Source: an uncultured Candidatus Saccharibacteria bacterium (GTDB lineage Bacteria; Patescibacteriota; Minisyncoccia; Phycocordibacterales; UBA9973). Taken from it: a stretch of DNA of 64,000 nucleotides. A program made the translations under genes and the position numbers. Where the stretch lies: the NCBI GenBank assembly GCA_964532495.1, contig CAZHJZ010000003.1:3658-67657 (forward strand), given 5' to 3'. Below the pieces are notes generated by a model. That model worked only from the letters and a program-made list of their open reading frames with translations. It made no database searches and had not been told where the DNA came from. Below are positions 1 to 64,000 of the stretch, in pieces. Positions within the stretch are counted from its first letter, which is position 1; each line of letters starts with the position of its first letter.

Positions 1-1495
1 CTTGAATACTTCCCCGACAATAGGATGGACGTCGCGCAATTTTTCCAACTCGCTCTCGCGAGTCGATCGTGCTCCGCCCGCAGTTTTCTTGAGCTTCTTT
101 CCGTCATTTGAAACAAGCTTCATTTCATCAAACAAGATTTCTCCCAATTGTTTTGGCGAGTTTACATTAAATTCTCTTCCCGCATGCTTGAAAATAGATT
201 TCTCTAAAATTGAAAGTTCCTTGTGATATTCTTCAGAAAGTTTCTTCAGGTAGTCGAGATCAACAAGAACCCCCTGCTTTTTCATATTTTCGAGAATAGG
301 AATGAGCGGCAATTCAATGTTTGCATATACATGCCAAAGATCATTATCCTTCAAGGCTTTTTCAATCTTTTCTTGGGCTGCTTCAAAGCTTCCTGCATTT
401 TGGAAGTGCAAAATATCATCAGCCTTAATATCATTAAGGTCTGAATTCAAAAGCCACATTCCAATTGTTAACTTTTTGAGTAGTACAGGATCAGCTTCAG
501 CTTCCTCAGGGGAAATAGTTTCAACTGCGGCTTCTTTCTTTTTATTTCCCATGCTCGGTTCGCCCGCCATGACGCGCTTTGCTCGCTCGATAATGCTGCG
601 GAATTCAAGCTCTCGGAACAATTTTTCAACTTGGCTCATCTCAAAATTTTCACGGAATGTTTTTTCAGGAAATACAAAATCGATCGGCGCATCTCGTCGG
701 ATCGTCGCAAGTGTTTTTGAAAACAGCGCTTCCTCTTCCCCTTCTTCAAGAAGCTTCAAGATGCGGTCAGTAACGCCGGCAGCTTTTACTTTCTCCGGGT
801 TTTTCTTGAGAACCTTATATATATTTTCAACAGTGCCAAATGAAGTAATGAGAGTTGTGGCAGTCTTTTCGCCAATGCCGGCAATGCCGATAATATTGTC
901 AGACGGATCTCCACGAAGGCCTTTGTAGTCAGGCAGCAATTCTGGCTTGAAACCAAAACGCTGAAGCACTGCTTCTTCGTCATAGAGAATGACATCATTC
1001 AATCCCTTTTTGAGAGTGAAGACCTGGACTTTCTTCTTGTCGATGAGCTGCATCGTATCCATATCGCCGGAAGCGATAATAATCTCCACATCTTTGCGGT
1101 CTTTCATTTCTTCAACGATCGTCCCAAGAATGTCATCGGCCTCGAAGCCGGGCTTGTCATAAATAGGAATATTGAACGCTTCAAATACTTTTCGAGAAGA
1201 GATCAATTGGGCAACCAATGCTTCATCAGTTTTTGAACGTCCGGCTTTGTAAGCGTCATATGCTTCATGGCGGAAGGTCTTTTCCGGTAGATCGTAACAG
1301 GCAACAATATAGTCAGGTTTGAGGTCAGACACAATGCGAATCAGCATGGTAGAGAGGCCATACAAGGCTCCTGTAGGCTCGCCAGCAGACGAAGCGAAGT
1401 CAGGCAGCGCATGATAGGCACGATGGATAATCGCGTGGGAATCAAGCAAAATAAGGCGTTTTTTGTGCTCTGTGTCAGATTTTTTTGCGGGCATG
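1..1495 (-). CDS. polA: DNA polymerase I, N-terminal 5'-3' exonuclease domain plus start of polymerase domain (partial, runs off window)
   Basis: Reverse-strand translation from ATG near 1495 gives MPAKKSDTEHKKRLILLDSHAIIHRAYHALP...GEPTGALYG...YKAGR...GFEADDILGT...GDMDTMQL...YKGLRGDPSDNIIGIAGIGEKTA, the FEN-like 5' nuclease motifs of Pol I. The ORF has no stop before the window edge and is not in the six-frame track because it is open-ended. Confidence 0.85.
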
Positions 1496-1581
1496 GATAT
1501 ACTATAGCGCATAGAATCAATCCAACAAAAAAAGAACCTGCTCGTGAAGCAGGTTCAAAATATAAATTGACGATGTAGCAG

Positions 1582-2439
1582 CTAGTGCAATCCCTTTTCC
1601 ATTTTTGCCACAAGATGCTGCATTGGCAGCAATGGAAGTGGTTTTGTCCTAAGCATCGAATAATACGGCTGTTGATAAGGATATATTTTTCCCTGCAGAT
1701 CGATAAGTATGATAGGTTTGGCTGTCTGCTCAAAAAGCAGTCCATAAAGCGCATAATCCCGCACATCACTCTTAATCTTATCTTCCGTTACTGCGAATTG
1801 ACCCTGTATGGTTGGATGTTTAAGCAACTCTTCTGTCTTTGAATGTATGCCTGCTGTTACTTTAGCGTGCACAGACGCATACAATCCCGAAAAATCATCA
1901 AAAAAATCACTTGGATATAAAACTGGAACTTTTGTACAAGACTCTATGTATTGCTTGTTCTCTTGCCAAGATTTATTTTGCTTATTAAAAGATGCGCTCA
2001 GTGGAAGTAGAACAGTATAGTTCCATTTCACATTTTTTAAAGCAAACACCTCTTCTAAATTCTTTTTTATAGAATCATAAAGCAGGTATTGAATTCTCTT
2101 ATTTGCTAAGTGAATATCGAAACTTTCTCCAATAACAGCACCACTCGCAATTGTTACAAATTCAATCGGTTTCTCAGAAAAACAAGCTTCTGCAAGTCCC
2201 AAAAGAGTTGCGTTTGAAAATTGCCTAAACGGCAATAAGGTAAGAGATGTAAGATCATGCACGCATTGGTGTAGCTCGGCAATTTTTGAAATCGCACAGC
2301 CGTCCTGATACTGATTCTCAACAAGTTTTGCTATCGCAAGTGCCAACTTACGATGCTTCCTGCGACAACGAGTACAGGACGTGTCTTGTACTAGAGGAGT
2401 AGTTTGTTTGTAATTCCGCAGTACGTTAAAATTATCCAT
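1582..2439 (-). CDS. hypothetical protein (285 aa)
   Basis: Long ORF in the track, sharing the minus strand with polA and tsaE. No recognisable family. Cys/Arg/Lys-rich N-terminus (CTRCRRKHRK). Confidence 0.45.
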   Translation of the reverse strand: MDNFNVLRNYKQTTPLVQDTSCTRCRRKHRKLALAIAKLVENQYQDGCAISKIAELHQCVHDLTSLTLLPFRQFSNATLLGLAEACFSEKPIEFVTIASGAVIGESFDIHLANKRIQYLLYDSIKKNLEEVFALKNVKWNYTVLLPLSASFNKQNKSWQENKQYIESCTKVPVLYPSDFFDDFSGLYASVHAKVTAGIHSKTEELLKHPTIQGQFAVTEDKIKSDVRDYALYGLLFEQTAKPIILIDLQGKIYPYQQPYYSMLRTKPLPLLPMQHLVAKMEKGLH

Positions 2440-2657
2440 AGTAGTATGTATTTGTAAAAGAAAATACCGGCAATCCCGCCGGTTACAATGTTCTCGATAT
2501 GAGAGTAAAAGCTATATATTGAAACACACAAAACCGGCACGATATGTATCGTGTGCTCGCCAGCTCTTTGCTTGTGCATTCCTATATTTCATATGTACTA
2601 GCATACTAGCAAACTAGTACAGTGAAGTCAAGCTGCAAATGCAGGATTGTGGAAAAC

Positions 2658-3095
2658 CTATTTCAGAACTATCTCGCGCTTGGTTTCTGTCTTGTGGGTG
2701 AGCTTGATCAAAATATGCTTCTTCGGAAGCAACTCCCCCAGCAACTCCGGCCATTCCAAAAAGATCACGTTGCCCGCATCCCCAGCAAGGATCTCCCAAT
2801 CGATCTTAGAAGCCTCCTCCGGCTTATCTAACCGATATGCATCAATGTGATGAAACTGCTTCCAGTCTTTCTGTGCCAGCTTATAGCTCTTTCGCAGTAC
2901 GAACGTCGGGCTGATGACTTTTTCTTTAATACCCAGAAGTCTCGCAATCTCTTTTGTCAGTGTCGTCTTCCCCGCCCCCAAATCCCCCGACAACGCCACA
3001 ATGGTCGCCGCGTCTTTGTTCTTATGCTTGCTGATATATTGAATTACCAATTCAGCAATATCAGGGATTTGCGCCTCAGAGAAAACTTTTTTCAT
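2658..3095 (-). CDS. tsaE: tRNA threonylcarbamoyladenosine biosynthesis protein TsaE (P-loop ATPase)
   Basis: ALSGDLGAGKTTL Walker A motif and overall YjeE/TsaE pattern. Start chosen at internal MKKVF (residue 12 of the track ORF). Confidence 0.85.
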   Translation of the reverse strand: MKKVFSEAQIPDIAELVIQYISKHKNKDAATIVALSGDLGAGKTTLTKEIARLLGIKEKVISPTFVLRKSYKLAQKDWKQFHHIDAYRLDKPEEASKIDWEILAGDAGNVIFLEWPELLGELLPKKHILIKLTHKTETKREIVLK

Positions 3096-3351
3096 GAATT
3101 TAGAATAGCATAAAACCCACCACTGCACATTTTAGTCTCGCCTGATCGCTGAAGCTCATATTTCTCACGCGGCTCGATCCAAATTGCCTACCGTAGCCGG
3201 AAAGAACCACTTTCTCTGACCCGAGGACTGGCGGCAAAGAGCATGACGTACGTAGATACGCTCCTTGTGACGCCTCCGCAGGGTTAGAGAAAGTGGTTCT
3301 TGGAGGCATTAGGTTTTGAATGCTCGCTGATAAACTAGTTACGTACAAATA

Positions 3352-3380
3352 TAAAACCCGCTCGGCATTGAGCGGGTTTT
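3352..3380. terminator. hairpin aaaacccgctcggcattgagcgggtttt; intrinsic terminator downstream of the 3432..5798 gene
   Basis: GC stem cccgctc/gagcggg flanked by A-tract and T-tract. Lies just past the stop of the minus-strand surface protein gene. Confidence 0.6.
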
Positions 3381-3431
3381 ATAGGCATTTATCATCGTCA
3401 CATAGGCGTTAATGATAATGTGTTTGGAGGC

Positions 3432-5798
3432 TTAGTGGTTGTTATATACCGGCACGTCCATATCCTCGTAGTGAGGAGTCTGAGATGCTGTATTCATATT
3501 CTGGTTTCTCATACCATTGTTCGCGTTTGCGCGAGCATTGAATCCGTTAGGGTTCACGTATCCAACTGGCTGCTGACGGTAGTGTCGGCGGAGAAGGATA
3601 GCAAGGTAGATGAGAAGCAAGAGGATGAGGAGGAGCGCCAACCAACCGATCAAGGTTGTAGGCCAGAAACCGTTTCCGAAGAGGGCCAAACCAGCGAGTG
3701 AGTTACAGTTTGTAGTATTGCCAAGACCGTATGCGATCGCAGTTTCCTGAGAATTGTTTGCAGGGTTTGTAAACGCAATAGTAGCCTGAGCGACAACGTT
3801 GTTTCGATTTACCGCTGATCGGAGAACTACGCCAGTGATGTTCATAGAACCAGCCTGGTCCTTGATGAGCGTACCGATTGCAAGCGTGACTGAGTGGTCA
3901 GCTGCATTATAGATGCCAGGATTTGAGCTCTGGAATTCAACGTCTTTCGGCAAGAGGACCTGGAGAACGACATTGTTCAATGAGTGTCCAGAAATGTTCT
4001 TGTACGTAACATTGTAATTTACGATGTTGCCGACACAAGCGTTGATCTGTTGGTTGTCGTTAACCGCGAGAGAAACCAAGTTTGAACCAGAACCGTTGCC
4101 TGAAGTGACAGTGATCACTGTCGGAGGAATGTATACAGGAGCTGGGAGTGTTGAGAATGACTGGTCATCACCATAGAATGTACCACTTGCATTAACAGCT
4201 ACTGCACGGTAGTGATAGATAGTGTTAGAAGCAAGTCCGCTTACTGTACTCCAGAAATAATATGATGGAACTGCACCAGCATTTTCTGACGGTGTTGTAG
4301 CGCCATAAGCAGTCGTTGCTCCCCACTGGAAGTATACCTGTGTTGACTGACTACCTGACTGGGTCAAGATACCGTTGAAACGAGCACTTGTCTGAGTGAC
4401 ATTTGTTGGTGCGCCAGTGTAAACCTGTGTGCTCTGTACTGGCTGGTTAGCTGAAACAGTGATTGCCTGTACCTGGCTCTGACCGCCATTCTGACAGTAC
4501 GCAGTGAGCGAGTATGTCTGGCTGCCGTAGATTGCTCCAGTTGAAGCTGATCCAGAGAGTGACTGGTTGTAGTTGTTGTTCAAGCCAGAGATCATAACTG
4601 ATGTAGCACCAGTTGTTGACCAATAGAGTGTTGAAGAACTTCCAGAAGCGACAGTCGTAGGTGAAGCGTAGAATGAGTTAATGTAACAAGCTTGCTGCTG
4701 AGTTCCGACAGTTACTGTCTGAACCTGTGTAGTACCATTCTGACAGTTTGCAGTAAGTGTGTAAGTCTGTGATCCGTAGATCGCGCCAGTTGAGATTGAA
4801 CCAGAAGTTGCCTGGTTGTATCCGTAGCTCAATCCTGAGATCGAAACAGAGTTAGCACCCGAAGTGCTCCAAGTAAGCATTGCGCTTGATCCTGAAGTAA
4901 CCTGTGATGGTGATGCACTGAAGTTTGTGATGTAACAAGCTTGCTGCTGGTTAACGCTCACAGTTACTGTCTGAGTAACTGGTGAACCGTTTGATCCGTA
5001 TGCAGTAAGAGTATATGATGTCGTGTTCTGAAGTGTTCCAGTATTCTGTGAACCGTTCAAAGCGTTAACATATACGATGCCTCCTGAGACAATCGCTGAT
5101 GCACAGCCTGATGTGCTCCATGAAAGTGTTGAGCTTCCGTTTGCAGTGATTGATGAAGGACTTGCTGAGAAGTTAGTGATGGCACATGACTGTGGAGGAG
5201 GAGTTGAAGTCTGTCCAACTTTGTAAGTTACGACAACTACACCCTGGTGACAGAATGTGTCGCTTGCAGGACAGTTGCTTGAGTCTTCAACATTTCCGAT
5301 AGATACTCCTCCGTTAAAGAGGTCGTTACCGAGAGTGTTATAGAGCAACACTGAATTGTGTCCGTATACTTTTGTTGAGTAGTACGTAAGTGTCTGCCCC
5401 TGGGCAAGATTCACTGTTGCTGAACCGCTGATAGACGGAGCATTGTTAGCAGAAAGTGTTCCGCTGAATGTCTGGCTATTAACGACTCCAGTTGACTGAG
5501 GAGAAAGCGTAAACTTTGTTCCAGTCGCTGTGCCTGAACCTGAGTTATTGTAATAGAGCATTACCCACACATTGTCCCCTGGCTGAACGCCTGAGATGCT
5601 TGGTGAATATGCTGATGGTGCAGGGTTACATCCATTGCCGTTCTGTCCACAAACCTGGACCTGAACAAGCGGCAAGTATGGTGATCCACCTGCGCTGAAC
5701 TGCGGAGCTGCGTGTGCAACTGCGCCGAAAGCGATCGAAAGAGCAAATGCCCCAACGAAAACCGCGTATTTAATATATTTTTTCATACTGTTTATCAT
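3432..5798 (-). CDS. large cell-surface protein: signal peptide, three tandem ~95-aa Ig-like repeats, FN3-like domain, DUF11-like domain, C-terminal TM anchor
   Basis: N-terminus MINSMKKYIKYAVFVGAFALSIAFGAVAHA is signal-like. Three repeats of the pattern ACYITNFSASP..TLSWST.G...ISG...YGSQTY.LTA.C.NG. An FN3-like segment (TNVTQTSARFNG...YHYRAVAVNASGTFYG). C-terminal hydrophobic LIGWLALLLILLLLIYLAILLRR. The track ORF starts at a TTG; the true start is probably the ATG at 5798 (or 5786), downstream of the promoter. Confidence 0.8.
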   Translation of the reverse strand: MINSMKKYIKYAVFVGAFALSIAFGAVAHAAPQFSAGGSPYLPLVQVQVCGQNGNGCNPAPSAYSPSISGVQPGDNVWVMLYYNNSGSGTATGTKFTLSPQSTGVVNSQTFSGTLSANNAPSISGSATVNLAQGQTLTYYSTKVYGHNSVLLYNTLGNDLFNGGVSIGNVEDSSNCPASDTFCHQGVVVVTYKVGQTSTPPPQSCAITNFSASPSSITANGSSTLSWSTSGCASAIVSGGIVYVNALNGSQNTGTLQNTTSYTLTAYGSNGSPVTQTVTVSVNQQQACYITNFSASPSQVTSGSSAMLTWSTSGANSVSISGLSYGYNQATSGSISTGAIYGSQTYTLTANCQNGTTQVQTVTVGTQQQACYINSFYASPTTVASGSSSTLYWSTTGATSVMISGLNNNYNQSLSGSASTGAIYGSQTYSLTAYCQNGGQSQVQAITVSANQPVQSTQVYTGAPTNVTQTSARFNGILTQSGSQSTQVYFQWGATTAYGATTPSENAGAVPSYYFWSTVSGLASNTIYHYRAVAVNASGTFYGDDQSFSTLPAPVYIPPTVITVTSGNGSGSNLVSLAVNDNQQINACVGNIVNYNVTYKNISGHSLNNVVLQVLLPKDVEFQSSNPGIYNAADHSVTLAIGTLIKDQAGSMNITGVVLRSAVNRNNVVAQATIAFTNPANNSQETAIAYGLGNTTNCNSLAGLALFGNGFWPTTLIGWLALLLILLLLIYLAILLRRHYRQQPVGYVNPNGFNARANANNGMRNQNMNTASQTPHYEDMDVPVYNNH

Positions 5799-5805
5799 GT
5801 TTACT

Positions 5806-5834
5806 ATTGTATCACTTACTTGACCGTTTGTCAA
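5806..5834 (-). promoter_or_regulatory. sigma70-like promoter TTGACA-N17-(TG)aTACAAT for the surface protein gene, start codon ~7 nt downstream (leaderless-type)
   Basis: Minus strand reads TTGACAaacggtcaagtaagtgaTACAATagtaaacATG. Shares the motif TATTGACAA...GTGATACAATAG with the promoter at ~7898-7925. Confidence 0.55.
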
Positions 5835-5904
5835 TAAGCATACGTAATACTATTAATAACTATCCTTGACTCACCTCTAAGCCCTCAATCGGAATTCAGA
5901 GCTT

Positions 5905-5945
5905 GGAAATGAGCAGTACGACTTACAAAAAGTAAGCGTACTGCT
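5905..5945. terminator. hairpin gcagtacgacttac-aaaaa-gtaagcgtactgc downstream of the 5972..7801 gene
   Basis: Imperfect 13-bp stem located just after the stop of the minus-strand gene. Confidence 0.45.
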
Positions 5946-5971
5946 GTAATTGATCTACAAAAAACAAAAAT

Positions 5972-7801
5972 TTAACGAAGTGGACCACCTCCTCCACGCT
6001 GTTGCTGCATTGGCATTGTCTGCTGTTGGGCAGGCTGCCGTTGCATTTGCATTTGCTGGATTGGTTGAGGTTGAGGGTTCTGCATCACGGGACGCTGAGT
6101 TTGGGTAAAGCCCTGTTGTGTGAAGCTGTTAGTAGTTTGACCGCCATTGTTACCGTTATTTCTGAATGTATTATTTTGGTTCGCAAAATAAGAATCAGCA
6201 AATGAACGTTGGGTTTGACCAGAATTGTTGTACGGCTGAAACCCGTTGTTCGGATTTGTGTTGCCATAGTTTGGATTCTGGAAATTGCCATTAAGTGGTT
6301 GTTGAAAGTTATTCGGGTTAGGGTTGTAGCCAGTGTAACCTGGGTTATAACCGTTATTATAATCATACGGATTATACGCTGCAGCAGCGTCTGAATAATT
6401 TCTGTTCACAGACTGGGCAGCTTCAGCTTGTTGCTGTTCCAGTGTCGGTGCGTAATCACCATACCGCGCAGTTTCGATGTTGTTGGCAGAAAAGTCACTT
6501 GGGCCATTGTATGAACCTGCATCATCTACATAACTTGCTGGTTCAGGTTGCGGGCTACCAGTGTAGCTACTGCGTACTGTTTCAGCTTGAGCCTGTAAAT
6601 CTGTTGCAACCCATCCGCTTTCGTCGCTTGGATCGGCTTCTTGCTTGGCTTTGTTCTTCTTCTTTTCTTTTTTGCCTGCACCGCCAGTGTTTTCAAATCC
6701 ATCTCCTCCACCGCCGGTAATCGTAGAATCAGTCGGGGTAACAGGATCGGGATGATCTCCTCCACCTGTATCGTTGTGATTATCGGTTGCCGTCACTGGG
6801 TCACCTCCACCGCCGGTGTTGGTGCTATCTCTCGGTTCTGTGGGGCGCTCTGTCTGAGTCACCTCATAGTGATTGATAGTGATATTAATATTATTGATAT
6901 TAGTTATATTATTATTAGTAATATTAGTAATATTCGTAATATTGTTGATGGTTGTTTGATTAACTGGTACTGCTACAACCTGTTGATTGCCACACGGTAT
7001 AATGTAGCGTGGCTGGCAGCATTGTTGCGGGTAGTATTGTTGGTAGCATTGCATCGGCATTGCATAACATAACTGTGCACCAATACGCATTTCAAATATA
7101 AAATTTAAACCGTACTGCTGGGCAGCTCTTTCATATATTACTTTGGTATCATGGATGATCTCCTTTTGAGTAATATACTTAGTTATGGTGTCATGCTTTA
7201 ACTGTATTTCCTTCGGTAACGGCTTGCGAGGGTGCAAGTCTATTACCAAATTTATACAGCACTCCTTGCCTACTCCCGAATATTTCGAGATATAGATCTT
7301 GTAACCGCTTGGACCAGTAAGTTCTATCAGTTCCACTTTGTTATAAGCGGGATTATAGAAAACCTGTATCTTTGCTTTGGCAACATTGATTGCCTCTACT
7401 AGCATTTGGTTAGCAGGAAAATTTTCCTCAATAACCGGGTTACCTTTTGCAAGTATTGCTTCCATGGTATCAAGGCTTGTGATAGGGCCTGAGTGCCCCA
7501 TAATGCGCCAGTGTTGGTTATAGCTATACATCGCAGCTTCCAAATACAGTTTTCTATCTGCAACAATTTTTTGCATATAGCTAAGCTGATTTTTCATTAC
7601 GAATTGTATGTGCTCGTACCAACTGATATCAGTAGTAGGATCTTTTTTGAATGCATCCAATGTAGGAGCACTCGGGTTGCGTGCAACAATGTCATACTTT
7701 ATGTCAGTAATAACAACTTGTGCTTGTACTTCGTTTGTTTTTGTTGTGCATATGAACAGCATCGCTGCCATAAGCAATTTAGTAAAGAATTTGTTTTTCA
7801 T
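5972..7801 (-). CDS. secreted low-complexity protein with signal peptide, NITNITNIT tandem repeat, Gly/Asp-rich spacer and long Q/N-rich (prion-like) C-terminal region
   Basis: N-terminus MKNKFFTKLLMAAMLFICTTKTNEVQAQ. Repeats NITNITNITNNNITNINNINITIN are encoded by 9-nt DNA tandem repeats at ~6880-6960. C-terminal ~200 aa are dominated by N/Q/Y/G/P. Confidence 0.7.
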   Translation of the reverse strand: MKNKFFTKLLMAAMLFICTTKTNEVQAQVVITDIKYDIVARNPSAPTLDAFKKDPTTDISWYEHIQFVMKNQLSYMQKIVADRKLYLEAAMYSYNQHWRIMGHSGPITSLDTMEAILAKGNPVIEENFPANQMLVEAINVAKAKIQVFYNPAYNKVELIELTGPSGYKIYISKYSGVGKECCINLVIDLHPRKPLPKEIQLKHDTITKYITQKEIIHDTKVIYERAAQQYGLNFIFEMRIGAQLCYAMPMQCYQQYYPQQCCQPRYIIPCGNQQVVAVPVNQTTINNITNITNITNNNITNINNINITINHYEVTQTERPTEPRDSTNTGGGGDPVTATDNHNDTGGGDHPDPVTPTDSTITGGGGDGFENTGGAGKKEKKKNKAKQEADPSDESGWVATDLQAQAETVRSSYTGSPQPEPASYVDDAGSYNGPSDFSANNIETARYGDYAPTLEQQQAEAAQSVNRNYSDAAAAYNPYDYNNGYNPGYTGYNPNPNNFQQPLNGNFQNPNYGNTNPNNGFQPYNNSGQTQRSFADSYFANQNNTFRNNGNNGGQTTNSFTQQGFTQTQRPVMQNPQPQPIQQMQMQRQPAQQQTMPMQQQRGGGGPLR

Positions 7802-7897
7802 GATTGGTTAAGTTTTAGATTTTCAGAAAAATGAGCGGAATATATAGGAACAGACGGCATGCGTCTGGGATTTCATGAGAAATTGGGTATTTATGCT

Positions 7898-7925
7898 ATT
7901 GTATCACATCTGAAGGAATTGTCAA
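7898..7925 (-). promoter_or_regulatory. sigma70-like promoter TTGACA-N16-(TG)aTACAAT upstream of the 5972..7801 gene
   Basis: Minus strand reads ctaTTGACAattccttcagatgtgaTACAATagc. The near-identical flanking motif TATTGACAA / GTGATACAATAG also occurs at 5806-5834. Confidence 0.5.
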
Positions 7926-7979
7926 TAGACCTCGTACTAGGCGTTTGCCTGCCAAAAGGGGTATAATCCCTTTATATAT

Positions 7980-9689
7980 ATGCTTAAATTCGACGATGAG
8001 AAATCAGGAAGGCAGCTTGCCGACCTCCGAAAAACCGAAGAAGAAGACGTTGTCCGCATTCTCGCGGAGAATAAATACGGCATCCCCTACATCGACCTTG
8101 GCCCAATCATCGTTGAAAACGATGCTTTGCACTATGTTAGTGAAAAAGAAGCACATGACTATGGCGTTGCGCCGTTCAAAGTGCTCGCAAAGAACATCCT
8201 TATTGGCATTCGCACGCCGGAACGTCCAGAAATCCAGACATTGACCGAGGAACTGCGACTGCGCGGCATGACTCCGGAGTATTACATGGTTTCGCAAGCA
8301 AGCCTTGAAAAAGTATGGAGCCGCTACGGCGAACTTTCTCTTACCACGAGCGCCCGCGTCGGAGGAATGGATGTTTCAGGAGAAACCATTGTTGAACTTG
8401 GAAAAAATATTCACAACACTGAGGATATCAAGCAGCACATCGAAAAATTGGTACAAGAAAAAGATTCTCACAAGGTTTCTCATATCCTCGAAATCATTTT
8501 GGCTGGTGCCATCGCCATCGATGCGTCTGACGTCCACATTGAACCAGAGGAAGATTTTGTCAGATTGCGCTTGCGTCTCGACGGAGTGCTCCAAGACATC
8601 TATCATTTCAACTACGAAGTACACAAGCTCTTGAACTCTCGCCTCAAGCTCATGTCTGGAATGAAGCTTACGTCAAACGCCATCGCGCAAGACGGACGCT
8701 TCTCGATCTTCATCGGCAAAGATGAGATCTCAATGCGTGTCTCTATTGTTCCAGGAGCATACGGCGAAGGAATCGTTATGCGTATCTTGAATCCGAAATC
8801 CATCCGCGTGAACTTGGAAAACATGGGAATCGATACCAAGGTGTACGATGTCATGATGAAAGCGATCAATGCGCCAAACGGCTTGATCTTGATCACCGGT
8901 CCGACTGGTTCCGGTAAAACCACCACGCTGTATGCTTTCTTGGCGAAGATCTATTCTCAAGAATTAAAGATGATGACCATCGAAGACCCGGTGGAATATC
9001 ACCTCGAAGGAATCACGCAGACACAGGTAGAACATGAAAAAGGATATACGTTTGCTGCCGGTTTGCGAGCCGCTATGCGTCAGGACCCTGACGTTATCAT
9101 GGTGGGAGAAATCCGCGACGATGAAACTGCCATGACAGCCATCGAAGCCTCCAACACCGGACACTTGGTGTTCTCAACATTGCACACCAACTCAGCCGCC
9201 GGCGTCGTTCCCCGCCTGATCGACCTTGGAGTTAATCCAAAAATCTTGGTTTCAGCTCTCAAGCTTTCGCTCGCTCAGCGTCTCTGCCGCAAACTTTGCT
9301 TGAACTGCCGAAAAGCAGTCGAAGCTCCCGAGCAGCGACAGATAGACTTGCTCCGAACTATCATTAAAAATGCAGTCACAATCGGCAAAGATCTCAAGCC
9401 ATACGAAGTTACTCCTGACATGCCGATCACACTGTACTCCCCTGTCGGCTGCGACAAATGCAACATGACTGGGTACAAAGGACGAATCGGTATCTTTGAA
9501 GCAATCCACACAAACGAAGAAATGGAAAAGCTCATCGTCACTGTCCCATCCGAACGCGACGTAAAGCACGTTGCCGACAAGCAAGGCTTGCTCGATATGA
9601 AAGAAGACGGCGTTGTGAAAATCGTCCGCGGCATCACATCGTTTGAAGAAGTGGCGAACGTTGTCGATCTTTTCGAGACAGATAAATAA
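7980..9689 (+). CDS. pilB: type IV pilus assembly / type II secretion ATPase (PilB/GspE family)
   Basis: T2SSE_N-like N-domain; Walker A GPTGSGKTTT; Asp and His boxes; tetracysteine CLNC...CDKC motif typical of GspE/PilB. A perfect TATAAT sits ~13 nt upstream. Confidence 0.9.
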   Translation: MLKFDDEKSGRQLADLRKTEEEDVVRILAENKYGIPYIDLGPIIVENDALHYVSEKEAHDYGVAPFKVLAKNILIGIRTPERPEIQTLTEELRLRGMTPEYYMVSQASLEKVWSRYGELSLTTSARVGGMDVSGETIVELGKNIHNTEDIKQHIEKLVQEKDSHKVSHILEIILAGAIAIDASDVHIEPEEDFVRLRLRLDGVLQDIYHFNYEVHKLLNSRLKLMSGMKLTSNAIAQDGRFSIFIGKDEISMRVSIVPGAYGEGIVMRILNPKSIRVNLENMGIDTKVYDVMMKAINAPNGLILITGPTGSGKTTTLYAFLAKIYSQELKMMTIEDPVEYHLEGITQTQVEHEKGYTFAAGLRAAMRQDPDVIMVGEIRDDETAMTAIEASNTGHLVFSTLHTNSAAGVVPRLIDLGVNPKILVSALKLSLAQRLCRKLCLNCRKAVEAPEQRQIDLLRTIIKNAVTIGKDLKPYEVTPDMPITLYSPVGCDKCNMTGYKGRIGIFEAIHTNEEMEKLIVTVPSERDVKHVADKQGLLDMKEDGVVKIVRGITSFEEVANVVDLFETDK

Positions 9690-9699
9690 AATGAGATAA

Positions 9700-9735
9700 A
9701 AAAATGCCTCCGGTTTTGCCGGAGGTCTTTTTGAT
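9700..9735. terminator. bidirectional terminator hairpin gcctccgg-tttt-gccggagg between convergent pilB and guaA
   Basis: GC-rich stem flanked by A-run on one side and T-run on the other. Confidence 0.6.
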
Positions 9736-9753
9736 TTAGTTACAAAATATTTT

Positions 9754-11397
9754 TTATCCTACTTCTATCGTTGCAGGCGGTTTATCAGAGATCCGATAAT
9801 CAACGCTGCCCGCACCTTTTACGGTATTGGTAATTCTTGTTGAAACAGTTTTAAGGAATGACCACGGTAATTCTGCGAACTGCGCAGTAAATCCATTTAC
9901 GCTCCATACTGCCCATAAGCAAATCATGCGGCCAGTAGTACCACCATCGCCCTTTTGGCAAGAAACTTCCATATCAGTTACAACCGCGCCTGCTTGCCAT
10001 ACTTTTTCGTATAGCTTGTGTTTGCGCAATTCATCTATGTATATAGAATCAATTATCCGTGCAATTGCCAGCGTTTCAGCATTTACCTCGCCAATAATGC
10101 GGATAGTAAGACCTGGTCCGGGAAATGGATGGCGAACCAAGAGTTCCTCAGGAACCCCTATTTCTCTTCCCATATCGCGGGCATTATCTTTTACCATGTC
10201 ATCAAGCGGGGTAAGTTCTGGCACGCAAAACTCGTGGCCGACGTTGTGGTGCTCTTTTATTACAGCCTTCTTCACTCCAGCACTCACATACCCATGGCCG
10301 CTCTCAGAAAGATCGGTATATAGTGTTCCCTGCATAATAAATCTTGCGCCGAGGCGCTGTGCTTCTTTATTCAGAATATCGCCATACGGGCTTTTGAATG
10401 ATTTGCGCTTCTCTTTCATGGTAAATTTCCCTTTCAAAGAATCCAGAATTTGCTGCGTTGCATCTACTATATATAGCTCTATCCAACGCTCATTACCAAA
10501 AAACTTTTTCACATATGCTTCATCGTCCGGGCGATCAACGCCTTTGATGTACACTGCATATATTCTTGTTGGTAATGTACACAATTTCTTTGCCTCCTTT
10601 AAAAGATATGCGCAGATTGATGAATCGCTTCCGCCAGACAGTGCCAGCAGCACGGTTTTGCCGTCAATTTGCTTTGCTAGTTCCTCAATTTTCCGCTTAC
10701 CTACTTTCTGAGCAGGAAAACGATCCTGGGCTTTGCATATTTTGAAAATAAAATTCTCGAATATTTTAGAGCCGTATTCGGTATCGCTTACTTCGGCATG
10801 GAATTGTATTCCCACTAAATGATTATATTGAAGCGCACCTACCTCAGAATGCTCGGTTGAGCCGAGTATGCGAAGATTGTTGTCCACCTGATCCACAACT
10901 ATTTTATCTCCGTGGCTTTGTACCACGTTGAAGGTTTTTGGCAGTGAATCGAATAATATATTTTCATTAATTGGAAGTTTAGTGCTACTTTCTGCAACAG
11001 TAAACTGGTGTATGCCGAATTCGCGGTGCGTCGCAGAAACCACATTAGCTCCAACATACTTAGCTATTAGCTGGGCACCGTAACAGATTCCCAGAACAGG
11101 AATTCCTAAACCTAAAATCTTCATATCGAATGAAACCGTCCCATCACCTACTGAAGCCTGACTCCCGGAAATAAAAATTCCTTTGGGGTTAAGCTTATAT
11201 ATATCTTCTGCTGTAATCGAAGCAGGATCTATCGGCAAACAAAATACGCCAAGTTTGGCAATCTGTTGCGCGATAAGGTGATCAGTTTGGCTGCCAAGGG
11301 GAACAAGTATAAATAGCTCATCGCTACCTCTGATCTTTTGCTGTTCGGCAATTCCTTCGAGTGTTTCCTTATTTACGTCCGTAATTGTCGCTACCAT
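9754..11397 (-). CDS. guaA: GMP synthase (glutamine-hydrolysing)
   Basis: Class I glutamine amidotransferase domain (GICYGAQL with active-site Cys, HAEV His) followed by the ATP-pyrophosphatase PP-loop ALSGGSDSS and a C-terminal dimerisation domain. Start chosen at internal MVATIT. Confidence 0.9.
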   Translation of the reverse strand: MVATITDVNKETLEGIAEQQKIRGSDELFILVPLGSQTDHLIAQQIAKLGVFCLPIDPASITAEDIYKLNPKGIFISGSQASVGDGTVSFDMKILGLGIPVLGICYGAQLIAKYVGANVVSATHREFGIHQFTVAESSTKLPINENILFDSLPKTFNVVQSHGDKIVVDQVDNNLRILGSTEHSEVGALQYNHLVGIQFHAEVSDTEYGSKIFENFIFKICKAQDRFPAQKVGKRKIEELAKQIDGKTVLLALSGGSDSSICAYLLKEAKKLCTLPTRIYAVYIKGVDRPDDEAYVKKFFGNERWIELYIVDATQQILDSLKGKFTMKEKRKSFKSPYGDILNKEAQRLGARFIMQGTLYTDLSESGHGYVSAGVKKAVIKEHHNVGHEFCVPELTPLDDMVKDNARDMGREIGVPEELLVRHPFPGPGLTIRIIGEVNAETLAIARIIDSIYIDELRKHKLYEKVWQAGAVVTDMEVSCQKGDGGTTGRMICLWAVWSVNGFTAQFAELPWSFLKTVSTRITNTVKGAGSVDYRISDKPPATIEVG

Positions 11398-11486
11398 AGT
11401 CTTATATTGGTTTTTTAACGAGTGATTGAATGTCCGCACTTTACTATTCATTTTGCTATAAGTCAAAAGCTAGTTGAAATAAAAAA

Positions 11487-11520
11487 ACTCCCGTTAACCT
11501 TTCGGCTAACGGGTAGTTAT
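11487..11520. terminator. hairpin cccgttaacc-tttcgg-ctaacggg after the 11540..12169 gene
   Basis: Stem-loop with an adjacent A-run on the plus strand, which is a T-run on the transcribed minus strand. Confidence 0.5.
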
Positions 11521-11539
11521 AGAAATAACATCGTAGTTA

Positions 11540-12169
11540 CTATTCGCGTTTTTCGTAAATATGCTCATAGCAATAATCGGTAAATACCGTTGGTTCCAGA
11601 TGAATGTATGTATCTGCATCTTCGGCGGGTAGCACAGGCGGAAGCGAGCACTTTTTTACAATCTCACTGAACAATCGTCCCAAGCCAATTGAAAAGCACA
11701 GTGAACTAATGTCACCTGTTTGAGAGAGGGTGCGTTGTTTTTCGAACTCTTTTGCAACGGGCAATAAAAGTTCTGGCCCAACTTCAAGCAAGCTTAGAGC
11801 TGTGTCAGTTAAATGGAAAAAACCAGTATATATCCTGCCAGCAAACAAAATCTCAGCTTTAAACCCCATCATATACTGAAGCGTAACGAGTGCTTTTGCG
11901 ATAATGGCAAAAATAGGAAACTTTCCTCCTTCGTATTCAGGCAAAGCTGTTTCCAGTAAAACTCGCTTCACTTTTTCTTTAGGTGTTTCCGATAGAATCA
12001 TGTAGGCACATAGTGTGACGCATAATTGTTCGGGGTTTTTAAATTCATAGTATTCAAGCATCCCTGCAAGAATAATCTCGAGGTGTTTTGTTTCCTCTTT
12101 TTTAAATTGCACGATTTTTTGCATTGCAGCAACGATTGTCTCATCGTCTGGTGTCGCGTTCTGGTTCAT
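11540..12169 (-). CDS. hypothetical protein (209 aa)
   Basis: Track ORF with codon-like composition and no recognisable motif. Confidence 0.45.
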   Translation of the reverse strand: MNQNATPDDETIVAAMQKIVQFKKEETKHLEIILAGMLEYYEFKNPEQLCVTLCAYMILSETPKEKVKRVLLETALPEYEGGKFPIFAIIAKALVTLQYMMGFKAEILFAGRIYTGFFHLTDTALSLLEVGPELLLPVAKEFEKQRTLSQTGDISSLCFSIGLGRLFSEIVKKCSLPPVLPAEDADTYIHLEPTVFTDYCYEHIYEKRE

Positions 12170-12509
12170 GTTTCTGTATTTGGGTTTTTTAAAGATTTAG
12201 GTCAATTTCGAAAATAGGTATAAAAAAAGGCATTAATCTCCAAACCATCCATATGCGACTGTGCCGCGTATGCATCGCAGCCGTCAAGGAGAGTTCCAGT
12301 CGAAACCAAAACATCCTGTCAGAATACGTACAAACCCTTACGAGCTGATAGCTTAGAGATTAATACCCTCTTTCGAACCATTGTGAACGTGACCCACATC
12401 ATACATAATGCAAAAACACAGTGCTAGCCACGTCTGTGGTATACTCTGTGTATAAGCTGTTAATAATGTGATCTGAGAAGAGTATAGCATCTCTCAACTT
12501 TTTTGTCAA

Positions 12510-13535
12510 GTGCTCTTCCCAGATGATTCAGAATCTATGGATACCCCTGAAAAACAAGAACATTTTAATGATCGCCATTTAGACCAAACACTGCGTCCTG
12601 ATGTTTGGACTGATTATATTGGCCAAAACACGATAAAGGAAAACTTGCGCATACTTTTGACTGCCGCAAAGGAGCGAAACCACCCTGCGGAGCATATTCT
12701 CTTTTATGGCCCTCCAGGATTGGGCAAAACCACCCTTGCCCACCTTGTGGCTCACGAAACAGGCCGCCAGATCAAGATCACTTCGGGTCCATCTATTGAG
12801 AAAGTTGGCGACCTCGCATCAATCCTCACCAACCTTGCTCCTGGCGATATTATTTTCATCGATGAGATTCACCGCTTGAACAAAATGGTGGAAGAAGTTC
12901 TCTACCCTGCCATGGAATCCGGCGTTTTGGATATCATCATCGGCAAAGGACCATCTGCGCGAACTATTCAGCTTGAACTTCCCCCATTTACCTTGATCGC
13001 CGCCACAACTAGAATTGCGCTTCTCTCCGCTCCGCTCCGCTCGCGCTTCGGCGGCGGCGTCTTCCGCCTTGAATTTTATTCTCATGACGAAATCAAAAAA
13101 ATCATCAGCCGTTCAGCAAAAATCCTCGGCGTGAACATCGACGACGAAGGCGTCGATGAAATTGCAAAGCGAGCTCGCTTTACTCCCCGCACCGCCAACT
13201 ATTTCCTCAAGCGTGTTCGCGACTACGCCCAAGTTCACAAAAAAGATCTCGATAAAAAAACGGTATTCCTCGCACTCTCTCTCCTCGGTATCGATGAAAT
13301 GGGACTTTCAGAATCTGACAGGAATATTCTCCAGACTATTATTGAAAAATTCAACGGTGGACCTGTCGGTCTCAACACCATCGCCGCGGCGACAAGCGAA
13401 GAAGAAGCTACAATAGAAGAAGTAGTTGAACCGTATCTCATCCAGCAAGGCTTGCTCGAGCGAACTCCTCGTGGACGAACAGCGACAAAGAAAGCATATG
13501 AACATCTAGGTTTTGAAGGTTTTATAGAGAAATAA
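12510..13535 (+). CDS. ruvB: Holliday junction branch migration ATPase RuvB
   Basis: AAA+ motifs [21 protein letters not shown], sensor region and the RuvB C-terminal winged-helix pattern. An extended -10 TGGTATACT sits ~65 nt upstream. Confidence 0.9.
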
Positions 13536-13563
13536 AAAACGCTGAATATTCAGCGTTTTTTAT
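13535..13563. terminator. bidirectional terminator aaaaaacgctgaatattcagcgtttttt between convergent ruvB and the hydrolase gene
   Basis: Perfect palindromic stem flanked by A6 and T6. Confidence 0.7.
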
Positions 13564-14157
13564 TTATTTCAATAGCTCTAATACTTCTTCCAAAATCTCC
13601 GGCGTACTCTCCCCTATTTCTTCATACATAAAATGTCCTTTCTTTGAAACCACAACAAGTTTCGGATCGAGTCGTTCTTTGAATGCCTGCTTATTTTTTT
13701 CAAACGGAATAAGCGGATCGTTGTCCGAGAGCATTACCGTCAGTCGAGGCAAAAGCTCGCGAACTTTTTTGTAATTCACTTTCTTTATCAGCCATCGAGG
13801 TATGATGATTCGCGCACCGAGTCCTACCAACCAGCCGTATGGAAATGATACGTATGACCATCCGCCCGCGAAAGCTCCGACGAGCAGTGCGCCGCCCGCT
13901 TTGTTTTCCTGAGATTGCATGAGGAGCATAATCGCACGCGTACCGAGACTGTATCCGACAAAGTATGTGTCCTCGTCGATCACGCCAACTTTGTTGCGAA
14001 GATGCGACATCCACAGCCACATCGGAGGAGTGTATGTCATTGGCATTTTCAGAGCCTCTACTTGATAGCCCCGTGCCAACAGTTCCCTGGTAAGCCACGG
14101 AATCCAATCCCGCTTCGGACTTCCTGACCAGCCGTGGACAATAATGACGCGTTTCAT
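13564..14157 (-). CDS. alpha/beta-fold serine hydrolase (RBBP9/YdeN-like)
   Basis: IIVHGWSGS...GYSLG (GxSxG nucleophile elbow)...DNDPLIP...GHF pattern. Start chosen at MKRVIIVHGW. An extended -10 TGCTATACT lies 8 nt before the ATG. Confidence 0.65.
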   Translation of the reverse strand: MKRVIIVHGWSGSPKRDWIPWLTRELLARGYQVEALKMPMTYTPPMWLWMSHLRNKVGVIDEDTYFVGYSLGTRAIMLLMQSQENKAGGALLVGAFAGGWSYVSFPYGWLVGLGARIIIPRWLIKKVNYKKVRELLPRLTVMLSDNDPLIPFEKNKQAFKERLDPKLVVVSKKGHFMYEEIGESTPEILEEVLELLK

Positions 14158-14261
14158 ATTAAGAGAGTATAGCAAAAAGTCTACTTATTCATGAATAACA
14201 TAAAAAAATTACGTTCTAGATAAATCCAGAACGTAAGTGTGTACAATAAAACTAACTAGTA

Positions 14262-14801
14262 TTAGCGAACCGGATTTTTTTCCAGTTCTTGCATTATTTC
14301 TATCGGTGTAAGTCCTTTTTTGCTCCGAATGCCGAGGCAGCTTCCCCACCAAGCAAGAACAGCAACAATCGTAGTAGTTGCAACCGAGCCTATCACTATT
14401 GCTAGGATATTTTCTGGTTTGCTGTTCAATATATGGCCCGAATATGCGACAGCAAGAATAAATGTTATGCCTCCACTATAAAACACAATTGCTGCCAGCA
14501 GATTAATGGCGTTAGAAACTAACCAGAGAATTACACAAGCCACAAACCAAAAAGGGTACGTAAGGTAGTCCGTCCATTCATAGCACTCATCGGGCCCGTC
14601 AAACATAGCGGCGCCTGGGATAATCCAAACGGAAGGTATCAGTAATAATATTGTAGTAGCAAAACAGCTAATCATTAGTAAACCGGCTATCATTGATGGC
14701 CGGCCATGTTTTGCTTCTTCTACACAATAGTAGAACAAGAAACCCGTGATAAAGGCTAAACATGCAGCGAGCGTGAAGTACAGAAATTTTTGTGTTTTCA
14801 T
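14262..14801 (-). CDS. hypothetical integral membrane protein (4-5 predicted TM helices)
   Basis: Track ORF with long hydrophobic stretches. A hairpin at ~14212-14240 follows its stop. Confidence 0.5.
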   Translation of the reverse strand: MKTQKFLYFTLAACLAFITGFLFYYCVEEAKHGRPSMIAGLLMISCFATTILLLIPSVWIIPGAAMFDGPDECYEWTDYLTYPFWFVACVILWLVSNAINLLAAIVFYSGGITFILAVAYSGHILNSKPENILAIVIGSVATTTIVAVLAWWGSCLGIRSKKGLTPIEIMQELEKNPVR

Positions 14802-14963
14802 AGGACAATGTGTTGGTTTAGTTATATAAATTGAGAAAAACTTCTCCGCTTATATAACTAAACCACCCATGCGATTTGCTAGTATTATAGCATTATTTTT
14901 ACTTATGGTCAATAGATGCTTCCCCATTGAATATTAAGGGTAAATTCTGTAAGCTGTACCAAT

Positions 14964-15497
14964 ATGAGTCACTCTCAGTGGGAAAAGAAAAAAGGAAAGA
15001 AGGCCTCGCAAGGCGACACTATCAGCAAGCTCTACACGAAGCTTGTCCGCGTTATTACCCTTGAAGCCAAAAAGTCAGGCGGCAACCGCGAGAGCCCGGG
15101 CTTGAAAGTGGCTATTCAAAAAGCACGCGATGTAGATATGCCGAATGACAATATCGAGCGAGCTATCAAAAAAGCGACTGAGGCGAGCGAGCAGCTTGAG
15201 CGTATGACCTACGAAGCATACGGACCGGGCGGCGTTGGCATCATCATTGAAGCGCTATCAACAAACCGAAACAAGGCGGCGCAGGAAATCAAACACATTC
15301 TTTCTGAACATGGAACTGCATTTGCGGGTATCGGCGCGGTTACGTGGGGTTTTGCCAAAACTGACAACGAATGGGCGCCAACTATGACTATTCCCCTCTC
15401 CGACGAAGACAAAGAAAAATTGGAATTGCTTGTAGACGACCTCGAAGGCAACGATGAAGTGCAGGCCGTATTCACTAACCTGGAGGAAACGGAATGA
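14964..15497 (+). CDS. yebC: YebC/PmpR family probable transcriptional regulator (short, 177 aa)
   Basis: N-terminal SHSQWEKKKGKKASQGD...KLVRVITLEAKKSGGNRESPGLKVAIQKARDVDMPNDNIERAIKKA matches the YebC family. Its stop overlaps the ruvC start (ATGA), the conserved yebC-ruvC arrangement. Confidence 0.75.
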   Translation: MSHSQWEKKKGKKASQGDTISKLYTKLVRVITLEAKKSGGNRESPGLKVAIQKARDVDMPNDNIERAIKKATEASEQLERMTYEAYGPGGVGIIIEALSTNRNKAAQEIKHILSEHGTAFAGIGAVTWGFAKTDNEWAPTMTIPLSDEDKEKLELLVDDLEGNDEVQAVFTNLEETE

Positions 15498-15973
15498 GGA
15501 TCATGGGAATCGATCCAGGATTTGAACGCCTCGGGATCGCCATCATAGAAAAAGAAAAAGGCGGCAAGGAGAAGCTGCTTTTTTCTGAATGTTTTAAAAC
15601 GTCCAAAACACTGGAATTTTCAGAACGGCTGAAGTTGCTTGGAGACCGAGTATCTCTGCTGATACAAGAATATGAGCCAAAATGCCTCGGGATTGAAACG
15701 CTTTTTTTTGAAACAAACAAGACAACGGCTATGCGCGTTGCCGAAGTCCGCGGCGCTCTCCTGTATATCGCCACCCAAAATGATCTAAAAATTTGCGAAT
15801 ACTCTCCGCTTCAGATAAAATCAGCTGTCACTGGATATGGCAAAGCAGACAAGCGCGCAGTAATGACAATGGTGCCGAAATTGATCAAGATAGAGGGAGA
15901 AAAAAAGATGATCGATGACGAATTGGACGCGATCGCAATCGCTCTTACCGCAAGCGCTTCGGAAAAATATTAG
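15494..15973 (+). CDS. ruvC: crossover junction endodeoxyribonuclease RuvC
   Basis: MRIMGIDPGFERLGIAI (catalytic Asp), E..., ...DAIAIAL motifs of RuvC. Confidence 0.9.
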   Translation: MRIMGIDPGFERLGIAIIEKEKGGKEKLLFSECFKTSKTLEFSERLKLLGDRVSLLIQEYEPKCLGIETLFFETNKTTAMRVAEVRGALLYIATQNDLKICEYSPLQIKSAVTGYGKADKRAVMTMVPKLIKIEGEKKMIDDELDAIAIALTASASEKY

Positions 15974-15989
15974 TTTTCCACAACTTTAA

Positions 15990-16015
15990 CCCGCAATTGT
16001 GTTGCGGTGCATATC
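15990..16015 (+). terminator. hairpin ccgcaattgtgttgcgg followed by a T-rich tract, after ruvC
   Basis: 6-bp GC stem followed by tgcatatctgtattt. Confidence 0.45.
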
Positions 16016-16087
16016 TGTATTTGATACAAATGGAGCACGTTAGTAGTAGTTTGCCGGCGCAAACCTTCCGGCACAATAAAAAGAACC

Positions 16088-16282
16088 ATGGATGAAGAAG
16101 TAAAAGAACCAATAATTGATGATGTTGTCGAAGGAGCAATCCCGAACCTCGATGATGCTTTTGAAGTTGAAGACCCGATCGCAGTAGAAGATGATCTCGG
16201 CGTAGTACTGACAGAAGATCTGGAAGAGGATGAGGATTTCGACGCTGATTTCTTTACAGAAGACAAAGACGGAAATTATTAA
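16088..16282 (+). CDS. small highly acidic protein (64 aa, ~40% Asp/Glu), hypothetical
   Basis: Track ORF MDEEVKEPIIDDVVEGAIPNLDDAFEVEDPIAVEDDLGVVLTEDLEEDEDFDADFFTEDKDGNY. Uncertain whether it is expressed. Confidence 0.3.
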   Translation: MDEEVKEPIIDDVVEGAIPNLDDAFEVEDPIAVEDDLGVVLTEDLEEDEDFDADFFTEDKDGNY

Positions 16283-16320
16283 GAACAGGAAAGAGAAAAG
16301 CTCACTGAACATTAGATACC

Positions 16321-16385
16321 TAGGGCGGAGGGTGTACAAAAATTTGCGAATTTAAGAGCAAATTTTTCGTACCCCGCAGCCATCG
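16321..16385. repeat. copy A of a ~60-nt conserved hairpin element (GCGGAGrG-GTACAAA-stem-GAAyTTrAGAG-stem-TTTCGTACC)
   Basis: gggcggagggtGTACAAAaatttgcGAAtTTaAGAGcaaatttTTCGTACCccgcagc. A second copy at ~61612-61675 shows compensatory base changes in the stem. Confidence 0.5.
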
Positions 16386-16414
16386 GTCTTAATGCTTGGT
16401 GAGCTTTTTGTTTT

Positions 16415-17800
16415 CTATTTAGCGAGCACTTTTACAAAGGTGAGTTTGCCGATCTTCAGTGTAACTGTTTCTGTAACTTCAAATGCAGCGTCAATGATCT
16501 TCTCCCCTGTTTCGAGGTTGGTGACTGCGCCGCCTTCGATCAGTCGTCGGAATTCGCTCTTAGACGGAACAATGCCATTGATAACCAAGAGATCTGACAG
16601 CGGTCCTCGTCCGCTGATCTCAGGAATATCTGTTGGGATTTCTTTCTTTTGGAATTTTGTAACAAAGTCCTCCTCCGCTGCTTTTGATGCCGCTTCGCCG
16701 TGGTATTCAGCGACGATTTGGCGAGCCAATTCCATTTTGAGATTCTTCGGGTTCACTTCGCTAGAACTGAGCTGCTGTTTTATTTCTTCTAATCGTTCGT
16801 ACGGAGTGTATGTGCAGAGTTCGAAGTAGTTCAAGATCGAAGTGTCGGGAATCGAAAGGATCTTGCCGTACATGTCAGCAGGTTCGTCTGTAATGCCCAC
16901 GTAGTTATCAAGGCTCTTGGACATTTTTTCTTTGCCGTCGGTTCCTTCGAGGAGTTTGAATGAGAGTACTGCCTGAAGCGCCTGATTGTTCATCTTCATA
17001 ACATCTCGTCCCATTAGCATGTTGAATGTCTGGTCTGTTCCCCCGACTTCCATGTCGCAGCTGCCGTAAATAGTAGCGAGGACGCTTGAGTCGATACCTT
17101 GGAGAACTGGGTACATCATTTCATGCATGTACAATTCCTGTCCGCTTTCGATACGGTCTTTGAACATGTCGCGTTCGATCAATCGAGCGTGCGTGATGCG
17201 TCGAAGTGTTCCGAGCACTCGGCTAAATGTCACGCTGTGAATGATTGAAGGCTGGTTGAGATGTGTTTTCTGCATTCGGGAATTTTCGTAGATGATGGCC
17301 TTGCCTATAAAACTGTTCGGCTCAACCGGGTACGTATTTTTCTCGCCGTCTCTCTCGAATGTCATCTCGGTTTTTGAGTCCGCGCCTGGCATGATATCAG
17401 CAACATCAACATACCAATCTGAGTTTCGAATCCATGAGAAAACGCTTGGGTCGGTAGAAAGGATTTTGCTGACCTGGGTAAGGTATGTCTGCATGTTTTT
17501 TTCAACTTCGAGCTGGTCTACTTCAGGACGAACCTTGCTCTTGCCTGTGGGATCACCGATCATGGTCGTATAATCGCCGACAAGGAAAATAACCTTGCAG
17601 CCCATTTCCTGGAATTTGCGGAGTTTGCGGAGAACGACGGCATGCCCAATATGCATATCGGGACGGGTAACGTCGACACCGAATTTAATGACTATTTTTT
17701 CTGGATTAGTAAGAAGCTTTTGCTTGAATGTTCCTTCTGGATCGATAAATCCTCCCACGCCTCGGGATAGCAATTCCTCTATATCTACTGCGTTTTTCAT
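16415..17800 (-). CDS. tyrS: tyrosine--tRNA ligase
   Basis: Class I aaRS motifs HIGH (PDMHIGHAV) and KMSKS, plus a C-terminal S4-like RNA-binding domain (LVINGIVPSKSEFRRLIEGGAV). Longer than typical because of insertions. Confidence 0.85.
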   Translation of the reverse strand: MKNAVDIEELLSRGVGGFIDPEGTFKQKLLTNPEKIVIKFGVDVTRPDMHIGHAVVLRKLRKFQEMGCKVIFLVGDYTTMIGDPTGKSKVRPEVDQLEVEKNMQTYLTQVSKILSTDPSVFSWIRNSDWYVDVADIMPGADSKTEMTFERDGEKNTYPVEPNSFIGKAIIYENSRMQKTHLNQPSIIHSVTFSRVLGTLRRITHARLIERDMFKDRIESGQELYMHEMMYPVLQGIDSSVLATIYGSCDMEVGGTDQTFNMLMGRDVMKMNNQALQAVLSFKLLEGTDGKEKMSKSLDNYVGITDEPADMYGKILSIPDTSILNYFELCTYTPYERLEEIKQQLSSSEVNPKNLKMELARQIVAEYHGEAASKAAEEDFVTKFQKKEIPTDIPEISGRGPLSDLLVINGIVPSKSEFRRLIEGGAVTNLETGEKIIDAAFEVTETVTLKIGKLTFVKVLAK

Positions 17801-18027
17801 ACGACAACTTTAGCATAAAAGGCCTATTTTGTCTTTTCGAGTAGCAGCAGTAAGAAAATTACTCCTCGAGCGTCTTTATTAATAAGCGGCGCGCCTACCT
17901 TCTTGATTCGATCCGGAACCTGAGCCGCGGCATTTGTGTTTGCAAGAATACAAGAGACGGATTTGGGTTCCGGATCGAGCACGGAAAAACACGATTTACT
18001 CCTTACGCATGTGGTATGATTAAAACC

Positions 18028-20559
18028 ATGTTACTCAAGCAAAAACCAGCACAAAAACACCATAGAAAAACCATTATCCGAAATTTATTAATCGGCGCAC
18101 TTTCACTGTTCCTTTTAAGCGGAGGAATACTGATCATCTGGCTTGCAACCCTGCAAGTTCCCGATCTTCGCTCCTTTGAACAGCGCTCTATCCCAAAATC
18201 AACTCAGATATACGACCGCACTGGCAAAATCCTGCTCTATGATTTCCATGGAGACATCAAGCGAACTGAAATTCCTTCAAGCGAAATGTCGAGTTATGTC
18301 AAAAACGCCACCGTCGCTATTGAAGATGCTCAGTTTTATACCAACAAAGGATTCCGTCCGCTTTCATTTATCCGCGCGGCGTTGGTAAACATTACAACCG
18401 GTTCATACACTCAGGGAGGATCGACGATCACCCAACAGGTTGTGAAGAACGCAATTCTTACTCAAGAAAAGACCATCATCCGAAAACTCAAAGAAATCGT
18501 TCTCGCCCTCAAAGTTGACCGTTCTCTTCCAAAAGACCAGATTCTTCAGATCTATTTGAACGAAGCTCCGTATGGTGGAACTATTTATGGCGTTGAAGAA
18601 GCTGCTCAAACATACCTCGGCAAAAAGGCAGCAGACCTTACTCTTGCAGAATCTGCCTACCTTGCCGCTATTCCCCAGTCTCCAAGCCGATACAATCCAT
18701 TTGGAACACACCTTGATCTCCTTGAGGCTCGCAAGAACCTTGTCCTTACCCGCATGAAAGAACTCGGCTTTATTACTGAAGCTGAATACAATGCAGCTAA
18801 AGCAGAAGTCGTTGTGTGGAGCACTCAGAACGCTGGCGGCATCAAAGCTCCGCACTTTGTATTCTTCGTAAAAGACTATTTGGAAAACAAATATGGCGAA
18901 GAGATTCTCAATACAGGACTTAAAGTTATCACTACGCTTGATTACAGCATGCAGCAAACCGGAGAAGAAATCACACTTCGCCGCGCACTTGCTAACAAGG
19001 TTAACAATGCTTCAAACCAGGCAATGGTAGGAATCGATCCTCGCAACGGCCAGATACTTATGATGGTTGGATCACGAAACTTTTTCGACAAAGAAATTCC
19101 TGGCCAATTTAATATCGTTACGGCAAAACGCCAGCCGGGTTCATCATTTAAACCGTTTGTATACGCTCTCGCTTTCAACAAGGGATACACTCCTGAAACG
19201 GTTCTCTTTGATGTTCCGACGCAGTTCAACACTGGCTGTTCACCTACAGCTGGCACCAACAATGCAACTGGCTGTTACGCTCCGCAAAACTATGACGGTA
19301 TTTTCCGCGGACCTATCAGTATTCGTTCCGCCCTTGGACAATCTATCAACGTTCCTGCAGTCAAAACGCTTTACCTCGTCGGTATTCAAAATGCCATCAA
19401 GCTTGCAAACGACATGGGTATCACCACGCTCAAAAATGCTTCTGATTATGGTTTGACGCTTGTGCTCGGAGGCGGGGAGGTTCGCCTGCTTGATATGACT
19501 TCGGCATACGGAGTATTTGCTACTGGTGGTATCAGACACGATCCGACACCGATTATTTCTATCTCTGATTCAAAAGGAAATATTATTGAACAATCCAATC
19601 CTGACGATGCGGGAACTGAAGTGCTCCCAAAACAAACCGCATTGCAGATCAGCAGCATCCTTTCCGACAATATCGCCCGCCAGCCGGAATTTTCCGCTCA
19701 CTCGGCGCTTGTTGTCGACAATCACGATGTAGCTGTAAAAACTGGTACTACAAACAACTTCAAAGATGCTTGGATCATTGGATACACGCCGTCACTGGTA
19801 GTAGGTGCGTGGGCCGGAAACAACGACAATACGCCTATGGTTAAAAAGATTTCTGCCCTCTTGGTCGCTCCAACGTGGAATGAATTCATGACTACGATTC
19901 TCAAGAATGTTCCGAACGAACCGTTTGAGCAGCCGGCTATTGATCCAAATTATGATTCACTTAAGCCTGTAATCCGCGGATCATGGCAGGGTGGCGACAG
20001 CTACTTCATAGACACTATTACTGGAAAGCTTGCGACAGCAGAAACTCCAGAGCAGACAAAGAAAGAAATTATCAGTCCGAATGTTCACGACATCTTGTAC
20101 TGGGTAAATAAAAATGATCCAAGCGGACCAATACCTACAAACCCAGCAAATGATCCTCAGTTTAGAAACTGGGAAACAGCTGTTCAGAACTGGTGGGCAA
20201 CGCATGCCGGAAACTACCCAATCGCTCCAGCTGGTGCAAAACCAACGGAATATGACAATATACATGTTGCGGCAAATAAGCCGCGTATAACGATCCTGAG
20301 CCCTCAGAACGGCACTACAGTAAACAAAGCTGCTCCGCTTACTGTTTCAATTTCCGCTGTTGGTCCGTATCAGATTACCAAGCTCGATGTGTTTATGAAT
20401 AACACGTATGTAGGTTCTCAAACAAATGGAACCACGAGCTATACATTCATCCCCGACTCGACCGGAAATGTAAAAACAGTCAATGAGCTTCGAGTCATTG
20501 CGTACGACACGGTATTCAATTCAGGAGAAGCGACAATAACCTTTAATTCAACACCTTAG
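18028..20559 (+). CDS. mrcA: class A penicillin-binding protein (PBP1A-type glycosyltransferase/transpeptidase) with C-terminal Ig-like extension
   Basis: N-terminal TM segment; GT51 motifs (EDAQFY, QGGSTITQQ, AESAYLAAIPQSPSRYNPF); transpeptidase SxxK (GSSFKPF), SxN and KTGTT motifs. The track ORF starts at 18016. The ATG at 18028 sits 7 nt after an extended -10 TGGTATGAT, so it is the favoured leaderless start. Confidence 0.88.
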   Translation: MLLKQKPAQKHHRKTIIRNLLIGALSLFLLSGGILIIWLATLQVPDLRSFEQRSIPKSTQIYDRTGKILLYDFHGDIKRTEIPSSEMSSYVKNATVAIEDAQFYTNKGFRPLSFIRAALVNITTGSYTQGGSTITQQVVKNAILTQEKTIIRKLKEIVLALKVDRSLPKDQILQIYLNEAPYGGTIYGVEEAAQTYLGKKAADLTLAESAYLAAIPQSPSRYNPFGTHLDLLEARKNLVLTRMKELGFITEAEYNAAKAEVVVWSTQNAGGIKAPHFVFFVKDYLENKYGEEILNTGLKVITTLDYSMQQTGEEITLRRALANKVNNASNQAMVGIDPRNGQILMMVGSRNFFDKEIPGQFNIVTAKRQPGSSFKPFVYALAFNKGYTPETVLFDVPTQFNTGCSPTAGTNNATGCYAPQNYDGIFRGPISIRSALGQSINVPAVKTLYLVGIQNAIKLANDMGITTLKNASDYGLTLVLGGGEVRLLDMTSAYGVFATGGIRHDPTPIISISDSKGNIIEQSNPDDAGTEVLPKQTALQISSILSDNIARQPEFSAHSALVVDNHDVAVKTGTTNNFKDAWIIGYTPSLVVGAWAGNNDNTPMVKKISALLVAPTWNEFMTTILKNVPNEPFEQPAIDPNYDSLKPVIRGSWQGGDSYFIDTITGKLATAETPEQTKKEIISPNVHDILYWVNKNDPSGPIPTNPANDPQFRNWETAVQNWWATHAGNYPIAPAGAKPTEYDNIHVAANKPRITILSPQNGTTVNKAAPLTVSISAVGPYQITKLDVFMNNTYVGSQTNGTTSYTFIPDSTGNVKTVNELRVIAYDTVFNSGEATITFNSTP

Positions 20560-20816
20560 CGAATTTCTAAAACAATAAGACTTGTTTCTGAAGCGATCCT
20601 TTTCTGGATCGCTTCTTTTTTTAGAAACAGCTCGCTTCGCTTGATCGGATTTAATTTAAGAGTGAGTATATTCTTTTTATATACAATATCATTCTCGGTC
20701 AGTCGTATCTTTGTTTCTTCAAAAATAATAGTAGTCAGTGCTGCTCGTTCAGACAAATGCTTTTGCAGTCGAGCTCGCAGGTCGCCAAACATGTTGCCGA
20801 TGTGCTCGTTTTCCAT
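20556..20816 (-). CDS. small conserved protein downstream of dnaN, possibly DUF721/DciA-like
   Basis: 86-aa ORF immediately following dnaN, with a central hydrophobic/charged pattern (ALTTIIFEETKIRLTENDIVYKKNILTLKLNPIKRSELFLKKEAIQKRI). Synteny (dnaA-dnaN-this gene) supports the call; sequence similarity is only weak. Confidence 0.4.
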   Translation of the reverse strand: MENEHIGNMFGDLRARLQKHLSERAALTTIIFEETKIRLTENDIVYKKNILTLKLNPIKRSELFLKKEAIQKRIASETSLIVLEIR

Positions 20817-20820
20817 ATGA

Positions 20821-21918
20821 CTATCTGTTCATTGGCATAATAAGATACGTAAACGTAGTATCACCAACGCCTTTTACGAGAAGAGGTCGGTTTGAAGAAG
20901 TGCCTTCAAACATAATGCTGTCAGTAGGAATAGCGTTCAAACAATCAAGAAGGTATCGGTAGTTAATCACAACCGTGATTGGTTCCCCAGAAAGCGCAGC
21001 ATCGAGCGTTGCTTCGTTTTCTCCAACGTCACTGTTCTTTGCCGTAAGAACACAGCTCTTGTTTGCTGGATCAATAGCAATCGTTATCTGATTGAACTTA
21101 TCACTAAAAAGGGTGCTGGTCTTTACCGCGTTCATAAGATCGGATTTAAGAATAACCATTTCGCTCGTCTTTTCCTTTGGAAAGATTTTACGGTAATCAG
21201 GAAATACTCCATCAACAACGCGTGAAGTAATATAGTAACCATCAAAAGAAATAGAAAGGAGGTTTTTTGTTATGCAAAAAGAGAGTTCATTTGAAAGTCC
21301 GGAAATAAGACGCATAAGCTCAACTACGTTTTTGTAGGGCACGAGAATTGGCTGAAATCCATATAATCCTTTTATCTTTACTTTCTTTTCTGCGAGTCGG
21401 AATGAATCCGTAGCAACAAACGTAAGGTTGTCTTCTTCTGGGTAGATATAAATGCTGCCGATCTCTGGTTTGATGTCTGTCTGTGCTGCTGAGTAATACA
21501 CCGATTCAAGTCCATCAAGAAACGCGCTCGCTGAAATCTTTATTTTTTCTCCTTCAACTGTGGGGATGGTAGGAAAGTCTTCGTATGGAAATGTCTTAAT
21601 CTGAATTTTTGCCTGCTTGGTTTTTACCAATAGTGTTTCTCCAACTTGTTCAAGGGTTACTTCTTCATTTATCTTGCTATTAGAAAAGAATCCAGAAAGA
21701 ATAGCACCCGAAACCGCGACAACTCCTTCCTTCTCTACCTTTGCAGGTATTTCTATTTCAATACCGAGACTAAGGTTGGTTGCTCGAAGCTTCAACGATG
21801 ATCCTGATGCAATACAAAGAACAGATGAAAGAATCGGTAATGTAAGATTTTTACCGGTTACGCGTTCTGCGTGTATAAGTGCGTTCTTAACTTTTTCACT
21901 GGAGCAATGTATTTTCAT
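20821..21918 (-). CDS. dnaN: DNA polymerase III beta sliding clamp
   Basis: Three-domain beta-clamp pattern with N-terminus MKIHCSSEKVKNALIHAERVTGKNLTLPILSSVL, in canonical position after dnaA. Confidence 0.9.
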   Translation of the reverse strand: MKIHCSSEKVKNALIHAERVTGKNLTLPILSSVLCIASGSSLKLRATNLSLGIEIEIPAKVEKEGVVAVSGAILSGFFSNSKINEEVTLEQVGETLLVKTKQAKIQIKTFPYEDFPTIPTVEGEKIKISASAFLDGLESVYYSAAQTDIKPEIGSIYIYPEEDNLTFVATDSFRLAEKKVKIKGLYGFQPILVPYKNVVELMRLISGLSNELSFCITKNLLSISFDGYYITSRVVDGVFPDYRKIFPKEKTSEMVILKSDLMNAVKTSTLFSDKFNQITIAIDPANKSCVLTAKNSDVGENEATLDAALSGEPITVVINYRYLLDCLNAIPTDSIMFEGTSSNRPLLVKGVGDTTFTYLIMPMNR

Positions 21919-22127
21919 ATATATAAACTATTACTACTATTATACCTGTGGATTAGTGGATAACTTTTTCTAGGATTATTTTATAAGGGTATTTTATTCT
22001 TTTTACGTTTACTGAATTGTGTAGAACTTTTTGGAAAACATTTTAGTGTTCATATCTTATTTTTTTATCCACATCGATTTATTTTTTACACACAGCTATC
22101 AGATCTTTTATCCCAAGGATTTCCACA
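21919..22127. promoter_or_regulatory. AT-rich dnaA-dnaN intergenic region with DnaA boxes (candidate oriC / DNA-unwinding element)
   Basis: Perfect DnaA box TTATCCACA at ~22066-22074; GTGGATAAC (reverse box) at ~21953-21961; near-boxes tgtggatta and tttccacac. Long AT-rich runs in between. Confidence 0.6.
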
Positions 22128-23489
22128 CTATTTGAACATGATACGGAGCTGCTCTACTTCACTTACCAATACTGGATCGGTCTTCATATCATTTTTAATC
22201 TTGTCGCATGAGTGTATAACTGTCGTATGGTCCTTGCCGCCGAGTTTTTGTCCGATCAGTGGATATGAAACATTAAACTCTTCTCGGAGGATGTACATAA
22301 CCATTTGTCGCGCCTTCACGATCTCCTTGCGGCGTGTCTTCTCATAGATTGAATTCTCTTCAACGCTATAGAAGTCAGCAACAATCTTCACAACTTCCTT
22401 CGAAGAGATGTTTTTCTTTGGTTTAACGCTGTTTTTTATGAGGTTTTTGACTTCTGCAAGAGTGAGGGCGCGATTTCGAACCTGAGTTTGGATGACCAGC
22501 GTGTTTAGGTTTCCTTCAAGTTCTCGGATATTGCTCTCTACTGAAGCAGCAATGTATTCAAGAACGCCTTCCTCTACTGGAATCCCCCGCTCTTTGATCT
22601 TGGAGCGAAGCACAGCTACTCGTGATTCGTAATCTGGCTCAATAACATCAACGATCATTCCCTGTGAGAAACGAGAACGCAAGCGGTCTTCGAGTCCAGG
22701 AATAAAGTTTGGGTGCTTATCAGATGAAAATACGATCTGCTTGTTTGCTTCATAGAGAGTGTTGAACAAATGGAACAGTTCTTCCTGGCTTTTCTCCATT
22801 TTTCCAATGAATTGGATATCGTCCATGATAAGTACGTCGTATTTTCGGTACTTTTCTTTGAACACATGCGGCTTGTTGTTCTGAACAGAGCTGATGTAGT
22901 CCATAGCAAACTTTTCAAGAGTGATGTAGTGTACGCGCTTTTCTGGGTACTTAGCTTTTACTGCGTTTCCGAGAGACTGGATCAAGTGAGTTTTACCAAG
23001 ACCAGTGTTTCCGTACACAAAGAAAGGGTTGTATGCGCGTCCGGGCTTGCTAATAATGGCCTGTGAGGCTGCGTACGCGAGCTCATTGAATGGGCCAACG
23101 ATAAATGAGTCGAAGGTGTACTTCGGATTGAGGTTGTCATCGCGGTTGATGGGTGTTTCTACAAGAGGAAGCTCTTGAGGAGCGTCGGTTTTTGGCAAAG
23201 CAGCGTTTTCAGCCTGCTTCGCAACGCGCATTTCCGCTTTCATAATAGTGTATTCCACTGCGCGAATATGCTCAGCGACACTCATGAGAGATTTCAAAAT
23301 AAGCTTGTGGTATTTTTGGATCAGCCAGTCTTTGACGAATTCATTCGGTACGCCAACGAACACAACACCCTCTTCTTCTCGAATGACGGCCGTGTTTTTG
23401 AACCAAGTATTAAAATTTGCTTTTGAAACTTCTACTTCGATATCTTTCAAGCATCGAGCCCATAATTCGCGGGTGTCGGTTATTTCCAT
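22128..23489 (-). CDS. dnaA: chromosomal replication initiator DnaA
   Basis: AAA+ Walker A GNTGLGKTHL, DDIQF, sensor motifs, and a C-terminal DNA-binding domain (VSYPLIGQKLGGKDHTTVIHSCDKI). Confidence 0.95.
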   Translation of the reverse strand: MEITDTRELWARCLKDIEVEVSKANFNTWFKNTAVIREEEGVVFVGVPNEFVKDWLIQKYHKLILKSLMSVAEHIRAVEYTIMKAEMRVAKQAENAALPKTDAPQELPLVETPINRDDNLNPKYTFDSFIVGPFNELAYAASQAIISKPGRAYNPFFVYGNTGLGKTHLIQSLGNAVKAKYPEKRVHYITLEKFAMDYISSVQNNKPHVFKEKYRKYDVLIMDDIQFIGKMEKSQEELFHLFNTLYEANKQIVFSSDKHPNFIPGLEDRLRSRFSQGMIVDVIEPDYESRVAVLRSKIKERGIPVEEGVLEYIAASVESNIRELEGNLNTLVIQTQVRNRALTLAEVKNLIKNSVKPKKNISSKEVVKIVADFYSVEENSIYEKTRRKEIVKARQMVMYILREEFNVSYPLIGQKLGGKDHTTVIHSCDKIKNDMKTDPVLVSEVEQLRIMFK

Positions 23490-23499
23490 AGACGCTATT

Positions 23500-23575
23500 A
23501 TAGTACGGACCGAGTAATCCCGGTACTTTACACAACCTGTGTATATTGTGGGGAAAAGGTGGATAACTATTCCAC
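23500..23575. promoter_or_regulatory. dnaA upstream region: DnaA boxes plus TATAAT 7 nt before the dnaA ATG
   Basis: ggtGGATAAc (= TTATCCACC on the other strand) and ttccacagg at ~23550-23570. Minus strand reads ccgtacTATAATagcgtctATG. Confidence 0.5.
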
Positions 23576-23806
23576 AGGGTCAAAATGATTTTTCTGCCAA
23601 GGATGACATCGGAGGATTCTTTTGAAACCTAACCACGAACCTTTTGCCGCCCCGTATTTTGTGACAGCATCTTTTGCATACTCAGAACAGGTGGGAATAA
23701 AACCACAGTTCCCTCCCCGGGTGAGTCCAAGCTTCTTGGGAAGACCTTGATCGGGCGAAAGGTACTTTTGATAGAAGTTTATTAAGCCTATAAGTATATA
23801 TTTCAT
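23567..23806 (-). CDS. yidD: membrane protein insertion efficiency factor YidD
   Basis: 79 aa with a YidD-like (DUF37) Cys pattern, CGF...PTCSEYA. Overlaps the rnpA stop by 4 nt, the canonical rnpA-yidD arrangement. Confidence 0.8.
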   Translation of the reverse strand: MKYILIGLINFYQKYLSPDQGLPKKLGLTRGGNCGFIPTCSEYAKDAVTKYGAAKGSWLGFKRILRCHPWQKNHFDPVE

Positions 23807-24135
23807 TTTATTCTAGTGAAAAAGGCCTCAAGAGACTGCATTCTCTCTTGAGGCATAGCTAAAATTCCTTCTTTTTTGATTACGAAAGCATAGATACCGG
23901 GCATAAGAGCCTTATTTTTCAAGGCTTGTCTGAGGGAGGCATACCACTTGCGGCGGATGGAATTGCGCAAAACTGCTGATTTTGCAATGGTTTTTGGGGC
24001 AATAACGGCAAAACGAGAGCTTGTTTCGTCAGTTTTTATATGGCGAACAACAAAAAAAGGCGTTCCGGTCGGCTTACCGCCCTTCCATAGTTGGGTGATA
24101 TCTGCGCCAGAAAGCCTTTTTTGTTTTGAAAGCAT
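23803..24135 (-). CDS. rnpA: ribonuclease P protein component
   Basis: 110 aa, basic; RnpA RNR-like motif (NSIRRKWYASLRQAL). Immediately downstream of rpmH. Confidence 0.8.
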   Translation of the reverse strand: MLSKQKRLSGADITQLWKGGKPTGTPFFVVRHIKTDETSSRFAVIAPKTIAKSAVLRNSIRRKWYASLRQALKNKALMPGIYAFVIKKEGILAMPQERMQSLEAFFTRIK

Positions 24136-24147
24136 GAAGTTAGGGGG

Positions 24148-24282
24148 TTAGACGCTAAGTTTTGCTCGGCCTTTTCGGCGGCGGCGCTGGATGACCTTCT
24201 TGCCTGCAGTTGTACCTGTACGGACAAGAAAACCGTGTGTCGTTGCGCGCTTTTTCTTTTTTGGATTGTACGTAAATGACAT
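24148..24282 (-). CDS. rpmH: 50S ribosomal protein L34
   Basis: Manual reverse translation gives MSFTYNPKKKKRATTHGFLVRTGTTAGKKVIQRRRRKGRAKLSV, a 44-aa L34. Too short for the track ORF list. Coordinates +/-2. Confidence 0.85.
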   Translation of the reverse strand: MSFTYNPKKKKRATTHGFLVRTGTTAGKKVIQRRRRKGRAKLSV

Positions 24283-24383
24283 GGGAAGCATAATAGAACA
24301 TTTTTTGAGAAATTGCAACCCCTTAGTCGAGATGACACAAAAGAAGGATATATATTATTGACAAAGACCATAATTGTGTTATG

Positions 24384-24413
24384 ATGTAATCAATCAATAA
24401 CCTAAAATTTTAA
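24384..24413 (+). promoter_or_regulatory. promoter TATTGACAA-N16-TGtTATGAT for the 24422 gene
   Basis: atatatTATTGACAaagaccataattgTGtTATGATgt: consensus -35 and extended -10. Confidence 0.5.
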
Positions 24414-24421
24414 GACCAATT

Positions 24422-25321
24422 ATGAAACCAAAAGCGATCTCTCTATTCGCTGCACTTTTGTTTGCAGTATCTGTATGCGGCCAGTCGATGTATCAACATA
24501 CTATCGACACTGCCATCTTCTCTCACCTCTTCTCTGTACTCGACCAGCACCATGGCGAGTGGAGAGGCATTACAATGTTTAAGCCTGATAAATATGTAGG
24601 CCAGCCGGTTTCATTAACCGAACATGTAATTCTTCCCCAATACGGCACATTTAGTGAAGAAGCAGTGTGTTCGCCGGTAGTAGAAAAGAAAATCTTCCTA
24701 TACCAGAAAGGCGATAGCATATTAGCAACCGTTGGCACTACTTCATTCTTCAATGACTCAGCGCCAGCGCTTTACTCGTCGTCTGTGCTTTTTGTAAAAG
24801 GCCGGATTACGCTTATAACGACATGGACAACCGGCTTCCCCTTCTATAGTACAGACTGGCGTATGCACCAATGGAGCCAAGCTTCATTTACTACAAAGAC
24901 AGTGCGTAAAACCACGTTTGAACTTAAAAATAGCTTACCCAACAGTTATCAACACGAAGCGGTAAAGGCAATTGAGGCAAATATCAATATTGCCCTTTCA
25001 GCACCGCTCGATAGCTCAGAAACAGTAAGTAAGCGCTTATACGCTATATTAGATCAGGAATATGCCAAAAAAGTACCCATGCCGATTGATCCTGATGATA
25101 TAACGATTACAAGAGGGTTGCCTTTGGATTTTATCCAATTAAAAATCGACGGCCTGCACAAAACGTGGACTATGGTTCACGAAATACTGCTAAAAGAGCC
25201 ATTTTTAAAAGGAGAGAATTTTGGGTTATATAGCAACCCTGAATTTGATAAGGATAGAGATAACCTGAAAACGGAAATCACTAACCGCGAGGAAAAAATT
25301 GCCAAACTAGCCTTATTTTAA
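24422..25321 (+). CDS. secreted hypothetical protein (signal peptide, 299 aa)
   Basis: N-terminus MKPKAISLFAALLFAVSVCGQS. No recognisable domain. Confidence 0.55.
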   Translation: MKPKAISLFAALLFAVSVCGQSMYQHTIDTAIFSHLFSVLDQHHGEWRGITMFKPDKYVGQPVSLTEHVILPQYGTFSEEAVCSPVVEKKIFLYQKGDSILATVGTTSFFNDSAPALYSSSVLFVKGRITLITTWTTGFPFYSTDWRMHQWSQASFTTKTVRKTTFELKNSLPNSYQHEAVKAIEANINIALSAPLDSSETVSKRLYAILDQEYAKKVPMPIDPDDITITRGLPLDFIQLKIDGLHKTWTMVHEILLKEPFLKGENFGLYSNPEFDKDRDNLKTEITNREEKIAKLALF

Positions 25322-25426
25322 AGGCTTTACTACTAACCATGTTTCTAGTAGCGTCTGTACCAACAGGCGCTATTTTTTTATATCAAATTCCTTTGAAAAC
25401 CACCCTATTTCAGGTACAATGGCGGG

Positions 25427-26149
25427 ATGCAATACATATGGAACACATTTCTCTATCAGCCACTCTATAACCTCCTTATATTGATAACTAACATCATGCC
25501 TGGCAAGGACGTAGGTTTGGCTATCATTCTCCTTACTATATTGGTAAAGCTCGTTCTTTACCCACTTACAAAGAAATCTATCGAAAGCCAGACTGCTATG
25601 GCTCGCATGCAGCCAGAGCTTGATCGAATCAAGCGAGAGCACCCAGACAAGCAGGAACAGGCAAAGCACACGATGGCGCTCTACAAAGAGCAGAAGACAA
25701 GCCCGTTTTCTGGATGCTTGGTTATGCTTATCCAGCTTCCGATCATCTTTGCTTTGTATTATGTTTTCCTCCACGGCTTCTCAGATACATCGCTCCTCTA
25801 CTCTTTTGTAGGCAACCCGGGTACTCTCAATACTAACTTCTTGGGATTCCTAGATATCACCAAGCCGCACATCGTTCTTGCGATTCTCGCCGGTCTCTCG
25901 CAGTTCATGCAGATGAAGATCTCATTTAGCGGTACGCCGAAGTCGGCAGCCCCATCAGATGGAAAGCCAGATATGACAAAAATGATGCAGACACAGATGC
26001 AATATGTCCTTCCCCTCCTTATCATATATATCGGTACCAGACTTTCAGGGGCAGTTGCACTTTACTGGATTACCAGTAATATAGTTGGAGCAGTGCAGGA
26101 ATATCTGATCCGACGAAAACTCGGCCCGATCCATCTTTCACTCTTCTAA
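25427..26149 (+). CDS. yidC: membrane protein insertase YidC/Oxa1 (short Gram-positive-type)
   Basis: WNTFLYQPLYNLL..., conserved charged TM1, ...ALYWITSNIVGAVQEYLI C-terminal region; 5 predicted TM helices. Confidence 0.85.
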   Translation: MQYIWNTFLYQPLYNLLILITNIMPGKDVGLAIILLTILVKLVLYPLTKKSIESQTAMARMQPELDRIKREHPDKQEQAKHTMALYKEQKTSPFSGCLVMLIQLPIIFALYYVFLHGFSDTSLLYSFVGNPGTLNTNFLGFLDITKPHIVLAILAGLSQFMQMKISFSGTPKSAAPSDGKPDMTKMMQTQMQYVLPLLIIYIGTRLSGAVALYWITSNIVGAVQEYLIRRKLGPIHLSLF

Positions 26150-26160
26150 TACATACCATT

Positions 26161-26652
26161 ATGCAAACAACCCAGATCGAACAAATTGTTAAGGAATTCT
26201 TCAAAGAAACCGGACTCTATGCCGGAGAGGTTTCATTCATCCAAGACGACGATACGAAAACGATCTGGTGTGCGATTTCACTCAACGACGGACGCCTTCT
26301 CACAGGCAAGAATGGTGAAACATTGGCTGCCATCAACCACCTTGTACGAAAGATTATTGAAAAGAATCTTGGTATCAAAGAGGAAGACAAGCAGGCCGCA
26401 TGGAATATAATTGTAGATATAAACAACTTCCAAAAGAAGCGCGTAGATAGCGTTAAAGCAGTGGCTCATATGATGGCAGAGCGTGCTCGATTCTTCAAAT
26501 CAAGCATTGAAGTTGATCCGATGCCGCCGTTTGAACGCCGAATCGTTCACGAATTTCTCTCAAACATGCCTGACCTCAAAACAGAATCTACTGGTGAAGG
26601 AATGAAGCGAAGAGTAGTGATCAAATACGTAGGAAATAACTCAACAATATAA
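26161..26652 (+). CDS. jag: Jag/KhpB-like RNA-binding protein (KH + R3H domains)
   Basis: Immediately follows yidC, as in the yidC-jag operon. The C-terminal R3H-like segment reads ...FERRIVHEFLSNMPDLKTESTGEGMKRRVVIKY. Confidence 0.7.
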   Translation: MQTTQIEQIVKEFFKETGLYAGEVSFIQDDDTKTIWCAISLNDGRLLTGKNGETLAAINHLVRKIIEKNLGIKEEDKQAAWNIIVDINNFQKKRVDSVKAVAHMMAERARFFKSSIEVDPMPPFERRIVHEFLSNMPDLKTESTGEGMKRRVVIKYVGNNSTI

Positions 26653-26654
26653 AT

Positions 26655-26692
26655 AAAAAACGTCTTACAATAGTAAGACGTTTTTTATTTAT
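26655..26692. terminator. bidirectional terminator aaaaaacgtcttac-aata-gtaagacgtttttt
   Basis: 10-bp perfect stem flanked by A6/T6, between convergent jag and the 26694..28319 gene. Confidence 0.7.
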
Positions 26693-26693
26693 A

Positions 26694-28319
26694 TTATATG
26701 GCTTGTTCTACAGGTGGAGTCAGATCGTATTGCCATAATATGTTTGTATCCCTGTTCATGAAATAGAGGTATCTGTATTTGTCGTCTACCCGCAATCGCA
26801 CGCCGTCTGTGGGTTCGCCGCCTTCCGAGAGCGGGCTAAATAGCTGGCGGTTGTCGTAGTTGCCTGTAGGGTCTATGTACCAGAATGAGTCGGTAAACGA
26901 TACTGTTCCCTGATACCAGCTATCTGGATAGACTGATCCAGCCGGGATAACAGCAGGAACTGCGCAATAAAGACTAGCACTGTCATTTGCCCAGACACAT
27001 TTCTCAGGAAGGCTATAGAGACCGAGGTTTGTTGTTTTATTGGTCGACACATCTTCAAGCGTAAGCGCTGGGCCGTTCTTTGTGTTTTTGCTATACAACA
27101 AGTATTGCCCGTTCGGACTCATAAGCGTTGTGAGCGCGCTCACCGGCCCTACAACCTTTGTGAAATCTCCTTTTGTAAGATCGGTAGTGTAGGCATATCC
27201 TGTGGCGTAGGCTGTTGCTTTGATGGTAAAGACAAGCTTGGTCGGCGTAGCCCACTGAGAAAGCCATCCAAAAAATTGTGAAGAAAATACTTTTTTCTGG
27301 TTCTTGCCATCAAGATCGCTGGTAAATCCAACAAGGTTGCCGCCAGTAGGGAGCAAGTAGAAAATCTGCTTTCCATCGGGTGAAATAGTGAGGTCTGCAA
27401 TATTTTTCGGCATTGCGAACACTGAAAGTTCCGGGAGTGAATCTCCCCCAACGACTGGTTCATTGATCTTTCCGATAAGAGTGTCGATGGTCTCGTTGTC
27501 AGCTTCAAGCGATCGGAGGAATACCTGCGCTCCCTGGTCTCCGAAGAATGCTTGCTGTACGCGAGGAATTGTCGTTGCCGAAAGGCGGGTTGTCTGAAGT
27601 GAATCTGCGAAAGCATCAAAAATGTTGCTTGTTCCTTCCGCGACAAATCGGACAATTTCTTTAAGTACTGTTTCTGGGGTTTCAACCGGGAAAGTACAAA
27701 CAAAACCAGCCTGGAGTTTTTTGATTGTTACCGCGTCTACTATGCCAGTACCATTGGTGAGGTTTTGCGGTTTTAAAATATCATCAGCAAAAAGTTCCTG
27801 GAAGACAGTGATTGCTTTTGCGGTTGCTGGGCCATACAAGGTTCCTTCTTTGCCGGGAGAGCCTGCTCCAGTCGCCGCAACCTGAGTAGCTGGACACTGG
27901 TTAAGCATTTTCTGAAGCTCTGTTACGTCTGTGCCAGTATCCCCCGTCTTGATCTCTTTTGAAAAAGCATATGATGTTGTAATGGTAACTTGTTTTGGTG
28001 CTGGAATGCTGTTTGGATCAACAGGCACTCGCTTTTGCGTAGTGGTGTAGCCAATGACCGGATTAACAGAAACTTTTCGTAGTCGAGGAATTTTTTGCCC
28101 TGGCGTTACAGTTGGTCCGCCCGTTGTCTGTTGCGGCCCGCTAGTCGTATTGTTGTTATTTTGAGCAGGATTTCCTGGCCCGAATGGGAAAAGATCCTTG
28201 ATCGTTACTGGCCCGCCGCCGTTATTCTTCTGTGCGTTTCGATACAGGAAAAATCCAAGGAGAAAAAGCCCGATGAGAACAAAGATAATTATTAAAATGG
28301 TAAATGATTTTTTTGACAT
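26694..28319 (-). CDS. membrane-anchored protein with peptidoglycan-binding (PG_binding_1-like) domain and TolB-like beta-propeller repeats; last gene of the T4SS-like locus
   Basis: N-terminal TM helix (FTILIIIFVLIGLFLLGFFLY); segment GDTGTDVTELQKMLNQ....LYGPATAKAITVFQ typical of the PG-binding domain; repeated SPDGKQIFY / SPNGQYLLYS PD40-like motifs. Confidence 0.6.
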   Translation of the reverse strand: MSKKSFTILIIIFVLIGLFLLGFFLYRNAQKNNGGGPVTIKDLFPFGPGNPAQNNNNTTSGPQQTTGGPTVTPGQKIPRLRKVSVNPVIGYTTTQKRVPVDPNSIPAPKQVTITTSYAFSKEIKTGDTGTDVTELQKMLNQCPATQVAATGAGSPGKEGTLYGPATAKAITVFQELFADDILKPQNLTNGTGIVDAVTIKKLQAGFVCTFPVETPETVLKEIVRFVAEGTSNIFDAFADSLQTTRLSATTIPRVQQAFFGDQGAQVFLRSLEADNETIDTLIGKINEPVVGGDSLPELSVFAMPKNIADLTISPDGKQIFYLLPTGGNLVGFTSDLDGKNQKKVFSSQFFGWLSQWATPTKLVFTIKATAYATGYAYTTDLTKGDFTKVVGPVSALTTLMSPNGQYLLYSKNTKNGPALTLEDVSTNKTTNLGLYSLPEKCVWANDSASLYCAVPAVIPAGSVYPDSWYQGTVSFTDSFWYIDPTGNYDNRQLFSPLSEGGEPTDGVRLRVDDKYRYLYFMNRDTNILWQYDLTPPVEQAI

Positions 28320-28323
28320 AGGT

Positions 28324-29382
28324 TTACCAGTGGGCTACATGAAAATGATTGGCTTCTCGGATAAATATAACACCGTCAAATGTATACTGTCCCGCTTGTC
28401 CGACAGGACACCCGTCTCCGGATTGTCCTGCGATCCATTCATGGCATGTTCTTTTAATTCCAGGGATGCTTTTGATGTATGTTTCAAGTCCGCCTGATGT
28501 GGGATCAAGGTCTACCACTCCACTTCCGATCTCATGGGTTTGGTGGAGCCAGCATTCGCTTGCGCCAGTTAGTATGAGTTTGCAAGAAGCATCTTGGTTC
28601 TTGCAGCTAGCATTTCTAAGTTTTCTGAGCGAGTCTACATATCCGTCACCAAGCTTGTAGACACTGGTGCAGTTCTCGTCGCCCACTAATGCACAGTTTG
28701 ACTTGTTAACTTCTACGCCAACAGCGGATAATTTTACTCGAAATGCTGCGTCATTGTTGTTGATAGCCGGTATTCCTCCCCATGGCTTGCCTTTATCGAG
28801 AGCTACTCCATCAGCCGCTACTGCGTTCACACTACCTTGCTTGCAGTTGGTATTAACAGAAACATTCTGTCCGTTAATCTTGGTTGAGAGGATTCTGTAT
28901 GCGGCCGGTAAGTCGTCCTCACCCTTAACTGAAATGCCGTCGAGAGAGGGAGGGTCAATGCGCACGTCAGTGAGGTGCGGGTTGATGGTATATAAAAGTA
29001 CTACGGAAACAAGAGCGAGAATGATGCCTCCGATAGAGTGCGTGATCATTTCCCTCCCCCCCTCTTTTTTTGAAATGGCATCAGTCGTCATGTATTGAAC
29101 TCCACCGATAACAATCATGATGACACCGAGCGCCCCGATGATGCTGATAAATACTTTGATGATGAGATTGATGTAGTCTGTTGCGTTGGTTGTTGCAGGA
29201 TCATACATATCGTATGTCCCGTTTCCCAATGGAAGCGGTTCAAGCAGGCAGTATTGTCCTGAGTTGCTTTCGTTACAAGCAGCCTGAGCTTTGTGTCCCC
29301 CGGAAGATATTCCAAATACAATAAGTACAACGATGCCAAAGCTGAAGGCGATAAGAGATAGTTTTGCAAGAAAGGTACGCAT
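28324..29382 (-). CDS. VirB2/TrbC-like pilin-family protein with ~200-aa Cys-rich C-terminal extension
   Basis: Signal peptide ending ...HKAQA, then TDYINLIIKVFISIIGALGVIMIVIGGVQYMTTDAIS followed by a second hydrophobic helix (SIGGIILALVSVVLLYT). This is the two-helix TrbC/VirB2 architecture. The C-terminal half carries 10 Cys. Confidence 0.5.
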   Translation of the reverse strand: MRTFLAKLSLIAFSFGIVVLIVFGISSGGHKAQAACNESNSGQYCLLEPLPLGNGTYDMYDPATTNATDYINLIIKVFISIIGALGVIMIVIGGVQYMTTDAISKKEGGREMITHSIGGIILALVSVVLLYTINPHLTDVRIDPPSLDGISVKGEDDLPAAYRILSTKINGQNVSVNTNCKQGSVNAVAADGVALDKGKPWGGIPAINNNDAAFRVKLSAVGVEVNKSNCALVGDENCTSVYKLGDGYVDSLRKLRNASCKNQDASCKLILTGASECWLHQTHEIGSGVVDLDPTSGGLETYIKSIPGIKRTCHEWIAGQSGDGCPVGQAGQYTFDGVIFIREANHFHVAHW

Positions 29383-29385
29383 GAA

Positions 29386-30411
29386 TTACTTTAGATTAAT
29401 AGTAATATTTTTTTCCGCCTCAAGGAAAAGCTTGAGGGTATTTTCAATGGAAACTTTCAAGTTTGAGATTCCCTTGGAGGAGCCGCTTTTGAGAGTAAGG
29501 GTATTTGGGGCATTCGGCGTAGTAACGGTATCGCCGTTGATAGTCCATGTGTATCTGAGCTGAGGAGATGTCGGACTCGCCGGGGAGAAATAATACGGAA
29601 TTGCAACGAGGGTTTTTTCTACTGAAGTTATGTCGTAGGATTTGCCAAGTTCGTGGTTCCAATCAACACCCTTGATGGCATCTCGCGCATACATGAGTAT
29701 TTGCGGTTTAAATATGGGTACGGTAACCGTACCAACTCCAACAGATCCCGTGGTGTTTTCTTGGCTCGTCACCTCGATCTTTTCTTCCTCGTTCAAATAG
29801 CTTTGCTGAAAAACAAGCGCGCTTTTGTTGAATCCTGAGTATTCCGGAATAGCAGCGTCATTTCGCTTCCATCTGAAAACGAAGTTGTTGATGTTTGCTG
29901 TTGTTCCCAGGTTGTTGATCTGAGGAATAGCCACGACTCGGATATACCCTTCAGAGCTCGGCAGCGCTCGTCCTCGGTAAAATGGAGGCGTATATGAATC
30001 AGCTCCCTCCCAGATCAAATCCGCTTCTGATGGGTTGAAGAGCATTCTTTTCTGGATAGCTTCACCAGTAGAGAGGAGCATAGAGACATCGATTGTGGTT
30101 ACCTGTCCAATGTCAGCAGTTGTGAACGTAAACTGGTTTGCTCCGGTTGCTGAAAGGACAGTCTTGCCATCTTTTTTCCAAATGAAAAATGCCCGGCTGA
30201 CATCGGTGAGGTAGCTGTCTACGGTAACAGTTACGTCTTGGAATGCTCCGGGTATTTCTGGTTCTGAAGAAAACGAGACATCTTGCTGGTTGATCTGTGA
30301 GGCTTCTTGGACTGAGAGTTGCGCGTTTGTAGCCAAAGGAAAGAGACCTTCTCCAAAGAAAAGACCGACTCCGATGATTCCCAATATGAGAAATAGAGGA
30401 ATGCGCTTCAC
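29386..30411 (-). CDS. secreted/membrane-anchored hypothetical protein (341 aa), possible VirB8/TcpC-like periplasmic component
   Basis: GTG start; N-terminal TM/signal (IPLFLILGIIGVGLFF). Position between virB4 and the pilin gene. Functional assignment is inference only. Confidence 0.5.
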   Translation of the reverse strand: MKRIPLFLILGIIGVGLFFGEGLFPLATNAQLSVQEASQINQQDVSFSSEPEIPGAFQDVTVTVDSYLTDVSRAFFIWKKDGKTVLSATGANQFTFTTADIGQVTTIDVSMLLSTGEAIQKRMLFNPSEADLIWEGADSYTPPFYRGRALPSSEGYIRVVAIPQINNLGTTANINNFVFRWKRNDAAIPEYSGFNKSALVFQQSYLNEEEKIEVTSQENTTGSVGVGTVTVPIFKPQILMYARDAIKGVDWNHELGKSYDITSVEKTLVAIPYYFSPASPTSPQLRYTWTINGDTVTTPNAPNTLTLKSGSSKGISNLKVSIENTLKLFLEAEKNITINLK

Positions 30412-30425
30412 AAGTTTATTATATC

Positions 30426-30455
30426 ATGCGACCTGGCGATAGCCAGGTCGCCTCG
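30426..30455 (-). promoter_or_regulatory. hairpin gcgacctggc-tatc-gccaggtcgc abutting extended -10 TGATATAAT, GTG start 9 nt downstream
   Basis: Minus strand reads ...gcgacctggctatcgccaggtcgcATGATATAATaaacttGTG. Same module architecture as at ~33565 and ~33040. Confidence 0.5.
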
Positions 30456-30545
30456 AGCGGCGTGGTACATTAAAACTCCTATACCAGGCTCGAGCAGCCA
30501 CTAATTGTAGGAAAAACTGAAGGGAGCACCACAAAACACCCCTTC

Positions 30546-32384
30546 TTACTTCCCTTCCACTTCCTCCAAATCCTGCTTTGCTTTTCGAATCGCAAGGATC
30601 TGTGAAGGATCGGATGTGACGATCTGTTCTTCTGTGTATGATGCAATGATCTTGATAGCTACGTGCTTGAGTCCGGCAAAGAAGATACCTTCTCCGACAC
30701 CTGATTCGAGGAGGAGATACTTTTCTTCGTCTGTTAGGTGGAACACTTTTTGAAGATTGTCGATCGAACTTGGTGATTGCTTGAGCAAGATCTGGATAGA
30801 TGAGTTGGAGACAATTGGCGGGCCGTACTGGCTTTTCATGAAGTCGTCGATATTTTGAGTGATAGTCGCAAGTCCGAGATAGTATTTACGTCCGCGTTTT
30901 GCAATACCGAACAAGAATGACGCTGTGTCTTCTGACTTCATCATGATCCACGCCTCGTCCACGACAAGAAGTCGCTTTTTGAGAGTCTTGCGAACAGCAG
31001 TCCAGATGTGGTGCGTGACGATATACATGGCAACTGGCTTCAAGTCTTCTTCCATGTCTCGGATCGAAAAGACAACAAGGCGCTTGTTGATGTCCACGTT
31101 TGTTGGCTGGTTCAAGAATGTTGACCATGAACCTTTGGTAAATTTCTGAAGACGCTGAAGAATGGATTCTGATCCGTCCATTCCGGCAATAACCATTTCA
31201 AAGTCTGAAAGAAGCGGCGGCTCGGAGTTTCCGAGGTCGCTATCTACAGTAATGTCTTTCAATGCGTATGTTTCAGTAATAGCGCGGTCAACGAGGGCGT
31301 CTTCTTCTGGAGTAAGTCCTCCAAGCATGATACGGAATAGTCCAACAAGTTCGATGACGTTTCGACGGATGACATCCCCTGCTGTTTCATCAGCCGTTGG
31401 CATTGGAAGGTCGAATGGGTTGATGTGGTGATCGGATGAAAGCGAAATATTGAAGTAGCGTCCGCCAACTGCTTCAGCGAGATATTCATATTCTCGTTCA
31501 GGGTCGATAACAATAACATCAGTATCGAACATGAGCGTACGAAGAATTTCGAGTTTTGTCGTAAATGATTTTCCCGAACCGGAAGTAGCGATGGTAACAG
31601 AGTTGTAGTTTTCGAGGGAGAATCGGTCAAAGATAATAAGACCGGAATTGTGACGGTTTACTCCGTACAAAATACCCTTATCTGACGTAAGATCGAATGA
31701 AACGAATGGGAACAAGCTTGAAAGCGGCTCGGAATTGAGCTTCTGGTGGATGTTCAGCATATCGTTTCCAATTGGAATAACGCTTTTGAACCCCTCTTCT
31801 TGCTGGAAAAGCGCCGGTTTTATATAGACCAATTTGGATTCAAGGATAGACTTGATCTCGTTCTCTGTTTTGAAAAGCTCCTGTTCGTTGTCTGCGTAGA
31901 TAGTAATATACAAACCGACGTCGAACATTTTTTGCTGAGCCTGCATCAAGCTGTTACGAAGACCTTCGAGGTCGTTCACAGCAGTATCGAGCATGGGATC
32001 TCGCACGAGGCCCTTGCCTTCGCGAACATTGATCTGGCTTTGCACTTCAGCTACCTTCTTTTGGAATTCTCGAAGAATCTTTTCTGTTTCTATAGGATGT
32101 ATGAAAATTGAAACATCGAAGATCTTGTCGAGGTTGATAACCGGAGAAAACCAGTTGTCGGTAAGGAAACGAGGATATGAAATAACGAAGAATGTTCGAG
32201 CAACCTTGTCTCCGAGGTTGATGGACTTCGGTTCTATTTTGAGAGCAGATGGTGCGATAATGTCGCGGAATTCAAGCGTTGCGGCTTCGTAAATTTCCGC
32301 AGGCAGAACTGGCAAAATACCGCTTGTCGTTTGAGATGACGATGCCGCCGACTTTTTTCCAAATAATGAATCGAGGAAGCTCAT
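30546..32384 (-). CDS. virB4: VirB4-family T4SS ATPase, C-terminal ATPase part (612 aa from MSFLD...)
   Basis: Walker A ATSGSGKSFTTK and Walker B LLVVDEAWIMM; overall TraE/TrsE/PrgJ-like. The track ORF extends 55 codons further upstream in this frame, overlapping the N-part ORF. Confidence 0.85.
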   Translation of the reverse strand: MSFLDSLFGKKSAASSSQTTSGILPVLPAEIYEAATLEFRDIIAPSALKIEPKSINLGDKVARTFFVISYPRFLTDNWFSPVINLDKIFDVSIFIHPIETEKILREFQKKVAEVQSQINVREGKGLVRDPMLDTAVNDLEGLRNSLMQAQQKMFDVGLYITIYADNEQELFKTENEIKSILESKLVYIKPALFQQEEGFKSVIPIGNDMLNIHQKLNSEPLSSLFPFVSFDLTSDKGILYGVNRHNSGLIIFDRFSLENYNSVTIATSGSGKSFTTKLEILRTLMFDTDVIVIDPEREYEYLAEAVGGRYFNISLSSDHHINPFDLPMPTADETAGDVIRRNVIELVGLFRIMLGGLTPEEDALVDRAITETYALKDITVDSDLGNSEPPLLSDFEMVIAGMDGSESILQRLQKFTKGSWSTFLNQPTNVDINKRLVVFSIRDMEEDLKPVAMYIVTHHIWTAVRKTLKKRLLVVDEAWIMMKSEDTASFLFGIAKRGRKYYLGLATITQNIDDFMKSQYGPPIVSNSSIQILLKQSPSSIDNLQKVFHLTDEEKYLLLESGVGEGIFFAGLKHVAIKIIASYTEEQIVTSDPSQILAIRKAKQDLEEVEGK

Positions 32385-32385
32385 A

Positions 32386-33027
32386 TTATTGCAATTTGAT
32401 GGAACGCGAGATGTCCCCTGGATTAAAGACCTTGTAATAAAGCTCAATGGCTTCTTCCGTGCCAACTTGTACTGAACGAACACCCACACGGGTAAGTCCT
32501 TGCTGTACGACTCCGATACGCTGGTCGAGCTGGGTGCGATGTTCTTCAAAGTCGATTACCGCATTGCTTTTTTTTGTGTCACTTGAAGACCGCATGCCTC
32601 CAAAAAGGGATTTGTTGATGGTTCCGGCTCCGAGAGGAGATGAGCTATACGGAACAACGACAATAAACTGCTTTGTCATGATTGCCACTTCATCTGTAAA
32701 GCTGCGGATAAAGTTGATGTATTCTCTGGTTTGGATTTTGAGAAGCGGTTCAAGCTGTTCCTTCATGCGGTTTTCAAGCAAGAGAATGTATGGGCGGATG
32801 TCGAGCTTTCGCGACTGGATAACTATTTGCACCGAAAAGTCGAGCGAGTTCAGGAAGTTTTGAAACTGCATGATGGTTCCCTGCTGCTCATCGGCAGACT
32901 TGAGGGAGAGGTTGACTGATGAGGCGATCAAAAGAGCGCGCATACTCCCATCATTCAAAATAATGATGCCGTCGCGCACTTCCTTGATCGGAACGAATTC
33001 TTGAGTTGCTTTTGCGTTCAGTGCCAT
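32386..33027 (-). CDS. virB4: VirB4-family N-terminal domain encoded as a separate 213-aa ORF
   Basis: KATQEFVPIKEVRDGIIILNDGSMRALLIASSVNLSLKSADEQ matches the conserved N-terminus of Gram-positive-type VirB4 (PrgJ/TrsE-like). The stop is followed by one nt and then the ATG of the ATPase part (TAAtATG). Confidence 0.75.
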   Translation of the reverse strand: MALNAKATQEFVPIKEVRDGIIILNDGSMRALLIASSVNLSLKSADEQQGTIMQFQNFLNSLDFSVQIVIQSRKLDIRPYILLLENRMKEQLEPLLKIQTREYINFIRSFTDEVAIMTKQFIVVVPYSSSPLGAGTINKSLFGGMRSSSDTKKSNAVIDFEEHRTQLDQRIGVVQQGLTRVGVRSVQVGTEEAIELYYKVFNPGDISRSIKLQ

Positions 33028-33039
33028 CTGATAAATAGT

Positions 33040-33079
33040 ATACCATACCCGAATTGCCGAAAGGCAATTCGGGTATGGT
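33040..33079 (-). promoter_or_regulatory. 18-bp perfect hairpin (taccatacccgaattgcc-gaaa-ggcaattcgggtatggt) overlapping extended -10 TGGTATACT, virB4-N ATG ~9 nt downstream
   Basis: Seen directly in sequence between the PrgI-like gene and the virB4-N start. Confidence 0.55.
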
Positions 33080-33118
33080 TATATGACGTTCTAAATATCT
33101 GCGACCAAGTGAGACCAG

Positions 33119-33544
33119 TTACTGTTTGTTCTTTTTTTCCATATCAAGCACATCCAAGCTCCAGGAAAGGTCTTTCAGCTTGGAATTAGAGAGTTTTGGA
33201 ACATAATTGAAGTTTGAAAGAGAAACATCGTCTTTCTTTTCCTCGTCCTCTTTTTTCTTTGCCTTTCTGTTCTGTTTCCAGATATAGAGCTTGGCGCCAA
33301 TATAGTAATTGAAAGCCGATTCCATGATGGCGATAAACGGACGGTTATTTACTTTATAGAATGTAAGTGCAAGCGCGAGAGGAGCTATAATAAGTATGAG
33401 AGGGACAGAAAAATAGATCGGCAAGAGTTTGTAGAGCGCAAATGATGCTCCTCCTCCGCCGACCAAATAGATAAATTGCTTGAACGTGAATGGTCCAAAG
33501 ATCTTGTCTTCCACATCAATAAATTGTGGGACTTGAAATTGCAT
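33119..33544 (-). CDS. PrgI-family / VirB3-like small T4SS membrane protein
   Basis: MQFQVPQFIDVEDKIFGPFTFKQFIYLVGGGGASFALYKLLP then a second TM helix. Matches the PrgI-family N-terminal pattern (V.P.DL..V.DK.F..LT.RQ....G) with two TM segments. Sits directly upstream of virB4. Confidence 0.55.
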   Translation of the reverse strand: MQFQVPQFIDVEDKIFGPFTFKQFIYLVGGGGASFALYKLLPIYFSVPLILIIAPLALALTFYKVNNRPFIAIMESAFNYYIGAKLYIWKQNRKAKKKEDEEKKDDVSLSNFNYVPKLSNSKLKDLSWSLDVLDMEKKNKQ

Positions 33545-33564
33545 ATGTGTAGTATATCATGACT

Positions 33565-33584
33565 GACCGATAGGTCAGTCACTT
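33565..33584 (-). promoter_or_regulatory. hairpin gactgacc-tatc-ggtcagtc followed by extended -10 TGATATACT, ATG 6 nt downstream
   Basis: Minus strand reads aaaaagtgactgacctatcggtcagtcATGATATACTacacatATG (PrgI-like gene start). Confidence 0.5.
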
Positions 33585-33585
33585 T

Positions 33586-34353
33586 TTATTCTACTGGCTC
33601 TCGATATGAGTCCCCTGTCTTTGCTCCGACACTGCCTCCGCCTACGTTCTTGATCGTGCGATCTGTCTCTTTTGCTGGCATAGAGAATGTTCCGCCTAGT
33701 TTTCCTGCAAGAATGTCATCGGCAGGCTTTGCCGTCATTGGAATAGGCTGTTTGATAGCGTCTACGGACGGAGCGCCTCCCGCGTATGGAGCGCGAGGAA
33801 CAGGAATAGTTGCGCTAGCTGGCTTCTGAAAGTTCTCATTGAGAACTCGCGGAGTTGAAGGAGCTGGGTTTTCAATGCCTTTGATCATGTCTGCGCGGTT
33901 TTCAGTTGCTCCTGCGGAAGGAGTTTGAGTTGGCGCATCAGGCTGAATAGATACTCCGGACTGTGCGAAAAGGTCTTTTTCTGTTTCTGAAGAAATATCA
34001 TCGCTGCCATCTGTCGGCTTGTACAGATTCATAAGAGATGCACGGATCGGAGTAAATACCTTGTCTTTTATTTCTTGAATGAGTTCGGTAAGTTCCTCTG
34101 GCTTTTGTCCGAGTTCGTGCGCAATATCTTTTTCATACTGTGATGGAGGGGTCATTCCAAGAAGCACCATGGTAGTTTCAAGTTCAAGCGTACCCAATTT
34201 TTCATAGGTAAGCTTGTGCTTCTTCGCTATTTCGAAAAGCTGCATTTGGTAATCGCTTGAAGTGATCGTCTTTTGAATTTCTTCAGGCAAAAGGGTAAAA
34301 CGAGTCTTTAGTTCCTTTTGAAGATCTTCGAAGTTGTCTTTGTTTTTATCCAT
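33586..34353 (-). CDS. hypothetical soluble protein (255 aa) within the T4SS-like locus
   Basis: Track ORF; acidic N-terminal helical region, Pro/Ala-rich C-terminus. Confidence 0.5.
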   Translation of the reverse strand: MDKNKDNFEDLQKELKTRFTLLPEEIQKTITSSDYQMQLFEIAKKHKLTYEKLGTLELETTMVLLGMTPPSQYEKDIAHELGQKPEELTELIQEIKDKVFTPIRASLMNLYKPTDGSDDISSETEKDLFAQSGVSIQPDAPTQTPSAGATENRADMIKGIENPAPSTPRVLNENFQKPASATIPVPRAPYAGGAPSVDAIKQPIPMTAKPADDILAGKLGGTFSMPAKETDRTIKNVGGGSVGAKTGDSYREPVE

Positions 34354-34392
34354 ATAGTATTAGTTATATTGTACCACGCGATTACCTAGTAA

Positions 34393-37300
34393 TTAATGTC
34401 CTCCATGGCCATGGTCGCCGGCATCATGATGTCCTGCATCATGGCTTGCTGGAGCGCTTTCACCTAAGCCCTTAAACATGTCGAATAGTTTTGAGTTCGG
34501 AGCTTTGTACGTAGCGGTAAATTTGTGCGCATGCTGTTCTTTGTGGCTTGCCTGTTCTGCTACTTGCTCTGATTGTCCCTTAAAGTTTCCGCTCCAAGCT
34601 ACTTTTTGATCATTGAGCCCGCTTGATAATCCTCGAGCAAGTCCTTCGTTCAGAGCGTCAGCACCTTCAGTGAACATGACTCGGAACGCAGGCATTACCC
34701 CACCATCCATCGCGCCTTTGACCGCACCAACAACACTTCCAGCGATTCCTCCAGCGAGCACGCTTGCTCCACCAGTCAATCCAGCAGCAAACAATCCTGC
34801 GCCCGCACCCATTGCTCCGCCCGATGCTGCGCCGCTCGCCATTTGCTTGAAGCCGTCACGCACTGCTTGTAAGAGTTCGCGAGAAGTACGTTCGCTACCG
34901 CCACCCTCTGATTGGCTTTTAAGGAATTTGACGTAGTCTTTCTGGCGGACATTCTTTGTCTTTTCGATTTCCTTTTCGTTGTCTTTCTTTTGCTTCTCTG
35001 CTCCGCGTATACCGTTAAAGGTTTTGCCGCCGATCACTATAGGTGCCTTGTTCTTGAGCATATCGACTTGATCATTCGCCCCCTTCACACTACTATCAGC
35101 ATCTGCTTTTGCTTTTAATAAAGTCGCAGGAACTGACTTTGCTTTTGGATTTGCTTCCTTGTATGCCTTGATTGCTTCATTTGCTTCACTCTGTTTATTT
35201 TTTGCAACTTGTTGTTTGCTCTCCGCTTCTTCCAAATCTTCTTTAGGTTTCTTCAGTCCGTCATCAATATCTCCGTTATCATGTTCGAGATGGTGGATCT
35301 TCTCATCATTTTGTCCCAAGAGTTTCTTGAAGCTTTCTTCTTTTGCTGCCTTGCGGTCAACTCGTGCCTGCTGTCCTCCTGCTGTCATGTCAGTACCAAA
35401 CGACTTTGGAGCGATCAAGCCAGCACCCATATTCATATTTACGCCAGTCGCGCTTGAGAGTGCGTTTCCAAGACCAGTCTGGCGAAGATCGAAGCTTGAT
35501 TTTGAAAGCTTGTCGGCACGCTGCAATTTTGCTGCCGCATGCTGCTGTGCACGGAGGGCGTTTCTCTTTCCTTCTGCCGTATCGTCGATCGGGCCGAATT
35601 TGTTTCCATAGAGCTGGCTGAGTTTGGCGGTGTTACCAGACGCAGCATCTTTGAGATCCTGGTTCTGAAGAGTTTTCATAGCTGCTCCGCCGATGAACTT
35701 CGAGCCAAGAGCTGCTGCTCCGCCGGTTACCGCCATTGATGCCATACCTACTCCTGCTGAAACTATTCCAGCAAAGGCTGCACCAAACTGTCCAGCCATT
35801 TCTTCAGCGATTTTCTTGGCTGCCATGAGAAGTCCAATAACGATCATAGTTGGAAGCATGATCGCTACGAGGAATGATACGAAATTTCCGCCGGCGTCAG
35901 TAACCGCGCTCATTGTTGTACCAAGGAGTCCCCCATCATTTCCACCCACGAGGTAAACGACAAGATACAAGAAGAAGAAAAAGACAGGTGCATTGAAGCA
36001 GGCTTTCATGAAACCAGAAAGCCATGTGCTCCATCCGAGTTGCTTCAAATTGCTTTCAAGGCTTGGGACGATACTTGTCACGAATGCTAAAGGCGCAAAG
36101 ATCATTGAGAACCAGATTACGCCAATACGTCCCGCAAAGAAGGCCGCACACATAAAGAATATCCAAGCCAGAGCCATGTTGAGGATAAAGGCGATTAAAA
36201 GTACGAAGAATATGGTTCCAGTACCGACTGTGCCTGTCTGCTTAAGCTTAGCCAAGCTATCAGTGCTGAGGAGCTTTTGTGGCTGCACTCCGCCGACGAT
36301 AACAGCCGAGATGGACTGTTCTTTGACTCCTACTTCGCCAGTAGTTGTTGGAGGGTTTTTCTTGGCACAGTCCTCTCCTTCCTTACAGATATTCATCGCA
36401 TTATAGAAAACTCGCGAGAGAATGTTTGATGCATCGATCGTCACGCGGCAGAAGAATAAGCTGAAGTTGATCAAGAGTCCGATGAGAATAACCTGAGCAA
36501 CTATTTTTTTTGTATTTACGTGGTGAAGCGAAAGAACAAGTCCGAGCGCCGCATAGAGAAGTATGAATATGAAAAAGATATTGGCGATATCGCGAACCAA
36601 GCTCCAGCCGTTTTCAACGAATGAAGCGATGCCTGTACCGGCTGCTCCCTGTCCGTAGATCGTGCTTCCAAGGGAAACAGCGGCAAATGCGTCAAACAGT
36701 CGGCCTGTTGTCTGTGCAAGCCAGTATGATGTTGAGACAAAGATAGAGTTGAATGCTTCAGTGATGCACCCCCCGATATTAATTTTAAACCAAGGTGCAT
36801 CTCCATCCGTAGTAAAACAAGTGAGTTCCGCGCTAAAAGCGTTAGTGTTAGTAGCTGAAAAATCTGGAGTCTCAACGTAGCTGTCTTCTGCTTGCTTTGT
36901 AAGGTCTACGTTTGAGGCAGCAGCTTCTTCTGTTGTCTGCGTCATGATTTCAGTTACAGGACCGAGCGCGAGAAGGGGGCTGCCGATAGCATCTTCTTTA
37001 AGGAGAACTTGGAAATAATATCGGGTGTTTGGGGCAAGGCCAGTAATATGGATCGGCTTACTTGTGACAGGATTTTTTCCGAAGAAAGAATCTCGAGGAT
37101 TTACTTTCCAAAGGTATTGTCCGATGTTAGTGGCTGTAGTTGAGGCAAGAGTTGAGTTGAATGCCACTCCCTGTTTTGGAGCATAAGTGACAGGAGGTAG
37201 ATTTGGCTTTTCTACTACAATTGGATCAACGGCATAGCTATTAAAATTGCCTCCTACGATATCGAGCGTCGTGTTAGGAAAAGTCTTTTTTTCAGTTCCG

Positions 37301-37647
37301 ACCAAAAGAAAGACACCTTCCGTCATGCTATCTTCGTGTCTATTGTCGACAAGGATCTCGTCCCAAGCTCCCGAGCTGTCACCCATATCGAAATAGTTCT
37401 CTATAGAACCATTGTCTTGGGCTACTGCGCCAGTAAACCGTATAGTGACATCAAGCAAGACGCTCTTGTCATCCTTTCCTTTTTCAGCAAGAGTTGCAGC
37501 CGTAAGTTTTCGGAAATAGCCAGGGCCTGATGTCATTGAGAACGTGCCTTCAAAAGACGCTTCAGCTTTTTTTAGTCCGCCCCACGGAAAAAGCATACTG
37601 GCGAGTATGACGAAGGTCGCTATAAGTGCGCTTACTTTCTTCCGCAT
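34393..37647 (-). CDS. VirB6/TrbL-like polytopic membrane protein (1084 aa) with N-terminal extracellular domain and C-terminal Gly-rich and His-rich tail
   Basis: Signal peptide. After ~330 aa there are >=8 hydrophobic helices separated by short loops (IANIFFIFILLYAALGLVL, ILIGLLINFSLFF, IFFVLLIAFILNMALAWIFFMCAAFFAGRIGVIWFSMIFAPLAF, VFFFFLYLVVYLVGG, LVAIMLPTMIVIGLLMA...), the hallmark of TrbL/VirB6 proteins. Long charged C-terminal region ends in HDAGHHDAGDHGHGGH. Confidence 0.6.
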   Translation of the reverse strand: MRKKVSALIATFVILASMLFPWGGLKKAEASFEGTFSMTSGPGYFRKLTAATLAEKGKDDKSVLLDVTIRFTGAVAQDNGSIENYFDMGDSSGAWDEILVDNRHEDSMTEGVFLLVGTEKKTFPNTTLDIVGGNFNSYAVDPIVVEKPNLPPVTYAPKQGVAFNSTLASTTATNIGQYLWKVNPRDSFFGKNPVTSKPIHITGLAPNTRYYFQVLLKEDAIGSPLLALGPVTEIMTQTTEEAAASNVDLTKQAEDSYVETPDFSATNTNAFSAELTCFTTDGDAPWFKINIGGCITEAFNSIFVSTSYWLAQTTGRLFDAFAAVSLGSTIYGQGAAGTGIASFVENGWSLVRDIANIFFIFILLYAALGLVLSLHHVNTKKIVAQVILIGLLINFSLFFCRVTIDASNILSRVFYNAMNICKEGEDCAKKNPPTTTGEVGVKEQSISAVIVGGVQPQKLLSTDSLAKLKQTGTVGTGTIFFVLLIAFILNMALAWIFFMCAAFFAGRIGVIWFSMIFAPLAFVTSIVPSLESNLKQLGWSTWLSGFMKACFNAPVFFFFLYLVVYLVGGNDGGLLGTTMSAVTDAGGNFVSFLVAIMLPTMIVIGLLMAAKKIAEEMAGQFGAAFAGIVSAGVGMASMAVTGGAAALGSKFIGGAAMKTLQNQDLKDAASGNTAKLSQLYGNKFGPIDDTAEGKRNALRAQQHAAAKLQRADKLSKSSFDLRQTGLGNALSSATGVNMNMGAGLIAPKSFGTDMTAGGQQARVDRKAAKEESFKKLLGQNDEKIHHLEHDNGDIDDGLKKPKEDLEEAESKQQVAKNKQSEANEAIKAYKEANPKAKSVPATLLKAKADADSSVKGANDQVDMLKNKAPIVIGGKTFNGIRGAEKQKKDNEKEIEKTKNVRQKDYVKFLKSQSEGGGSERTSRELLQAVRDGFKQMASGAASGGAMGAGAGLFAAGLTGGASVLAGGIAGSVVGAVKGAMDGGVMPAFRVMFTEGADALNEGLARGLSSGLNDQKVAWSGNFKGQSEQVAEQASHKEQHAHKFTATYKAPNSKLFDMFKGLGESAPASHDAGHHDAGDHGHGGH

Positions 37648-37699
37648 TCTGTAAGTAAGTATACCCTAGTTGTTTGATTTTAGGAATGAGAAAACACTG

Positions 37700-37735
37700 T
37701 GGGGATAACAAAACCCCCGGAAGGAGATCCTTCCG
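37700..37735. terminator. strong terminator aaaacccccggaagg-agat-ccttccgggggttttt
   Basis: 11-bp GC-rich perfect stem flanked by A4/T5. Lies between the 956-aa gene and the VirB6-like gene, so the locus is at least two transcription units. Confidence 0.7.
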
Positions 37736-37750
37736 GGGGTTTTTATAAAG

Positions 37751-40621
37751 TTAGAACGCTCCCATCGTGTAGTCCTTTACACTTGAGTCGTAAAAGTTCT
37801 TACAATTAAGGTCGATCTTTGGTCGTCGGAACAATGAATCCCAATGACTTCGCTGTGGCAGTGTCTGAACATCGTACTTGTCGAGGATAGCCTGACAATA
37901 GAACAATCGTTCACTTGTCTGGTCAGCATTAACAACGGTATCTGAGCTATCTTCAAACGAATCAACAATATTTAGGGCTTGTCGCAATCTCTCGGTTCCC
38001 GTAGAGTTTGTGTCCCAACCCTCGCCAAGATCAGAGATCGGCGTAGTTGCCGTTACGATGGCATAGAGTATCGTCATTTGCTGATCACTCAGTGCCCCGT
38101 AAATACTTCTATCGTCTTCACTGAGGTTTCCGGAGAACCATGGATCTGCCGCAAGCGTAGTCACCATGTCCGCTCGACTAAGGTTTGATGGCAGCTGAAC
38201 CTGGTTGAAGCCGCTTGATGTGTACTGAAGATCGTCGATTGTTCCTGTGCCATACGGGCTGATATACATTTCCTTGGGCGTTCGTGGATTTGTAATAGTT
38301 GGGATACCGAACAGCGCTAATACTACTTGTCGAGCAATGTTTGTCTTATCAGCCGTATATGAAGTGATGATAAAACCGTGCTGATTGATGGCGTCAATGA
38401 TGTTTGCTGGGAGTGTTGCAGGGTTTACCTTCTCAACAATGGTTGGAGAATTACCCATCTGCTGGATGAATTTGTTGTTATATCCTCCGAATACAACATG
38501 GTAGATATTCTGGGATCGGTAGATTTCTCGCTCGTCCAAAATTGTGTTGATCATAAGGCCGATGTTGTCATACTGGGCTTTTACTTGCTCGTACGTTGCC
38601 TGAGCTTGCGAGATCGTTGCGGCGTTTGGAAGATCATCCATAAGCAATGCGTACGCTTTAAGTGCTCCCTTCATGATCTGATTGCCGGTTTCTGTTACAT
38701 AGTCAAATGGATTGAAATGGGCATTGCTTGGATCAGCGAGGATTGTCTGCCACTTTGTTGGATAGTTGAGCATGTGTGCAGGCGAGACTGTTTCGTTAGG
38801 ATGGTCAGCAAGGAATTCATCCAAGCTGTTATCTGGTTCTGGGTTATATGTTACATCCGCTGTGTGGTTTTTGAGGACATCGTCGAGTCGGCTTTTTACC
38901 GACTTCAAGCGAGCAAGTGTGGCAAGCGAAGTAGTGTAATTGTCTACGAATTCACCTTGTTTTACGCTGTATGCCACGCCATTTTGAACCATTGATGCAG
39001 CATCATTGTATGAAGGAAGGTTTGAAGTCAGCAGCTGAATTTCAATATCGTTTGGAATTGCTCCGGAGAAATTTTGAAGGTCTTCTGCGATTGCTTCAGC
39101 TTCTTTTTTGTATTTCTTGATGGATCGAGATACTGCGCGCTGGCTCCATACGTTCACTGCCGTTTGCAATCTTTCTACGATACGCTGTTTCCATCCATAT
39201 TTAGGTCCAGGAAGAGCATAGTCGAGCGTTCGAACCATGCTTGCAAAACTCTCTTGTCGGACAGTAGTACCGTCAGGGTTTTGCTGGCTTATGCCTCGCA
39301 TCAAGTCGAGCACTCTCTTGTATGCATCAACCTGCGCCTGCGCCTGTTCGATCAAAGTTAGCTTGATCTGATTGCCGCTAGCATCCGTAATGCCGATGTC
39401 TTGTCCTGTATAGAACAGTTCTTTAAGGTTGAGGTTTATGTCTGCTGCAGTTGTCCAGTTGCTAGGATCATTGCTGCTTTGTGAGTTGCTTGTAGCAGCC
39501 AATGATTGGCCATCGTATGTCCAGACAGGGCCTGGGCCTTTTGTTTTAGAAATTGCAGTAGAGAGAGCAGACAAGCCTTTGTCCAAAAGCTTTGTTGTTA
39601 ATGCGTTTACGATAGCTGAAATACTGTTTCCGAGAGCCGCGCCAAGTTCTGTTTGTGAGAATTTTGATCCCAAGGCTCGGTTGATTTGTGACTGAACCAC
39701 TGAACCCGGACTGACTGTTTTCCAAGTGATACAATCTGCTTCTGATTTTGCTCCGCCAAGGAAAAAAGTTTTGGCATTAGCTTGGCCTTGTTGTTGTTTG
39801 GTTGGAAGAGGAGGTGAATATCCGGCACCTTGCTGGCTTTGTTCCTGCGGTCCAACCTGTGGAGATGATCGGTATGCGACACAGGTTCTTTGGTTCAAGA
39901 ATCCTTGGCCATAATTGAGTTGCTGTTGAACAAGCTGCTGGCCTTTTGCAACAGTGTTTGCTGCCTTATTTGCTCCGACAAACAAAGCACCGTAGACATT
40001 GTTTGCTGGGTTTGAGTTAAATGCTTCATATCCAGCCCATCCGCCCACATTGAAATTGTTCTGGAATTTATTAGCTTCTTGTCCAAGAATATCTCCAAGC
40101 GTGTATCTCATTTTCTGTGCGATGTCTCCATTTTGGTTTCGGTAGCTCCAGATAAGAGCCTGTGAGATTTCTCGGCCATACGGGAATTTGCTTGCATTGT
40201 AACCGATCGTATCGATCAAGTTCTCGAGTTGAGCGTTTCCAATATTTTTGAAAAATGATTCAGGATTCTGAACGAACTGTGGCGATCCTTTGAATCCCCC
40301 GTTGATCCAGTTCACTGTTGCTTCAGTGAGTTTGTTGAGAAGAACTTTGGCAATTGCCTTCAAGATCATGCCGAGTAATTTTGCAATCCATTGAAGAACT
40401 GTTTTTGCAGTAGTAGTTGTGTTGGTTCCTGCATCTACGCCGATTCCGGCAGAAGCCAAAAAGTCCGCAACAGGGAAACCAGTCGCCTCCGCCTTTTGTA
40501 TTCGAGGGATAGGGGCGGTGAGCTGCAATGAGACCGGAGTCAGTACCACTCCGCCAAGTACGAATATTCCGAGGAGAGTTGCTGCGATCGTTTTGTTTTT
40601 TGCGTATTTATACATGATCAA
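37751..40621 (-). CDS. large secreted protein (956 aa), unknown function, T4SS-like locus
   Basis: N-terminal TM/signal (IAATLLGIFVLGGVVL). Polar, Asn/Gln/Thr-rich, no recognisable catalytic motif. Confidence 0.55.
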   Translation of the reverse strand: MIMYKYAKNKTIAATLLGIFVLGGVVLTPVSLQLTAPIPRIQKAEATGFPVADFLASAGIGVDAGTNTTTTAKTVLQWIAKLLGMILKAIAKVLLNKLTEATVNWINGGFKGSPQFVQNPESFFKNIGNAQLENLIDTIGYNASKFPYGREISQALIWSYRNQNGDIAQKMRYTLGDILGQEANKFQNNFNVGGWAGYEAFNSNPANNVYGALFVGANKAANTVAKGQQLVQQQLNYGQGFLNQRTCVAYRSSPQVGPQEQSQQGAGYSPPLPTKQQQGQANAKTFFLGGAKSEADCITWKTVSPGSVVQSQINRALGSKFSQTELGAALGNSISAIVNALTTKLLDKGLSALSTAISKTKGPGPVWTYDGQSLAATSNSQSSNDPSNWTTAADINLNLKELFYTGQDIGITDASGNQIKLTLIEQAQAQVDAYKRVLDLMRGISQQNPDGTTVRQESFASMVRTLDYALPGPKYGWKQRIVERLQTAVNVWSQRAVSRSIKKYKKEAEAIAEDLQNFSGAIPNDIEIQLLTSNLPSYNDAASMVQNGVAYSVKQGEFVDNYTTSLATLARLKSVKSRLDDVLKNHTADVTYNPEPDNSLDEFLADHPNETVSPAHMLNYPTKWQTILADPSNAHFNPFDYVTETGNQIMKGALKAYALLMDDLPNAATISQAQATYEQVKAQYDNIGLMINTILDEREIYRSQNIYHVVFGGYNNKFIQQMGNSPTIVEKVNPATLPANIIDAINQHGFIITSYTADKTNIARQVVLALFGIPTITNPRTPKEMYISPYGTGTIDDLQYTSSGFNQVQLPSNLSRADMVTTLAADPWFSGNLSEDDRSIYGALSDQQMTILYAIVTATTPISDLGEGWDTNSTGTERLRQALNIVDSFEDSSDTVVNADQTSERLFYCQAILDKYDVQTLPQRSHWDSLFRRPKIDLNCKNFYDSSVKDYTMGAF

Positions 40622-40633
40622 TATGAGTGCTAA

Positions 40634-41545
40634 TTAATATTGCCCAAGCTCGCTAATTGCTGCATCAGCATCGATAGGAGTTGCGACATTCCCATATGGC
40701 AATTTATTGGTAAGGTGAACCATGTATTCCAAAAGGTCTGAAATAGTTTGTGAATACTGCATTGAAGCAGAAAGGGATGAAACAGGATTATTGAATGTAT
40801 TTTTCATGAGCTGAATGCTGCCAAGCGTCTTATTCAAACGGTTCATGAGTTCAACATGTCCAAGAGCCGCTGCTTTTGGCGGCGGCAATGCTTTGAGTGC
40901 GGCAATAAGCTGTGAGTACCGAAGAATGATGGGATCAAGCTTGGCGAGCGCAGTTGGGTCATTTGCATCTAGGGCATCGCCAAGAATGACAACTGACACA
41001 TCTATGTCGAGTGGATACTTAGTATTAAAAAGAGCCTTAAGGTTTGTTGAGTATGTTTTGCGGTTTTGGTCAGTATCTGCAACAGTTTTGATATCAGCTG
41101 TAGTAAATACAGAAGCCAGAGACTGACTAGCGATCTGGTCTGTAACTTGCGTTGCGATTGCATTGCTGCCTTCTTCGGTGAGATCGCCGGATTGGCTGAT
41201 TGTCGCCGCAGTTGTGAAAAGGTCGCGAGCAAATTGCTCAGTTTCATTGATTGGCGGTTCTTCTATACTGCTACTTTCTGGTGATGCCGTAATTCCGAGA
41301 GCGGCGGTAAGGTTTTGCTTCCAGTCTTCTACCCCGTCGTTGTTGTAATCAATCTGTGCGATATCTTTTACTACAAGCGGAGCCGCTGTTGGCTGTGTAA
41401 CTTCTTCGCCCTTAACTACTCGCTGATTCACAAAGTAATTTGAAAGTTTCATCATGCCAAAAATAACCACAGCGGCACCAACGATAAAGCCGACTCTAGT
41501 TGTGAAAGTTTTACTTGGCAAATAGCTTGCAATATTTGTCGCCAT
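40634..41545 (-). CDS. membrane-anchored protein (303 aa), first gene of the T4SS-like locus
   Basis: Single N-terminal TM helix (VGFIVGAAVVIFGMM) then an extracytoplasmic domain. TATACT lies 8 nt before the ATG. Confidence 0.5.
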   Translation of the reverse strand: MATNIASYLPSKTFTTRVGFIVGAAVVIFGMMKLSNYFVNQRVVKGEEVTQPTAAPLVVKDIAQIDYNNDGVEDWKQNLTAALGITASPESSSIEEPPINETEQFARDLFTTAATISQSGDLTEEGSNAIATQVTDQIASQSLASVFTTADIKTVADTDQNRKTYSTNLKALFNTKYPLDIDVSVVILGDALDANDPTALAKLDPIILRYSQLIAALKALPPPKAAALGHVELMNRLNKTLGSIQLMKNTFNNPVSSLSASMQYSQTISDLLEYMVHLTNKLPYGNVATPIDADAAISELGQY

Positions 41546-41608
41546 ATATGCAACAAGTATAGCTTATTTTTAAAAACAAGACTAATGAAAAATAGTTTTT
41601 GTGCAGAG

Positions 41609-42406
41609 TTATGCAGAAAGAGTGAAAAAAGTTTTCCAATCTTCGATGCCGAGTTCTTCCGCGCGCGCCTGCTCCCCCTTCCCAAGTTTCGAAAGGATCT
41701 CTTTGATAGTCTCTTTTGAGTACGTTCCACCCAGGTTGTGGACGATTGTCTTTCGTTTATGGCCGAAAGCAAGCTTAATAAGGTTAAAAAAGCTTTTTTC
41801 TTGTTCGGGTGTATATATATGTGTAATGTTTGCTACATGTAAGATAGCAGAGTCTACTTTTGGAGCCGGGCTAAAATAGCGTTTTGAGACCGTTCCTTTA
41901 TAGGCTGGCTCACCAAAAAGCTTTACAGAGATTGATAAAATGCTTTCTTTGCCGTCTTTTGCCACTACTCGCTCGGCTACTTCCTTCTGAACGAGAACAG
42001 TCATGCTTTGTGGCTGGTTGTTAGATTCAAGGTAATGCCGCATCAAAAGGCCGGTAATATAGTATGGAATATTGGCTACTAGCTTCCATGTACCCTGTTG
42101 TAACTTGAGTTTTTTGAGATCAAGCTCCAATGCATCCCCATGGATAAGGCTAAATTGCTTTGAAGAGATCTCTGCTTTAAACAGGTCTTCCAGGAACGGA
42201 ATAAGCTGGTCGTCCTTCTCGACGGCAATAACATGCGCCCCGGTAGCTAAAAGTTCCTTAGTAAGGGCGCCTTTGCCCGGGCCAATCTCTAAAACAGTGT
42301 CATTTTCACCCAAAGAGGCACTCGAAACCATCTTTTTCAAAGCAGGCTTTGATTTAAGGAAGTTTTGACCGAGAGATTTCTTTGCTTTGTGATTTTGATG
42401 ATACAT
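41609..42406 (-). CDS. rsmA: 16S rRNA (adenine1518-N6/adenine1519-N6)-dimethyltransferase RsmA/KsgA
   Basis: KKSLGQNFL, SAM-binding VLEIGPGKGALT, and KsgA C-terminal region. Start set at the internal Met, 1 nt after the uvrD stop; the track ORF extends to 42439. Confidence 0.85.
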   Translation of the reverse strand: MYHQNHKAKKSLGQNFLKSKPALKKMVSSASLGENDTVLEIGPGKGALTKELLATGAHVIAVEKDDQLIPFLEDLFKAEISSKQFSLIHGDALELDLKKLKLQQGTWKLVANIPYYITGLLMRHYLESNNQPQSMTVLVQKEVAERVVAKDGKESILSISVKLFGEPAYKGTVSKRYFSPAPKVDSAILHVANITHIYTPEQEKSFFNLIKLAFGHKRKTIVHNLGGTYSKETIKEILSKLGKGEQARAEELGIEDWKTFFTLSA

Positions 42407-42407
42407 A

Positions 42408-44330
42408 TTAATCGAAGTAGATAGTTCGTATTCTAGCATTTGCGCGGACTTCGCGTTCAGTTAGAAAATCAGGGATATCATAGAGGAATTCAGACGGCGT
42501 AGCTACCTGACGCATGCCAAATAAGGCTCGAATCGTAGCGTATGTGAGGAAAAGCTTCTTTTCTGCACGGGTAACGGCAACATAGAAGAGGCGGCGTTCT
42601 TCCTCGCGGTGTTCAGCGCTTGCATGCTCTCGCGGCGCGTGCGGGAAAAGATCCTGTTCAAGGCCGGTAATGAAGACATATTTGAATTCCAGTCCTTTTG
42701 AAGCGTGCACGGTCATAAGACGGACGCTTTCTCCGTCTTTGATGCCGTCTTGGTCTGAAGCAAGTGCTGCATCGTCAAGCAATTTTTCCAATCCCTCGCC
42801 AAGCGGCATTGCGTCATACTTTGTCGCAAGCGTCGCCATTTCTTGTATGTTCTCCAAACGTTCAAGGTCGCTCGCGTCCCCTGCTTTAAGTTCGGCTTCG
42901 ATGCCGCTCAGTTTGATCACTTCGCGGATGAGCTCTGATGGTAAAAGTGTTTCGCTTAAGCCGCGTACTTTCTCTAGTACTTCATAAAATGAAGCGACTT
43001 TCTTTTCAGTTGCCGCTGGAAGTGCAGCTCGTTCGCCAGAAAAAAGTTTTGCAAGCGTTGCCTTGCCCAGTCCGCGTGCAGGGAAATTGATAATTCGTTT
43101 TATGTCAGAAAGGTTGTCAGGGTTTCGTGCAGCACGAATGTACGCAAGCATGTCTTTGATTTCTTTTCGATCGTAGAATTTTGTCCCCAAGACTTGGTAC
43201 GGAACATTTTTCCCAATGAGTGCTTCTTCGAGTACGCGCGATTGAAAGTTTGCGCGATACAAGATGGCGATTGAACCTGCAGGAGTTCCCTCTCCGATAA
43301 GCTTGTCGATTTTTTCTGCAACGAATTCCGCCTCGTCGTTCTGGTCGTACGCTTCGTATATGCCGATCAGTTCGCCATCATTGTTTTCCGTGAATAATGT
43401 TTTTTCAACACGGACAGTATTTTTTTTGATGACTGCGTTCGCTGCTGCGAGAATTGTCTTGGTTGAACGATAGTTCTGTTCAAGGAAAAAGACTTTCGTC
43501 CCAGGAAAATCCTTTTCGAAATGAAGCATGTTTTTGAGTCGTGCGCCGCGCCAGCTGTAAATATTTTGATCAGTATCTCCCACCACGCAGATGTTGTATT
43601 CGCCATTCTGATCAGGAGACGCAAGGAGTTTTGTCAGTTCATACTGCACTTCGTTCGTGTCTTGGTATTCATCGATGTGGATATATTTAAATCGAGCCTG
43701 ATAGCTTTTGCGGACCTCCAGGTTGTTCTTCAAAAGCAGGACTGTTTCAAGGAGCAGGTCGTCAAAGTCGAATGCTTTTTCTTCTCTCAGTTTTCGGTCA
43801 TACATTTCCCATACCTTTGCCACTGTTTCTTCTGTGAAACTGCTCGCTTTTGCTCGATATGCTGACACGGTCACGAAGTCCCCTTTTTCTCTGGAAATAA
43901 TATGCTTAAACTTTTTCGCATCATGAATTTTTGGATCAAGGCCGAATGAAATGATACATTCTTTGATCATGGAAACAGCGTCGCTCTCATCTAGAATTCC
44001 AAAGTGGCGGTTTCTTCCGACAAGAGCACAGTGTTCGCGGAGAATGTGCACGCCGAGCGAGTGAAACGTGGAAACATGCGGCAGTGTATCCAGGCGATCT
44101 CCTGCTAGAGCTTTCGCTACGCGGTCGCGCATTTCAGCGGCGGCTTTGTTTGTGAAAGTGATTGCAAGAATATTGTGCGGAAGAACGCCATGGTGAACAA
44201 GATTCACGATGCGTGATGTTACGGTTTTTGTTTTGCCTGCTCCCGCTCCTGCCACGATCAGTATCGGGCCGGAAAGGGTTTCAGCTGCTTTTCGTTGTGG
44301 TTCGTTGAGAGTTGCGAGGTGCGGATGCAT
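42408..44330 (-). CDS. uvrD: UvrD/PcrA-family ATP-dependent DNA helicase
   Basis: LNEPQRKAAE, Walker A AGAGAGKTKT, DEYQDTN and the remaining SF1 helicase motifs. Start set at MHPHLATLN, 7 nt after an extended -10 TGCTATGAT. Confidence 0.9.
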   Translation of the reverse strand: MHPHLATLNEPQRKAAETLSGPILIVAGAGAGKTKTVTSRIVNLVHHGVLPHNILAITFTNKAAAEMRDRVAKALAGDRLDTLPHVSTFHSLGVHILREHCALVGRNRHFGILDESDAVSMIKECIISFGLDPKIHDAKKFKHIISREKGDFVTVSAYRAKASSFTEETVAKVWEMYDRKLREEKAFDFDDLLLETVLLLKNNLEVRKSYQARFKYIHIDEYQDTNEVQYELTKLLASPDQNGEYNICVVGDTDQNIYSWRGARLKNMLHFEKDFPGTKVFFLEQNYRSTKTILAAANAVIKKNTVRVEKTLFTENNDGELIGIYEAYDQNDEAEFVAEKIDKLIGEGTPAGSIAILYRANFQSRVLEEALIGKNVPYQVLGTKFYDRKEIKDMLAYIRAARNPDNLSDIKRIINFPARGLGKATLAKLFSGERAALPAATEKKVASFYEVLEKVRGLSETLLPSELIREVIKLSGIEAELKAGDASDLERLENIQEMATLATKYDAMPLGEGLEKLLDDAALASDQDGIKDGESVRLMTVHASKGLEFKYVFITGLEQDLFPHAPREHASAEHREEERRLFYVAVTRAEKKLFLTYATIRALFGMRQVATPSEFLYDIPDFLTEREVRANARIRTIYFD

Positions 44331-44352
44331 GAGGAGTATCATAGCATAAAAT

Positions 44353-44392
44353 AATTCCCGCCTCGCGGCCGAAGGCCGCGAGGCGGGAATTT
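44353..44392. terminator. 18-bp GC-rich perfect hairpin aattcccgcctcgcggcc-gaa-ggccgcgaggcgggaatt (terminator of the 901-aa gene, abutting the uvrD promoter)
   Basis: Seen directly; flanked by A/T runs. Followed on the minus strand by TTATGCTATGATactcctcATG. Confidence 0.65.
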
Positions 44393-44416
44393 TACAACAT
44401 TCTCTAAGCTATTTTC

Positions 44417-47122
44417 TTACAATGGCTTCAAGAAATGATTTCGTACAAGCCATGCATGCTGTTCCTTGTTCATATGGAGCATGTAATCAGGATGGTGGGT
44501 ACGGACATTTTCCAAGTACTTTTCAATAGTCCAGCCTTTTTCAAATACGATGTGGTGAGCCTGCATATCAGCGATCGCTTTGTAGAGCGGTGTTGCCGCA
44601 TCATGGTGGTGGATTACATCGAGCATGAACTGGTCGTCGATATATCGTACTGGTTTGGACAAGAGGCTGAGAACACGGTCGCTCGATATCGTAGGATATG
44701 GATTGATGTGTGAGTCATAAATGTTACCGGCTGGAGGCTGAACCGGACCAGTATAGTGGCCGTTAGGATAGTCGTTCAAGCTGTACGGCTGATTGATCTG
44801 GTATCCAGCGGTTATTTGTCCTGGATTTGCTGCACTCATAATCGGCTGGGCTGTGCCATTTCCATAGAGATGTGGCGGCTGCTGCTGCCAGAAGTCTGGA
44901 ACGTATTGAGCAGGACCTTGAGGATAGCCGTAACCGCTATTCTGGAATCGTGCTTCTTGCGCAGCGAGCCGATTCATCAATCGTTCTTCGTGGCGAAGGT
45001 CGATACCATTTGGGTGATGCTTCCACCACAGCTTGGTATGCCACTTACCATGAATATCGTAGGGAGGATTCGCTTTTCCTGGGATGCTGTCCGGTGAAGG
45101 ATCGTGAGGATGGTTGTTCTGCCAATCCCAGTAGTCTTTGCCGTCCACAGTAGGAGGAGTATCAAGGTTAACTTTAGGCAATCCGTTGTCTGGATCAAGA
45201 GCTGGATCATGATCAACTACAGGATCTGGTGCGGGAGCAACATCATGTTTTGCTTGGTAATCAAAGAATCTCTCGTCGTTGTTGTGGTTGAGGACACCAG
45301 AGTGGCTTCCATCAGCACCTTGTGTCATAAGGACATCATCAGTCGCTTTTCCTGCAGCATTTCGTAGGCTGTGAGAAATAATTTTTCCTGTCCCGTCAAA
45401 TCTGATCGATGAACCCTTGAGCATATTAATACTCTCGTTTATATCGTCAGGACGGTAATCTCCGAATTTTATTGCAAGGTCGTCGGCTCGAGAGTTCATG
45501 ATCTCTTGGTATTCAGGAGGAACCTGATCCTTGGGAACGCCTTCGTACGCTTTTGAAAGCGCGCTCTTCACATGTGCCCAAGTATCGATCGCACCCTTTG
45601 AAGAGTAATCCACTTCGATAGGTTTGAATTGATAGTGGTGGGTTGGAGCTGGAGGCGTATCTGGGCCAGGTGCAGGAGGAACTACAGTTGCGTCTGGGAA
45701 CCATTTTTCAAACATGCTTCCAACTCCATGAGAAGCAAGCATACCCAACCCTACTCCTGCTCCGATGCGAACGATGAAATCGCTTCGGTGCTTCCAAGCA
45801 TCCAAACTCGCTATCTTGCGCAAGCGCTCGTTGTGAAGATCCTGGATAGCTTTGAAGTTTTCAGGAGTCATTGGCTGGCTAGAAAGTTCAGCTTGTTTGG
45901 CTGCATATTCCACATTCGCCTCTTCCATTCTTTTATCAAAATTGTAGATCTTGTCTTTTGCCATGACTGCAATACCTCCGGCGGTTGCACCAAACGCCTG
46001 TCCTGCGGCGATCGCTCCGGCTTTCATTGCAAGTGTTTTTAGGGTCAAGACTTTTCCTGCTGCGAGTGCTGCACCTGCGGCACTACCAGTAATCCACGCT
46101 CCGCTCGTTGCCGCGATAAGAACTGAAACAGGAATACCGATAGCCATGGAGAGCGCGAATTTTTCTGCTTTATTGAGTCCCTTGTACCATGTCATTACTT
46201 TTCCAAGTTTTGCACGGAGCGGAGTTGGAAGCTGTTCTTTCTTTTCTACGATCAGCTTTGTCTTTTCTGCAATTACTAATGTATTGAAAATAGTGCCGGC
46301 TTTGTATTGTGCAAGCGCAAGTTCCATTTCAGCGGGGGTCTTCCCTTCTGCAATGAGTTCTGCTTTTTTGGTTTCGAACATTTCGTTACCTCGAGCAAGG
46401 AGAGCCTTGTTGTAGACTTCCTGCTTCGCTTTGATCTTGTCCTGCGTAGCCTTGTCTTCAGCATCTTCGAACTTGATAGCGCCCCACTGTAAATTGTCTT
46501 GTATTTTATTCTTGATCTTGCCGAAGAAGCCTCTCTCTTCGCGCTTGGTCATAAATTCCTGGTGTGCCGCAAAGTAGTCGAGTCGAGCATCATCCAAAGC
46601 GACTTCGATATCGGTTTTAGGAATTTCAACTTCTGCCGGCGCAGCAACTTCAGCTGTACCTTCTGCAGATGCCAATCCCAATTTCTCGGCAGTAGCTTTT
46701 CTGCTTTCATGAATCGGAGGATCTATGTATTCTTTGTTTGCCAAGCGAGCTTCAGACTCAAGAGTAGCCGCATCTTTTTCGCCTCCTTCAAGAGTTTCAG
46801 CGAGGGCTTCTTTTGCACCTTCTTCAACCGCAGCTACTTTTACTTCAGCAGCCGTAGTGAGAACTGCCACTTTCTTTGGGTCGCCGCCGGCTTTTGTTGC
46901 TCTCTTTGCTCCTGCTTCGAGTTTGGTTTTTGCTTCTTTGGCTTTGCGTTCAATTATTTTCAGGCGAGCATTATAAACGTCTTCAAGGCTATGAGCAGCT
47001 ACCTCAGCAAGGTCGATCTTTTCCAAGTCTTCCTTGGTGCTAGTTCCACGGATCTTTTCCTTGAGATTTTTTTTCTCAGTAGCTTTTGGATCTTCGGTTT
47101 TCTTTTTTTCTGGTGATGACAT
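44417..47122 (-). CDS. large membrane protein (901 aa): charged Lys/Glu/Ala-rich N-terminal region, central TM helices, Pro-rich linker, C-terminal His/Pro/Asp-rich domain
   Basis: Track ORF. TM segments LSMAIGIPVSVLIAATSGAWITGSAAGAALAAG and IVRIGAGVGLGMLASHGVG. No recognisable family. Confidence 0.55.
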   Translation of the reverse strand: MSSPEKKKTEDPKATEKKNLKEKIRGTSTKEDLEKIDLAEVAAHSLEDVYNARLKIIERKAKEAKTKLEAGAKRATKAGGDPKKVAVLTTAAEVKVAAVEEGAKEALAETLEGGEKDAATLESEARLANKEYIDPPIHESRKATAEKLGLASAEGTAEVAAPAEVEIPKTDIEVALDDARLDYFAAHQEFMTKREERGFFGKIKNKIQDNLQWGAIKFEDAEDKATQDKIKAKQEVYNKALLARGNEMFETKKAELIAEGKTPAEMELALAQYKAGTIFNTLVIAEKTKLIVEKKEQLPTPLRAKLGKVMTWYKGLNKAEKFALSMAIGIPVSVLIAATSGAWITGSAAGAALAAGKVLTLKTLAMKAGAIAAGQAFGATAGGIAVMAKDKIYNFDKRMEEANVEYAAKQAELSSQPMTPENFKAIQDLHNERLRKIASLDAWKHRSDFIVRIGAGVGLGMLASHGVGSMFEKWFPDATVVPPAPGPDTPPAPTHHYQFKPIEVDYSSKGAIDTWAHVKSALSKAYEGVPKDQVPPEYQEIMNSRADDLAIKFGDYRPDDINESINMLKGSSIRFDGTGKIISHSLRNAAGKATDDVLMTQGADGSHSGVLNHNNDERFFDYQAKHDVAPAPDPVVDHDPALDPDNGLPKVNLDTPPTVDGKDYWDWQNNHPHDPSPDSIPGKANPPYDIHGKWHTKLWWKHHPNGIDLRHEERLMNRLAAQEARFQNSGYGYPQGPAQYVPDFWQQQPPHLYGNGTAQPIMSAANPGQITAGYQINQPYSLNDYPNGHYTGPVQPPAGNIYDSHINPYPTISSDRVLSLLSKPVRYIDDQFMLDVIHHHDAATPLYKAIADMQAHHIVFEKGWTIEKYLENVRTHHPDYMLHMNKEQHAWLVRNHFLKPL

Positions 47123-47144
47123 GCTTAGAGTATTATGCTGATAA

Positions 47145-47348
47145 CTATGATTTGAGCTCCTTTTCTAATTGCTTCACTTTTTCTTGCTTGAGCTGATCTA
47201 TATATTCGTCTATTTCTTGCTTATGCCGTTCGGTAATAGCCTCAAGCTCAGCCATGGCTTCTTTATAGATAATATCGATTTGTTCTATTGCTTCATCTTG
47301 TGCCATATGTATTGCTACAAGTATACCAAACTGTTTATCTCCCCGCAC
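47145..47348 (-). CDS. small coiled-coil protein (67 aa), hypothetical
   Basis: Tightly packed between large co-directional genes; heptad-like Glu/Lys-rich sequence. Confidence 0.35.
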   Translation of the reverse strand: MRGDKQFGILVAIHMAQDEAIEQIDIIYKEAMAELEAITERHKQEIDEYIDQLKQEKVKQLEKELKS

Positions 47349-47392
47349 TATATATATGCCCCCTCCTCTCCCGTCTTCCCGGCAAGCGTTCC

Positions 47393-47617
47393 TTATTGAA
47401 ACAAAACCCCAGGATGTATTCTCGTATCCTTGCTCTCATTTTCTGCGATCAAACGCCTCATCCACAGCTCATCTCGTTCCGCGGTAATCCTGATTGCCTC
47501 GTCACTAGATGTTTCAGCGGAAAGTGAGCGCGCTTTATTTTCGGCAAGCATTAAGGCCTGCTTGATTTCAGCAAGATTTAGGTCGGACCATGTTGTTCGT
47601 TCTGGTAGAGTGTTCAT
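47393..47617 (-). CDS. small hypothetical protein (74 aa)
   Basis: Co-directional, with a 9-nt gap to the 1096-aa gene upstream. Confidence 0.35.
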   Translation of the reverse strand: MNTLPERTTWSDLNLAEIKQALMLAENKARSLSAETSSDEAIRITAERDELWMRRLIAENESKDTRIHPGVLFQ

Positions 47618-47626
47618 TGGTTTGAT

Positions 47627-50600
47627 TTAAAATGCCGCCAACCGTCGCTCGTACTTGTCATTGATAGCATCAATCTTTTCTTGGGTCTTCTGTACCATAT
47701 CGAGGAGCTTCAATGCTCGAGGGTCGCGGCTCTTTACTGCCGGTGTATTTGCAAGTTCTTCCGCTGAGTAATCTGTTCCATCCATGTTTATGAATGCTCG
47801 TCCAGGTATTGGGTTTCCTCTCTCGTCTTCTACCTCTACTCCCCAATCCATATCTGCTGGAATGATGTCAGTGCTGTAGTAGTCATCAAGTTCTCGAGTG
47901 CGCTCTCGGATAACGCTTGCTTCCCATTGCGCGCGGACTTTTTCTTTTGTTTTGGAAATGAGCTGATTGTATTCTCGCTGGTTTCTGACTGCGCTGAATG
48001 CTGCGGCTGTTTCAGCTTTGTCAGTTCCTGAAAGTAAATTAACAATCTTATCAACAAGGACTTTATCAACTTGCGCAGGTCCTTCCGGATTTGGAATCGA
48101 TGAGCCAGCTGTTTCGGTAGAAGGTCTTCCTGTAGGCGCAGCCGGAGCAGTTGGTGCAGCAGGAGTCTTTGGAGCTTGGGCTGCTTGTTTAGCTCGCTTC
48201 ATTTCTACTAGTTCTGTATATGTAATTGGCTTAGGGGCTGCCCCTGTTCCCCCATTCAAGAGGAAATGGTAGTAGGCGTGAATATTGTAATGTTCAGTAG
48301 AAAGTTCAATAAGTTCTTTTTCAGCCGCCTCTTTGTCAGCCGGTGCTGGTGATGCCAAGATTCGTTCGATAACAACATATCGCTGTGTCAGTGCCTCAAG
48401 GGCTTTTTCTCGTTCAAGTGTTTTAGCAGTTTCAAGTACGCCAGATCCGCTTGGCGTGACTTTTGTTTCAGTCGGTGCTGGCGCTGTTGTGATTTTCGGA
48501 GCTTCAGTTGTAGATGCTGATACTGCAGGCTCGGTTTCTACTACTGTTTCTTCTGAACCAGCGGCGATAACTGCATCCCCCTCTTCTTCCTCGCTTGGTG
48601 TTCCGCCTGCGAGGTTAAGCTTGCTCTCATCAAAGAGCGTTGCAAATTCTGATTCTGGCAATCCGCGCAATTCTTCAAGACGGGCGAGTTTTGCTTCCCA
48701 GAGCTGTCCTTCCTGGGTCAGTCCGGCGATCTTATCGCGAAGCATTTTATTGCGGGTTACGATATTTCGAGCCGTGCTGTCTTTTGACTCGTTAATTTTC
48801 GCTTCGAACATCGCTCTGTTTTCCTGAGTTCGTCGGAGGAAGCCTTCCAAAATAGTTTTTGCTTCAGCAAGTTTCTGCGGGTATGTCTTTTTTTCAAGAC
48901 GAGTGAGAGCTCTAACGATGCGGCGAGTCTGCCATTCAGTTGAAGTAACCAAATTATCACCATTGTCGATATTGAGCCCAACATAGTTTAAGAGCTGGAA
49001 CTTGCTGATATGAGAACCGTCGCTGCCTCGGTTTTTATCTGGATAGTTCAAAACCATCGAGCCGCGAACGATAATAGCGTTCGGGTCTTTCTTCTGCATA
49101 CGATTGTAGAGAGGATTGAGCTTGCGGTTTGGGAATGAAATGAAATAGCCTTTTTTCTCCGGCTCAGAACGGATGAATGTATCATATCCAAGCATGTACG
49201 CTGCGTGTGCGGTAAGAGGAACTGGATTTATTTCTACTGGTTCATCTATCCCCTTTTCCTCGTCACGAACCATCTTGTATGTTGGCTCGTAGTACAATAC
49301 TTTCCCAAGTTCGTTGGAATATGTTTTGTTTCCCAAAGCTACACGGCTGTTTTCGTGCCATGCAGCGCCAACGATACTTTTGTTGACCATTTTCTGAGCT
49401 CTGCGAGTAAGATATCTGACCGTAGTTGTAGTGGGCTTTTCGCCTGAAGTCGTGCACGAGCGGGAAAGTTCTTCATCAGTAAGGGGCTCGTAAGGATTTT
49501 TCCCAGCTTTGAAAAACTCTATAAGAGTTTCAACCGAAAGAACCTTGTGTAATCCAACAAGGGTTTTTGCATAATTATTCTTGAACCAAGTAGGATCTTC
49601 TTCATGTCGAGGATATGACATGTTGTCTACATCAGTAATGAAAGAAACGAATTCTCTCATCCATGGTTCGACTTTTTCAATGCGTCCGACTTTAATAAGC
49701 GTTTCGAGTACGATTTCTGCACTTGAAGTCTTGATCCAAAGATTGTCGTAGTGATGGTTAGCTTCCAGGCGATCTGTTCCAACAGTGAGTAGTCCTTTTG
49801 AATTTCCAGCATCTACTAGAATACCTCTATCAGTGCTTGTCCCCTTTGGAATAGATTCATTCGGTCCATTTTTTGATTTGCCAAAAACACGGAGCAGGTA
49901 AATAGCCGCTTTTGCATCGAGGTCTGGCTGTTCATGAGTGACGATTGGAAGATCTGCACGATCTAAGAGTGCATTGATCTCGTTCTTCATTTCCGGAGTG
50001 ATGATCTCTTCGAGTTTCTTTGCGGTAACATTGTTAGCGCGCTTAGCTTCTCGAGATCGTTCTGCTTTTACTTGAGCCGCGAGATCGAGTTTGACCGCAT
50101 CAATTGTCTTGCCAGAAAGTTCCTGTGCTTTTTGGATGGCAGCAGCGTTGTTCGGTATAGCGTCAAGTTCTGCTTGTGGTAGTTTCTTTACCTTTATCAA
50201 GTAGGCGTACGCAGTCGAAATGTCTTCAGAAAGTTTTATTTTTTCCGCCTGTTCGCGTTCTGCTTTTTCATCAGCAGCAAGCTTTTGTATCATTTTAGCG
50301 AGCTGTGCGTCGGTCTTCCCTGCGAGTTCTGCTTCTTCGTATTCGCCAGAAGCTACCAACTGGTTGACCTTCTCTTGGCGTTCCAGAACTTTCTTTTCCT
50401 TGGCTTCTTTAGCCGCTTTTTCTTTTTCTTCAGCCTGAGCTACCAGTTCAGCAAGTTCGGCAGTGCTTTTGCCGCTGACTTCCATTCCTGGGTGAAGCAC
50501 GAGTACTTTCTTTGCGAGTTCTACGCGCTCATCGAGTTTGTCCTGGTCGTCTTTTGAAAGCTTGATGGATTCGAGATTTTTCTTTTCTTTATCAATAACA

Positions 50601-50917
50601 GGCTTCGGAACTGATCCTCCGCGTTCGACTGTTGTTTCTTGTGCGATAAGGTTCACGATCTCGCGAAGCTTTGTTTTTGCTTGGGCAACATATTTTTTTC
50701 CTTCTTCCGATGTATCAGTTTTGTATTTAAGTAAAATACCGCCGTATGCTTTTTTGCCGGCTTCAAATATTTTGCTGTCGTCTGACAGAAGGTCTGCCAA
50801 TTCACCGCTCGGAATAACCGCGTCCAATAAATCCTGAGGAATTTTTTTTATCTCATTCCTAATTCGCTGCTTATTTCCTTTAAAATCTTCTGGTTGGGTG
50901 AATTTTTCTTTAGGCAT
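47627..50917 (-). CDS. giant charged protein (1096 aa) with coiled-coil N-terminal third and a central region carrying degenerate DHH-phosphoesterase-like motifs
   Basis: Lys/Glu/Ala-rich N-terminal ~330 aa. Then IVTHEQPDLDAKAAIYLL (DHH motif I-like), ILVDAGNS (motif II-like) and EANHHYDN (DHH with Asp->Asn). C-terminal region with Pro/Ala/Thr-rich linkers. Confidence 0.6.
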   Translation of the reverse strand: MPKEKFTQPEDFKGNKQRIRNEIKKIPQDLLDAVIPSGELADLLSDDSKIFEAGKKAYGGILLKYKTDTSEEGKKYVAQAKTKLREIVNLIAQETTVERGGSVPKPVIDKEKKNLESIKLSKDDQDKLDERVELAKKVLVLHPGMEVSGKSTAELAELVAQAEEKEKAAKEAKEKKVLERQEKVNQLVASGEYEEAELAGKTDAQLAKMIQKLAADEKAEREQAEKIKLSEDISTAYAYLIKVKKLPQAELDAIPNNAAAIQKAQELSGKTIDAVKLDLAAQVKAERSREAKRANNVTAKKLEEIITPEMKNEINALLDRADLPIVTHEQPDLDAKAAIYLLRVFGKSKNGPNESIPKGTSTDRGILVDAGNSKGLLTVGTDRLEANHHYDNLWIKTSSAEIVLETLIKVGRIEKVEPWMREFVSFITDVDNMSYPRHEEDPTWFKNNYAKTLVGLHKVLSVETLIEFFKAGKNPYEPLTDEELSRSCTTSGEKPTTTTVRYLTRRAQKMVNKSIVGAAWHENSRVALGNKTYSNELGKVLYYEPTYKMVRDEEKGIDEPVEINPVPLTAHAAYMLGYDTFIRSEPEKKGYFISFPNRKLNPLYNRMQKKDPNAIIVRGSMVLNYPDKNRGSDGSHISKFQLLNYVGLNIDNGDNLVTSTEWQTRRIVRALTRLEKKTYPQKLAEAKTILEGFLRRTQENRAMFEAKINESKDSTARNIVTRNKMLRDKIAGLTQEGQLWEAKLARLEELRGLPESEFATLFDESKLNLAGGTPSEEEEGDAVIAAGSEETVVETEPAVSASTTEAPKITTAPAPTETKVTPSGSGVLETAKTLEREKALEALTQRYVVIERILASPAPADKEAAEKELIELSTEHYNIHAYYHFLLNGGTGAAPKPITYTELVEMKRAKQAAQAPKTPAAPTAPAAPTGRPSTETAGSSIPNPEGPAQVDKVLVDKIVNLLSGTDKAETAAAFSAVRNQREYNQLISKTKEKVRAQWEASVIRERTRELDDYYSTDIIPADMDWGVEVEDERGNPIPGRAFINMDGTDYSAEELANTPAVKSRDPRALKLLDMVQKTQEKIDAINDKYERRLAAF

Positions 50918-50927
50918 ATATGTGTAA

Positions 50928-52664
50928 TTAGTCTAACATATCTTCTATCTCCTTACGAAGCTTTTCGAGGTAGTCGATCACATTTTGACGTTTCTTTTCA
51001 TCTTCTGTCGCCAATTTGTTTTCAGATACTCCGAGTTTTTCATGAATCCAATTGAGAACGTATCCGGGTCCTTTTTCATTGATCATGTCAGTCGCTTCTT
51101 CCATTGTCAGTCCGAGTTCAACAAGTTCTTTTCTCAATTTTGCACCGATGCCTTTGTGCGTTTCCATTCCTTCTTTCGGTTGATAGAGATCTTTGGCTTG
51201 CACATGTTCTGTCTCGTAAGCTTGATTTTTGGGACTAAGGTTTTTGAATACATTAGTTGTGCGGAAAAGATTTTGAGGATTCATTTTTGTTCGTTTGTCC
51301 TCGTTGTACCCCTCTTTCATCAGATCTTCGGGAATGTCTGAGAAAATAGATTGGTCTTCCTCGTCTTCTTTCCATGCGGGAATATCCATTATTCCTGAAG
51401 CTTCAATCTTTTCATTCTCCGTAGGCTGGATCGCTTCCATGTCTCGAAACTCATGCCACGCATTGTCTGTATCAGCTTCAGCTTCCGGTCGATCACTGAT
51501 GTATGCAACATTTTTCCCAGTAATAGTTTCAACAACTGGAATCTTCTTTGTGATTCCAGTACTGTTAGTAATTGTTATCGTAATATTCTCGCCGATTGAA
51601 GCGATCTCTTCCACTGTCCAGAATTCTCCATTCTTGTCTTTGTACTGTTTTTCTTTAGTTAGAACAAATGGTAAGCCTTCCTCGGAGAGATTGAGTCTTT
51701 TCCATATCTTTATTTCTTCTTCTGTGGAATTTTCAGATACTTCTTCAGGTGCAATCTCGGTCGTTTGTTTTACTTCAGTAGCAGGCGTAACTCCAGCAGC
51801 TTCTTTTTCCTGACGTGAAAGTTCCATCTTGTTTCCCAAGATGCGGAGTACTTCTTTCTTGTCTTTCTTCTGCCAGTCGGTAAGGACGACCCATTCCTGT
51901 TGTTTAAGATCATTCTCTATCTCGAGCAACATTGTGTTTTCATCTTCGCCAATTTTATTGATGATCCACGTCTTGCCATTGTTGTCTTCAAGCACGTCGC
52001 CTTTTTCGAGACTGATGATTCCTTTTGTTTTCTCGTCTTCAAGATCAAGCGGTAAATCGCTTACGCCAAACGGCGGCTCAGTAGTGAATCCCAAAATATT
52101 CTTTCCATTTTGAGCAACGAGAACGCGAGTTCCATTATCATTATCAAGTTCTACAACTTTGTATTTTCTAAAAAAGTTTTTTTTGCCGTCGAAACCATCA
52201 ACGCTGAACTCTCCTGTTGAGGGATCGGTGTTGCGGATCATAAAAGCCTGTCCGAGGTTGCTGAAAATCAGAGTGCCGGGTTTCATGTCGAGCATCTCGA
52301 AAATGTTTTCTTGTTCCTCTTCTATTTGTATAGGAACTTCTTTTTTAACAAACGGTGTTCGGATTGGCGTAGGCGTTTCAATAGCCGGCTTCTTTTGTGT
52401 GGAAGAAATCGTAATATTGAGAGCCTGCAATAGCTTGGTTACTAGTTTCCCTGCTATTTGCTTGTCGGTTACGTATTGTTCTACAAGATATGTGACCTGT
52501 TCTCCAGTGTCTTTAGTGTTTGCGAGCTTTGCGAGTTTCTTGCCAATTTCTCCGCTGACGAACTCAGCCATGGCTTTGTCTCTCATCCCGCTTGAAAAAG
52601 CCTGATTGATGGCATCAAGGTAGTTCTGTCCAGCACCTTCAGCTCCCGCAGGCTTGTTCTCCAT
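50928..52664 (-). CDS. hypothetical acidic protein (578 aa)
   Basis: Track ORF, co-directional. Own promoter TTGACT-N17-TATAAT with the ATG ~5 nt downstream. Confidence 0.55.
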   Translation of the reverse strand: MENKPAGAEGAGQNYLDAINQAFSSGMRDKAMAEFVSGEIGKKLAKLANTKDTGEQVTYLVEQYVTDKQIAGKLVTKLLQALNITISSTQKKPAIETPTPIRTPFVKKEVPIQIEEEQENIFEMLDMKPGTLIFSNLGQAFMIRNTDPSTGEFSVDGFDGKKNFFRKYKVVELDNDNGTRVLVAQNGKNILGFTTEPPFGVSDLPLDLEDEKTKGIISLEKGDVLEDNNGKTWIINKIGEDENTMLLEIENDLKQQEWVVLTDWQKKDKKEVLRILGNKMELSRQEKEAAGVTPATEVKQTTEIAPEEVSENSTEEEIKIWKRLNLSEEGLPFVLTKEKQYKDKNGEFWTVEEIASIGENITITITNSTGITKKIPVVETITGKNVAYISDRPEAEADTDNAWHEFRDMEAIQPTENEKIEASGIMDIPAWKEDEEDQSIFSDIPEDLMKEGYNEDKRTKMNPQNLFRTTNVFKNLSPKNQAYETEHVQAKDLYQPKEGMETHKGIGAKLRKELVELGLTMEEATDMINEKGPGYVLNWIHEKLGVSENKLATEDEKKRQNVIDYLEKLRKEIEDMLD

Positions 52665-52701
52665 TGTTATATTATATAATACTTAATTAGAAAAGTCAAT
52701 A

Positions 52702-53010
52702 CTACTTCCCAACCTGGCTCATGACCGCTTCACTGTCTGCATGAAACTGCTCTGCCTCCTCTTGGAGGATAGTTTCAAAGTTCGGCACTTCCTTGGAGAG
52801 GAATGCTACGAGCTGCTCAGGGTTTGCCTGGCTTGTGACTAATGCTTCAAGCTGCTTCTGCTGATCTTCTGACATCTGCGGCATAACTCGGATGAGTACT
52901 CCTTCGAAGATCAAGCCTGCGATCTGTTCAACCATTTTGTCCTGTTCATCTGCTGGAAGGGACTCGAGGTGGTAAATTGTTACAAGCATGTCGCGCATTG
53001 AGATAGCCAT
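52702..53010 (-). CDS. small hypothetical protein (102 aa)
   Basis: Track ORF at the head of the co-directional block. Confidence 0.4.
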   Translation of the reverse strand: MAISMRDMLVTIYHLESLPADEQDKMVEQIAGLIFEGVLIRVMPQMSEDQQKQLEALVTSQANPEQLVAFLSKEVPNFETILQEEAEQFHADSEAVMSQVGK

Positions 53011-53399
53011 AATTGTGAATGTTCGCCGAAGCGAAGAAATTATTGATTAATTGCTTCAATAAGTATATCACAGGCGAAAAATTGGCGTTTTTGTTTTCCA
53101 CATACCTGGGGATTGTCAAGATTGACTTGGGTACCCAGCCACGCTACCCTTGATGTATTGGGCAGCTACTCTTATATTCGTCCAATACTCCTGTACTGGA
53201 AGTCGTCTAAAAAGCCTTATATTTAAAGGGTTTTAAGACATCCTGTTCCCCTGTAACGCATTCTAGCCTTATATTTCAAAGGTATATCGGCTGGGTGTTT
53301 TTAGATAGGCTTATAGACCAAAACCCACAAGACCTCGAGGTACGCGTGACTGGCACACCCCCTCAAGCGAAAAAGTCCTTATTTTCCAAGCTTTTCTTA

Positions 53400-54485
53400 A
53401 TGAAGCTTGTTTTGACGTCTCAGTTCATTCTTTCAATTGGCCTCTTCCCCGTACTAGCCCAGGCAAGCATTTTATCGATTTTTGGTCTTGGTGAGACTGC
53501 TTCAGCCCAATCAATACCCACTTCAGCAGTACTAAACTCCCAGACCGTGGCATTATTGCAGGCTACGCTCCCTATGGACAAAGCTGACGATGAAGACGGC
53601 TTGTCTGTTGTTGCTGATAATGCTCTCTCTGCTCAGACTGGTCCTCTTGGAACACAGGCAGATTCCTCAATTGATGAAGTTGTGCCTGATTCTACTGAGA
53701 TCTATACATATGTAGTGCGAAATGGTGACAACCTTCCTGCTATTTCAAAAATGCTTGGCGTTTCCGTCGGGACGATCGTATGGGCGAACGACCTCTCCGG
53801 CAAAAATGCTAAGCTCGTTCCTGGCCAAGTTTTGGCTATTCTGCCAGTTTCTGGAATCTCGTACACGGTAAAGAAGGGCGATACTGTTTCTGGTATTGCC
53901 AAGCAGTTCAAGGTTGATGCTGATGAAATCGGCAAATTCAACGGCCTTGAGCTCGATAGCAAGCTTGCTGCTGGAGACAAAATCATTGTTCCAGGCGCTG
54001 AGCTCTCTCTTCCCGCTGCTTCGACAAAATCATCCGGAACAAAGTCTAATTCCAAGCTTCCTATTGTGGCATATGGCGCTACTCGATTGCTTCCTGGTAA
54101 TGATGGCCCTGATCTTGGTGGTTACTTCCGACGTCCTGTTGACGGCTGTACGCGAACGCAAGGCGCTCACGGTAAAAATGGTGTTGATATCGGTTGCCCA
54201 GTCGGTACTCCGATCTACGCTGCAGCAAGTGGAACGGTTTTGATAGCAAAGACTACTGGATGGAATGGAGGTTTTGGTATGTATGTGGTTATTAACCATC
54301 CAAATGGAACACAAACACTCTACGGACATATGAGCAAGGTTACAGTCTCTCCGGGGCAAGCTGTTTCAAAAGGAGAGCAGATCGGATTGATGGGTTCGAC
54401 TGGACGTTCGACCGGCAGTCATGTTCACTTTGAAGTTCACGGTGCGATAAACCCAATCGCGGTGAACGCGAGATACGGACTCTAA
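53400..54485 (+). CDS. LysM-domain M23-family peptidoglycan endopeptidase
   Basis: Two LysM repeats (YVVRNGDNLPAISKMLGVSVGTIVWAN... and YTVKKGDTVSGIAKQFKVDADEIGKFN...). M23 motifs HGKNGVDIG...GSTGRSTGSHVHFEVH. Start set at MKLVLTSQFILSIGLFPVLAQA (signal peptide); the track ORF begins at GTG 53295. Confidence 0.85.
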   Translation: MKLVLTSQFILSIGLFPVLAQASILSIFGLGETASAQSIPTSAVLNSQTVALLQATLPMDKADDEDGLSVVADNALSAQTGPLGTQADSSIDEVVPDSTEIYTYVVRNGDNLPAISKMLGVSVGTIVWANDLSGKNAKLVPGQVLAILPVSGISYTVKKGDTVSGIAKQFKVDADEIGKFNGLELDSKLAAGDKIIVPGAELSLPAASTKSSGTKSNSKLPIVAYGATRLLPGNDGPDLGGYFRRPVDGCTRTQGAHGKNGVDIGCPVGTPIYAAASGTVLIAKTTGWNGGFGMYVVINHPNGTQTLYGHMSKVTVSPGQAVSKGEQIGLMGSTGRSTGSHVHFEVHGAINPIAVNARYGL

Positions 54486-54608
54486 AACATAAAAACAAAT
54501 AGCACCTTCTAAAAGGGACGCCATAAAACTTTGCTAAGTTTTTGGCTCGTTCTCGCGCCGGCGCGCTCCGAAAGCCCTTTTAGAAGGTGCTATTTGTTTT
54601 TATGTTTT
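54484..54608. repeat. 34-bp perfect inverted repeat (aaaacataaaaacaaatagcaccttctaaaaggg ... cccttttagaaggtgctatttgtttttatgtttt) with 57-nt spacer containing palindrome cgcgccggcgcg; overlaps the stop codons of both convergent genes
   Basis: Seen directly. Probably a bidirectional terminator, but unusually long and perfect. Confidence 0.6.
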
Positions 54609-56138
54609 AGGTCGGTACTGGAGCGCTTCTAACACATGTGCTACTTCGATATCTTTTTTCCCTCCAAGGTCTGCGATAGTTCGAGCGAGCTTGATTACTC
54701 TGTGATATGCACGACCAGATAGCTGCAGCTTGCGCGCACTTTCCTCTAGAATTTTTTTAACTTCTTTGTTAAGGGTAATATAGGTCGCAAGATCTTTGGC
54801 ATGCATATCGGCATTTATTTGTATGTTGCGTGGATGAGATTGTAAACGCTTGGCTGCAAGCATTCGCGCATCCTGTACTCGTTGTTGTATTGTTGCACTG
54901 CTATCGCCTTCGTCTTTTGTGTCGATCAGTTTTTGATATTCTATTGGCGCTACGCTTATCCAGATATCGATACGATCGAGAATGGGGCCTGAGAGTCTCC
55001 GGTTGTATCTTGCGAGATCAGCGTTGGTGCAGATGCATGCGCGGATTTTTGATCCTTTATATCCGCATGGGCACGGATTCATTGCAGCAACCAAAATAAA
55101 GTTCGATGGAAATTGAGCTGAGCCACGAGCACGAGAGATGGCTATCATGTTATCTTCAAGCGGCTGGCGAAGCGACTCGACCACACGCTTTTCGAATTCC
55201 GGAAATTCATCAAGAAATAATACTCCTTTATGAGCGAGCGTAATTTCTCCAGGCCGCGGTGTTGTTCCGCCGCCGATGATGGAAACATATGACGCTGTAT
55301 GATGCGGAGCACGAAGCGGCGGATGCGTAACTAATGCTCCGTCGAGATTCCCTGCGATGGAATGGATGCGCGTGACTTCAAGAATCTCTGGCAAGCTGAG
55401 CGCGGGCAAGAGTGAAATAAATGCGCGAGCGAGCATCGTCTTGCCAGTTCCCGGCGGACCCGACATTGCGATATTGTGCCCGCCGGCTGCTGCGATCTCT
55501 AGTCCACGCTTTGCCGTTTCTTGTCCGCGGATTTCTTTCATGTCAGTGGCGTGCTGTTTTGGTAAAAGCGCGATCTCTGTTTTTGGTGTTGGTTTGATGA
55601 GGTGCGGACCTGCTGTCGTAGAAGTAACATGATCGATCACTTCCCGGAGCGTTGTTGCTGCATAGACAGTCAATCCTTCTACGAGTGCTGCTTCTGGAGC
55701 ATTTACTGCTGGGACGAATAATTCTGTCATGCCGCCGTGGCGCGCTGCTTCAGCGAGCGCTAATGTTCCCTTAATAGGTAAAATGTCTCCTGAAAGCGTG
55801 AGCTCTCCGAGAAACAATTTTGCGTGAGGATCAAACTCGATTGCTTCTGCGGCAAGCAAATAGCCCAGTGCCATTGCAAGATCAAAGCACGAACCCTCTT
55901 TTTTAATATCTGCGGGCGAAAGAGAAATTACAATCTTGTGGTTTTTTGATTTTGGAGAATCGAGTCCGCTGTTCTTGATCGCAGAACTGATACGGTCTTT
56001 GGCTTCTGCTACCGCTTTGTCTGGCAGGCCAACGACGGAAAAGGAATGCAATCCGCGCGAGAGATCTACTTCGACGCTTACAAGTTTCCCCTCAAGTAAA
56101 TATGGCTGGGCGCTATTGATGCGGGCGTATGACATCAT
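54600..56138 (-). CDS. comM: YifB/ComM-family Mg-chelatase-like AAA+ ATPase (competence protein ComM)
   Basis: Lon-like N-domain; Walker A MSGPPGTGKTMLARA; Walker B VLFLDEFPEF; arginine finger and C-terminal ChlI-like domain. Confidence 0.88.
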   Translation of the reverse strand: MMSYARINSAQPYLLEGKLVSVEVDLSRGLHSFSVVGLPDKAVAEAKDRISSAIKNSGLDSPKSKNHKIVISLSPADIKKEGSCFDLAMALGYLLAAEAIEFDPHAKLFLGELTLSGDILPIKGTLALAEAARHGGMTELFVPAVNAPEAALVEGLTVYAATTLREVIDHVTSTTAGPHLIKPTPKTEIALLPKQHATDMKEIRGQETAKRGLEIAAAGGHNIAMSGPPGTGKTMLARAFISLLPALSLPEILEVTRIHSIAGNLDGALVTHPPLRAPHHTASYVSIIGGGTTPRPGEITLAHKGVLFLDEFPEFEKRVVESLRQPLEDNMIAISRARGSAQFPSNFILVAAMNPCPCGYKGSKIRACICTNADLARYNRRLSGPILDRIDIWISVAPIEYQKLIDTKDEGDSSATIQQRVQDARMLAAKRLQSHPRNIQINADMHAKDLATYITLNKEVKKILEESARKLQLSGRAYHRVIKLARTIADLGGKKDIEVAHVLEALQYRPKT

Positions 56139-56179
56139 GAAACAGTACCAAGACGAGATGAAGTAAAAATAAATAAAAA

Positions 56180-56201
56180 ATCGCCCATAGCGGGCGATTT
56201 T
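56180..56201. terminator. terminator aaaaaatcgccc-ata-gcgggcgatttttta
   Basis: 7-bp GC stem with A/T flanks, downstream of the 56213..56572 gene. Confidence 0.6.
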
Positions 56202-56212
56202 TTATTTTTAGA

Positions 56213-56572
56213 TTATTGGTTTGCGAATTCGATTTTTGTTCGAGCTGCTGGGTTCGCCTTGAGTCGATCGAGGTCGATTTCTTCTCCTGAAACTTCGCAT
56301 ATGCCGTATTTGCCTGCTGTTATCTTGTCGAGAGCGTCGTTGACATCCTTGAGTCGCTTTTCGAGCGTATTCATTGTAGCGGTGCGCTCTTCATATCCTT
56401 GGAAACGGTCAGCCATATCGTTTTCGTCCGAGTCTTCCCCAGTATCAATTGGGGGAGGAACTGCTTCCCAGTCCTTATCTGCAGGATTCATGATGCCCAA
56501 GTTTCCCAGTTCATCCATGAGGACCTTCTTTTCTGCTTCGAGCATTGATTTGAATTCTTGTGTGTCTTTCAT
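56213..56572 (-). CDS. DksA/TraR-family (YteA-like) protein
   Basis: N-terminal coiled-coil; C-terminal ...ALDKITAGKYGICEVSGEEIDLDRLKANPAARTKIE resembles the DksA/TraR zinc-finger region, though most Cys are replaced. Confidence 0.45.
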   Translation of the reverse strand: MKDTQEFKSMLEAEKKVLMDELGNLGIMNPADKDWEAVPPPIDTGEDSDENDMADRFQGYEERTATMNTLEKRLKDVNDALDKITAGKYGICEVSGEEIDLDRLKANPAARTKIEFANQ

Positions 56573-56595
56573 GTGCCTAATGGTAGCATGTTCTT

Positions 56596-57558
56596 TTAAT
56601 GGCGCAAGGTATTGCTTGTCAGGCGGTTGAGAACCTCTTCGAGGGTCTGTTCCTTGTCAGAAATGATAAGCGTTGACTTATCTTCCCCTACAAACGTATA
56701 AAAGAGTACGACATCTCCTTTTTCGTTCATAAGTGCACGAGCATCTTGGTTCTTAATCGTCTTGTCTTTAAATTGAGCGGCAAATAATCCAGCGTTGTCT
56801 CCCGTGGTTTGAATTCCGAATATAGAATAGACCTCGTCAAACATATGCTGTTCCCATTCAAGCATGCCCGCAAGCGCTGTCGTATATGAATTTGTCTTAA
56901 AGGCGATGAATAATCCGTTGCCATTATAAGCATGCACTCCAATAGTGAATGTTGAATCAAACGAACGAGCGAGCTGGGATGGAATGGTAGATTCTATTGC
57001 GGTGAAGAATTCTTGGCTAGTGAGCACATGCTGCGCATTAGTTCCTGTTTCTTGTATGAATGGAAGGATGCGCTGGATTGTATTTAGAGTAGGAGTTGCG
57101 TTCAAATACTGACGGCCTATCTCGTCTTTAATATTGTCTCGCGTTAGCCCCGTGATATTCAATGCGTTTACTGAATCAATCTTGATGACTGTCGCAAGTC
57201 CAGCAGGAGTCTGAGTAATAGGAACTACTTTTGGAATGCGGCTGTAGAATGCGTAAAACACAACTCCAAGTGCGACAGCAAGAAGTATGATACCCGCTAT
57301 GATGTAAATCATATTTTTCCTAGATGCTGGATCTACGTTTTCTACTTCACGCTCTTTGCGTTCGTTTTCCGCCATAGCGATTTTGACGAGTGAAGCTTCG
57401 CCTGATTTGATAGTGTCGGCGAGATCGCTTTGAAATGTGCGAAGGGAGTGAGGGTTTGCGTTTTTGCCAGAGAGGCCGAGCGGCGCGCGCGAAGCGCGCG
57501 CCGCTTCATCGCCGCCTACACTACCGTCTTTATTTGGCATGCCTTCAAATCCTTCCAT
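56596..57558 (-). CDS. membrane-anchored hypothetical protein (320 aa)
   Basis: Single TM helix (IIAGIILLAVALGVVFYAF) after a charged N-terminal region. 23-nt gap to the DksA-like gene. Confidence 0.5.
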   Translation of the reverse strand: MEGFEGMPNKDGSVGGDEAARASRAPLGLSGKNANPHSLRTFQSDLADTIKSGEASLVKIAMAENERKEREVENVDPASRKNMIYIIAGIILLAVALGVVFYAFYSRIPKVVPITQTPAGLATVIKIDSVNALNITGLTRDNIKDEIGRQYLNATPTLNTIQRILPFIQETGTNAQHVLTSQEFFTAIESTIPSQLARSFDSTFTIGVHAYNGNGLFIAFKTNSYTTALAGMLEWEQHMFDEVYSIFGIQTTGDNAGLFAAQFKDKTIKNQDARALMNEKGDVVLFYTFVGEDKSTLIISDKEQTLEEVLNRLTSNTLRH

Positions 57559-57601
57559 ATTCGTACATCATACTCTATTTCGCGTCTTCAGAAAACTTAT
57601 A

Positions 57602-57638
57602 AAAAATACCCCAGTATAAACCTGGGGTATTTTTTAGT
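57602..57638. terminator. bidirectional terminator aaaaaataccccag-tataaac-ctggggtattttttag after pnp
   Basis: 8-bp stem flanked by A6/T6. Confidence 0.65.
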
Positions 57639-57645
57639 TCTACTA

Positions 57646-59829
57646 TTATTGCGCGCTTGGAGCAGGAGCTTGTGGTGCAGGTGGGGTCGGAGGTGTCGGC
57701 GGCTTGATGAAGTTTGGATTTGCTTCTTTGATCGAAAGCGAGATGCGTTCCTTTTCACGATCTACCGCAGTCACCTTCACTGGAACTTTCATTCCCTCTT
57801 TGAGGAAGTCGGTAACTCGAGCAACGCGGAACGGTGCGATTTCAGAAATGTGGACGAGACCGTCAGCAAATTCTGAAATTTTGACAATTGCTCCGATTTC
57901 AAGAATCTTCACAACTGTTCCTTCGGTCACGTCACCTACATTCCATAGTTTTGTCATTTCCTGGATGATCACGAGAGCTGCATCAGCTGCTCCGTTCTTG
58001 CCAGTGACAAATACTGTTCCGTCATCTTCGATAGTGATTTCTGCGCCTGTCTTGTCTCGAATCGCTTTGATCGTCTTACCGCCTGAGCCGATGACGAGAC
58101 CGATCTGGCTGACTTCAACTTTCGTAACCAAAATCTTCGGAGCGTTTGGAGAAATGTCTGGACGAGCTTTTGGAATTTCCGCTTCAATGACATCGAGGAT
58201 TTGCATGCGAGCTTCGCGTGCTTGAGTAAGTGCTTCCTTCAATGCTTTCACTGGTACACCACCGACTTTGATATCGAGCTGAATTGCAGTGACACCGTTT
58301 CGTGTTCCAGCAACTTTGAAGTCCATGTCACCGTAGTGATCTTCAGGTCCCTGGATGTCGGTAAGGATTTTGTATTCAGATGGATTTTCAAGATTCAGGA
58401 TAAGTCCCATGGCGATACCAGCAACTGGACGCTTGATCGGTACTCCACCATCCATGAGAGCGATCGATGACGCGCAGATAGATGCTTGTGAAGTTGAACC
58501 GTTTGATGCGGTTGATTCTGAAACAACGCGGATTGTGTAAGGGAAATCCATTTTTTCTGGGATGACTGGAGTGAGCGCTTTTTCAGCGAGCATTCCATGA
58601 CCCATTTCTCGGCGATTCATTCCGCCAACGCGTCCCGTTTCACCGGCAGAATATGGAGGGAAATTGTAATGGTGCATGAAACGCTTTGTTCCGCGGACTT
58701 CCATTCCTTCGATGACGAGAGCAGTCTCAGGCCCGCCAAGAGTGAGTACTGAGAGAACATGTGTCTGTCCTCGGTAGAAGATTCCTGTTCCGTGTAACAC
58801 TGAAGATATGCCGCCAGCTTTTGCGTAGAGTCCACGAACCTGATTCATCGCGCGTCCATCAGCACGGCGATTTTCCTTCAGAGCTTTTTCGTGCACGAGA
58901 TCATCGAGGGCTGCTTCCAAATAATCTTTTGAGTGTGAAACAAGTTCTTCATTGTCTGGAAACTTTTCGGCGACGATAGTATTCCATTCGTGTTCAAGCT
59001 CAAGGAATTTTGTTTTTCCAAGTGTTGGGTCGTCTCCTTCTTTCAAAAAGATAGCGTCAGTTTTTGTTCCAACAGTTGCCTTAAAGAGATCGCTGACTTC
59101 AGCAGGCACTTCAGGTTTTGGGAATTCCAATTTCTTTTTGCCGAGCTCAGCAATGATTCCTTTCTGCCAATTTTCGATTTCAGCAATGTGCTTCATTGCG
59201 AAGTCGATGTAGTTTCCAACAGCTTCTTCTGTATCTTCGTATGCCATCGCTTCGATCATGACAACATTGCCATCTTTTCCGCAGACAGTGAGATCGAGTT
59301 CGTAATTTGTCTCGCCAGTGTTTGCAACGAATGGATCATAGACAACTTCAGTAGTTCCCTTCGCGCGACCAACATGCGCTGCACCAACTGGTCCAGCCCA
59401 TGGAATATCAGAAACTCCGAGAGCCAATGATGAAGCGTTGATTGCTAAAACACCAGGATCGCATTTACCAACTGAGAGAACAGTGACAATTACCTGTACT
59501 GCATTTTTGATATGGTGTGAGAACAACGGTCGGATAGTTCGATCGATGATGCGTGATGAAAGCACCGCTTCGTCAGATGGACGACCTTCGCGCTTGTTGT
59601 ACTGACCGCCGAGGATCAAACCAGAAGCGTAAAACTTTTCCATGTATTCGACAGTGAGGTTAAAGAACCCGCGGTTCTCTTTTCCATCCTTTGAAATCAC
59701 GACGTTCGCAAAAACAACAGTGTCTTCGCACTTGAGCATGACCGAGCCATTGGCCTGGTCTGCCAAATCAGAAAACACGGCAGTCATGACTTTGCCGCCG
59801 ACAGTAAGTGTAAATTCCTTGCTATGCAT
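57646..59829 (-). CDS. pnp: polyribonucleotide nucleotidyltransferase (PNPase) with Pro-rich C-terminal tail
   Basis: Two RNase PH domains, KH (GKTIKAIRDKTGAEITIEDDG) and S1 (VGDVTEGTVVKILEIGAIVKI) domains. Tail KPPTPPTPPAPQAPAPSAQ. Confidence 0.95.
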   Translation of the reverse strand: MHSKEFTLTVGGKVMTAVFSDLADQANGSVMLKCEDTVVFANVVISKDGKENRGFFNLTVEYMEKFYASGLILGGQYNKREGRPSDEAVLSSRIIDRTIRPLFSHHIKNAVQVIVTVLSVGKCDPGVLAINASSLALGVSDIPWAGPVGAAHVGRAKGTTEVVYDPFVANTGETNYELDLTVCGKDGNVVMIEAMAYEDTEEAVGNYIDFAMKHIAEIENWQKGIIAELGKKKLEFPKPEVPAEVSDLFKATVGTKTDAIFLKEGDDPTLGKTKFLELEHEWNTIVAEKFPDNEELVSHSKDYLEAALDDLVHEKALKENRRADGRAMNQVRGLYAKAGGISSVLHGTGIFYRGQTHVLSVLTLGGPETALVIEGMEVRGTKRFMHHYNFPPYSAGETGRVGGMNRREMGHGMLAEKALTPVIPEKMDFPYTIRVVSESTASNGSTSQASICASSIALMDGGVPIKRPVAGIAMGLILNLENPSEYKILTDIQGPEDHYGDMDFKVAGTRNGVTAIQLDIKVGGVPVKALKEALTQAREARMQILDVIEAEIPKARPDISPNAPKILVTKVEVSQIGLVIGSGGKTIKAIRDKTGAEITIEDDGTVFVTGKNGAADAALVIIQEMTKLWNVGDVTEGTVVKILEIGAIVKISEFADGLVHISEIAPFRVARVTDFLKEGMKVPVKVTAVDREKERISLSIKEANPNFIKPPTPPTPPAPQAPAPSAQ

Positions 59830-60005
59830 ATATATGTACGTGAGTCCCCAGACTTTAGTATTGAAACCGTTGTTTCACTACTACCTGTCCGGGGGCTGTA
59901 TTGCTAATTTGTAATATTCGTACTTTAGCATATCTTTTCTGGTTTGACATTATCTGCCTATATAGTACATTTACAAAAATACTTCACCCTATAAATTCTG
60001 AACAA

Positions 60006-60359
60006 ATGCAAGCACCTTCATTCAAACCGCCCAAAGGAGAATATCCTATTTTTGATTTATTATTAGAAGCAATGGGAAGAGATGACCAGGAAAGAACCCT
60101 CGGTTATATCTCCCTTTGGTATCTACACGCTTTTATTAAAGGATTAGTTATTGGCTCAGGATTAGCCTTTGACGATCCCCAACTAAAAGAACTTGTTGAA
60201 GAAGAAGTTAGCAACGCTCGCACAACTGGCAAATACAGCAAAAATGCTGCTTGCGTATACCCTTTTTCCACCCAACAAGTAACCTCAATTTTAGACACCG
60301 CCAAACAAAACAACTTACCTTTTTATAAGCCTCTACCTATACCGGAAGAGCAAAATTAG
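60006..60359 (+). CDS. hypothetical protein (117 aa)
   Basis: Internal Met of the track ORF 59901..60359, preceded by a TTGACA-N16-TACATT-like promoter. No recognisable family. Confidence 0.35.
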   Translation: MQAPSFKPPKGEYPIFDLLLEAMGRDDQERTLGYISLWYLHAFIKGLVIGSGLAFDDPQLKELVEEEVSNARTTGKYSKNAACVYPFSTQQVTSILDTAKQNNLPFYKPLPIPEEQN

Positions 60360-60485
60360 TTTGATAGCCACACTATTCCCACTCCACCGTATCGCCCTGT
60401 GCGATACCGATCTCAATAGTGCCTCTGGCTCATTCAACAAATCCCTCACTGCTTACAACAGGAGGGATTTTTTATTTGACGAAGT

Positions 60486-60983
60486 ATGCGATTTATAGTA
60501 TTGTCACAAAAAAAGCATTCTATGATAACCAGATACAGTACTACCAACTTTTTACAAACAACCGGAAATGCATATTTATGCCGGACTCCAGTTATTACTA
60601 ACGAAACTTACATACAGCTTTTCTTAACCCCCCTTTGCCTTTTTTGGCCCAGCCTTAAAAATTTCCAGAAGGACTTTGAGGAAGCCAGCAGACTTTCAAA
60701 CCCTGGAGATTATCCGAAATCATTCATTCTCGAATATAAAGGTCAACGCGGATCCCTGTTCATACTTCATGTGCCGCATGTTCCAATTGGAGAGCAGGAA
60801 AAAAGACAATTAGTAAGATACCTTACTGAGCAGCAATTGCTGCAGCTGAAAAAATTGAGCAGGTTTAAAACTGTAGTTGTAAACACAAAAGAATTTTTCC
60901 TGTGCGAATCCGATAAGGACAAATGGGAATGGTTTCAAATCTTTACTACCGTCCCCGTAAAATTCGTTCTGTGCTTAAAATAA
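60486..60983 (+). CDS. hypothetical protein (165 aa; alternative start at 60522)
   Basis: Track ORF. A terminator hairpin follows immediately. Confidence 0.35.
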   Translation: MRFIVLSQKKHSMITRYSTTNFLQTTGNAYLCRTPVITNETYIQLFLTPLCLFWPSLKNFQKDFEEASRLSNPGDYPKSFILEYKGQRGSLFILHVPHVPIGEQEKRQLVRYLTEQQLLQLKKLSRFKTVVVNTKEFFLCESDKDKWEWFQIFTTVPVKFVLCLK

Positions 60984-60993
60984 TATTGTTTAA

Positions 60994-61030
60994 CTTTTAT
61001 AAAAAACCCGAGAGCTACATAGCTTCTCGG
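60994..61030. terminator. bidirectional terminator aaaaaacccgagagct-acat-agcttctcgggtttcttttttt
   Basis: Perfect 10-bp stem with A/T flanks, between the convergent 60486..60983 and NYN genes. Confidence 0.65.
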
Positions 61031-61048
61031 GTTTCTTTTTTTGCCGGA

Positions 61049-61552
61049 CTATCTTCCCAGCAAATACTTCTTCGGATTCTCCGACATGTCGATAAAGTCG
61101 TCTACAACTTCCTTGAGTTTCATAGATGTGGATTTGCCGAATGAGATCACTTCTACTTGCGTCATTGTCTGAAGATATTGAACAAGCGGGATGAAGTCTC
61201 CGTCACCTGAAGCGAGGATGATAGCATCGAGTCGAGGCGCCATCTTGATAGCATCAACGGCCATGCCTACGTCCCAGTCTCCCTTTTTTGCTCCGCCGGC
61301 GAAGACCTGGAGGTCTTTGGTTTTTGTTTCAATGCCCATTTTAGTGAGCGCGTCGAAAAAGTTTTTCTCATCCCCTGCTTCTGAAGTAATAACATACGCG
61401 ATGGCGCGGACGAGCTTTCGTCCTGCTACTGCGTCTTTTAATATTTGCGCGAAATTCACGCGAGCCTTATATAAATTGCGGCCGCTGTGATAGAGATTTT
61501 GTGTGTCGATAAAAAGCGCGACACGCTGTTCCTTGTGTTTGATTGCTGACAT
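61049..61552 (-). CDS. NYN-domain (LabA-like, PIN-like) protein
   Basis: VALFIDTQNLYHS...DWDVGMAVDAIKMA...DAIILASGDGDFIPLVQYLQ pattern of the NYN/LabA family. Confidence 0.7.
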   Translation of the reverse strand: MSAIKHKEQRVALFIDTQNLYHSGRNLYKARVNFAQILKDAVAGRKLVRAIAYVITSEAGDEKNFFDALTKMGIETKTKDLQVFAGGAKKGDWDVGMAVDAIKMAPRLDAIILASGDGDFIPLVQYLQTMTQVEVISFGKSTSMKLKEVVDDFIDMSENPKKYLLGR

Positions 61553-61611
61553 AAAAAATAAAAATACTACTAATTAAAAATAAAACCTTCGCAAAAATAA
61601 CCACTATTCAA

Positions 61612-61675
61612 AAATTACGGTAAGCGGAGAGCGTACAAACTTTTACGAACTTGAGAGTAAAAGTTTCGTACCTTG
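61612..61675. repeat. copy B of the ~60-nt conserved hairpin element
   Basis: aagcggagagcGTACAAActtttacGAAcTTgAGAGtaaaagtTTCGTACCttgaagc. Stem positions differ from copy A in a base-pair-preserving way. Followed by two further hairpins (~61725-61775 and ~61778-61800). Confidence 0.5.
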
Positions 61676-61825
61676 AAGCTATCAAGTAACAAATATATAT
61701 TGAGCATATGATACCTGATGCCTGCGGAGGTATAAAATTTGTTCGTAAACTCACAAATTTTATACCGTCCTCCGGCGTCCCGTAACGGGAGTTTATTGGT
61801 ACTTGCCTTCATAAAGTCTAACACA

Positions 61826-61846
61826 AAATCCGCCGAAGCGGATTGT
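61826..61846 (-). terminator. rpsO terminator hairpin atccgc-cgaa-gcggat
   Basis: Stem-loop immediately after the rpsO stop, with a T-run on the minus strand. Confidence 0.55.
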
Positions 61847-61849
61847 ATG

Positions 61850-62113
61850 TTAGTCAACCTTTATTTTCTTGACGATAGCCTCGTGGCGAGCCTTGTTGGT
61901 TCGTTCGAGATATTTGAGATGTGTGCGTCGGTCTGCAACCATCTTGATCAAGCCTCGTCGTGAGTGATTGTCCTTCTTGTGCTTCTTGAGGTGAAGCGCC
62001 AGTTCTTCAATACGTGATGAGAGCATAGCTACCTGTACTTCTGGAGAACCAGTGTCGGTTGCGTGGATCTGACTTTTCTTGATAACTGACTGTTTTTTCT
62101 TTGTCTTTAACAT
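61850..62113 (-). CDS. rpsO: 30S ribosomal protein S15
   Basis: 87 aa ...IHATDTGSPEVQVAMLSSRIEELALHLKKHKKDNHSRRGLIKMVADRRTHLKYL... matches the conserved S15 sequence. Confidence 0.9.
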   Translation of the reverse strand: MLKTKKKQSVIKKSQIHATDTGSPEVQVAMLSSRIEELALHLKKHKKDNHSRRGLIKMVADRRTHLKYLERTNKARHEAIVKKIKVD

Positions 62114-62288
62114 AAGTATATATAAATTAGCTTGCGAAGGCTGTATTCATATGATAACACACTTCAAATAAAATTGCAATACCCTGCCTTTAGAGAGGTG
62201 TCAAGGAGGCTTAGTGATAAGATTGACATATGACATAAAATGTATTATAGTTTCTACCAAATATATTCATTCAGTAAACCCCATAGAA

Positions 62289-63332
62289 ATGAAAAACATA
62301 CTTTTTCTTCTTGTCGTTTTAATTAGCTCATCAGTTACTGCCCAAAAATATCAGCAAAATTTGAGCAAGTGGGATGAAAAGCGTCCTGTACGCAGCACTA
62401 CTAGACTTATAGTGCTTCACACAACTGAGGGTAATGATAAATCAGCACTTTCATGTGTGTGCAGGCAAGGAACATGCAATTATCTTGTTACTACGAATGG
62501 AACGATACATATTATTGTTCGTCATAATCGTATAGCAAAACACGCCGGCAGAAGCATGTGGGAAAATCGAACCAATGTTTCCAATTTTTCGATTGGCATA
62601 GAGGTTGTGGGTTACCACAACAAGCGCCCTACGGATCAGCAACTCGTTGCAATAAAGGCTCTGTTAACTAAGCTGCAGACTTTATATAAGTTATCCGATA
62701 AGGCAGTGGTTACTCATTCTATGATTGCATACGGTGCTCCTGATAAGTGGCATGCACGCAGCCATCGCGGCCGCAAGCGCTGCGCTATGTTATTTGCTAC
62801 ACGGGAAATACGGCAGAAACTTGGATTGTCGAATACTTTTTCGGCAGATCCCGATGTTCGTGCGGGACGCTTGGTGGATGCAGATCTTTATCTGAAAAAG
62901 ATTTTATACGGTGCCCAAGCCTACATAGAAAAAGAAGAAGAGTCTCCCCTTGTGGTAACTCCCCCGAAAGACGATACCGAAGAAGAAACATTCGAAGGTT
63001 TCCGCGAGATTGATTCAAAAGGGGTGTACTCAATAGCGGGTGATGAATATGACTCAGTCACTACCATCTACTTCTTTAAGGATGGAAGAGTGAGAACTGG
63101 TCACGACTTGCCTAACGATGAATTACGTACATTGCCCAAAGGTACGAAAGTGCTCGTGGGTTACGTTAATGGCGGCAAGATTACCAAAAGCCGTACCGCA
63201 TATAAAGTAGTTGGAAGAGCATGGGATTACCCTTCGACATATTATCGCTTCCCTGATGGCAGCGTTCATACCGGCGAAGAAGTTAATGGTAATCTCTTGC
63301 CAATAGGAACAATAGTATTGTTTAGAAAATAA
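62289..63332 (+). CDS. N-acetylmuramoyl-L-alanine amidase (amidase_2/PGRP fold) with signal peptide and C-terminal repeat domain
   Basis: MKNILFLLVVLISSSVTAQ; amidase_2 motifs (IVLHTTEG, CNYLVTTNGTIHIIV, SIGIEVVGYHN, AVVTHSMIAY); C-terminal tandem ~45-aa repeats (Y..DG.VRTG..L.....LPKGTKVLVGY / YRFPDGSVHTGEEVNGNLLPIGTIVLF). Confidence 0.8.
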   Translation: MKNILFLLVVLISSSVTAQKYQQNLSKWDEKRPVRSTTRLIVLHTTEGNDKSALSCVCRQGTCNYLVTTNGTIHIIVRHNRIAKHAGRSMWENRTNVSNFSIGIEVVGYHNKRPTDQQLVAIKALLTKLQTLYKLSDKAVVTHSMIAYGAPDKWHARSHRGRKRCAMLFATREIRQKLGLSNTFSADPDVRAGRLVDADLYLKKILYGAQAYIEKEEESPLVVTPPKDDTEEETFEGFREIDSKGVYSIAGDEYDSVTTIYFFKDGRVRTGHDLPNDELRTLPKGTKVLVGYVNGGKITKSRTAYKVVGRAWDYPSTYYRFPDGSVHTGEEVNGNLLPIGTIVLFRK

Positions 63333-63340
63333 GTATTTAT

Positions 63341-63377
63341 GAATTTAAAGCGCTCGGGTAACAACCGGGCGCTCTTT
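63341..63377 (+). terminator. hairpin gcgctcggg-taacaa-ccgggcgc + ctctttt after the amidase gene
   Basis: Stem-loop followed by a T-rich run. Confidence 0.5.
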
Positions 63378-63415
63378 TATTGTGCGACATCGAACTTCTG
63401 CGATATACTTGAACT

Positions 63416-64000: not shown

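Follow-up and report, generated by a model that had tools for sequence, protein, structure and literature searches.

In the 64-kb stretch of DNA analysed here (the window), from a tiny uncultured bacterium of the Patescibacteria, three junctions of a T4SS locus carry a perfect hairpin packed against an extended -10 element. The promoter half of this arrangement is best regarded as the normal gene-start signal of the clade, and the hairpin half as a recent, locally copied add-on. We prefer, with slightly better than even confidence, a two-part account in which terminator-like, insulating or 3'-end-stabilising hairpins have been packed against -35-independent leaderless promoters. The overall arrangement is tidy and made of ordinary parts.

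All four hairpin/-10 structures of the original prediction, M1 to M3 and one at the uvrD junction, can be found on the minus strand (Table 1), and a perfect hairpin set against or overlapping an extended -10 was confirmed at the three T4SS-locus junctions (M1, M2 and M3). In M2 the 3' end of the hairpin and TGGTATACT overlap by 4 nt (TGG plus the leading T of the hexamer), and the M3 stem reaches 10 bp if the closing G.U pair 33559/33582 is counted. The spacers predicted for M2 (9 nt), M3 (6 nt) and uvrD (7 nt) match the coordinates; that of M1, given as 9 nt, is 6 nt from hexamer to GTG. The hairpins are strong, lie on the sense strand and follow stop codons, at 3-5 nt in M3 (from the stop of the 255-aa gene), 39 nt in M2 and about 95 nt in M1. 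The comparison of folding energies with background came out in favour of the predicted structures, as the isolated hairpins of M1-M3 and uvrD (-15.5 to -37.8 kcal/mol) gave z-scores of -5.9 to -8.4. L161, a Logan assembly independent of this one, has the same sequence as the window across M2 and M3. As for the start codons, the N-termini of PrgI and of the TraC-like protein can be aligned from residue 1 in most loci, and the GTG AAG CGC that opens the 341-aa gene is common to relatives.

Table 1. Positions of the hairpins, extended -10 elements, start codons and cassette parts in the window.
Feature	Position	Strand	Description
M1 perfect hairpin	30428-30451	-	10 bp, loop UAUC, -20.4 kcal/mol, z -7.7; hairpin iii of the J1 cassette, GCGACCUGGC-UAUC-GCCAGGUCGC, without U-tract
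M1 extended -10	30418-30426	-	TGATATAAT; 1 nt past the hairpin, 6 nt ahead of GTG
M1 start codon	30409-30411	-	GTG of the 341-aa gene
M2 perfect hairpin	33042-33079	-	17 bp, loop UUUC, -30.6 kcal/mol
M2 extended -10	33037-33045	-	TGGTATACT; spacer to ATG 9 nt
M2 start codon	33025-33027	-	ATG of the 213-aa TraC-like / VirB4 N-terminal ORF
M3 hairpin	33560-33581	-	9 bp, loop UAUC, -15.5 kcal/mol
M3 extended -10	33551-33559	-	TGATATACT; spacer to ATG 6 nt
M3 start codon	33542-33544	-	ATG of the PrgI/VirB3-like gene
uvrD-junction hairpin	44353-44391	-	18 bp, -37.8 kcal/mol, A-tract and T-tract
uvrD extended -10	44338-44346	-	TGCTATGAT; after ATTTTA, spacer to ATG 7 nt
uvrD start codon	44328-44330	-	ATG; UvrD helicase domain from ORF residue 8
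J1 cassette, upstream half	30452-30500	-	Contains imperfect hairpin ii, GCUCGAGCCUGGUAU...ACCACGCCGCUCGAG; homologous to the L163 J3 and L162 J2 upstream halves
J2 cassette, upstream half	33080-33118	-	Orthologous to L162 J2; L162 J2 matches the window J1 cassette
Weak stem-loop, then AGUUUUU	30512-30545	-	-9.7 kcal/mol; directly 3' of the VirB4 stop codon

No Shine-Dalgarno (SD) motif was found upstream of the M1, M2, M3 and uvrD genes. In all four, TGn stands directly 5' of a TATAAT-like hexamer (T1, A2, T6), and the spacers of M1, M3 and uvrD fall within the 6-8 nt expected of leaderless genes, while the 9 nt of M2 imply a leader of 2-3 nt. The -35 position falls within the hairpins, where the sole 4/6 match is CTGACC in M3, at 16 nt. 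Across the window, a -10 with at least five of six positions matched lies 6-14 nt before the start of 17 of the 46 genes, and an SD-like tetramer in only 1-3 of the 46. The combination of -10, short spacer and start codon is peculiar neither to the modules nor to the T4SS locus; a survey of 80 related Paceibacteria/Nomurabacteria loci (1017 ORFs) revealed a generic, clade-wide signal. In these ORFs TANNNT peaks sharply 6 nt ahead of ATG, with 188 occurrences at spacer 6 and 91 at spacer 7 over a background of about 30; it often takes the form TGnTANNNT, and TGNTANNNT occurs 48 times at spacer 6 and 24 times at spacer 7, with a background of 1-2, a 20- to 40-fold enrichment at these spacers. 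In the relatives, SD-like tetramers are underrepresented between -3 and -12, also at genes that have no -10. The peak at 6 nt and the SD depletion therefore point to the extended -10 with a short spacer as the generic leaderless gene-start signal of the clade.

These data support the view that each of the M1-M3 genes is a leaderless-type cistron with an extended -10 promoter of its own, as had been predicted, and their transcription start sites would lie at or near the start codons. Expression of the T4SS locus, which is conserved and reportedly essential in a cultivated relative, appears to be driven by several leaderless promoters within it. 'Group C' genomes in GeneMarkS-2 (Actinobacteria, Deinococcus-Thermus) have leaderless genes whose Pribnow box lies 6-8 nt ahead of the start (PMC6028130), and the pattern of the window and the clade fits this organisation in its -10 peak 6-7 nt before ATG, its want of SD sites and the occurrence of the motif ahead of many first-in-unit genes. 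It differs in lineage (Patescibacteria, here Paceibacteria/Nomurabacteria), in that the -10 very often carries the TGn extension, and in that SD sites are depleted even where the -10 is absent. We found no account of leaderless organisation in the literature on Paceibacteria/Nomurabacteria. The result bears on annotation and on the organisation of transcription and translation in the Patescibacteria, whose genomes are tiny and which have almost no experimental genetics: start codons in the clade can be placed by a rule of TGnTATAAT plus 6 nt instead of an SD site. Operon prediction from intergenic distance will mislead, because promoters lie within the stop codon of the upstream gene or directly behind it.

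The two halves of the modules differ in conservation. The extended -10, a spacer of 5-9 nt and the start codon are kept at junctions J1, J2 and J3 in many relatives (at J1 as an orthologous TGGTATAMT followed by 6-7 nt and GTG), and the -10 and spacer of M2, ATTTATCAG, recur unchanged in L081, L162 and L161. In relatives the TG of the extended -10 is often contiguous with the upstream stop codon or shares bases with it: the arrangement is TAG-TGATATACT-6 nt-ATG in L081 and TAG-TGGTATACT-6 nt-ATG in L165 and L166, each without a hairpin, and in L005, L009 and L017 a TGA stop doubles as the TG of TGATATAAT. At the M3 position TGATATACT is kept both in L081, which has no hairpin, and in L162, which has one. 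Hairpins at the orthologous junctions are missing or unrelated in most relatives. Only the window species and a 97% relative have them, joined at one junction by an 84% relative; they are dispensable, since most relatives run the same junctions without any hairpin. At J2 the stem measures 17 bp in the window, 12 bp in L162, 3 bp in L163 and L164 (CCC-GAAA-GGG) and 0 bp in L081, L001, L165 and L166, while the 3' side and the promoter stay constant across these close relatives. The loop that the modules were thought to share is not fixed: at M3 it is UAUC in the window, UAUU on the same stem in the closest relative L162, and UCUC in L163. Unrelated hairpins adjoin leaderless promoters elsewhere in the clade, for example in L001, L002, L055 and L072, with a T-tract within the stem base in the last three and just 3' of the stem in L001. 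When hairpins and promoters were scanned for juxtaposition clade-wide, direct abutment was no commoner than other short distances, contrary to the prediction; the distribution is flat from -5 to about 40 nt, and abutment is therefore not specially favoured.

As judged by alignment, M1, M2 and M3 are non-independent, diverged copies of one intergenic cassette of about 90 nt. An imperfect hairpin is followed by a perfect tetraloop hairpin and, 3-4 nt further, by the -10 hexamer, which in the J2 cassette of the window overlaps the hairpin by 1 nt; the M3 hairpin is the short form of the cassette. In nhmmer searches of a 4-Mb space, L163 J3 matched the J1 cassette of the window at E = 2.7e-4, and the reverse query matched L163 J3 at E = 0.01 and L162 J2 at E = 0.013; alignments of the upstream halves alone gave p ~2e-4 and ~4e-4. 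Among the copies, 9 of 10 stem pairs are changed on both sides, with 96% of cells paired, and RNAalifold recovered both hairpins with compensatory changes at 7 of 20 pairs, a covariation count drawn from sequences each chosen as hairpins and from only about three independent copies. Thus, the expectation of a conserved element rather than a coincidence held insofar as M1-M3 are related by descent, and failed insofar as most relatives have not kept the hairpins.

The presence of homologous copies at differing junctions (J1 and J2 of the window, L162 J2 and L163 J3), with some compensatory pairs in the two-hairpin consensus, could also suggest a small mobile or structured-RNA element (MITE/REP/Correia-like, an sRNA or a 3'-UTR) that spreads between genes with its own outward promoter. 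We regard this as very improbable, since the three diverged copies all lie within 3.2 kb of one locus and the structure of hairpin ii is poorly conserved. A covariance model run with filters off detected no further copy in the 64-kb window, and about 2 Mb of related loci held none beyond L162 and L163. No dispersed repeat family was detected in the window and no terminal inverted repeats or target duplications in the cassette alignments; Rfam 15 gave no match at gathering thresholds in the window and none at E <= 1 in 30350-33650. The cassette resembles REP/BIME, Correia/NEMIS, BOX and ERIC elements as a hairpin-forming intergenic sequence that lies beside genes in more than one copy and might affect transcription and mRNA stability, but differs from them in its three local, diverged copies, with neither a dispersed family nor terminal repeats.

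The variable stem at J2, beside an unchanged 3' side and promoter, raises the question of whether the hairpins do anything. Perfect palindromes can arise by template switching during replication or by local inverted duplication, and functionless ones would persist only where they are harmless, which here is the short gap separating a stop codon from the next -35-independent promoter. Recent template switches would be expected to leave perfect stems (PMC8794818), as all of these are, and the 5' arm of the L001 J3 hairpin consists of the last codons of the upstream gene. This explanation would also accommodate the scarcity of hairpins among relatives and their abutment without clade-wide enrichment. 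However, 9 of 10 pairs altered on both sides and still paired would require selection or repeated re-homogenisation. Moreover, perfect hairpins of at least 8 bp number 21 in the window, about threefold the 6.6 +/- 2.6 of dinucleotide shuffles, with nearly all of the excess intergenic. The homology of arms to ancestral sequence is not significant in local alignments and reaches only p = 0.026 in an anchored comparison. The hairpins share with known template-switch cases (PMC8794818) the perfect stems, the stepwise stem lengths among close relatives and one apparently pre-existing arm (the coding end at L001 J3, the promoter-upstream sequence at J2), but here growth and decay both fit and the arm-ancestry statistics are weak. 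We consider a lack of function unlikely, and continue to prefer hairpins that act on the upstream transcript.

The palindromes cover about -15 to -40 at three promoters of one functional locus, the position of an operator at which a dimeric regulator, bound to duplex DNA over the -35 region, would jointly control the promoters inside the T4SS locus. M1 and M3 have outer half-sites GYGAC...GTCRY and a central TATC in common, and no copy departs from the others in the closing C-G pair or at loop positions 1 and 3. Yet at least half of the stem positions differ between copies, M2 is quite different, and a single regulator could not read all three. In addition, the window has no other GYGAC-N14-GTCRY, most relatives that carry these genes and promoters lack such sites, and the conservation of pairing rather than of sequence indicates a single-stranded structure. 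Operators are consequently a quite improbable explanation. The location of the hairpins within a T4SS locus could also suggest single-strand DNA signals of the oriT or nic kind, read by a relaxase-type protein; oriT sites typically comprise a hairpin and a short conserved 3' flank. Here, the conserved flank is the -10 motif that precedes hundreds of unrelated genes across the clade, the three hairpins differ in sequence, and most relatives with the same T4SS have no hairpin. No relaxase-like domain was detected in the ten T4SS-locus proteins scanned, and a survey reported no relaxases associated with CPR T4SS (bioRxiv 10.1101/2025.01.22.634366). With no relaxase found and three different hairpins, we consider this reading close to refuted.

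The preferred account, of hairpins that serve the upstream gene, rests in part on how far they resemble terminators. Strong T-tracts mark every clear terminator in the window (13530, 26646, 37710, 44353, 56171 and 57600). The modules had been described as terminator-promoter units whose hairpins have no classical U-tract, a tract that the AT-rich -10 behind them might supply. Their position is indeed that of an upstream terminator or 3' element, and M1 (3' flank AUGAUAUAA) and M3 ((U)GAUAUACU) have no U-tract, which weakens the terminator half of that description. M2 (AUACUAUUUA) has a borderline tract and passes a simple, lenient terminator scan. The uvrD hairpin, with 3' flank AUUUUAUG and AAUU in the stem base, does have a U-tract, and would be a canonical intrinsic terminator unrelated to the cassette rather than another instance of the same element. 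Its proposed standing as a fourth module survives in the order of 18-bp hairpin, -10, 7 nt and ATG but not in the abutment, as a 6-nt T-rich tract intervenes. Compared with intrinsic terminators, including bidirectional ones with an A-tract and a T-tract, the hairpins are alike in forming GC-containing stem-loops just past a stop codon on the sense strand, with a T-rich tail at uvrD and marginally at M2; M1 and M3 differ in having no U-tract, their 3' flank being the next gene's A/U-rich -10 box with only 3-4 U in 9 nt. Because two of the three module hairpins have no U-tract, termination is something we infer.

A further parallel is offered by the mycobacterial 'I-shaped' hairpins (Unniraman 2001; TtsaD, PMC5335608), which are stable, have no U-trail, lie between the genes of an operon-like cluster with internal promoters and are proposed to cause pausing or partial termination. 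Their activity is disputed, a U-tract requirement has been reported in vitro, and U-tract-less hairpins gave no termination in vitro (Czyz et al. 2014, via PMC5335608). The present hairpins differ in being fused to a leaderless promoter and part of a duplicated cassette.

In the account that we prefer, each gene would have a -35-independent extended -10 promoter (TGnTATAMT), with transcription starting at the start codon or 2-3 nt before it and yielding a leaderless mRNA translated without an SD site, which would be the normal gene start in the Paceibacteria/Nomurabacteria clade. Because such a promoter needs nothing beyond about -15 and intergenic spacers are minimal, an element added between genes ends up against the -10, as the diverged copies of the cassette may have done at three T4SS-locus junctions in the window lineage. 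The most likely target of the hairpins is the upstream gene's transcript, on which they would pause or partially terminate RNA polymerase ahead of the next promoter; less read-through would mean less promoter occlusion and less of an internal, SD-less and poorly translated cistron. They could also provide a nuclease-resistant 3' end. Both activities, like the selective reason for the hairpins, are presumed.

A bolder extension, which we think unlikely, joins two readings. In the first, expression would be essentially SD-free and extended -10-driven in this Patescibacteria class, and every independently expressed gene may require its own -35-independent promoter firing at the start codon. In the second, the U-tract-less hairpin and the A/U-rich -10 of the next gene may together form a composite terminator in the window lineage, so that one 9-nt sequence may serve as both transcript end and next promoter, in a cassette whose copying to three T4SS-locus junctions may have made each gene separately tunable. 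If the hairpin and -10 do terminate, they would be an economical case of one sequence with two jobs; if they do not, they would offer a clean natural case of how perfect hairpins are born, grow and are copied locally where intergenic space is minimal. Finally, the weak stem-loop upstream of the J1 cassette is a candidate for the genuine terminator of the VirB4 transcript.

The window has a GC content of 44.6%, and its minus strand carries all genes between ~26.7 and 47 kb. A monoderm-type T4SS set was identified with Pfam, and UvrD, KsgA, DnaA and DnaN are encoded near the T4SS genes. The nearest public genomes belong to uncultured Patescibacteria labelled Nomurabacteria, Paceibacteria or 'Saccharibacteria' (VirB4 identity 77-89%), in which the order PrgI, TraC-like N-terminal ORF, VirB4, 341-aa gene, pilin-like gene is conserved. 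This gene set and order agree with the T4SS of CPR bacteria (bioRxiv 10.1101/2025.01.22.634366). VirB4 is encoded by two ORFs lying one base apart (TAA-t-ATG); since the same split was found in all relatives examined, it is not a frameshift artefact. The dnaN and dnaA genes lie ~7 kb away from the T4SS cluster, in agreement with the reported frequent location of CPR T4SS loci near the replication origin. An 800-aa ORF elsewhere in the window contains two direct repeat copies of 138 nt, 72% identical and with a period of 249 nt, which indicates an internal protein repeat.

Positions of the genes, hairpin-promoter sites and other sequence features in the window
Feature	Position	Strand	Description
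VirB4-like ATPase	30546-32384	minus	TraG P-loop/AAA_10 (Pfam); 612 aa
TraC-like VirB4 N-terminal ORF	32386-33027	minus	213 aa
PrgI/VirB3-like protein	33119-33544	minus	Pfam
T4SS-pilin-like protein	T4SS locus	minus	Pfam
Peptidoglycan-binding protein	T4SS locus	minus	Pfam
dnaN and dnaA	20821-23489
800-aa ORF	3432-5834		direct repeat at 4486-4623 and 4735-4872
M1 (before 341-aa gene)	30428-30451 (hairpin)	minus	GCGACCUGGC-UAUC-GCCAGGUCGC, then A, TGATATAAT (30418-30426), 6 nt, GTG (30411)
M2 (before TraC-like ORF)	33042-33079 (hairpin)	minus	17 bp; TGGTATACT (33037-33045), 9 nt, ATG (33027)
M3 (before PrgI)	33559/60-33581/2 (hairpin)	minus	9-10 bp, directly into TGATATACT (33551-33559), 6 nt, ATG (33544)
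uvrD site	44353-44391 (hairpin)	minus	18 bp, then ATTTTA, TGCTATGAT, 7 nt, ATG (44330)
Weak hairpin + AGUUUUU	30512-30545	minus	separate; directly past the VirB4 stop codon, in the VirB4 transcript
20-codon ORF	30408-30470	minus	MYHAARGDLAIARSHDIINL; inside the J1 cassette
Long A-tract/T-tract palindromes	3350-3383, 13530-13565, 26646-26695, 37710-37743, 56171-56207, 57600-57636		perfect, 14-23 bp

The original prediction described a perfect hairpin directly abutting an extended -10 box and a leaderless start at three junctions, upstream of the 341-aa gene (J1), the TraC-like ORF (J2) and PrgI (J3). These structures, M1, M2 and M3, are present in the sequence at the tabulated coordinates and fold stably, and M2 and M3 are base-for-base identical in an independent Logan assembly (L161). 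The folding energies of M1, M2, M3 and the uvrD site were -20.4, -30.6, -15.5 and -37.8 kcal/mol, respectively, with z-scores from -5.9 to -8.4, and perfect hairpins of 8 bp or more number 21 in the window, as compared with 6.6 +/- 2.6 in shuffled sequences. In M2, the last four bases of the hairpin are TGG and the first T of TGGTATACT. Several details of the description did not hold: the spacer of M1 is 6 nt and not 9 nt, a T-rich tract lies between the uvrD hairpin and its -10, so that this site does not share the abutting architecture, and the loop regarded as shared varies among relatives (UAUU in M3 of L162).

The promoter half of the modules proved to be the clade's generic gene-start signal, composed of a -10 box, a short spacer and the start codon. 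A -10 with at least a 5/6 match lies 6-14 nt before the start in 17 of the 46 window genes, and an SD-like motif in almost none. Among 1017 ORFs of 80 related Paceibacteria/Nomurabacteria loci (L001-L080), TANNNT occurs 188 times at a 6-nt spacer and 91 times at 7 nt, against a background of ~30 per position, and TGNTANNNT, the extended form, was counted 48 and 24 times, respectively (background 1-2). SD-like tetramers are depleted at the expected SD position in the same ORFs. By established promoter geometry, a 6-nt spacer puts the usual seventh position past the hexamer at the A of ATG. The pattern matches group C of GeneMarkS-2, in which transcription is leaderless and the Pribnow box lies 6-8 nt before the start codon (PMC6028130). 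Our literature search returned no report connecting leaderless mRNAs with CPR, Patescibacteria or Saccharibacteria, which is absence of evidence only; the SD-free leaderless start signal, clear across this Patescibacteria class, is apparently unreported and is the more useful by-product of the analysis. Many other genes in the window and in L001-L080 lack both a -10 and an SD motif and start 0-4 nt past the preceding stop codon.

The extended -10 signal is conserved at J1, J2 and J3. TGnTATAAT followed by 5-8 nt and ATG or GTG precedes the 341-aa gene in nearly every locus, and PrgI and the TraC-like ORF are likewise preceded by the extended signal wherever any spacer exists. The VirB4 stop TGA itself supplies the TG in the extended -10 of the following gene in several loci, so that the upstream half of the promoter lies inside coding sequence. 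Such a stop codon, doubling as or touching the TG between VirB4 and the next gene, was seen in L005, L009, L017, L031 and L059, and contact of this kind also occurs at L165:596-612 and L166:3985-4001, the forms being TGATATAAT...ATG and TAG-TGGTATACT-6 nt-ATG.

The hairpin half is of recent, lineage-specific origin. At J1-J3, hairpins are lacking in most of the 80 loci, and the few present are unrelated in sequence. In L081, whose PrgI is 89% identical, J3 reads ...GAATAG-TGATATACT-AATTAC-ATG and J2 reads ...GGGAATGTGATATACT-ATTTATCAG-ATG, with the -10 and spacer of the window and without the hairpin. L165 and L166 show TAG-TGGTATACT-6 nt-ATG at J3, and J1 of L001 and L168-L173 shows TGGTATAMT, 6-7 nt and GTG, again without a hairpin. 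L162 (PrgI 97%) also has the M3 hairpin. Its M2 stem is limited to 12 bp, since five outer pairs present in the window do not form where the 5' side differs; the 3' side and the promoter are identical. L163 and L164 (84-85%) carry only CCC-GAAA-GGG at the M2 position. The J2 stem is therefore evolutionarily labile (0, 3, 12 or 17 bp), through growth or decay. Template switching as the source of single arms was rejected, as local alignments with outgroup spacers gave no significant match; in an anchored comparison, the M2 3' arm matched L001 at 9 of 17 positions (p = 0.026), which is suggestive only. The sequence ACCTATCG is common to the J3 hairpins of the window (33565-33572, end of the 5' arm and loop) and L001 (8825-8832, inside the 5' arm, coding), hinting that these palindromes may have been re-centred on a shared ancestral sequence (chance probability ~2%). 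Tandem short-motif arrays, such as taattcgtaattcgtaattcg, agcttatagcttatagc / ctaaaagctaaaagctaaaag, gcctagagcctagggcctaaagcc and taggcgttaggcgctaggctttaggcg, replace hairpins at the PrgI, VirB4 and 341-aa gene spacers in several mostly low-GC relatives (L013, L026, L028, L029, L039, L041, L050, L075 and L078).

M1, M2 and M3 are copies of one cassette of ~90 nt, so that common descent, as opposed to coincidence, is borne out by flank homology. We found that a ~90-nt sequence upstream of PrgI in L163 matches the window spacer before the 341-aa gene. In nhmmer searches of ~4 Mb, L163 J3 and window J1 matched with E = 2.7e-4 and 0.01, and window J1 matched L162 J2 with E = 0.013; when the comparison was limited to the sequence preceding the perfect hairpin, which excludes the shared -10, p was still ~2e-4 and ~4e-4. 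The aligned cassette consists of an imperfect hairpin (ii), a perfect tetraloop hairpin (iii) and a -10 hexamer 3-4 nt further, the hexamer overlapping the hairpin iii stem by 1 nt at window J2. Window J3 and L162 J3 represent a short form, hairpin iii plus promoter. When hairpin iii copies were aligned by their loops, 9 of 10 pairs differed on both sides, and 96% of cells paired as compared with 15-40% in slid controls; the C-G pair that closes the loop is invariant, as are loop positions 1 and 3. Since each sequence in this count had been selected for being a hairpin and the independent copies number only about three, the cassette argument rests on flank homology.

No further copy was found in the window (covariance model with filters off; repeat search) or in ~2 Mb of relatives (HMM and covariance-model searches). 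The cassette is a local duplication inside one locus, not a dispersed family; a dispersed repeat or mobile element was rejected, as the hairpins belong to no repeat family and these searches gave no more copies. Rfam returned no match to known RNA families, and no tRNA was found. This local duplication, in which pairing has been maintained, is a modest curiosity. An older, decayed J1 promoter in the upstream half of the cassette is not claimed, the match of GGA-TTTTAATG to L001 giving p of only ~0.06. The J1 cassette also contains a 20-codon ORF preceded by TGGTATAGG and 7 nt, its stop overlapping the GTG of the 341-aa gene (GTGA). This leaderless mini-ORF is missing from the other cassette copies and is probably fortuitous.

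A scan for hairpin plus -10 units, as originally proposed, was run on 1.49 Mb (perfect hairpins with stems of 7 bp or more that include 3 or more GC pairs, and a leaderless-type start within 110 nt), and revealed no excess of direct abutment over other short gaps. A leaderless-type start lay within 110 nt downstream of 59 of 378 hairpins, and the hairpin-to-hexamer gap was flat from -5 to ~40 nt (4, 4, 5, 2, 6, 5, 6, 3 and 5 per 5-nt bin). Unrelated abutting hairpins occur at other junctions in L001, L002, L029, L046, L055 and L072, some with a T-tract within the stem base. Packing of a hairpin against the -10 is thus allowed and common, without being favoured over gaps a little wider. That three cases abut in the window, an apparent excess (binomial p ~0.007-0.02), is due to the shared descent of the modules from one cassette, and an insert here has essentially no other place, because the stop codon touches the extended -10 in relatives. 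As the main rival explanation, palindrome-forming mutation (PMC8794818) would have produced near-neutral hairpins that are tolerated in the sole free space.

The hairpins follow stop codons on the sense strand; the next gene's leaderless mRNA would exclude them, so that a role at the RNA level would concern the upstream transcript. The M2 and uvrD hairpins were terminator-like in a simple scan. M1 and M3 have no U-tract, and their 3' flanks are 78-89% A/U because these flanks are the -10 boxes. Strong A and T tracts mark all unambiguous terminators of the organism, both those at convergent gene ends and those at 37710 and 57600, making M1 and M3 atypical. U-tract-less 'I-shaped' hairpins of mycobacteria reportedly lowered downstream expression in vivo and failed in vitro (PMC5335608). 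With moderate confidence, we favour the possibility that the M1-M3 hairpins cause partial termination or pausing, which would shield the leaderless promoter from read-through, and/or stabilise the 3' end of the upstream transcript. The original description is thus confirmed as an observation and supported in part as an interpretation; leaderless extended -10 promoters and terminator-like hairpins are both of known kinds, direct abutment is not preferred, and the promoter half is not specific to these modules.

The palindromes could instead serve as operator sites, a reading we disfavour, since pairing and not sequence is conserved; a common motif, GYGAC-N14-GTCRY, was present only at M1 and M3. 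We likewise disfavour and reject oriT or nic sites: the three hairpin sequences differ, no relaxase was found among the scanned locus proteins or in the CPR T4SS survey, and the putative 3' flank is the universal promoter motif. An antisense function was rejected, as the plus strand has a T-tract at M3 and not at M1 or M2, and its loops (GAUA, GAAA, GAGA and AAUA) are not consistently GNRA.

The long A-tract/T-tract palindromes of the window are typical of bidirectional terminators. Such hairpins are denser per kb in the window than in most related loci, many of which have none, and denser still in L080, L002, L057 and L078. Canonical terminators are conserved in position: the flanks of window 37710-37743 and L001:4589-4622 align around completely different stem sequences, and the stems at window 20590-20615 and L001:20337-20362 are one compensatory pair apart (C-G to T-A).

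What the first reader, a model, noticed from the sequence alone, without database searches (positions are those of the whole stretch)
32382..33027. VirB4 encoded as two adjacent ORFs joined by TAAtATG: split gene or frameshift
The conserved VirB4 N-terminal domain (213 aa, with the VPIKEVRDGIIILNDGSMRALL motif) ends at a TAA. One nucleotide later an ATG opens the 612-aa ATPase part (MSFLD...). The ATPase frame is also open for 55 codons upstream, overlapping the end of the N-part. Intact VirB4 proteins of the PrgJ/TrsE type carry both parts in one ~800-aa chain. This is therefore either a naturally split virB4 with translational coupling, a recent frameshift (pseudogenisation), or a programmed or assembly-derived single-nt indel.
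Basis: seen in the sequence. Interest (0 to 1): 0.6.

Follow-up and report, generated by a model that had tools for sequence, protein, structure and literature searches.

The report
Naturally split VirB4: TrsD plus ATPase
The two adjacent reading frames are not a broken gene: they are the normal, conserved and already published two-gene form (TrsD plus VirB4 ATPase) of the type IV secretion motor of Patescibacteria (CPR bacteria), so the finding is real but ordinary.

Summary
A 213-aa ORF (33027..32386) ends in TAA. One base later an ATG (32384) opens a 612-aa VirB4-type ATPase (to 30546). The ATPase frame is open 55-57 codons upstream.

The frameshift, pseudogene and assembly-error readings are refuted:
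- All 80 related Paceibacterota/Nomurabacteria loci carry the same split. Spacers run from 1 to 283 nt and use all three relative frames.
- The 120 closest homologues of each half are all stand-alone proteins.
- Homology to rare fused relatives runs in the N frame to within five residues of the stop. It resumes 40 residues into the ATPase ORF, and the overlap read in the ATPase frame matches nothing.
- An independent metagenome contig (95.7% nt identity) has the same TAATATG. Its 84 substitutions in the ATPase gene are all synonymous.
- The upstream open frame is chance: median 5 codons in relatives, and such runs are common in this 44.6% GC genome.

The small protein is a TrsD-type protein (Pfam PF26593 TraC-like), a detached VirB4 N-terminal module. 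Staphylococcal pSK41 has the same prgI/trsC, trsD, trsE order. Quiñonero-Coronel et al. 2025 (PMC12102498) already report TrsD next to virB4 across Patescibacteria. Translational coupling at TAAtATG is plausible here (no Shine-Dalgarno motifs) but is not conserved.

The parts
32386..33027 (-). trsD-like gene (213 aa): a stand-alone homologue of the N-terminal ~210 residues of fused VirB4/TraC ATPases (Pfam PF26593 TraC-like)
   Evidence: ORF. An identical protein, P0001, and all 120 best homologues are 188-229 aa stand-alone proteins carrying PF26593. NCBIfam gives N-terminal matches to VirB4_plasma 102-219/894 (5e-9), TrsD/TraD 15-142/201 (1e-4) and CD1110 2-87/752. It aligns to residues 1-214 of fused P0320 (2e-46). 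For the AF2 model (pLDDT 78.8), the top 14 PDB hits are all TrwK/VirB4 of R388.
32382..32388 (-). Gene junction TAAtATG: stop of trsD, one spacer base, start of the ATPase gene
   Evidence: The identical junction is present in an independent JGI contig of a 95.7%-identical strain. A 1-nt spacer occurs in 13 of the 79 related loci tabulated (14 of 80 junctions with the window); other loci have 2-283 nt.
30546..32384 (-). virB4/trsE-type ATPase gene (612 aa): a ~40-aa non-conserved leader, the second half of the VirB4 N-terminal region, then the P-loop motor (Walker A GSGKS at residues 268-272)
   Evidence: Pfam PF19044, PF12846, PF01935. NCBIfam conju_CD1110 389.6 bits against a cutoff of 325, covering profile positions 182-732/752. 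Residues 41-604 match 232-796 of fused P0320 at 54% identity. Residues 50-579 are colinear with pSK41 TrsE 44-617 (1e-31). The 120 best homologues are 596-696 aa stand-alone proteins.
32385..32549 (-). 55-codon stretch where the ATPase frame happens to be open over the 3' end of trsD: not coding in that frame
   Evidence: Translated in the ATPase frame it has no colinear match to fused relatives (E>=0.22). In the N frame it matches colinearly (1.6e-9 and 4.8e-7). Both substitutions seen in strain L087 are synonymous in the N frame and non-synonymous in the ATPase frame. The open stretch is not conserved in relatives (median 5 codons) and is expected by chance.
33119..33544 (-). prgI/virB3-like gene (141 aa) immediately upstream. 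It is the likely membrane anchor partner of the TrsD/VirB4 pair.
   Evidence: Pfam PF12666 PrgI, 1.5e-10. The same prgI then trsD/virB4 order is seen in CPR loci L081 and L088, in C. perfringens pJFP838A and, as trsC-trsD-trsE, in pSK41.
33042..33079 (-). 17-bp perfect hairpin in the 91-nt prgI-trsD spacer. It could be a partial terminator, an attenuator or an mRNA-stabilising stem. Its function was not tested.
   Evidence: Terminator-like scan. RNA fold gives -38.5 kcal/mol, z = -5.6, and 0 of 200 shuffles fold as well.

Best explanation
These are two separate, functional, co-oriented genes of a chromosomal Patescibacteria (Paceibacterota/Nomurabacteria-type) type IV secretion locus. The first is a trsD-type gene that encodes the detached N-terminal module of VirB4. 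The second is a trsE/virB4-type gene that encodes the rest of the N-terminal region plus the P-loop motor.

Shown: the split falls in a non-conserved linker, and nothing present in fused VirB4s is missing. Shown: the split is the standard state of this lineage and also occurs in pGO1/pSK41-type Gram-positive conjugation systems.

Inferred from R388 VirB4 structures: TrsD binds the ATPase non-covalently and supplies the surface that contacts the VirB3/PrgI membrane anchor and mediates VirB4 dimer and ring assembly at the membrane, so that the two chains together act as one VirB4.

Inferred: in this genome the two genes are co-transcribed. Because the lineage lacks Shine-Dalgarno motifs and the stop and start are 1 nt apart, the ATPase ORF is probably translated by ribosomes that terminate at the trsD TAA and re-initiate at the adjacent ATG, which would give roughly matched amounts of both chains.
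For: - Conservation of the split. All 80 related loci from distinct species genomes have a stop-terminated N-part ORF followed by an ATPase ORF with its own ATG. Among the 80 junctions tabulated (79 related loci plus the window), spacers are 1 nt (x14), 4 nt (x12), 2, 3, 5 or 6 nt (x14) and up to 283 nt, with relative frames +1:+2:0 = 40:20:20. The 80th locus, L061, was checked by hand.
- Homologue lengths. The 120 best homologues of each half are stand-alone proteins (188-229 aa and 596-696 aa). Of the 150 best 50%-identity cluster representatives, 148 are short and 2 are fused.
- Nothing is missing. In fused P0320, residues 1-214 match the N-part and residues 232-796 match ATPase residues 41-604.
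- Frame test. The overlap matches fused relatives only in the N frame.
- Selection. 52 columns are invariant across 65 N-part homologues. In strain L087 all 84 nt differences in the ATPase gene are synonymous.
- Not an assembly error. The independent JGI contig has the same junction and no gaps over 1997 nt.
- VirB4 N-terminal identity. This rests on the NCBIfam positions and on Foldseek, whose top 14 hits are all TrwK/VirB4.
- Known precedent. pSK41 has trsC (135 aa), trsD (227 aa) and trsE (672 aa), and TrsE is colinear with the window ATPase from its N-terminus.
- Literature. PMC12102498 reports 2,272 TrsD homologues in Patescibacteria, 1,664 of them associated with VirB4. The TrsD homologue is essential in Ca. 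Southlakia epibionticum ML1.
- NTD roles. The VirB4 N-terminal domains connect the dimer protomers and contact VirB3 and VirB8 (PMC12857230).
- No Shine-Dalgarno use. SD-like motifs occur upstream of 0 of 31 window genes and 1 of 80 junctions, against 8.6% of random 15-mers.
Against: [quoted passage not shown]
- Sequence similarity to the prototype pSK41 TrsD is very weak: hhalign E = 0.025 over 43 columns, and NCBIfam NF041427 gives 22 bits against a 200-bit cutoff.
- Foldseek TM-scores to VirB4 are modest (0.40-0.51) with E of 3e-3 to 4e-2.
- Translational coupling cannot be a general requirement. Half of the 80 junctions tabulated have spacers longer than 6 nt, some carrying inserted palindromic elements.
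Confidence: 0.9

Rival explanations
1. A recent frameshift has cut a formerly fused ~825-aa virB4 in two, leaving it a pseudogene or on the way to decay.
For: Fused relatives do exist in some CPR genomes (P0320 at 797 aa, P0362 at 898 aa). In the window the ATPase frame is open for 55-57 codons over the end of the N-part.
Against: The split is present in all 80 related species loci, with different spacers and frames. Each half has thousands of stand-alone homologues. Homology stays in the N frame to residue 208 of 213, and the alternative frame matches nothing. All 84 substitutions in the ATPase gene of a sister strain are synonymous. The ATPase ORF starts at the conserved M-[GSAD]-[IFL]-[FL]-[DS] start shared by relatives.
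Confidence: 0.01
2. A sequencing or assembly single-nucleotide indel, for example in a homopolymer, artificially splits one gene.
For: An A8 run lies nearby at 32575..32568. The source is evidently a metagenome-assembled genome.
Against: The A8 run lies upstream of an ATPase-frame stop (TAA 32558..32556), so an indel there could not join the frames. No homopolymer of 5 or more bases lies between 32555 and 32386. An independently assembled JGI contig from another sample, at 95.7% identity, shows the same TAATATG with zero gaps. The same architecture is seen in 80 other assemblies.
Confidence: 0.01
3. Programmed recoding (a +1 frameshift in the overlap) produces a fused full-length VirB4 in addition to the two separate chains.
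For: The ATPase ORF is in the +1 frame relative to trsD here and at 40 of the 80 junctions tabulated (the window included). The frames overlap open for 55 codons in the window.
Against: The open overlap is not conserved: the median is 5 codons, and many relatives have in-frame stops or long spacers. A fusion made by shifting inside the overlap would replace conserved C-terminal residues of TrsD, which align to fused relatives, with unconserved alternative-frame sequence. No slippery homopolymer lies in the overlap. Relative frames are mixed at 40:20:20.
Confidence: 0.02
4. The small protein is not a functional part of VirB4. It is an independent T4SS accessory factor that shares only distant ancestry with the VirB4 N-terminus and has a different role, for example as a regulator or assembly chaperone.
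For: [quoted passage not shown] Some homologues carry long extra C-terminal extensions, reaching 300-443 aa. In Gracilibacteria, TrsD homologues are reported not to be associated with virB4.
Against: Within the same clade, fused proteins have the TrsD module (about 40% identical) covalently attached in the expected position with only a ~17-residue linker. Adjacency to the ATPase gene is near-universal. The split ATPases lack this module, while fused CD1110-type VirB4s have it.
Confidence: 0.06

Closest known systems
TrsD + VirB4 of the Patescibacteria T4SS (Quiñonero-Coronel et al. 2025, Microb Genom, PMC12102498; essential genes in Ca. Southlakia epibionticum ML1, Wang et al. 2023 as cited there)
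   Same: It has the same lineage (relatives are Paceibacterota/Nomurabacteria MAGs) and the same adjacent gene pair. The same locus composition is present: PrgI/VirB3-like, TrsD, VirB4, a large polytopic membrane protein and a pilin-like protein. The small protein is described as a remote homologue of the VirB4 N-terminus.
   Different: Nothing material differs. This window is simply one more instance. The junction survey (spacers and frames) and the rare fused CPR forms found here are details I did not see in the passages of that paper that I read.
TrsC-TrsD-TrsE of staphylococcal conjugative plasmids pSK41/pGO1 (MPF_FATA, pGO1 subclass); NCBIfam NF041427 TrsD/TraD family
   Same: The gene order and sizes are the same: 135/227/672 aa in pSK41 against 141/213/612 aa here. 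The ATPases are colinear from their N-termini, so the split point is equivalent. The TrsD profile matches the N-part colinearly.
   Different: The two are very divergent. The ATPases share 22% identity, and the TrsD similarity is only marginal (22 bits against a 200-bit cutoff; hhalign E = 0.025). pSK41 is a conjugative plasmid with a relaxase and a coupling protein. Here the locus is chromosomal, next to housekeeping genes (rsmA/ksgA, uvrD-type helicase), and in Patescibacteria it is thought to serve the epibiotic lifestyle rather than plasmid transfer.
Fused VirB4 ATPases of monoderm systems (CD1110 family NF045971; Mbov_0397 family NF045975; PrgJ-type) and R388 TrwK/VirB4
   Same: The N-part matches their N-terminal segment and the ATPase ORF matches the remainder. 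The ATPase ORF passes the CD1110 cutoff, 389.6 against 325 bits. The fold of the N-part resembles TrwK/VirB4.
   Different: In those proteins the two parts form one polypeptide. Here, and in the great majority of this clade, they are two polypeptides.
Split VirB4-like pairs on Bacillota megaplasmids and haloarchaeal plasmids
   Same: A small 'hypothetical protein' homologous to the N-part lies directly upstream of a VirB4, DUF87 or TraM-recognition ATPase gene. Examples are Pontibacillus (274 + 621 aa, with an 11-nt overlap), C. perfringens pJFP838A (PrgI + 312 + 641 aa) and Halobacterium hubeiense pSTJ001 (369 + 853 aa).
   Different: Identity is only 22-29%. The small proteins are longer, and in those records they are unannotated.

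Membership tests
Pfam PF26593 (TraC-like domain), the stand-alone N-terminal VirB4/TraC module | Significant match to the PF26593 profile | tested here: met
   The precomputed Pfam annotation PF26593.2 is on the 100%-identical database protein P0001 and on all 120 best homologues. The local Pfam copy returned no hit, presumably because it lacks this recent model, so the result rests on the precomputed annotation.
TrsD/TraD family conjugative transfer protein (NCBIfam NF041427) | Whole-protein score at or above the curated cutoff (200 bits) | tested here: not met
   The score is 22.2 bits, E = 1e-4, aligned colinearly (8-125 against 15-142/201). hhalign against pSK41 TrsD gives E = 0.025 over 43 columns. 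This makes it a remote homologue, not a member of the narrow staphylococcal/enterococcal family as NCBI defines it.
TrsD in the broad sense (MPF_FATA TrsD as used for Patescibacteria in PMC12102498) | Small protein (~200-230 aa) homologous to the VirB4 N-terminus, encoded immediately upstream of a virB4 gene that lacks that segment | tested here: met
   The protein is 213 aa. It matches the N-terminal positions of VirB4 profiles and residues 1-214 of fused P0320. It lies 1 nt upstream of the ATPase ORF. The ATPase ORF begins at CD1110 profile position 182. I did not run the CONJScan/MacSyFinder TrsD HMM used in the paper.
VirB4-like conjugal transfer ATPase, CD1110 family (NCBIfam NF045971), for the 612-aa ORF | Score at or above the curated cutoff (325 bits) | tested here: met
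   The score is 389.6 bits, E = 2.9e-116, covering profile positions 182-732 of 752. The first ~180 profile positions are absent from this chain; at least positions 2-87 are matched by the separate N-part ORF.
VirB4 family ATPase (general) | P-loop NTPase motor with Walker A and the TraG/AAA_10-type C-terminal domain | tested here: met
   PF19044 (3.8e-27), PF12846 and PF01935 all match. The Walker A sequence ATSGSGKSF is at residues 265-273, conserved with P0320, P0362 and TrsE.
VirB4 family ATPase (general) | N-terminal domain fold as in solved VirB4 (R388 TrwK) | tested here: inconclusive
Type IV secretion locus of Patescibacteria | Co-located VirB3/PrgI, VirB6-like polytopic membrane protein, pilin-like and cell-wall-related genes | tested here: inconclusive
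   PrgI matches clearly (PF12666, 1.5e-10). The T4SS_pilin match (5.6e-5, 23.6 bits) and the PG_binding_1 match (22.1 bits) are both just below their cutoffs. The 1084-aa protein has obvious hydrophobic segments but no Pfam hit.
Programmed ribosomal frameshift site | Conserved overlap with a slippery sequence, and homology continuing in the shifted frame | tested here: not met
   The overlap is not conserved (median 5 codons; frames 40:20:20). No slippery run lies in the overlap, and the alternative frame shows no homology.

The most novel reading that the evidence does not exclude
The most novel reading not excluded has three parts. First, the detached TrsD module is an ancient, homologous split point shared by Patescibacteria and pGO1-type Gram-positive conjugation systems. 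Second, the few fused CPR proteins (P0320, P0362) are secondary re-fusions. Third, separation lets the cell set TrsD:ATPase stoichiometry or assembly order independently. In SD-less genomes such as this one, that would work through termination-reinitiation at TAAnATG, gated by the strong hairpin between prgI and trsD.
Probability: 0.25. Interest if true: 0.3.

Novelty: already known. Interest (0 to 1): 0.12.

Why it matters
There is little new here. The practical value is for annotation: a VirB4 gene in CPR/Patescibacteria, and in pGO1-type monoderm systems, that appears to lack its first ~200 residues, with a small 'hypothetical' ORF abutting it, should not be flagged as a frameshift or pseudogene. 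The small ORF should be named TrsD-like (VirB4 N-terminal module). Biologically, the pair belongs to the T4SS that has been shown to be essential for epibiotic growth in a cultivated Patescibacterium. A naturally two-chain VirB4 could also be a convenient system for dissecting what the VirB4 N-terminal module does, but that opportunity is already evident from published work.

Tried and rejected
1. The local Pfam scan of the N-part gave no hit. The family (PF26593) appears only in precomputed annotations.
2. A sequence search of the PDB with the N-part gave no hit even at E <= 10, so a fold search was needed.
4. The look-up of encoding contigs found nothing on record for the exact N-part protein. 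The ATPase protein was used instead.
5. The Logan contig L086 is 100% identical to the window over 2977 nt. It probably comes from the same sample, so I did not count it as independent. Only the 95.7%-identical JGI contig L087 was used as independent support.
6. The A8 homopolymer as a source of a sequencing indel was considered and rejected, because an ATPase-frame stop lies between it and the junction.
7. A Shine-Dalgarno site inside the 3' end of trsD was considered and rejected. No such motif occurs here, at the equivalent junctions (1 of 80), or upstream of 31 other genes in the window.
8. I searched the window for the palindromic CCCGTTAGA...TCTAACGGG elements that occupy the trsD-virB4 spacer in some relatives. 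None was found.
9. A direct profile comparison with pSK41 TrsD was only marginal, so I do not claim membership of the narrow NCBIfam TrsD/TraD family.
Full report
**1. Observation**

The features lie on the minus strand. A 213-aa ATG ORF (33027..32386; MALNAKATQEFVPIKEVRDGIIILNDGSMRALL...) ends in TAA at 32388..32386. One base later the ATG at 32384..32382 opens a 612-aa ORF (MSFLDSLFGKK...) that ends at 30546, so the minus-strand junction reads caaTAAtATGagc.

**2. What the two ORFs are**

- The 612-aa ORF is a VirB4-type motor. It matches PF19044 (P-loop_TraG, 3.8e-27), PF12846 and PF01935.
- It passes NCBIfam's curated cutoff for 'VirB4-like conjugal transfer ATPase, CD1110 family' (389.6 against 325 bits), but covers only profile positions 182-732 of 752.
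- The 213-aa ORF matches the N-terminal positions of fused VirB4 profiles: VirB4_plasma 102-219/894 (5.4e-9) and CD1110 2-87/752. It also matches the stand-alone TrsD/TraD profile 15-142/201 (1e-4).
- The identical database protein and all close homologues carry Pfam PF26593, whose name is 'TraC-like'.
- An AlphaFold2 model of the 213-aa protein (65-sequence alignment, mean pLDDT 78.8) finds TrwK/VirB4 chains of the R388 T4SS as its top 14 PDB matches by Foldseek. Probabilities are 0.96-1.00, but TM-scores are only 0.40-0.51.
- The two ORFs together therefore account for a complete VirB4.

**3. Frameshift, pseudogene or natural split?**

(a) *Homologue lengths.* The 120 best database homologues of the N-part are stand-alone proteins of 188-229 aa. 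The 120 best homologues of the ATPase part are 596-696 aa, mostly 608-621 aa. Both sets come from Paceibacterota, Nomurabacteria and other Patescibacteria MAGs. In an exhaustive HMMER search of 1.84 billion cluster representatives, 2,074 proteins match the N-part. Of the best 150, 148 are short (116-443 aa) and two are fused (797 and 898 aa).

(b) *Related loci.* A scan of species-representative genomes found 451 relatives, and 80 loci were fetched.
- In every one the N-part ORF ends in a stop and the ATPase ORF begins at its own ATG with the conserved start M-[GSAD]-[IFL]-[FL]-[DS].
- Among the 80 junctions tabulated (79 related loci plus the window), the spacer is 1 nt in 14 (the window and 13 related loci), 4 nt in 12, 2, 3, 5 or 6 nt in 14 and 9-283 nt in the remaining 40. 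The 80th locus, L061, has an 8-nt spacer.
- The frame of the ATPase ORF relative to the N-part ORF is +1, +2 and 0 in 40, 20 and 20 of these junctions.
- No single-nucleotide event can explain such a pattern.

ATPase residues 41-604 align to residues 232-796 (54% identity). The break therefore sits in a ~17-residue linker and nothing is missing. The last 57 residues of the N-part match the fused proteins colinearly (1.6e-9 and 4.8e-7). The same DNA translated in the ATPase frame gives only non-colinear noise (E >= 0.22).

(d) *Selection.* 52 columns are invariant across 65 N-part homologues that are 62-89% identical to the window protein. A JGI metagenome contig (L087), 95.7% identical in DNA with no gaps over 1997 nt, has the same TAATATG. 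All 84 of its nucleotide differences in the ATPase gene are synonymous. Its two differences inside the overlap are synonymous in the N frame and non-synonymous in the ATPase frame.

(e) *Homopolymers.* The only long run nearby (A8, 32575..32568) lies upstream of the ATPase-frame stop at 32558..32556, so an indel there could not join the frames. No run of 5 or more bases exists between 32555 and 32386.

(f) *The open overlap is chance.* In this 44.6% GC window, 8.2% of +1-frame stop-free runs inside long genes are at least 57 codons, and they hold about 30% of +1-frame codons. In the relatives, which look more AT-rich in the junction sequences, the equivalent stretch has a median of 5 codons.

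Together these results refute the recent-frameshift, assembly-error and programmed-recoding readings.

**4. Context**

The pair sits in a long minus-strand gene array. In order it contains:
- a 956-aa protein and a 1084-aa protein, the latter with many hydrophobic segments and neither with a Pfam hit;
- a 255-aa protein;
- PrgI/VirB3-like (33544..33119, PF12666, 1.5e-10);
- the TrsD-like gene and the VirB4 ATPase gene;
- a 341-aa protein;
- a 352-aa protein with a sub-threshold T4SS_pilin match;
- a 541-aa protein with a sub-threshold peptidoglycan-binding match.

Housekeeping genes follow upstream (rRNA adenine dimethylase, UvrD-type helicase), so the locus is chromosomal. A 17-bp perfect hairpin (33079..33042; -38.5 kcal/mol, z = -5.6) lies in the 91-nt prgI-trsD spacer.

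**5. Mechanism**

*Shown.* There are two separate genes. The small one equals the N-terminal ~210 residues of fused VirB4s. The large one carries the remaining N-terminal region and the P-loop motor.

*Inferred.* In R388 the VirB4 N-terminal domains connect the protomers of each dimer, embed at the inner membrane and contact VirB3 and VirB8 (review PMC12857230). TrsD most likely docks non-covalently on the ATPase and provides the PrgI/VirB3-binding and oligomerisation surface.

*Expression, also inferred.* No Shine-Dalgarno-like motif precedes the ATPase ATG here, at 79 of the 80 junctions tabulated, or at any of 31 long genes in the window (0/31, against 8.6% of random 15-mers). With a 1-nt spacer, termination-reinitiation is the simplest route to translating the ATPase ORF. 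Coupling cannot be an obligatory family feature, however, because half of the 80 junctions tabulated have spacers longer than 6 nt.

**6. Comparison with what is known**

- The arrangement is published. Quiñonero-Coronel et al. [quoted passage not shown] They found 2,272 homologues, 1,664 of them associated with virB4. The homologue in Ca. Southlakia epibionticum ML1 is listed as essential. [quoted passage not shown]
- The prototype is pGO1/pSK41. In pSK41 the order is trsC (135 aa), trsD (227 aa, annotated TrsD/TraD family), trsE (672 aa). The window ATPase (residues 50-579) is colinear with TrsE 44-617 (1e-31), so the split point is equivalent.
- Similarity of the N-part to staphylococcal TrsD itself is marginal. 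I therefore call it TrsD-like in the broad sense, not a member of NCBIfam NF041427.
- The same split also occurs, unannotated, on Bacillota megaplasmids and a Halobacterium plasmid.
- Rare fused forms exist within CPR, next to prgI.

**7. Verdict**

The feature is an already-known, lineage-typical gene pair. Interest is low. The main value is to stop such pairs from being mis-flagged as frameshifted pseudogenes.

Noticed in passing
window 33042-33079 (minus strand), in the 91-nt spacer between prgI (33119..33544) and trsD (32386..33027): A perfect 17-bp GC-containing hairpin (ACCATACCCGAATTGCC-TTTC-GGCAATTCGGGTATGGT; -38.5 kcal/mol, z = -5.6) is followed by a weak T-rich tail. It could be a partial terminator or an mRNA-stabilising stem that sets the PrgI to TrsD/VirB4 expression ratio. 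Conservation in relatives was not checked.
   Followed up: partly
whole window (31 long ORFs) and loci L001-L080 at the trsD-virB4 junction: Shine-Dalgarno-like motifs (GGAG/GAGG/AGGA) are absent upstream of the first ATG of 0/31 long ORFs, against 8.6% of random 15-mers, and of 1/80 ATPase starts. Several starts instead have TATAAT-like hexamers 8-15 nt upstream (for example ggggtataatccctttatatatATG). This suggests SD-independent translation, possibly from very short leaders, in this lineage.
   Followed up: partly
L028:4649-4931, L037:4637-4755, L046:4679-4799, L071 (near 4641), also L050, L057, L058, L074: In several related genomes the trsD-virB4 spacer and other intergenic sites hold inserts of ~100-280 nt. 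These are bounded by inverted termini TCCCGTTAGA(AGC)...(GCT)TCTAACGGG and look like MITEs. The 283-nt copy in L028 contains a small ORF (MFYYTYILKSKKDGKMYTGSTTDLRKRLMQHNKG...) resembling a GIY-YIG nuclease domain. None is present in the window.
   Followed up: partly
L016, L024, L029, L030, L036, L041, L044, L055, L056, L062 spacers: Other long trsD-virB4 spacers in relatives consist of short tandem or palindromic AT-rich words (such as 'ataaagtt', 'gcctagagcctaaaagctaaagcc', 'aaagctaaaaagctaaaaagct'). These are simple-repeat or hairpin-forming intergenic fillers of unknown role.
   Followed up: no
L061:2337-2700: In this Nomurabacteria MAG the ATPase gene downstream of an intact trsD appears to have an internal deletion or frameshift (...YPRFSKRKSPKFKV...) that removes about 35 conserved residues. 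It is either a genuine pseudogene or an assembly error in that genome.
   Followed up: no
L081 (GCA_964615945.1 contig CAZTUR010000004.1): In a CPR genome with a fused 797-aa VirB4, the prgI-virB4 pair lies about 2.4 kb from rnpA-yidC and dnaA-dnaN, i.e. next to the replication origin. This fits the published remark that Patescibacteria T4SS loci often sit near oriC. No dnaA was looked for in the window.
   Followed up: no
window 34393-37647 and 37751-40621 (minus strand): Two very large ORFs (1084 and 956 aa) upstream of prgI have no Pfam match. The 1084-aa protein has a signal-like N-terminus, a block of hydrophobic helices (a candidate VirB6-like channel), a long charged coiled-coil-like region and a His-rich C-terminus (...HDAGHHDAGDHGHGGH).
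   Followed up: no

Follow-up and report, generated by a model that had tools for sequence, protein, structure and literature searches.

What is the function of the giant, highly charged proteins encoded next to uvrD, rsmA, and a T4SS-like locus in this Saccharibacteria-type genome? The window, i.e., the whole stretch of 64,000 nucleotides that was analyzed, contains six minus-strand open reading frames, all of which were confirmed, with intergenic gaps of 37, 10, 9, 44, and 22 nt. The tight spacing (9–44 nt) given in a preliminary description of this DNA was thus correct. The gene order of the unit is DUF5663, 578 aa, 1096-aa DHH protein, (74 aa), 53 aa, and 901 aa:

52702–53010, minus strand: 102-aa DUF5663 protein (PF18908), first gene of the unit
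50928–52664, minus strand: 578-aa acidic protein, with homologues at the equivalent position in relatives
47627–50917, minus strand: 1096-aa protein with a charged N-terminal part, a central DHH/DHHA1 fold, and a helical, P/A/T-linked C-terminal part
47393–47617, minus strand: 74-aa ORF, small helical protein, kept in part of the clade only
47145–47348, minus strand: 67-aa ORF with a GTG start, as listed; the probable gene is shorter
47145–47306, minus strand: 53-aa helical peptide gene of conserved length, directly upstream of the 901-aa gene
44417–47122, minus strand: 901-aa membrane protein (alignments of four and of eight homologues, composition, hydropathy)

The K/E/A-rich regions, P/A/T-rich linkers, and TM segment of the 901-aa protein that had been noted earlier agree with composition and Kyte–Doolittle hydropathy. 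The E/K/A-rich stretches span residues 133–233 of the 1096-aa protein and 39–134 of the 901-aa protein, and the P/A/T-rich linkers span residues 790–827 and 901–948 of the former and 470–502 of the latter. Hydropathy gave no sign of TM-like segments in the 578-aa or the 1096-aa protein, and all six proteins lack a signal peptide-like N-terminus. The three large proteins (901, 1096, and 578 aa) have no Pfam, NCBIfam, or PDB sequence match. The earlier statement that no familiar family is represented is therefore true of these three at the sequence level, but at the fold level the center of the 1096-aa protein belongs to the DHH/DHHA1 superfamily.

Seven other lineages (loci L001–L003 and L007–L010) preserve the order of the five core genes, with homologues at 21–55% amino acid identity. 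The genes are therefore real, and the block is a conserved operon of an ultrasmall Saccharibacteria-type (Patescibacteria/CPR) bacterium, lineage-specific and syntenic as had been proposed. The 102-aa protein matches DUF5663 with E = 3.6e-7 (31.1 bits, cut-off 23.7); it is acidic, has no TM-like segment, and has positional homologues with 44–55% identity in L001–L004, L007, L008, and L010/L011 and 32% in L018. The literature searched contained no mention of DUF5663. The acidic 578-aa protein (pI 4.75) is fast-evolving, and its positional homologues in L001, L002, and L003 are only 22–27% identical; profile matches were found at the same position in L008 (E = 2e-34) and L007 (E = 3e-24). By eye, it has two similar K-G-x-x-x-D-x-N-G-x-x-W-x-I modules, and self-BLAST gave no significant internal repeat. 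The three small ORFs of the preliminary description are present, but two of them need revision. For the 67-aa ORF, the actual gene most likely starts at Met15 and encodes 53 aa, because this length is conserved in seven other loci; ORFs of 53–57 aa occupy the position in L001, L002, and L003 (40–57% identity), as well as in L007, L008, and L010. Conservation of the 74-aa ORF is limited to one related clade, in which L003/L004/L005 have an 81-aa ORF at the equivalent position (31% identity); no counterpart was called in L001.

Where does the unit end, and which neighbors belong to it? Three elements in or next to it bear on this question:

44353–44391, minus strand: strong intrinsic terminator closing the unit (18-bp stem with 13 G-C pairs, 3-nt loop, T-run)
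52671–52699, minus strand: promoter-like TTGACT-17-TATAAT, with 11/12 consensus matches; its end lies 7 nt upstream of the start codon (ATG) of the 578-aa gene
53295–54485, plus strand: LysM-LysM-M23 peptidoglycan peptidase with an N-terminal membrane anchor, divergent to the unit (Pfam)

The terminator hairpin sits between the 901-aa gene and uvrD, in an intergenic stretch with a folding energy of −42.8 kcal/mol, and a hairpin with a U-tract was found at the equivalent position in all seven loci folded (L001, L002, L003, L007, L008, L009, and L010). The promoter-like element was the top site of a consensus scan of the 41–54 kb region and may be an internal promoter of the unit, a reading that rests on a consensus match in a scan whose site total was not above that of shuffled sequence. 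From these elements, the block is predicted to be its own transcription unit, ending at the conserved terminator before uvrD and lying outside the secretion-system cluster. The ~26 kb single-strand block described earlier is indeed co-directional, but it is not one transcription unit. A single unit that also includes uvrD, rsmA, and the T4SS-like genes is not supported, given the terminator, the change of strand immediately after uvrD or rsmA in L002 and L010/L011, and the absence of uvrD directly downstream of the module in L018.

The divergent peptidase (Pfam M23, 2.5e-31; LysM, 5.9e-23) is in the same position in L001, L003/L004, L007–L011, and the distant L018. The unit is thus paired head-to-head with the LysM-M23 gene even in L018, the most distant relative examined, where the M23/DUF5663/DHH/901-like set recurs and the other neighbors differ. 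We consider the peptidase a candidate functional partner. In the whole clade, a gene order of more than 30 kb is kept (S15-PNPase-320 aa-DksA-ComM-M23-block-uvrD-rsmA-303-956), so the neighborhood is weak functional evidence, except in L018 and in the fusions described below.

The 1096-aa protein carries a domain of recognizable fold:

48908–50026, minus strand: DHH/DHHA1-fold phosphoesterase domain, residues ~298–670 (profile, AF2 model, Foldseek)

The AF2 model of this domain (pLDDT 91.6, pTM 0.86) shows a complete two-lobed DHH/DHHA1 phosphoesterase fold. The best 35 Foldseek matches in the PDB, seven of them with E ≤ 1e-3, are all DHH/DHHA1 proteins and include PggH, RecJ, NrnA, and Rv2837c; the best is PggH (7d62, E = 5.5e-5, probability 1.00), and the top ten have probabilities of 0.96–1.00. 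A weaker model made from four sequences had already ranked RecJ-like, NrnA, and RecJ structures first. The degenerate motifs that had been recognized by inspection are present and, in the alignment, HEQPDLDA, LVDAG, and NHH are all invariant among close homologues. They correspond to motif I (H328, D332, D334), motif II (D369), and motif III (N387-H388-H389), and are followed by motif IV (D431-N432), while R618-G-S-M621 takes the place of GGGH, the substrate-binding motif of DHHA1 domains. As judged by alignment, the domain keeps the motif I His, both DxD Asp residues, the motif II Asp, both motif III His residues, and the motif IV Asp. All of the direct metal-ligand positions (H328, D332, D334, D369, H388, H389, and D431) are invariant in the NHH clade, and only the DHH Asp is changed, to Asn.

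The domain defines a large family that has so far been missed by sequence models: a profile search gave 408 clusters (50% identity) at E ≤ 1e-3 and 292 representatives at E ≤ 1e-10, ranging from stand-alone proteins of ~310 aa to giants of 2069 aa. The family had zero matches among Pfam, NCBIfam, and PDB sequence models, apart from a weak PDB profile match (6mtz, E = 0.018) covering DHH through motif IV, and a Pfam search of 20 members found nothing. Comparison with E. coli RecJ by hhalign gave a probability of 0.7%, with only the RG/GG(H) region aligned. The motifs are well kept in 152 family sequences, with the two DxD Asp residues in 145 and 148, the motif II Asp in 147, the motif IV D and N in 149 and 146, and the R, G, and M of R-G-x-M in 137, 115, and 134. 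Motif III is DHH in 133 sequences and NHH in seven, which are the clade of the window. In a mycobacterial NrnA homologue, the DHH Asp is not a metal ligand but positions the histidines, and its replacement by Ala (D134A) inactivates the enzyme (PMC4081065). The protein of the window could therefore be weakened or noncatalytic.

In the 901-aa protein, a charged N-terminal part is followed by the TM region and a Pro-rich linker, and then by two conserved domains, one of ~96 aa and one of ~70 aa at the C-terminus, with a P/H/W/Y/N/Q/G-rich region (residues 644–816) between them.

46088–46162, minus strand: main hydrophobic (TM) segment, residues 321–345, Kyte–Doolittle 1.91
45350–45637, minus strand: conserved ~96-aa domain, residues 496–591, with the pattern VDYSSKGAIDTW...PPEY...LNMLKGSxIxFDxxGxIISHS

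Five K/R residues lie within the 21 residues preceding the TM segment, and a hydrophobic segment is found at its position in all eight homologues; the topology is ambiguous, with one to three TM segments. The ~96-aa domain, which probably lies outside the membrane, has a mean column identity of 59% across eight lineages and has no PDB or Pfam match. It does match P0109 (45 bits, bias 0.2), one of three fusion proteins from distant relatives that join an N-terminal DHH-like domain to a homologue of the 901-aa protein on one chain; the profile of the 901-aa family matches P0141 with E = 6e-40, P0109 with E = 7e-34, and P0126 with E = 1e-20. By this Rosetta stone argument, the 1096-aa and 901-aa products act together. 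Only ~10% of the family members have TM-like segments, and membrane tethering is therefore special to this module.

What, then, does the operon do? Our best guess, a tentative one, is that it is a self-contained operon in which a DHH/DHHA1 enzyme domain works with the 901-aa membrane protein in a phosphoesterase complex that is tethered to the membrane and connected with the cell envelope. Lacking both signal and TM segments, the 578-aa and 1096-aa proteins would reside in the cytoplasm. The 901-aa protein, probably N-in/C-out, would anchor the phosphoesterase to the cytoplasmic side of the membrane, with its own ~96-aa domain and aromatic/Pro-rich tail exposed in the cell wall. At the membrane, the DHH domain may hydrolyze a nucleotide-type phosphoester, such as a short oligonucleotide, a pAp-like compound, or a ssDNA end, with DUF5663, the 578-aa protein, and the 53-aa peptide as possible accessory or assembly subunits. 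The complex might be functionally coupled to envelope remodeling by the adjacent M23 hydrolase. The cell-envelope link raised in the preliminary description is plausible, since the 901-aa partner is predicted to be membrane-embedded and the LysM-M23 gene is conserved divergently alongside.

There is precedent for membrane-associated DHH/DHHA1 enzymes, e.g., GdpP, and mycoplasmas, which are genome-reduced and host-dependent, use several DHH enzymes in nucleotide recycling (PMC7373297). GdpP resembles the proposed complex in having a cytoplasmic DHH/DHHA1 module at the membrane and a link to cell-envelope physiology (PMC7373297), and P0141, P0109, and P0126 likewise carry the DHH-like domain and TM segments on one chain. 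However, the proteins of the block have no PAS or degenerate GGDEF domain (Pfam), the TM region, N-terminal in GdpP, either follows the DHH domain in the chain or belongs to a separate protein, and the membrane partner has a large predicted extracytoplasmic part. Furthermore, the annotation tables of Southlakia epibionticum ML1, the one cultivated Saccharibacterium checked, list no diadenylate cyclase, which argues against a GdpP-like c-di-AMP role. The best structural matches are of the NrnA/PggH/Rv2837c (CnpB) type (7d62, 5ipp, 8iu7, and 5cet), which have the same two-lobed fold of ~330–370 residues with a long joining helix and motifs I–IV in the same order; stand-alone family members of ~340–370 aa also exist (P0013–P0016). 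The present family differs from this type in having no significant sequence-profile match, R-G-x-M for GGGH and, in the clade of the window, NHH, and the domain is embedded in the 1096-aa protein, where it is preceded by ~300 charged residues and followed by ~430 residues.

The core fold is also shared with RecJ, archaeal GAN, and eukaryotic Cdc45 (5f55, 2zxo, 7bih, 5x4j, and 8j09), of which Cdc45 uses it as a noncatalytic scaffold in a larger assembly. By analogy, the domain of this clade could be a noncatalytic structural or binding module, and the operon could encode a charged scaffold of the cytoskeletal or cell-division type, with the 901-aa protein as its anchor and the LysM-M23 hydrolase as the enzyme that it positions or regulates. 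The exact coincidence of NHH with this clade, together with the D134A result, the missing GGGH, the presence of Cdc45 and GAN among the Foldseek matches, the long E/K/A- and P/A/T-rich regions, the conserved divergent M23 gene, and the fast evolution of the nonenzymatic parts (21–42% identity, compared with 53–79% for flanking genes) are all consistent with such a role. We nevertheless regard it as unlikely: invariant metal-ligand positions would be unexpected in a dead enzyme, the sister group P0006–P0009 retains DHH in an identical architecture, Asn can still hydrogen-bond histidine, and Pfam, NCBIfam, and PDB sequence searches gave no similarity to known division or cytoskeletal proteins. 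The logic of such a scaffold is like that of membrane complexes controlling extracellular peptidoglycan hydrolases. Rather less probable is a RecJ-like ssDNA exonuclease that would act with the helicases UvrD (downstream) and ComM (upstream) in repair or the processing of taken-up DNA, possibly for nucleotide salvage. RecJ is among the best fold matches (5f55, E = 1.7e-4), all close relatives have uvrD after the block and a ComM-type gene two genes upstream of it, another ComM-type gene adjoins a stand-alone 340-aa member on an unrelated contig (L012), and Saccharibacteria are naturally competent and lack de novo nucleotide synthesis (PMC10633639). But the long-range synteny is conserved whatever the function, the block is set apart from uvrD by the conserved terminator and by a −10-like element that is conserved as well, neither uvrD nor ComM lies beside the fused version in L018, and another stand-alone member (P0020 in L016) adjoins rpsT (S20). 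No RecJ or RecJ OB-domain, or other nucleic acid-binding domain, was detected with Pfam, the hhalign comparison with RecJ is not significant, and S. epibionticum ML1 already has a separate, canonical, nonessential RecJ.

It is quite improbable that the nearby T4SS-like apparatus uses the giant proteins as cargo, scaffold, or accessory components. The block is co-directional with a VirB4/TraG-like ATPase gene (30546–32549, PF19044 at 5e-27) and a pilin-like gene ~12 kb away, Patescibacteria typically carry T4SS genes near dnaA, which in S. epibionticum are essential (PMC12102498, PMC10633639), and the order uvrD-rsmA-303-aa-956-aa is kept in several relatives. The block, however, has its own terminator, its own upstream divergent promoter region, and the promoter-like site before the 578-aa gene; two housekeeping genes lie between it and the T4SS cluster; in L002 and L010/L011, the strand switches after uvrD or rsmA; and L018 retains the module outside this neighborhood. 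In ML1, the T4SS cluster (SEML1_0006–0019) is far from uvrD-rsmA (SEML1_0666–0668). The specific proposal of T4SS cargo loses ground as well, given the lack of signal peptide-like N-termini and of any T4SS family match to the six proteins in Pfam and sequence searches. Least probable of all is the absence of any joint function, i.e., six unrelated, fast-evolving, lineage-specific genes kept adjacent only by the frozen gene order of the clade. This reading is already largely refuted by the three fusions, and the recurrence of the set in L018 despite different neighbors, the short gaps, and the single closing terminator also argue against it.

A comparable protein is SEML1_0073 of ML1, a 603-aa "hypothetical protein" with no Pfam match, assigned by structure to the ECOD group "DHH phosphoesterases"; its disruption in Tn-seq impairs growth (Wang et al. 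2023, Cell; supplementary tables). It probably belongs to the same family as the DHH domain of the window, and it adjoins the S20 gene, as does the stand-alone P0020, but it lies outside any DUF5663/901-aa/M23 module. Upstream of uvrD, ML1 has only a nonessential hypothetical gene of 492 aa. In ML1, too, the DUF5663 genes, SEML1_0162 (essential) and SEML1_0163 (growth defect), come after a large hypothetical protein that is essential, and their structure-based hits to the trigger-factor C-terminal domain and LTXXQ/Spy-like proteins are only a lead toward a chaperone-like role of DUF5663.

All six minus-strand open reading frames of the preliminary description were found, separated by gaps of 37, 10, 9, 44, and 22 nt.

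Genes of the block
52702-53010, minus strand: DUF5663 gene, 102 aa
50928-52664, minus strand: 578-aa gene
47627-50917, minus strand: 1096-aa gene
47393-47617, minus strand: 74-aa ORF
47145-47348, minus strand: 67-aa ORF (as listed)
44417-47122, minus strand: 901-aa gene

The charged and linker-rich composition claimed for the large products was borne out. There are E/K/A-rich stretches at residues 133-233 of the 1096-aa protein and 39-134 of the 901-aa protein, and P/A/T-rich linkers at 790-827 and 901-948 of the former and 470-502 of the latter, whose residues 644-816 are rich in P, H, W, Y, N, Q, and G. The 578- and 1096-aa proteins have no TM-like segment and no signal-like N-terminus, and self-BLAST of the 578-aa protein gave no significant internal repeat. 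When the six proteins were compared with Pfam, NCBIfam, PADLOC, PHROGs, and PDB sequences, the sole match was that of the 102-aa product to DUF5663 (PF18908), with 31.1 bits against a gathering cut-off of 23.7 and coverage of profile positions 7-82 of 84. The literature searched makes no mention of DUF5663. The three large proteins gave zero matches in Pfam, NCBIfam, and PDB sequence searches, nor did profiles of the 901-aa and 578-aa families match anything in the PDB.

A word-indexed homology search returned only three relatives of the 1096-aa protein; for the 901-aa protein it returned none, and syntenic 901- and 578-aa homologues had to be compared by direct alignment. The same gene order was recovered at the contigs of the three relatives and at more distant contigs reached later: DUF5663, a protein of 420-590 aa, one of 1024-1271 aa, a 53-57-aa peptide, a protein of 725-1221 aa, and uvrD. 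Identity is 44-55% for DUF5663 between the window and related loci, 40-57% for the small peptide across loci, 22-27% for the 578-aa family (profile E = 2e-34 and 3e-24 for the related loci L008 and L007), and 21-39% for the 901-aa family over eight lineages. Since the flanking genes are far better conserved (ComM 66-79%, M23 53-70%, and a 320-aa protein at 56596-57558, 58-76%), the block proteins, apart from DUF5663 and the enzyme core, evolve fast. From the peptide alignment across loci, the listed 67-aa ORF is most likely a 53-aa gene that starts at its Met15. The 74-aa ORF is kept in one related clade only. Judged by these alignments, the block genes are real and syntenic; a defence system or prophage cargo was rejected on the absent matches and the stable synteny. 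In the species-representative collection, the closest genomes are MAGs under the label Candidatus Saccharibacteria, with one under Paceibacterota. The 320-aa protein, on the minus strand and far better conserved than the block, has no Pfam match and lies between PNPase and DksA/TraR-type genes in all related contigs.

The preliminary description had grouped these genes with uvrD, rsmA, and the T4SS-like genes in one single-strand block of about 26 kb. As a single unit this did not hold, because a conserved terminator separates them and the neighbourhood varies.

Features at the ends of the block
44391-44353, minus strand: terminator hairpin with T-run, 18 bp, 13 GC, between the 901-aa stop and the uvrD start
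44343-44352: TATG(N)TATGAT-like element resembling an extended -10 box; also at ~15985 in L001, ~10745 in L002, ~12350 in L003, and ~19065 in L010 (related loci)
52671-52699, minus strand: near-consensus sigma-70-like promoter site TTGACT-17-TATAAT, ending 7 nt before the 578-aa ATG
53213-53231 and 53265-53283: direct repeat, DUF5663/LysM-M23 intergenic region
53295-54485, plus strand: LysM-M23 peptidase gene

The intergenic stretch with the hairpin folds at -42.8 kcal/mol, and each of the seven related loci that were folded also has a strong hairpin and U-tract at the same site, despite differing sequence. At the upstream end, the block and the LysM-M23 gene face each other across 284 nt. Because of this divergent end and the conserved terminator before uvrD, the block is best read as its own transcription unit, not part of a 26-kb operon. 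Of the eight sequences compared, five (the window, L001, L002, L003, and L010) have the TATG(N)TATGAT-like element directly behind the terminator and before uvrD, which suggests that uvrD has a conserved promoter of its own. A transcript from the site at 52671-52699, if that site is used, would be leaderless or nearly so. Two copies of the direct repeat, AGCCTTATATTT(C)AAAGGT, stand 52 nt apart. The repeat is unique in the window, with 0.01 matches expected by chance, and none of the 18 loci retrieved has an exact match to it; it may be an operator site. In the LysM-M23 peptidase, relatives conserve about 35 residues ahead of the hydrophobic anchor, and the GTG start accordingly looks real. 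The first metal-binding motif of the peptidase is HGKNGVD, which is not the usual H-x3-D spacing, and the later GHM and HVH are present.

What is the charged 1096-aa protein? Its segments HEQPDLDA, LVDAG, and NHH had been read as degenerate DHH-phosphoesterase motifs, correctly so: the motifs are present, and a structural model confirms the fold. When a family profile, built from residues 298-670 of four close homologues, was searched against 1.84 billion cluster representatives, 408 proteins passed a threshold of E ≤ 1e-3 and 292 passed E ≤ 1e-10. The family has at least 408 clusters at 50% identity, and its members range from stand-alone proteins of about 310-390 aa to one giant of 2069 aa. 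In motif I (H-x3-4-D-x-D), H328, D332, and D334 are invariant among close homologues of the 1096-aa protein, and over 152 aligned sequences the His is found in 106, the first Asp in 145, and the second in 148. Motif II is D369 of LVDAG (Asp in 147/152). Motif IV is D431-N432 of TDVDNMSYP (Asp in 149/152, Asn in 146/152), and the counted positions also include Ser143 of a T-S pair. Nearly all members carry canonical DHH at motif III (133/152); NHH, with both His retained, is limited to seven sequences, the 1096-aa protein and its clade (family members P0001-4, P0010, and P0011/P0152), whereas a sister group of the same ~1100-aa architecture (P0006-9) has DHH. The GGGH motif of the DHHA1 lobe is absent, and R618-G-x-M621 stands in its place (R in 137/152, G in 115/152, M in 134/152). 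In hhalign, this R-G-x-M lies opposite FGGH of E. coli RecJ, in an alignment that is not significant. RGxM marks a divergent subfamily and is compatible with a DHH/DHHA1 fold.

These motifs escape sequence models. The 1096-aa protein matched neither Pfam DHH (PF01368) nor DHHA1 (PF02272) at E ≤ 0.1, nor any NCBIfam model; a Pfam scan of 20 family members gave no match at E ≤ 0.01, and scans of 12 giant members and fusion proteins gave no informative co-domain. Against the PDB, the family profile gave one weak match, 6mtz (E = 0.018), spanning DHH to motif IV. By contrast, an AlphaFold (AF2) model of the domain from a 31-sequence alignment has a pLDDT of 91.6 and a pTM of 0.86, and every one of the top 35 PDB structures that Foldseek pairs with it is a DHH/DHHA1 protein (PggH, RecJ, RecJ-Cdc45, SH1221, NrnA, RecJ-like, Rv2837c, GAN, and the PF0399 DHH domain). 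The alignments run over 327-572 columns and cover both lobes; seven are at E ≤ 1e-3, the best probabilities are 1.00, and the top ten are 0.96-1.00. The rmsd is high, 9-13 Å, which fits a differing relative orientation of the two modelled lobes. This model supersedes an earlier one from 4 sequences, in which the second lobe had a pLDDT of 66.5 and matches reached only E ~ 0.3. The modelled domain is thus a complete two-lobed DHH/DHHA1 fold. The claim that none of the proteins matches a familiar housekeeping family stands at the sequence level (Pfam, NCBIfam, PDB); it fails at the level of the fold for the centre of the 1096-aa protein.

Is the NHH form active? All direct metal-ligand positions are kept in the NHH clade. 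In the mycobacterial NrnA homologue MSMEG_2630, the Asp of DHH positions the histidines and is not a metal ligand, and its D134A mutant is inactive (PMC4081065). The Asn at this position thus makes catalysis in the NHH clade uncertain, with all direct ligand positions retained; homology of the domain to the DHH superfamily stands despite NHH. A noncatalytic scaffold, to which the NHH motif would be suited, is in our estimate fairly unlikely, given the retained ligand residues.

Known DHH enzymes differ in what surrounds the core. RecJ has an OB-fold domain beyond DHH/DHHA1, whereas the 1096-aa protein has no match to PF17768 or other RecJ-related Pfam models, and hhalign of the family profile with E. 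coli RecJ gave a probability of 0.7%, aligning only the RGxM spot. GdpP combines N-terminal TM helices, PAS, a degenerate GGDEF, and DHH/DHHA1; the 1096-aa protein has no PAS, GGDEF, or TM-like segment, and would instead be linked to the membrane by a partner of the DHH-like domain, on a protein of its own or fused C-terminally to that domain. We downgraded a GdpP-like c-di-AMP phosphodiesterase, since PAS and GGDEF are missing and the annotation tables of Southlakia epibionticum ML1, a cultivated Saccharibacterium, list no diadenylate cyclase. An Rfam search of the window and the divergent intergenic region found no riboswitch or RNA family, and no c-di-AMP (ydaO) element ahead of the M23 gene.

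The partner is the 901-aa protein. Its residues 321-345 form a clearly hydrophobic segment; all eight homologues have one at the same place with K/R residues before it, and weaker further segments vary. When the 901-aa family profile was searched against 151 retrieved members of the DHH-like family, three proteins were found in which an N-terminal DHH-like domain is followed by a remainder of the 901-aa type: P0141 (1330 aa, E = 6e-40), P0109 (1317 aa, E = 7e-34), and P0126 (1445 aa, E = 1e-20). The alignments cover LxxARxxYF, the G-rich TM region, and a conserved 96-aa domain, which in P0109 scores 45 bits with a bias of 0.2; a profile of this 96-aa domain had no match in a 5.8-billion-protein index. 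The three fusions are a classical indication, at the level of gene sequence, that the 1096- and 901-aa proteins act together, and a lack of any joint function of the block genes is the least probable of the alternatives. The fusions also place the enzyme on the side of the membrane where the 901-aa protein has its charged N-terminal region; for the 901-aa protein we infer an N-in/C-out topology that leaves its conserved domains outside.

The fusion P0141 comes from a distant locus, L018, with the order LysM-M23 (opposite strand, 42% identical), DUF5663, a 1210-aa membrane protein, the DHH::901-like fusion, and a second DUF5663. There is no uvrD directly downstream, and beyond the M23 gene lies a bPH_2 gene, not ComM. 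Because L018 retains this set without uvrD and ComM, the deep core is M23, DUF5663, a large protein, DHH, and the 901-like protein.

Large protein at L018
2520-6152 of L018: 1210-aa protein in the 578-aa gene position; by eye it has three stretches that look hydrophobic, and a large part of it is presumably external; profiles of the 578-, 1096-, and 901-aa families do not match it

Besides the block, the window encodes a PilB-type ATPase, a VirB4/TraG-like ATPase with a pilin-like gene, uvrD, rsmA, the LysM-M23 peptidase, and a ComM-type ATPase. A T4SS near dnaA is a published arrangement in Patescibacteria (PMC12102498; PMC10633639). Gene order is frozen clade-wide over more than 30 kb, so that adjacency to uvrD, rsmA, ComM, and T4SS genes says little. 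DNA processing of RecJ type together with UvrD and ComM, which that adjacency would invite, is accordingly unlikely in our judgement, and L018 lacks both neighbours. Where the order does vary, it parts the block from the T4SS genes: in L002 and L010/11, uvrD/rsmA is directly followed by a gene on the opposite strand, and in ML1 about 620 kb separate the T4SS cluster from uvrD-rsmA, which only a 492-aa nonessential hypothetical gene precedes. None of the six block proteins has homology to a T4SS component in Pfam or NCBIfam. Membership of a T4SS operon was rejected on the terminator before uvrD and the variable neighbourhood; with no T4SS family match either, the cargo or scaffold role first proposed is very improbable, and this tempting but unsupported annotation can be removed.

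Stand-alone family members of ~340-356 aa occur at two further loci.

Stand-alone DHH-like members
1734-4663 of L012: adjoins a ComM-type gene
222-1638 of L016: adjoins rpsT

The latter position resembles that of SEML1_0073, beside the S20 gene in ML1. SEML1_0073 is a 603-aa hypothetical protein with no Pfam match that the ML1 tables assign by structure to ECOD 'DHH phosphoesterases' and to which they attach a Tn-seq growth defect; it is a probable relative of the family. ML1 is also annotated with a canonical essential DHH protein, a nonessential RecJ, and Orn.

The mechanism we favour builds on the operon, the DHH/DHHA1 domain with its conserved ligand residues, the fusion partnership, and the conserved divergent M23 neighbour. 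The 901-aa protein would hold the phosphoesterase at the cytoplasmic face and expose its conserved domains in the wall; the predicted enzyme would hydrolyse a nucleotide-type phosphoester; the remaining block products may be assembly or accessory subunits; and the complex would be coupled to envelope remodelling. Taken as a whole, observed and proposed parts jointly, this mechanism is a tentative account that we rate at somewhat less than even. A wider reading, distinctly unlikely as it stands, is that LysM-M23, DUF5663, the large acidic protein, the cryptic DHH/DHHA1 enzyme, the 53-aa peptide, and the membrane protein with its exposed conserved domain make up a Patescibacteria-specific envelope-spanning machine. 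Such a machine would couple wall or epibiont-host contact events to internal phosphoester hydrolysis, for example of host-derived oligonucleotides or DNA to mononucleotides for an organism unable to make its own; if real, it is without a described counterpart.

Patescibacteria, which account for much of bacterial diversity and live on other bacteria, have many proteins of no assigned function. DHH enzymes play a key part in recycling nucleotides in other bacteria that are genome-reduced and host-dependent. The literature searched on Patescibacteria/CPR and DHH gave no link between the two. The DHH/DHHA1 superfamily fold was already known, and one probable relative was flagged in a structure-based table; the family has no sequence model, and the RGxM variant, the embedding in a giant charged protein, and the membrane-partner module are undescribed. 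A 'dark' block thus becomes testable, as one that encodes a member of a large DHH/DHHA1 subfamily missed by Pfam, NCBIfam, and PDB sequence searches. The fusions name a physical partner of the candidate enzyme, the unit is bounded and has a conserved peptidoglycan-hydrolase neighbour, and the growth defect of the probable relative comes from the only genome-wide Tn-seq screen found for the group. If active and membrane-tethered, the enzyme is a candidate for tying the cell envelope to nucleotide economy in epibiotic bacteria; an inactive one would be a bacterial case of the DHH fold reused as a scaffold.

Some further features of the window were seen.

Genes near the putative origin
20821-23489, minus strand: dnaN, dnaA
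25427-26652, plus strand: yidC, jag

These two pairs diverge, and cumulative GC skew reaches its lowest value near 24-26 kb, which puts the probable replication origin at about 23.5-24.4 kb. Right beside it, the ~26 kb at 26694-53010 (T4SS-like genes, rsmA, uvrD, and the block) lie wholly on the minus strand and would be transcribed head-on to a rightward replication fork. Downstream of rsmA, proteins of 303 and 956 aa (37751-41545, minus strand) have no significant Pfam match and are kept after rsmA in five related loci (L001, L005, L007, L008, and L009) with 29-54% identity. The TTG start of the VirB4-like ORF (30546-32549) has probably been called too far upstream, since a 213-aa ORF (32386-33027) overlaps it by 164 nt. 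The uvrD and rsmA genes overlap by 32 nt (42408-42439).
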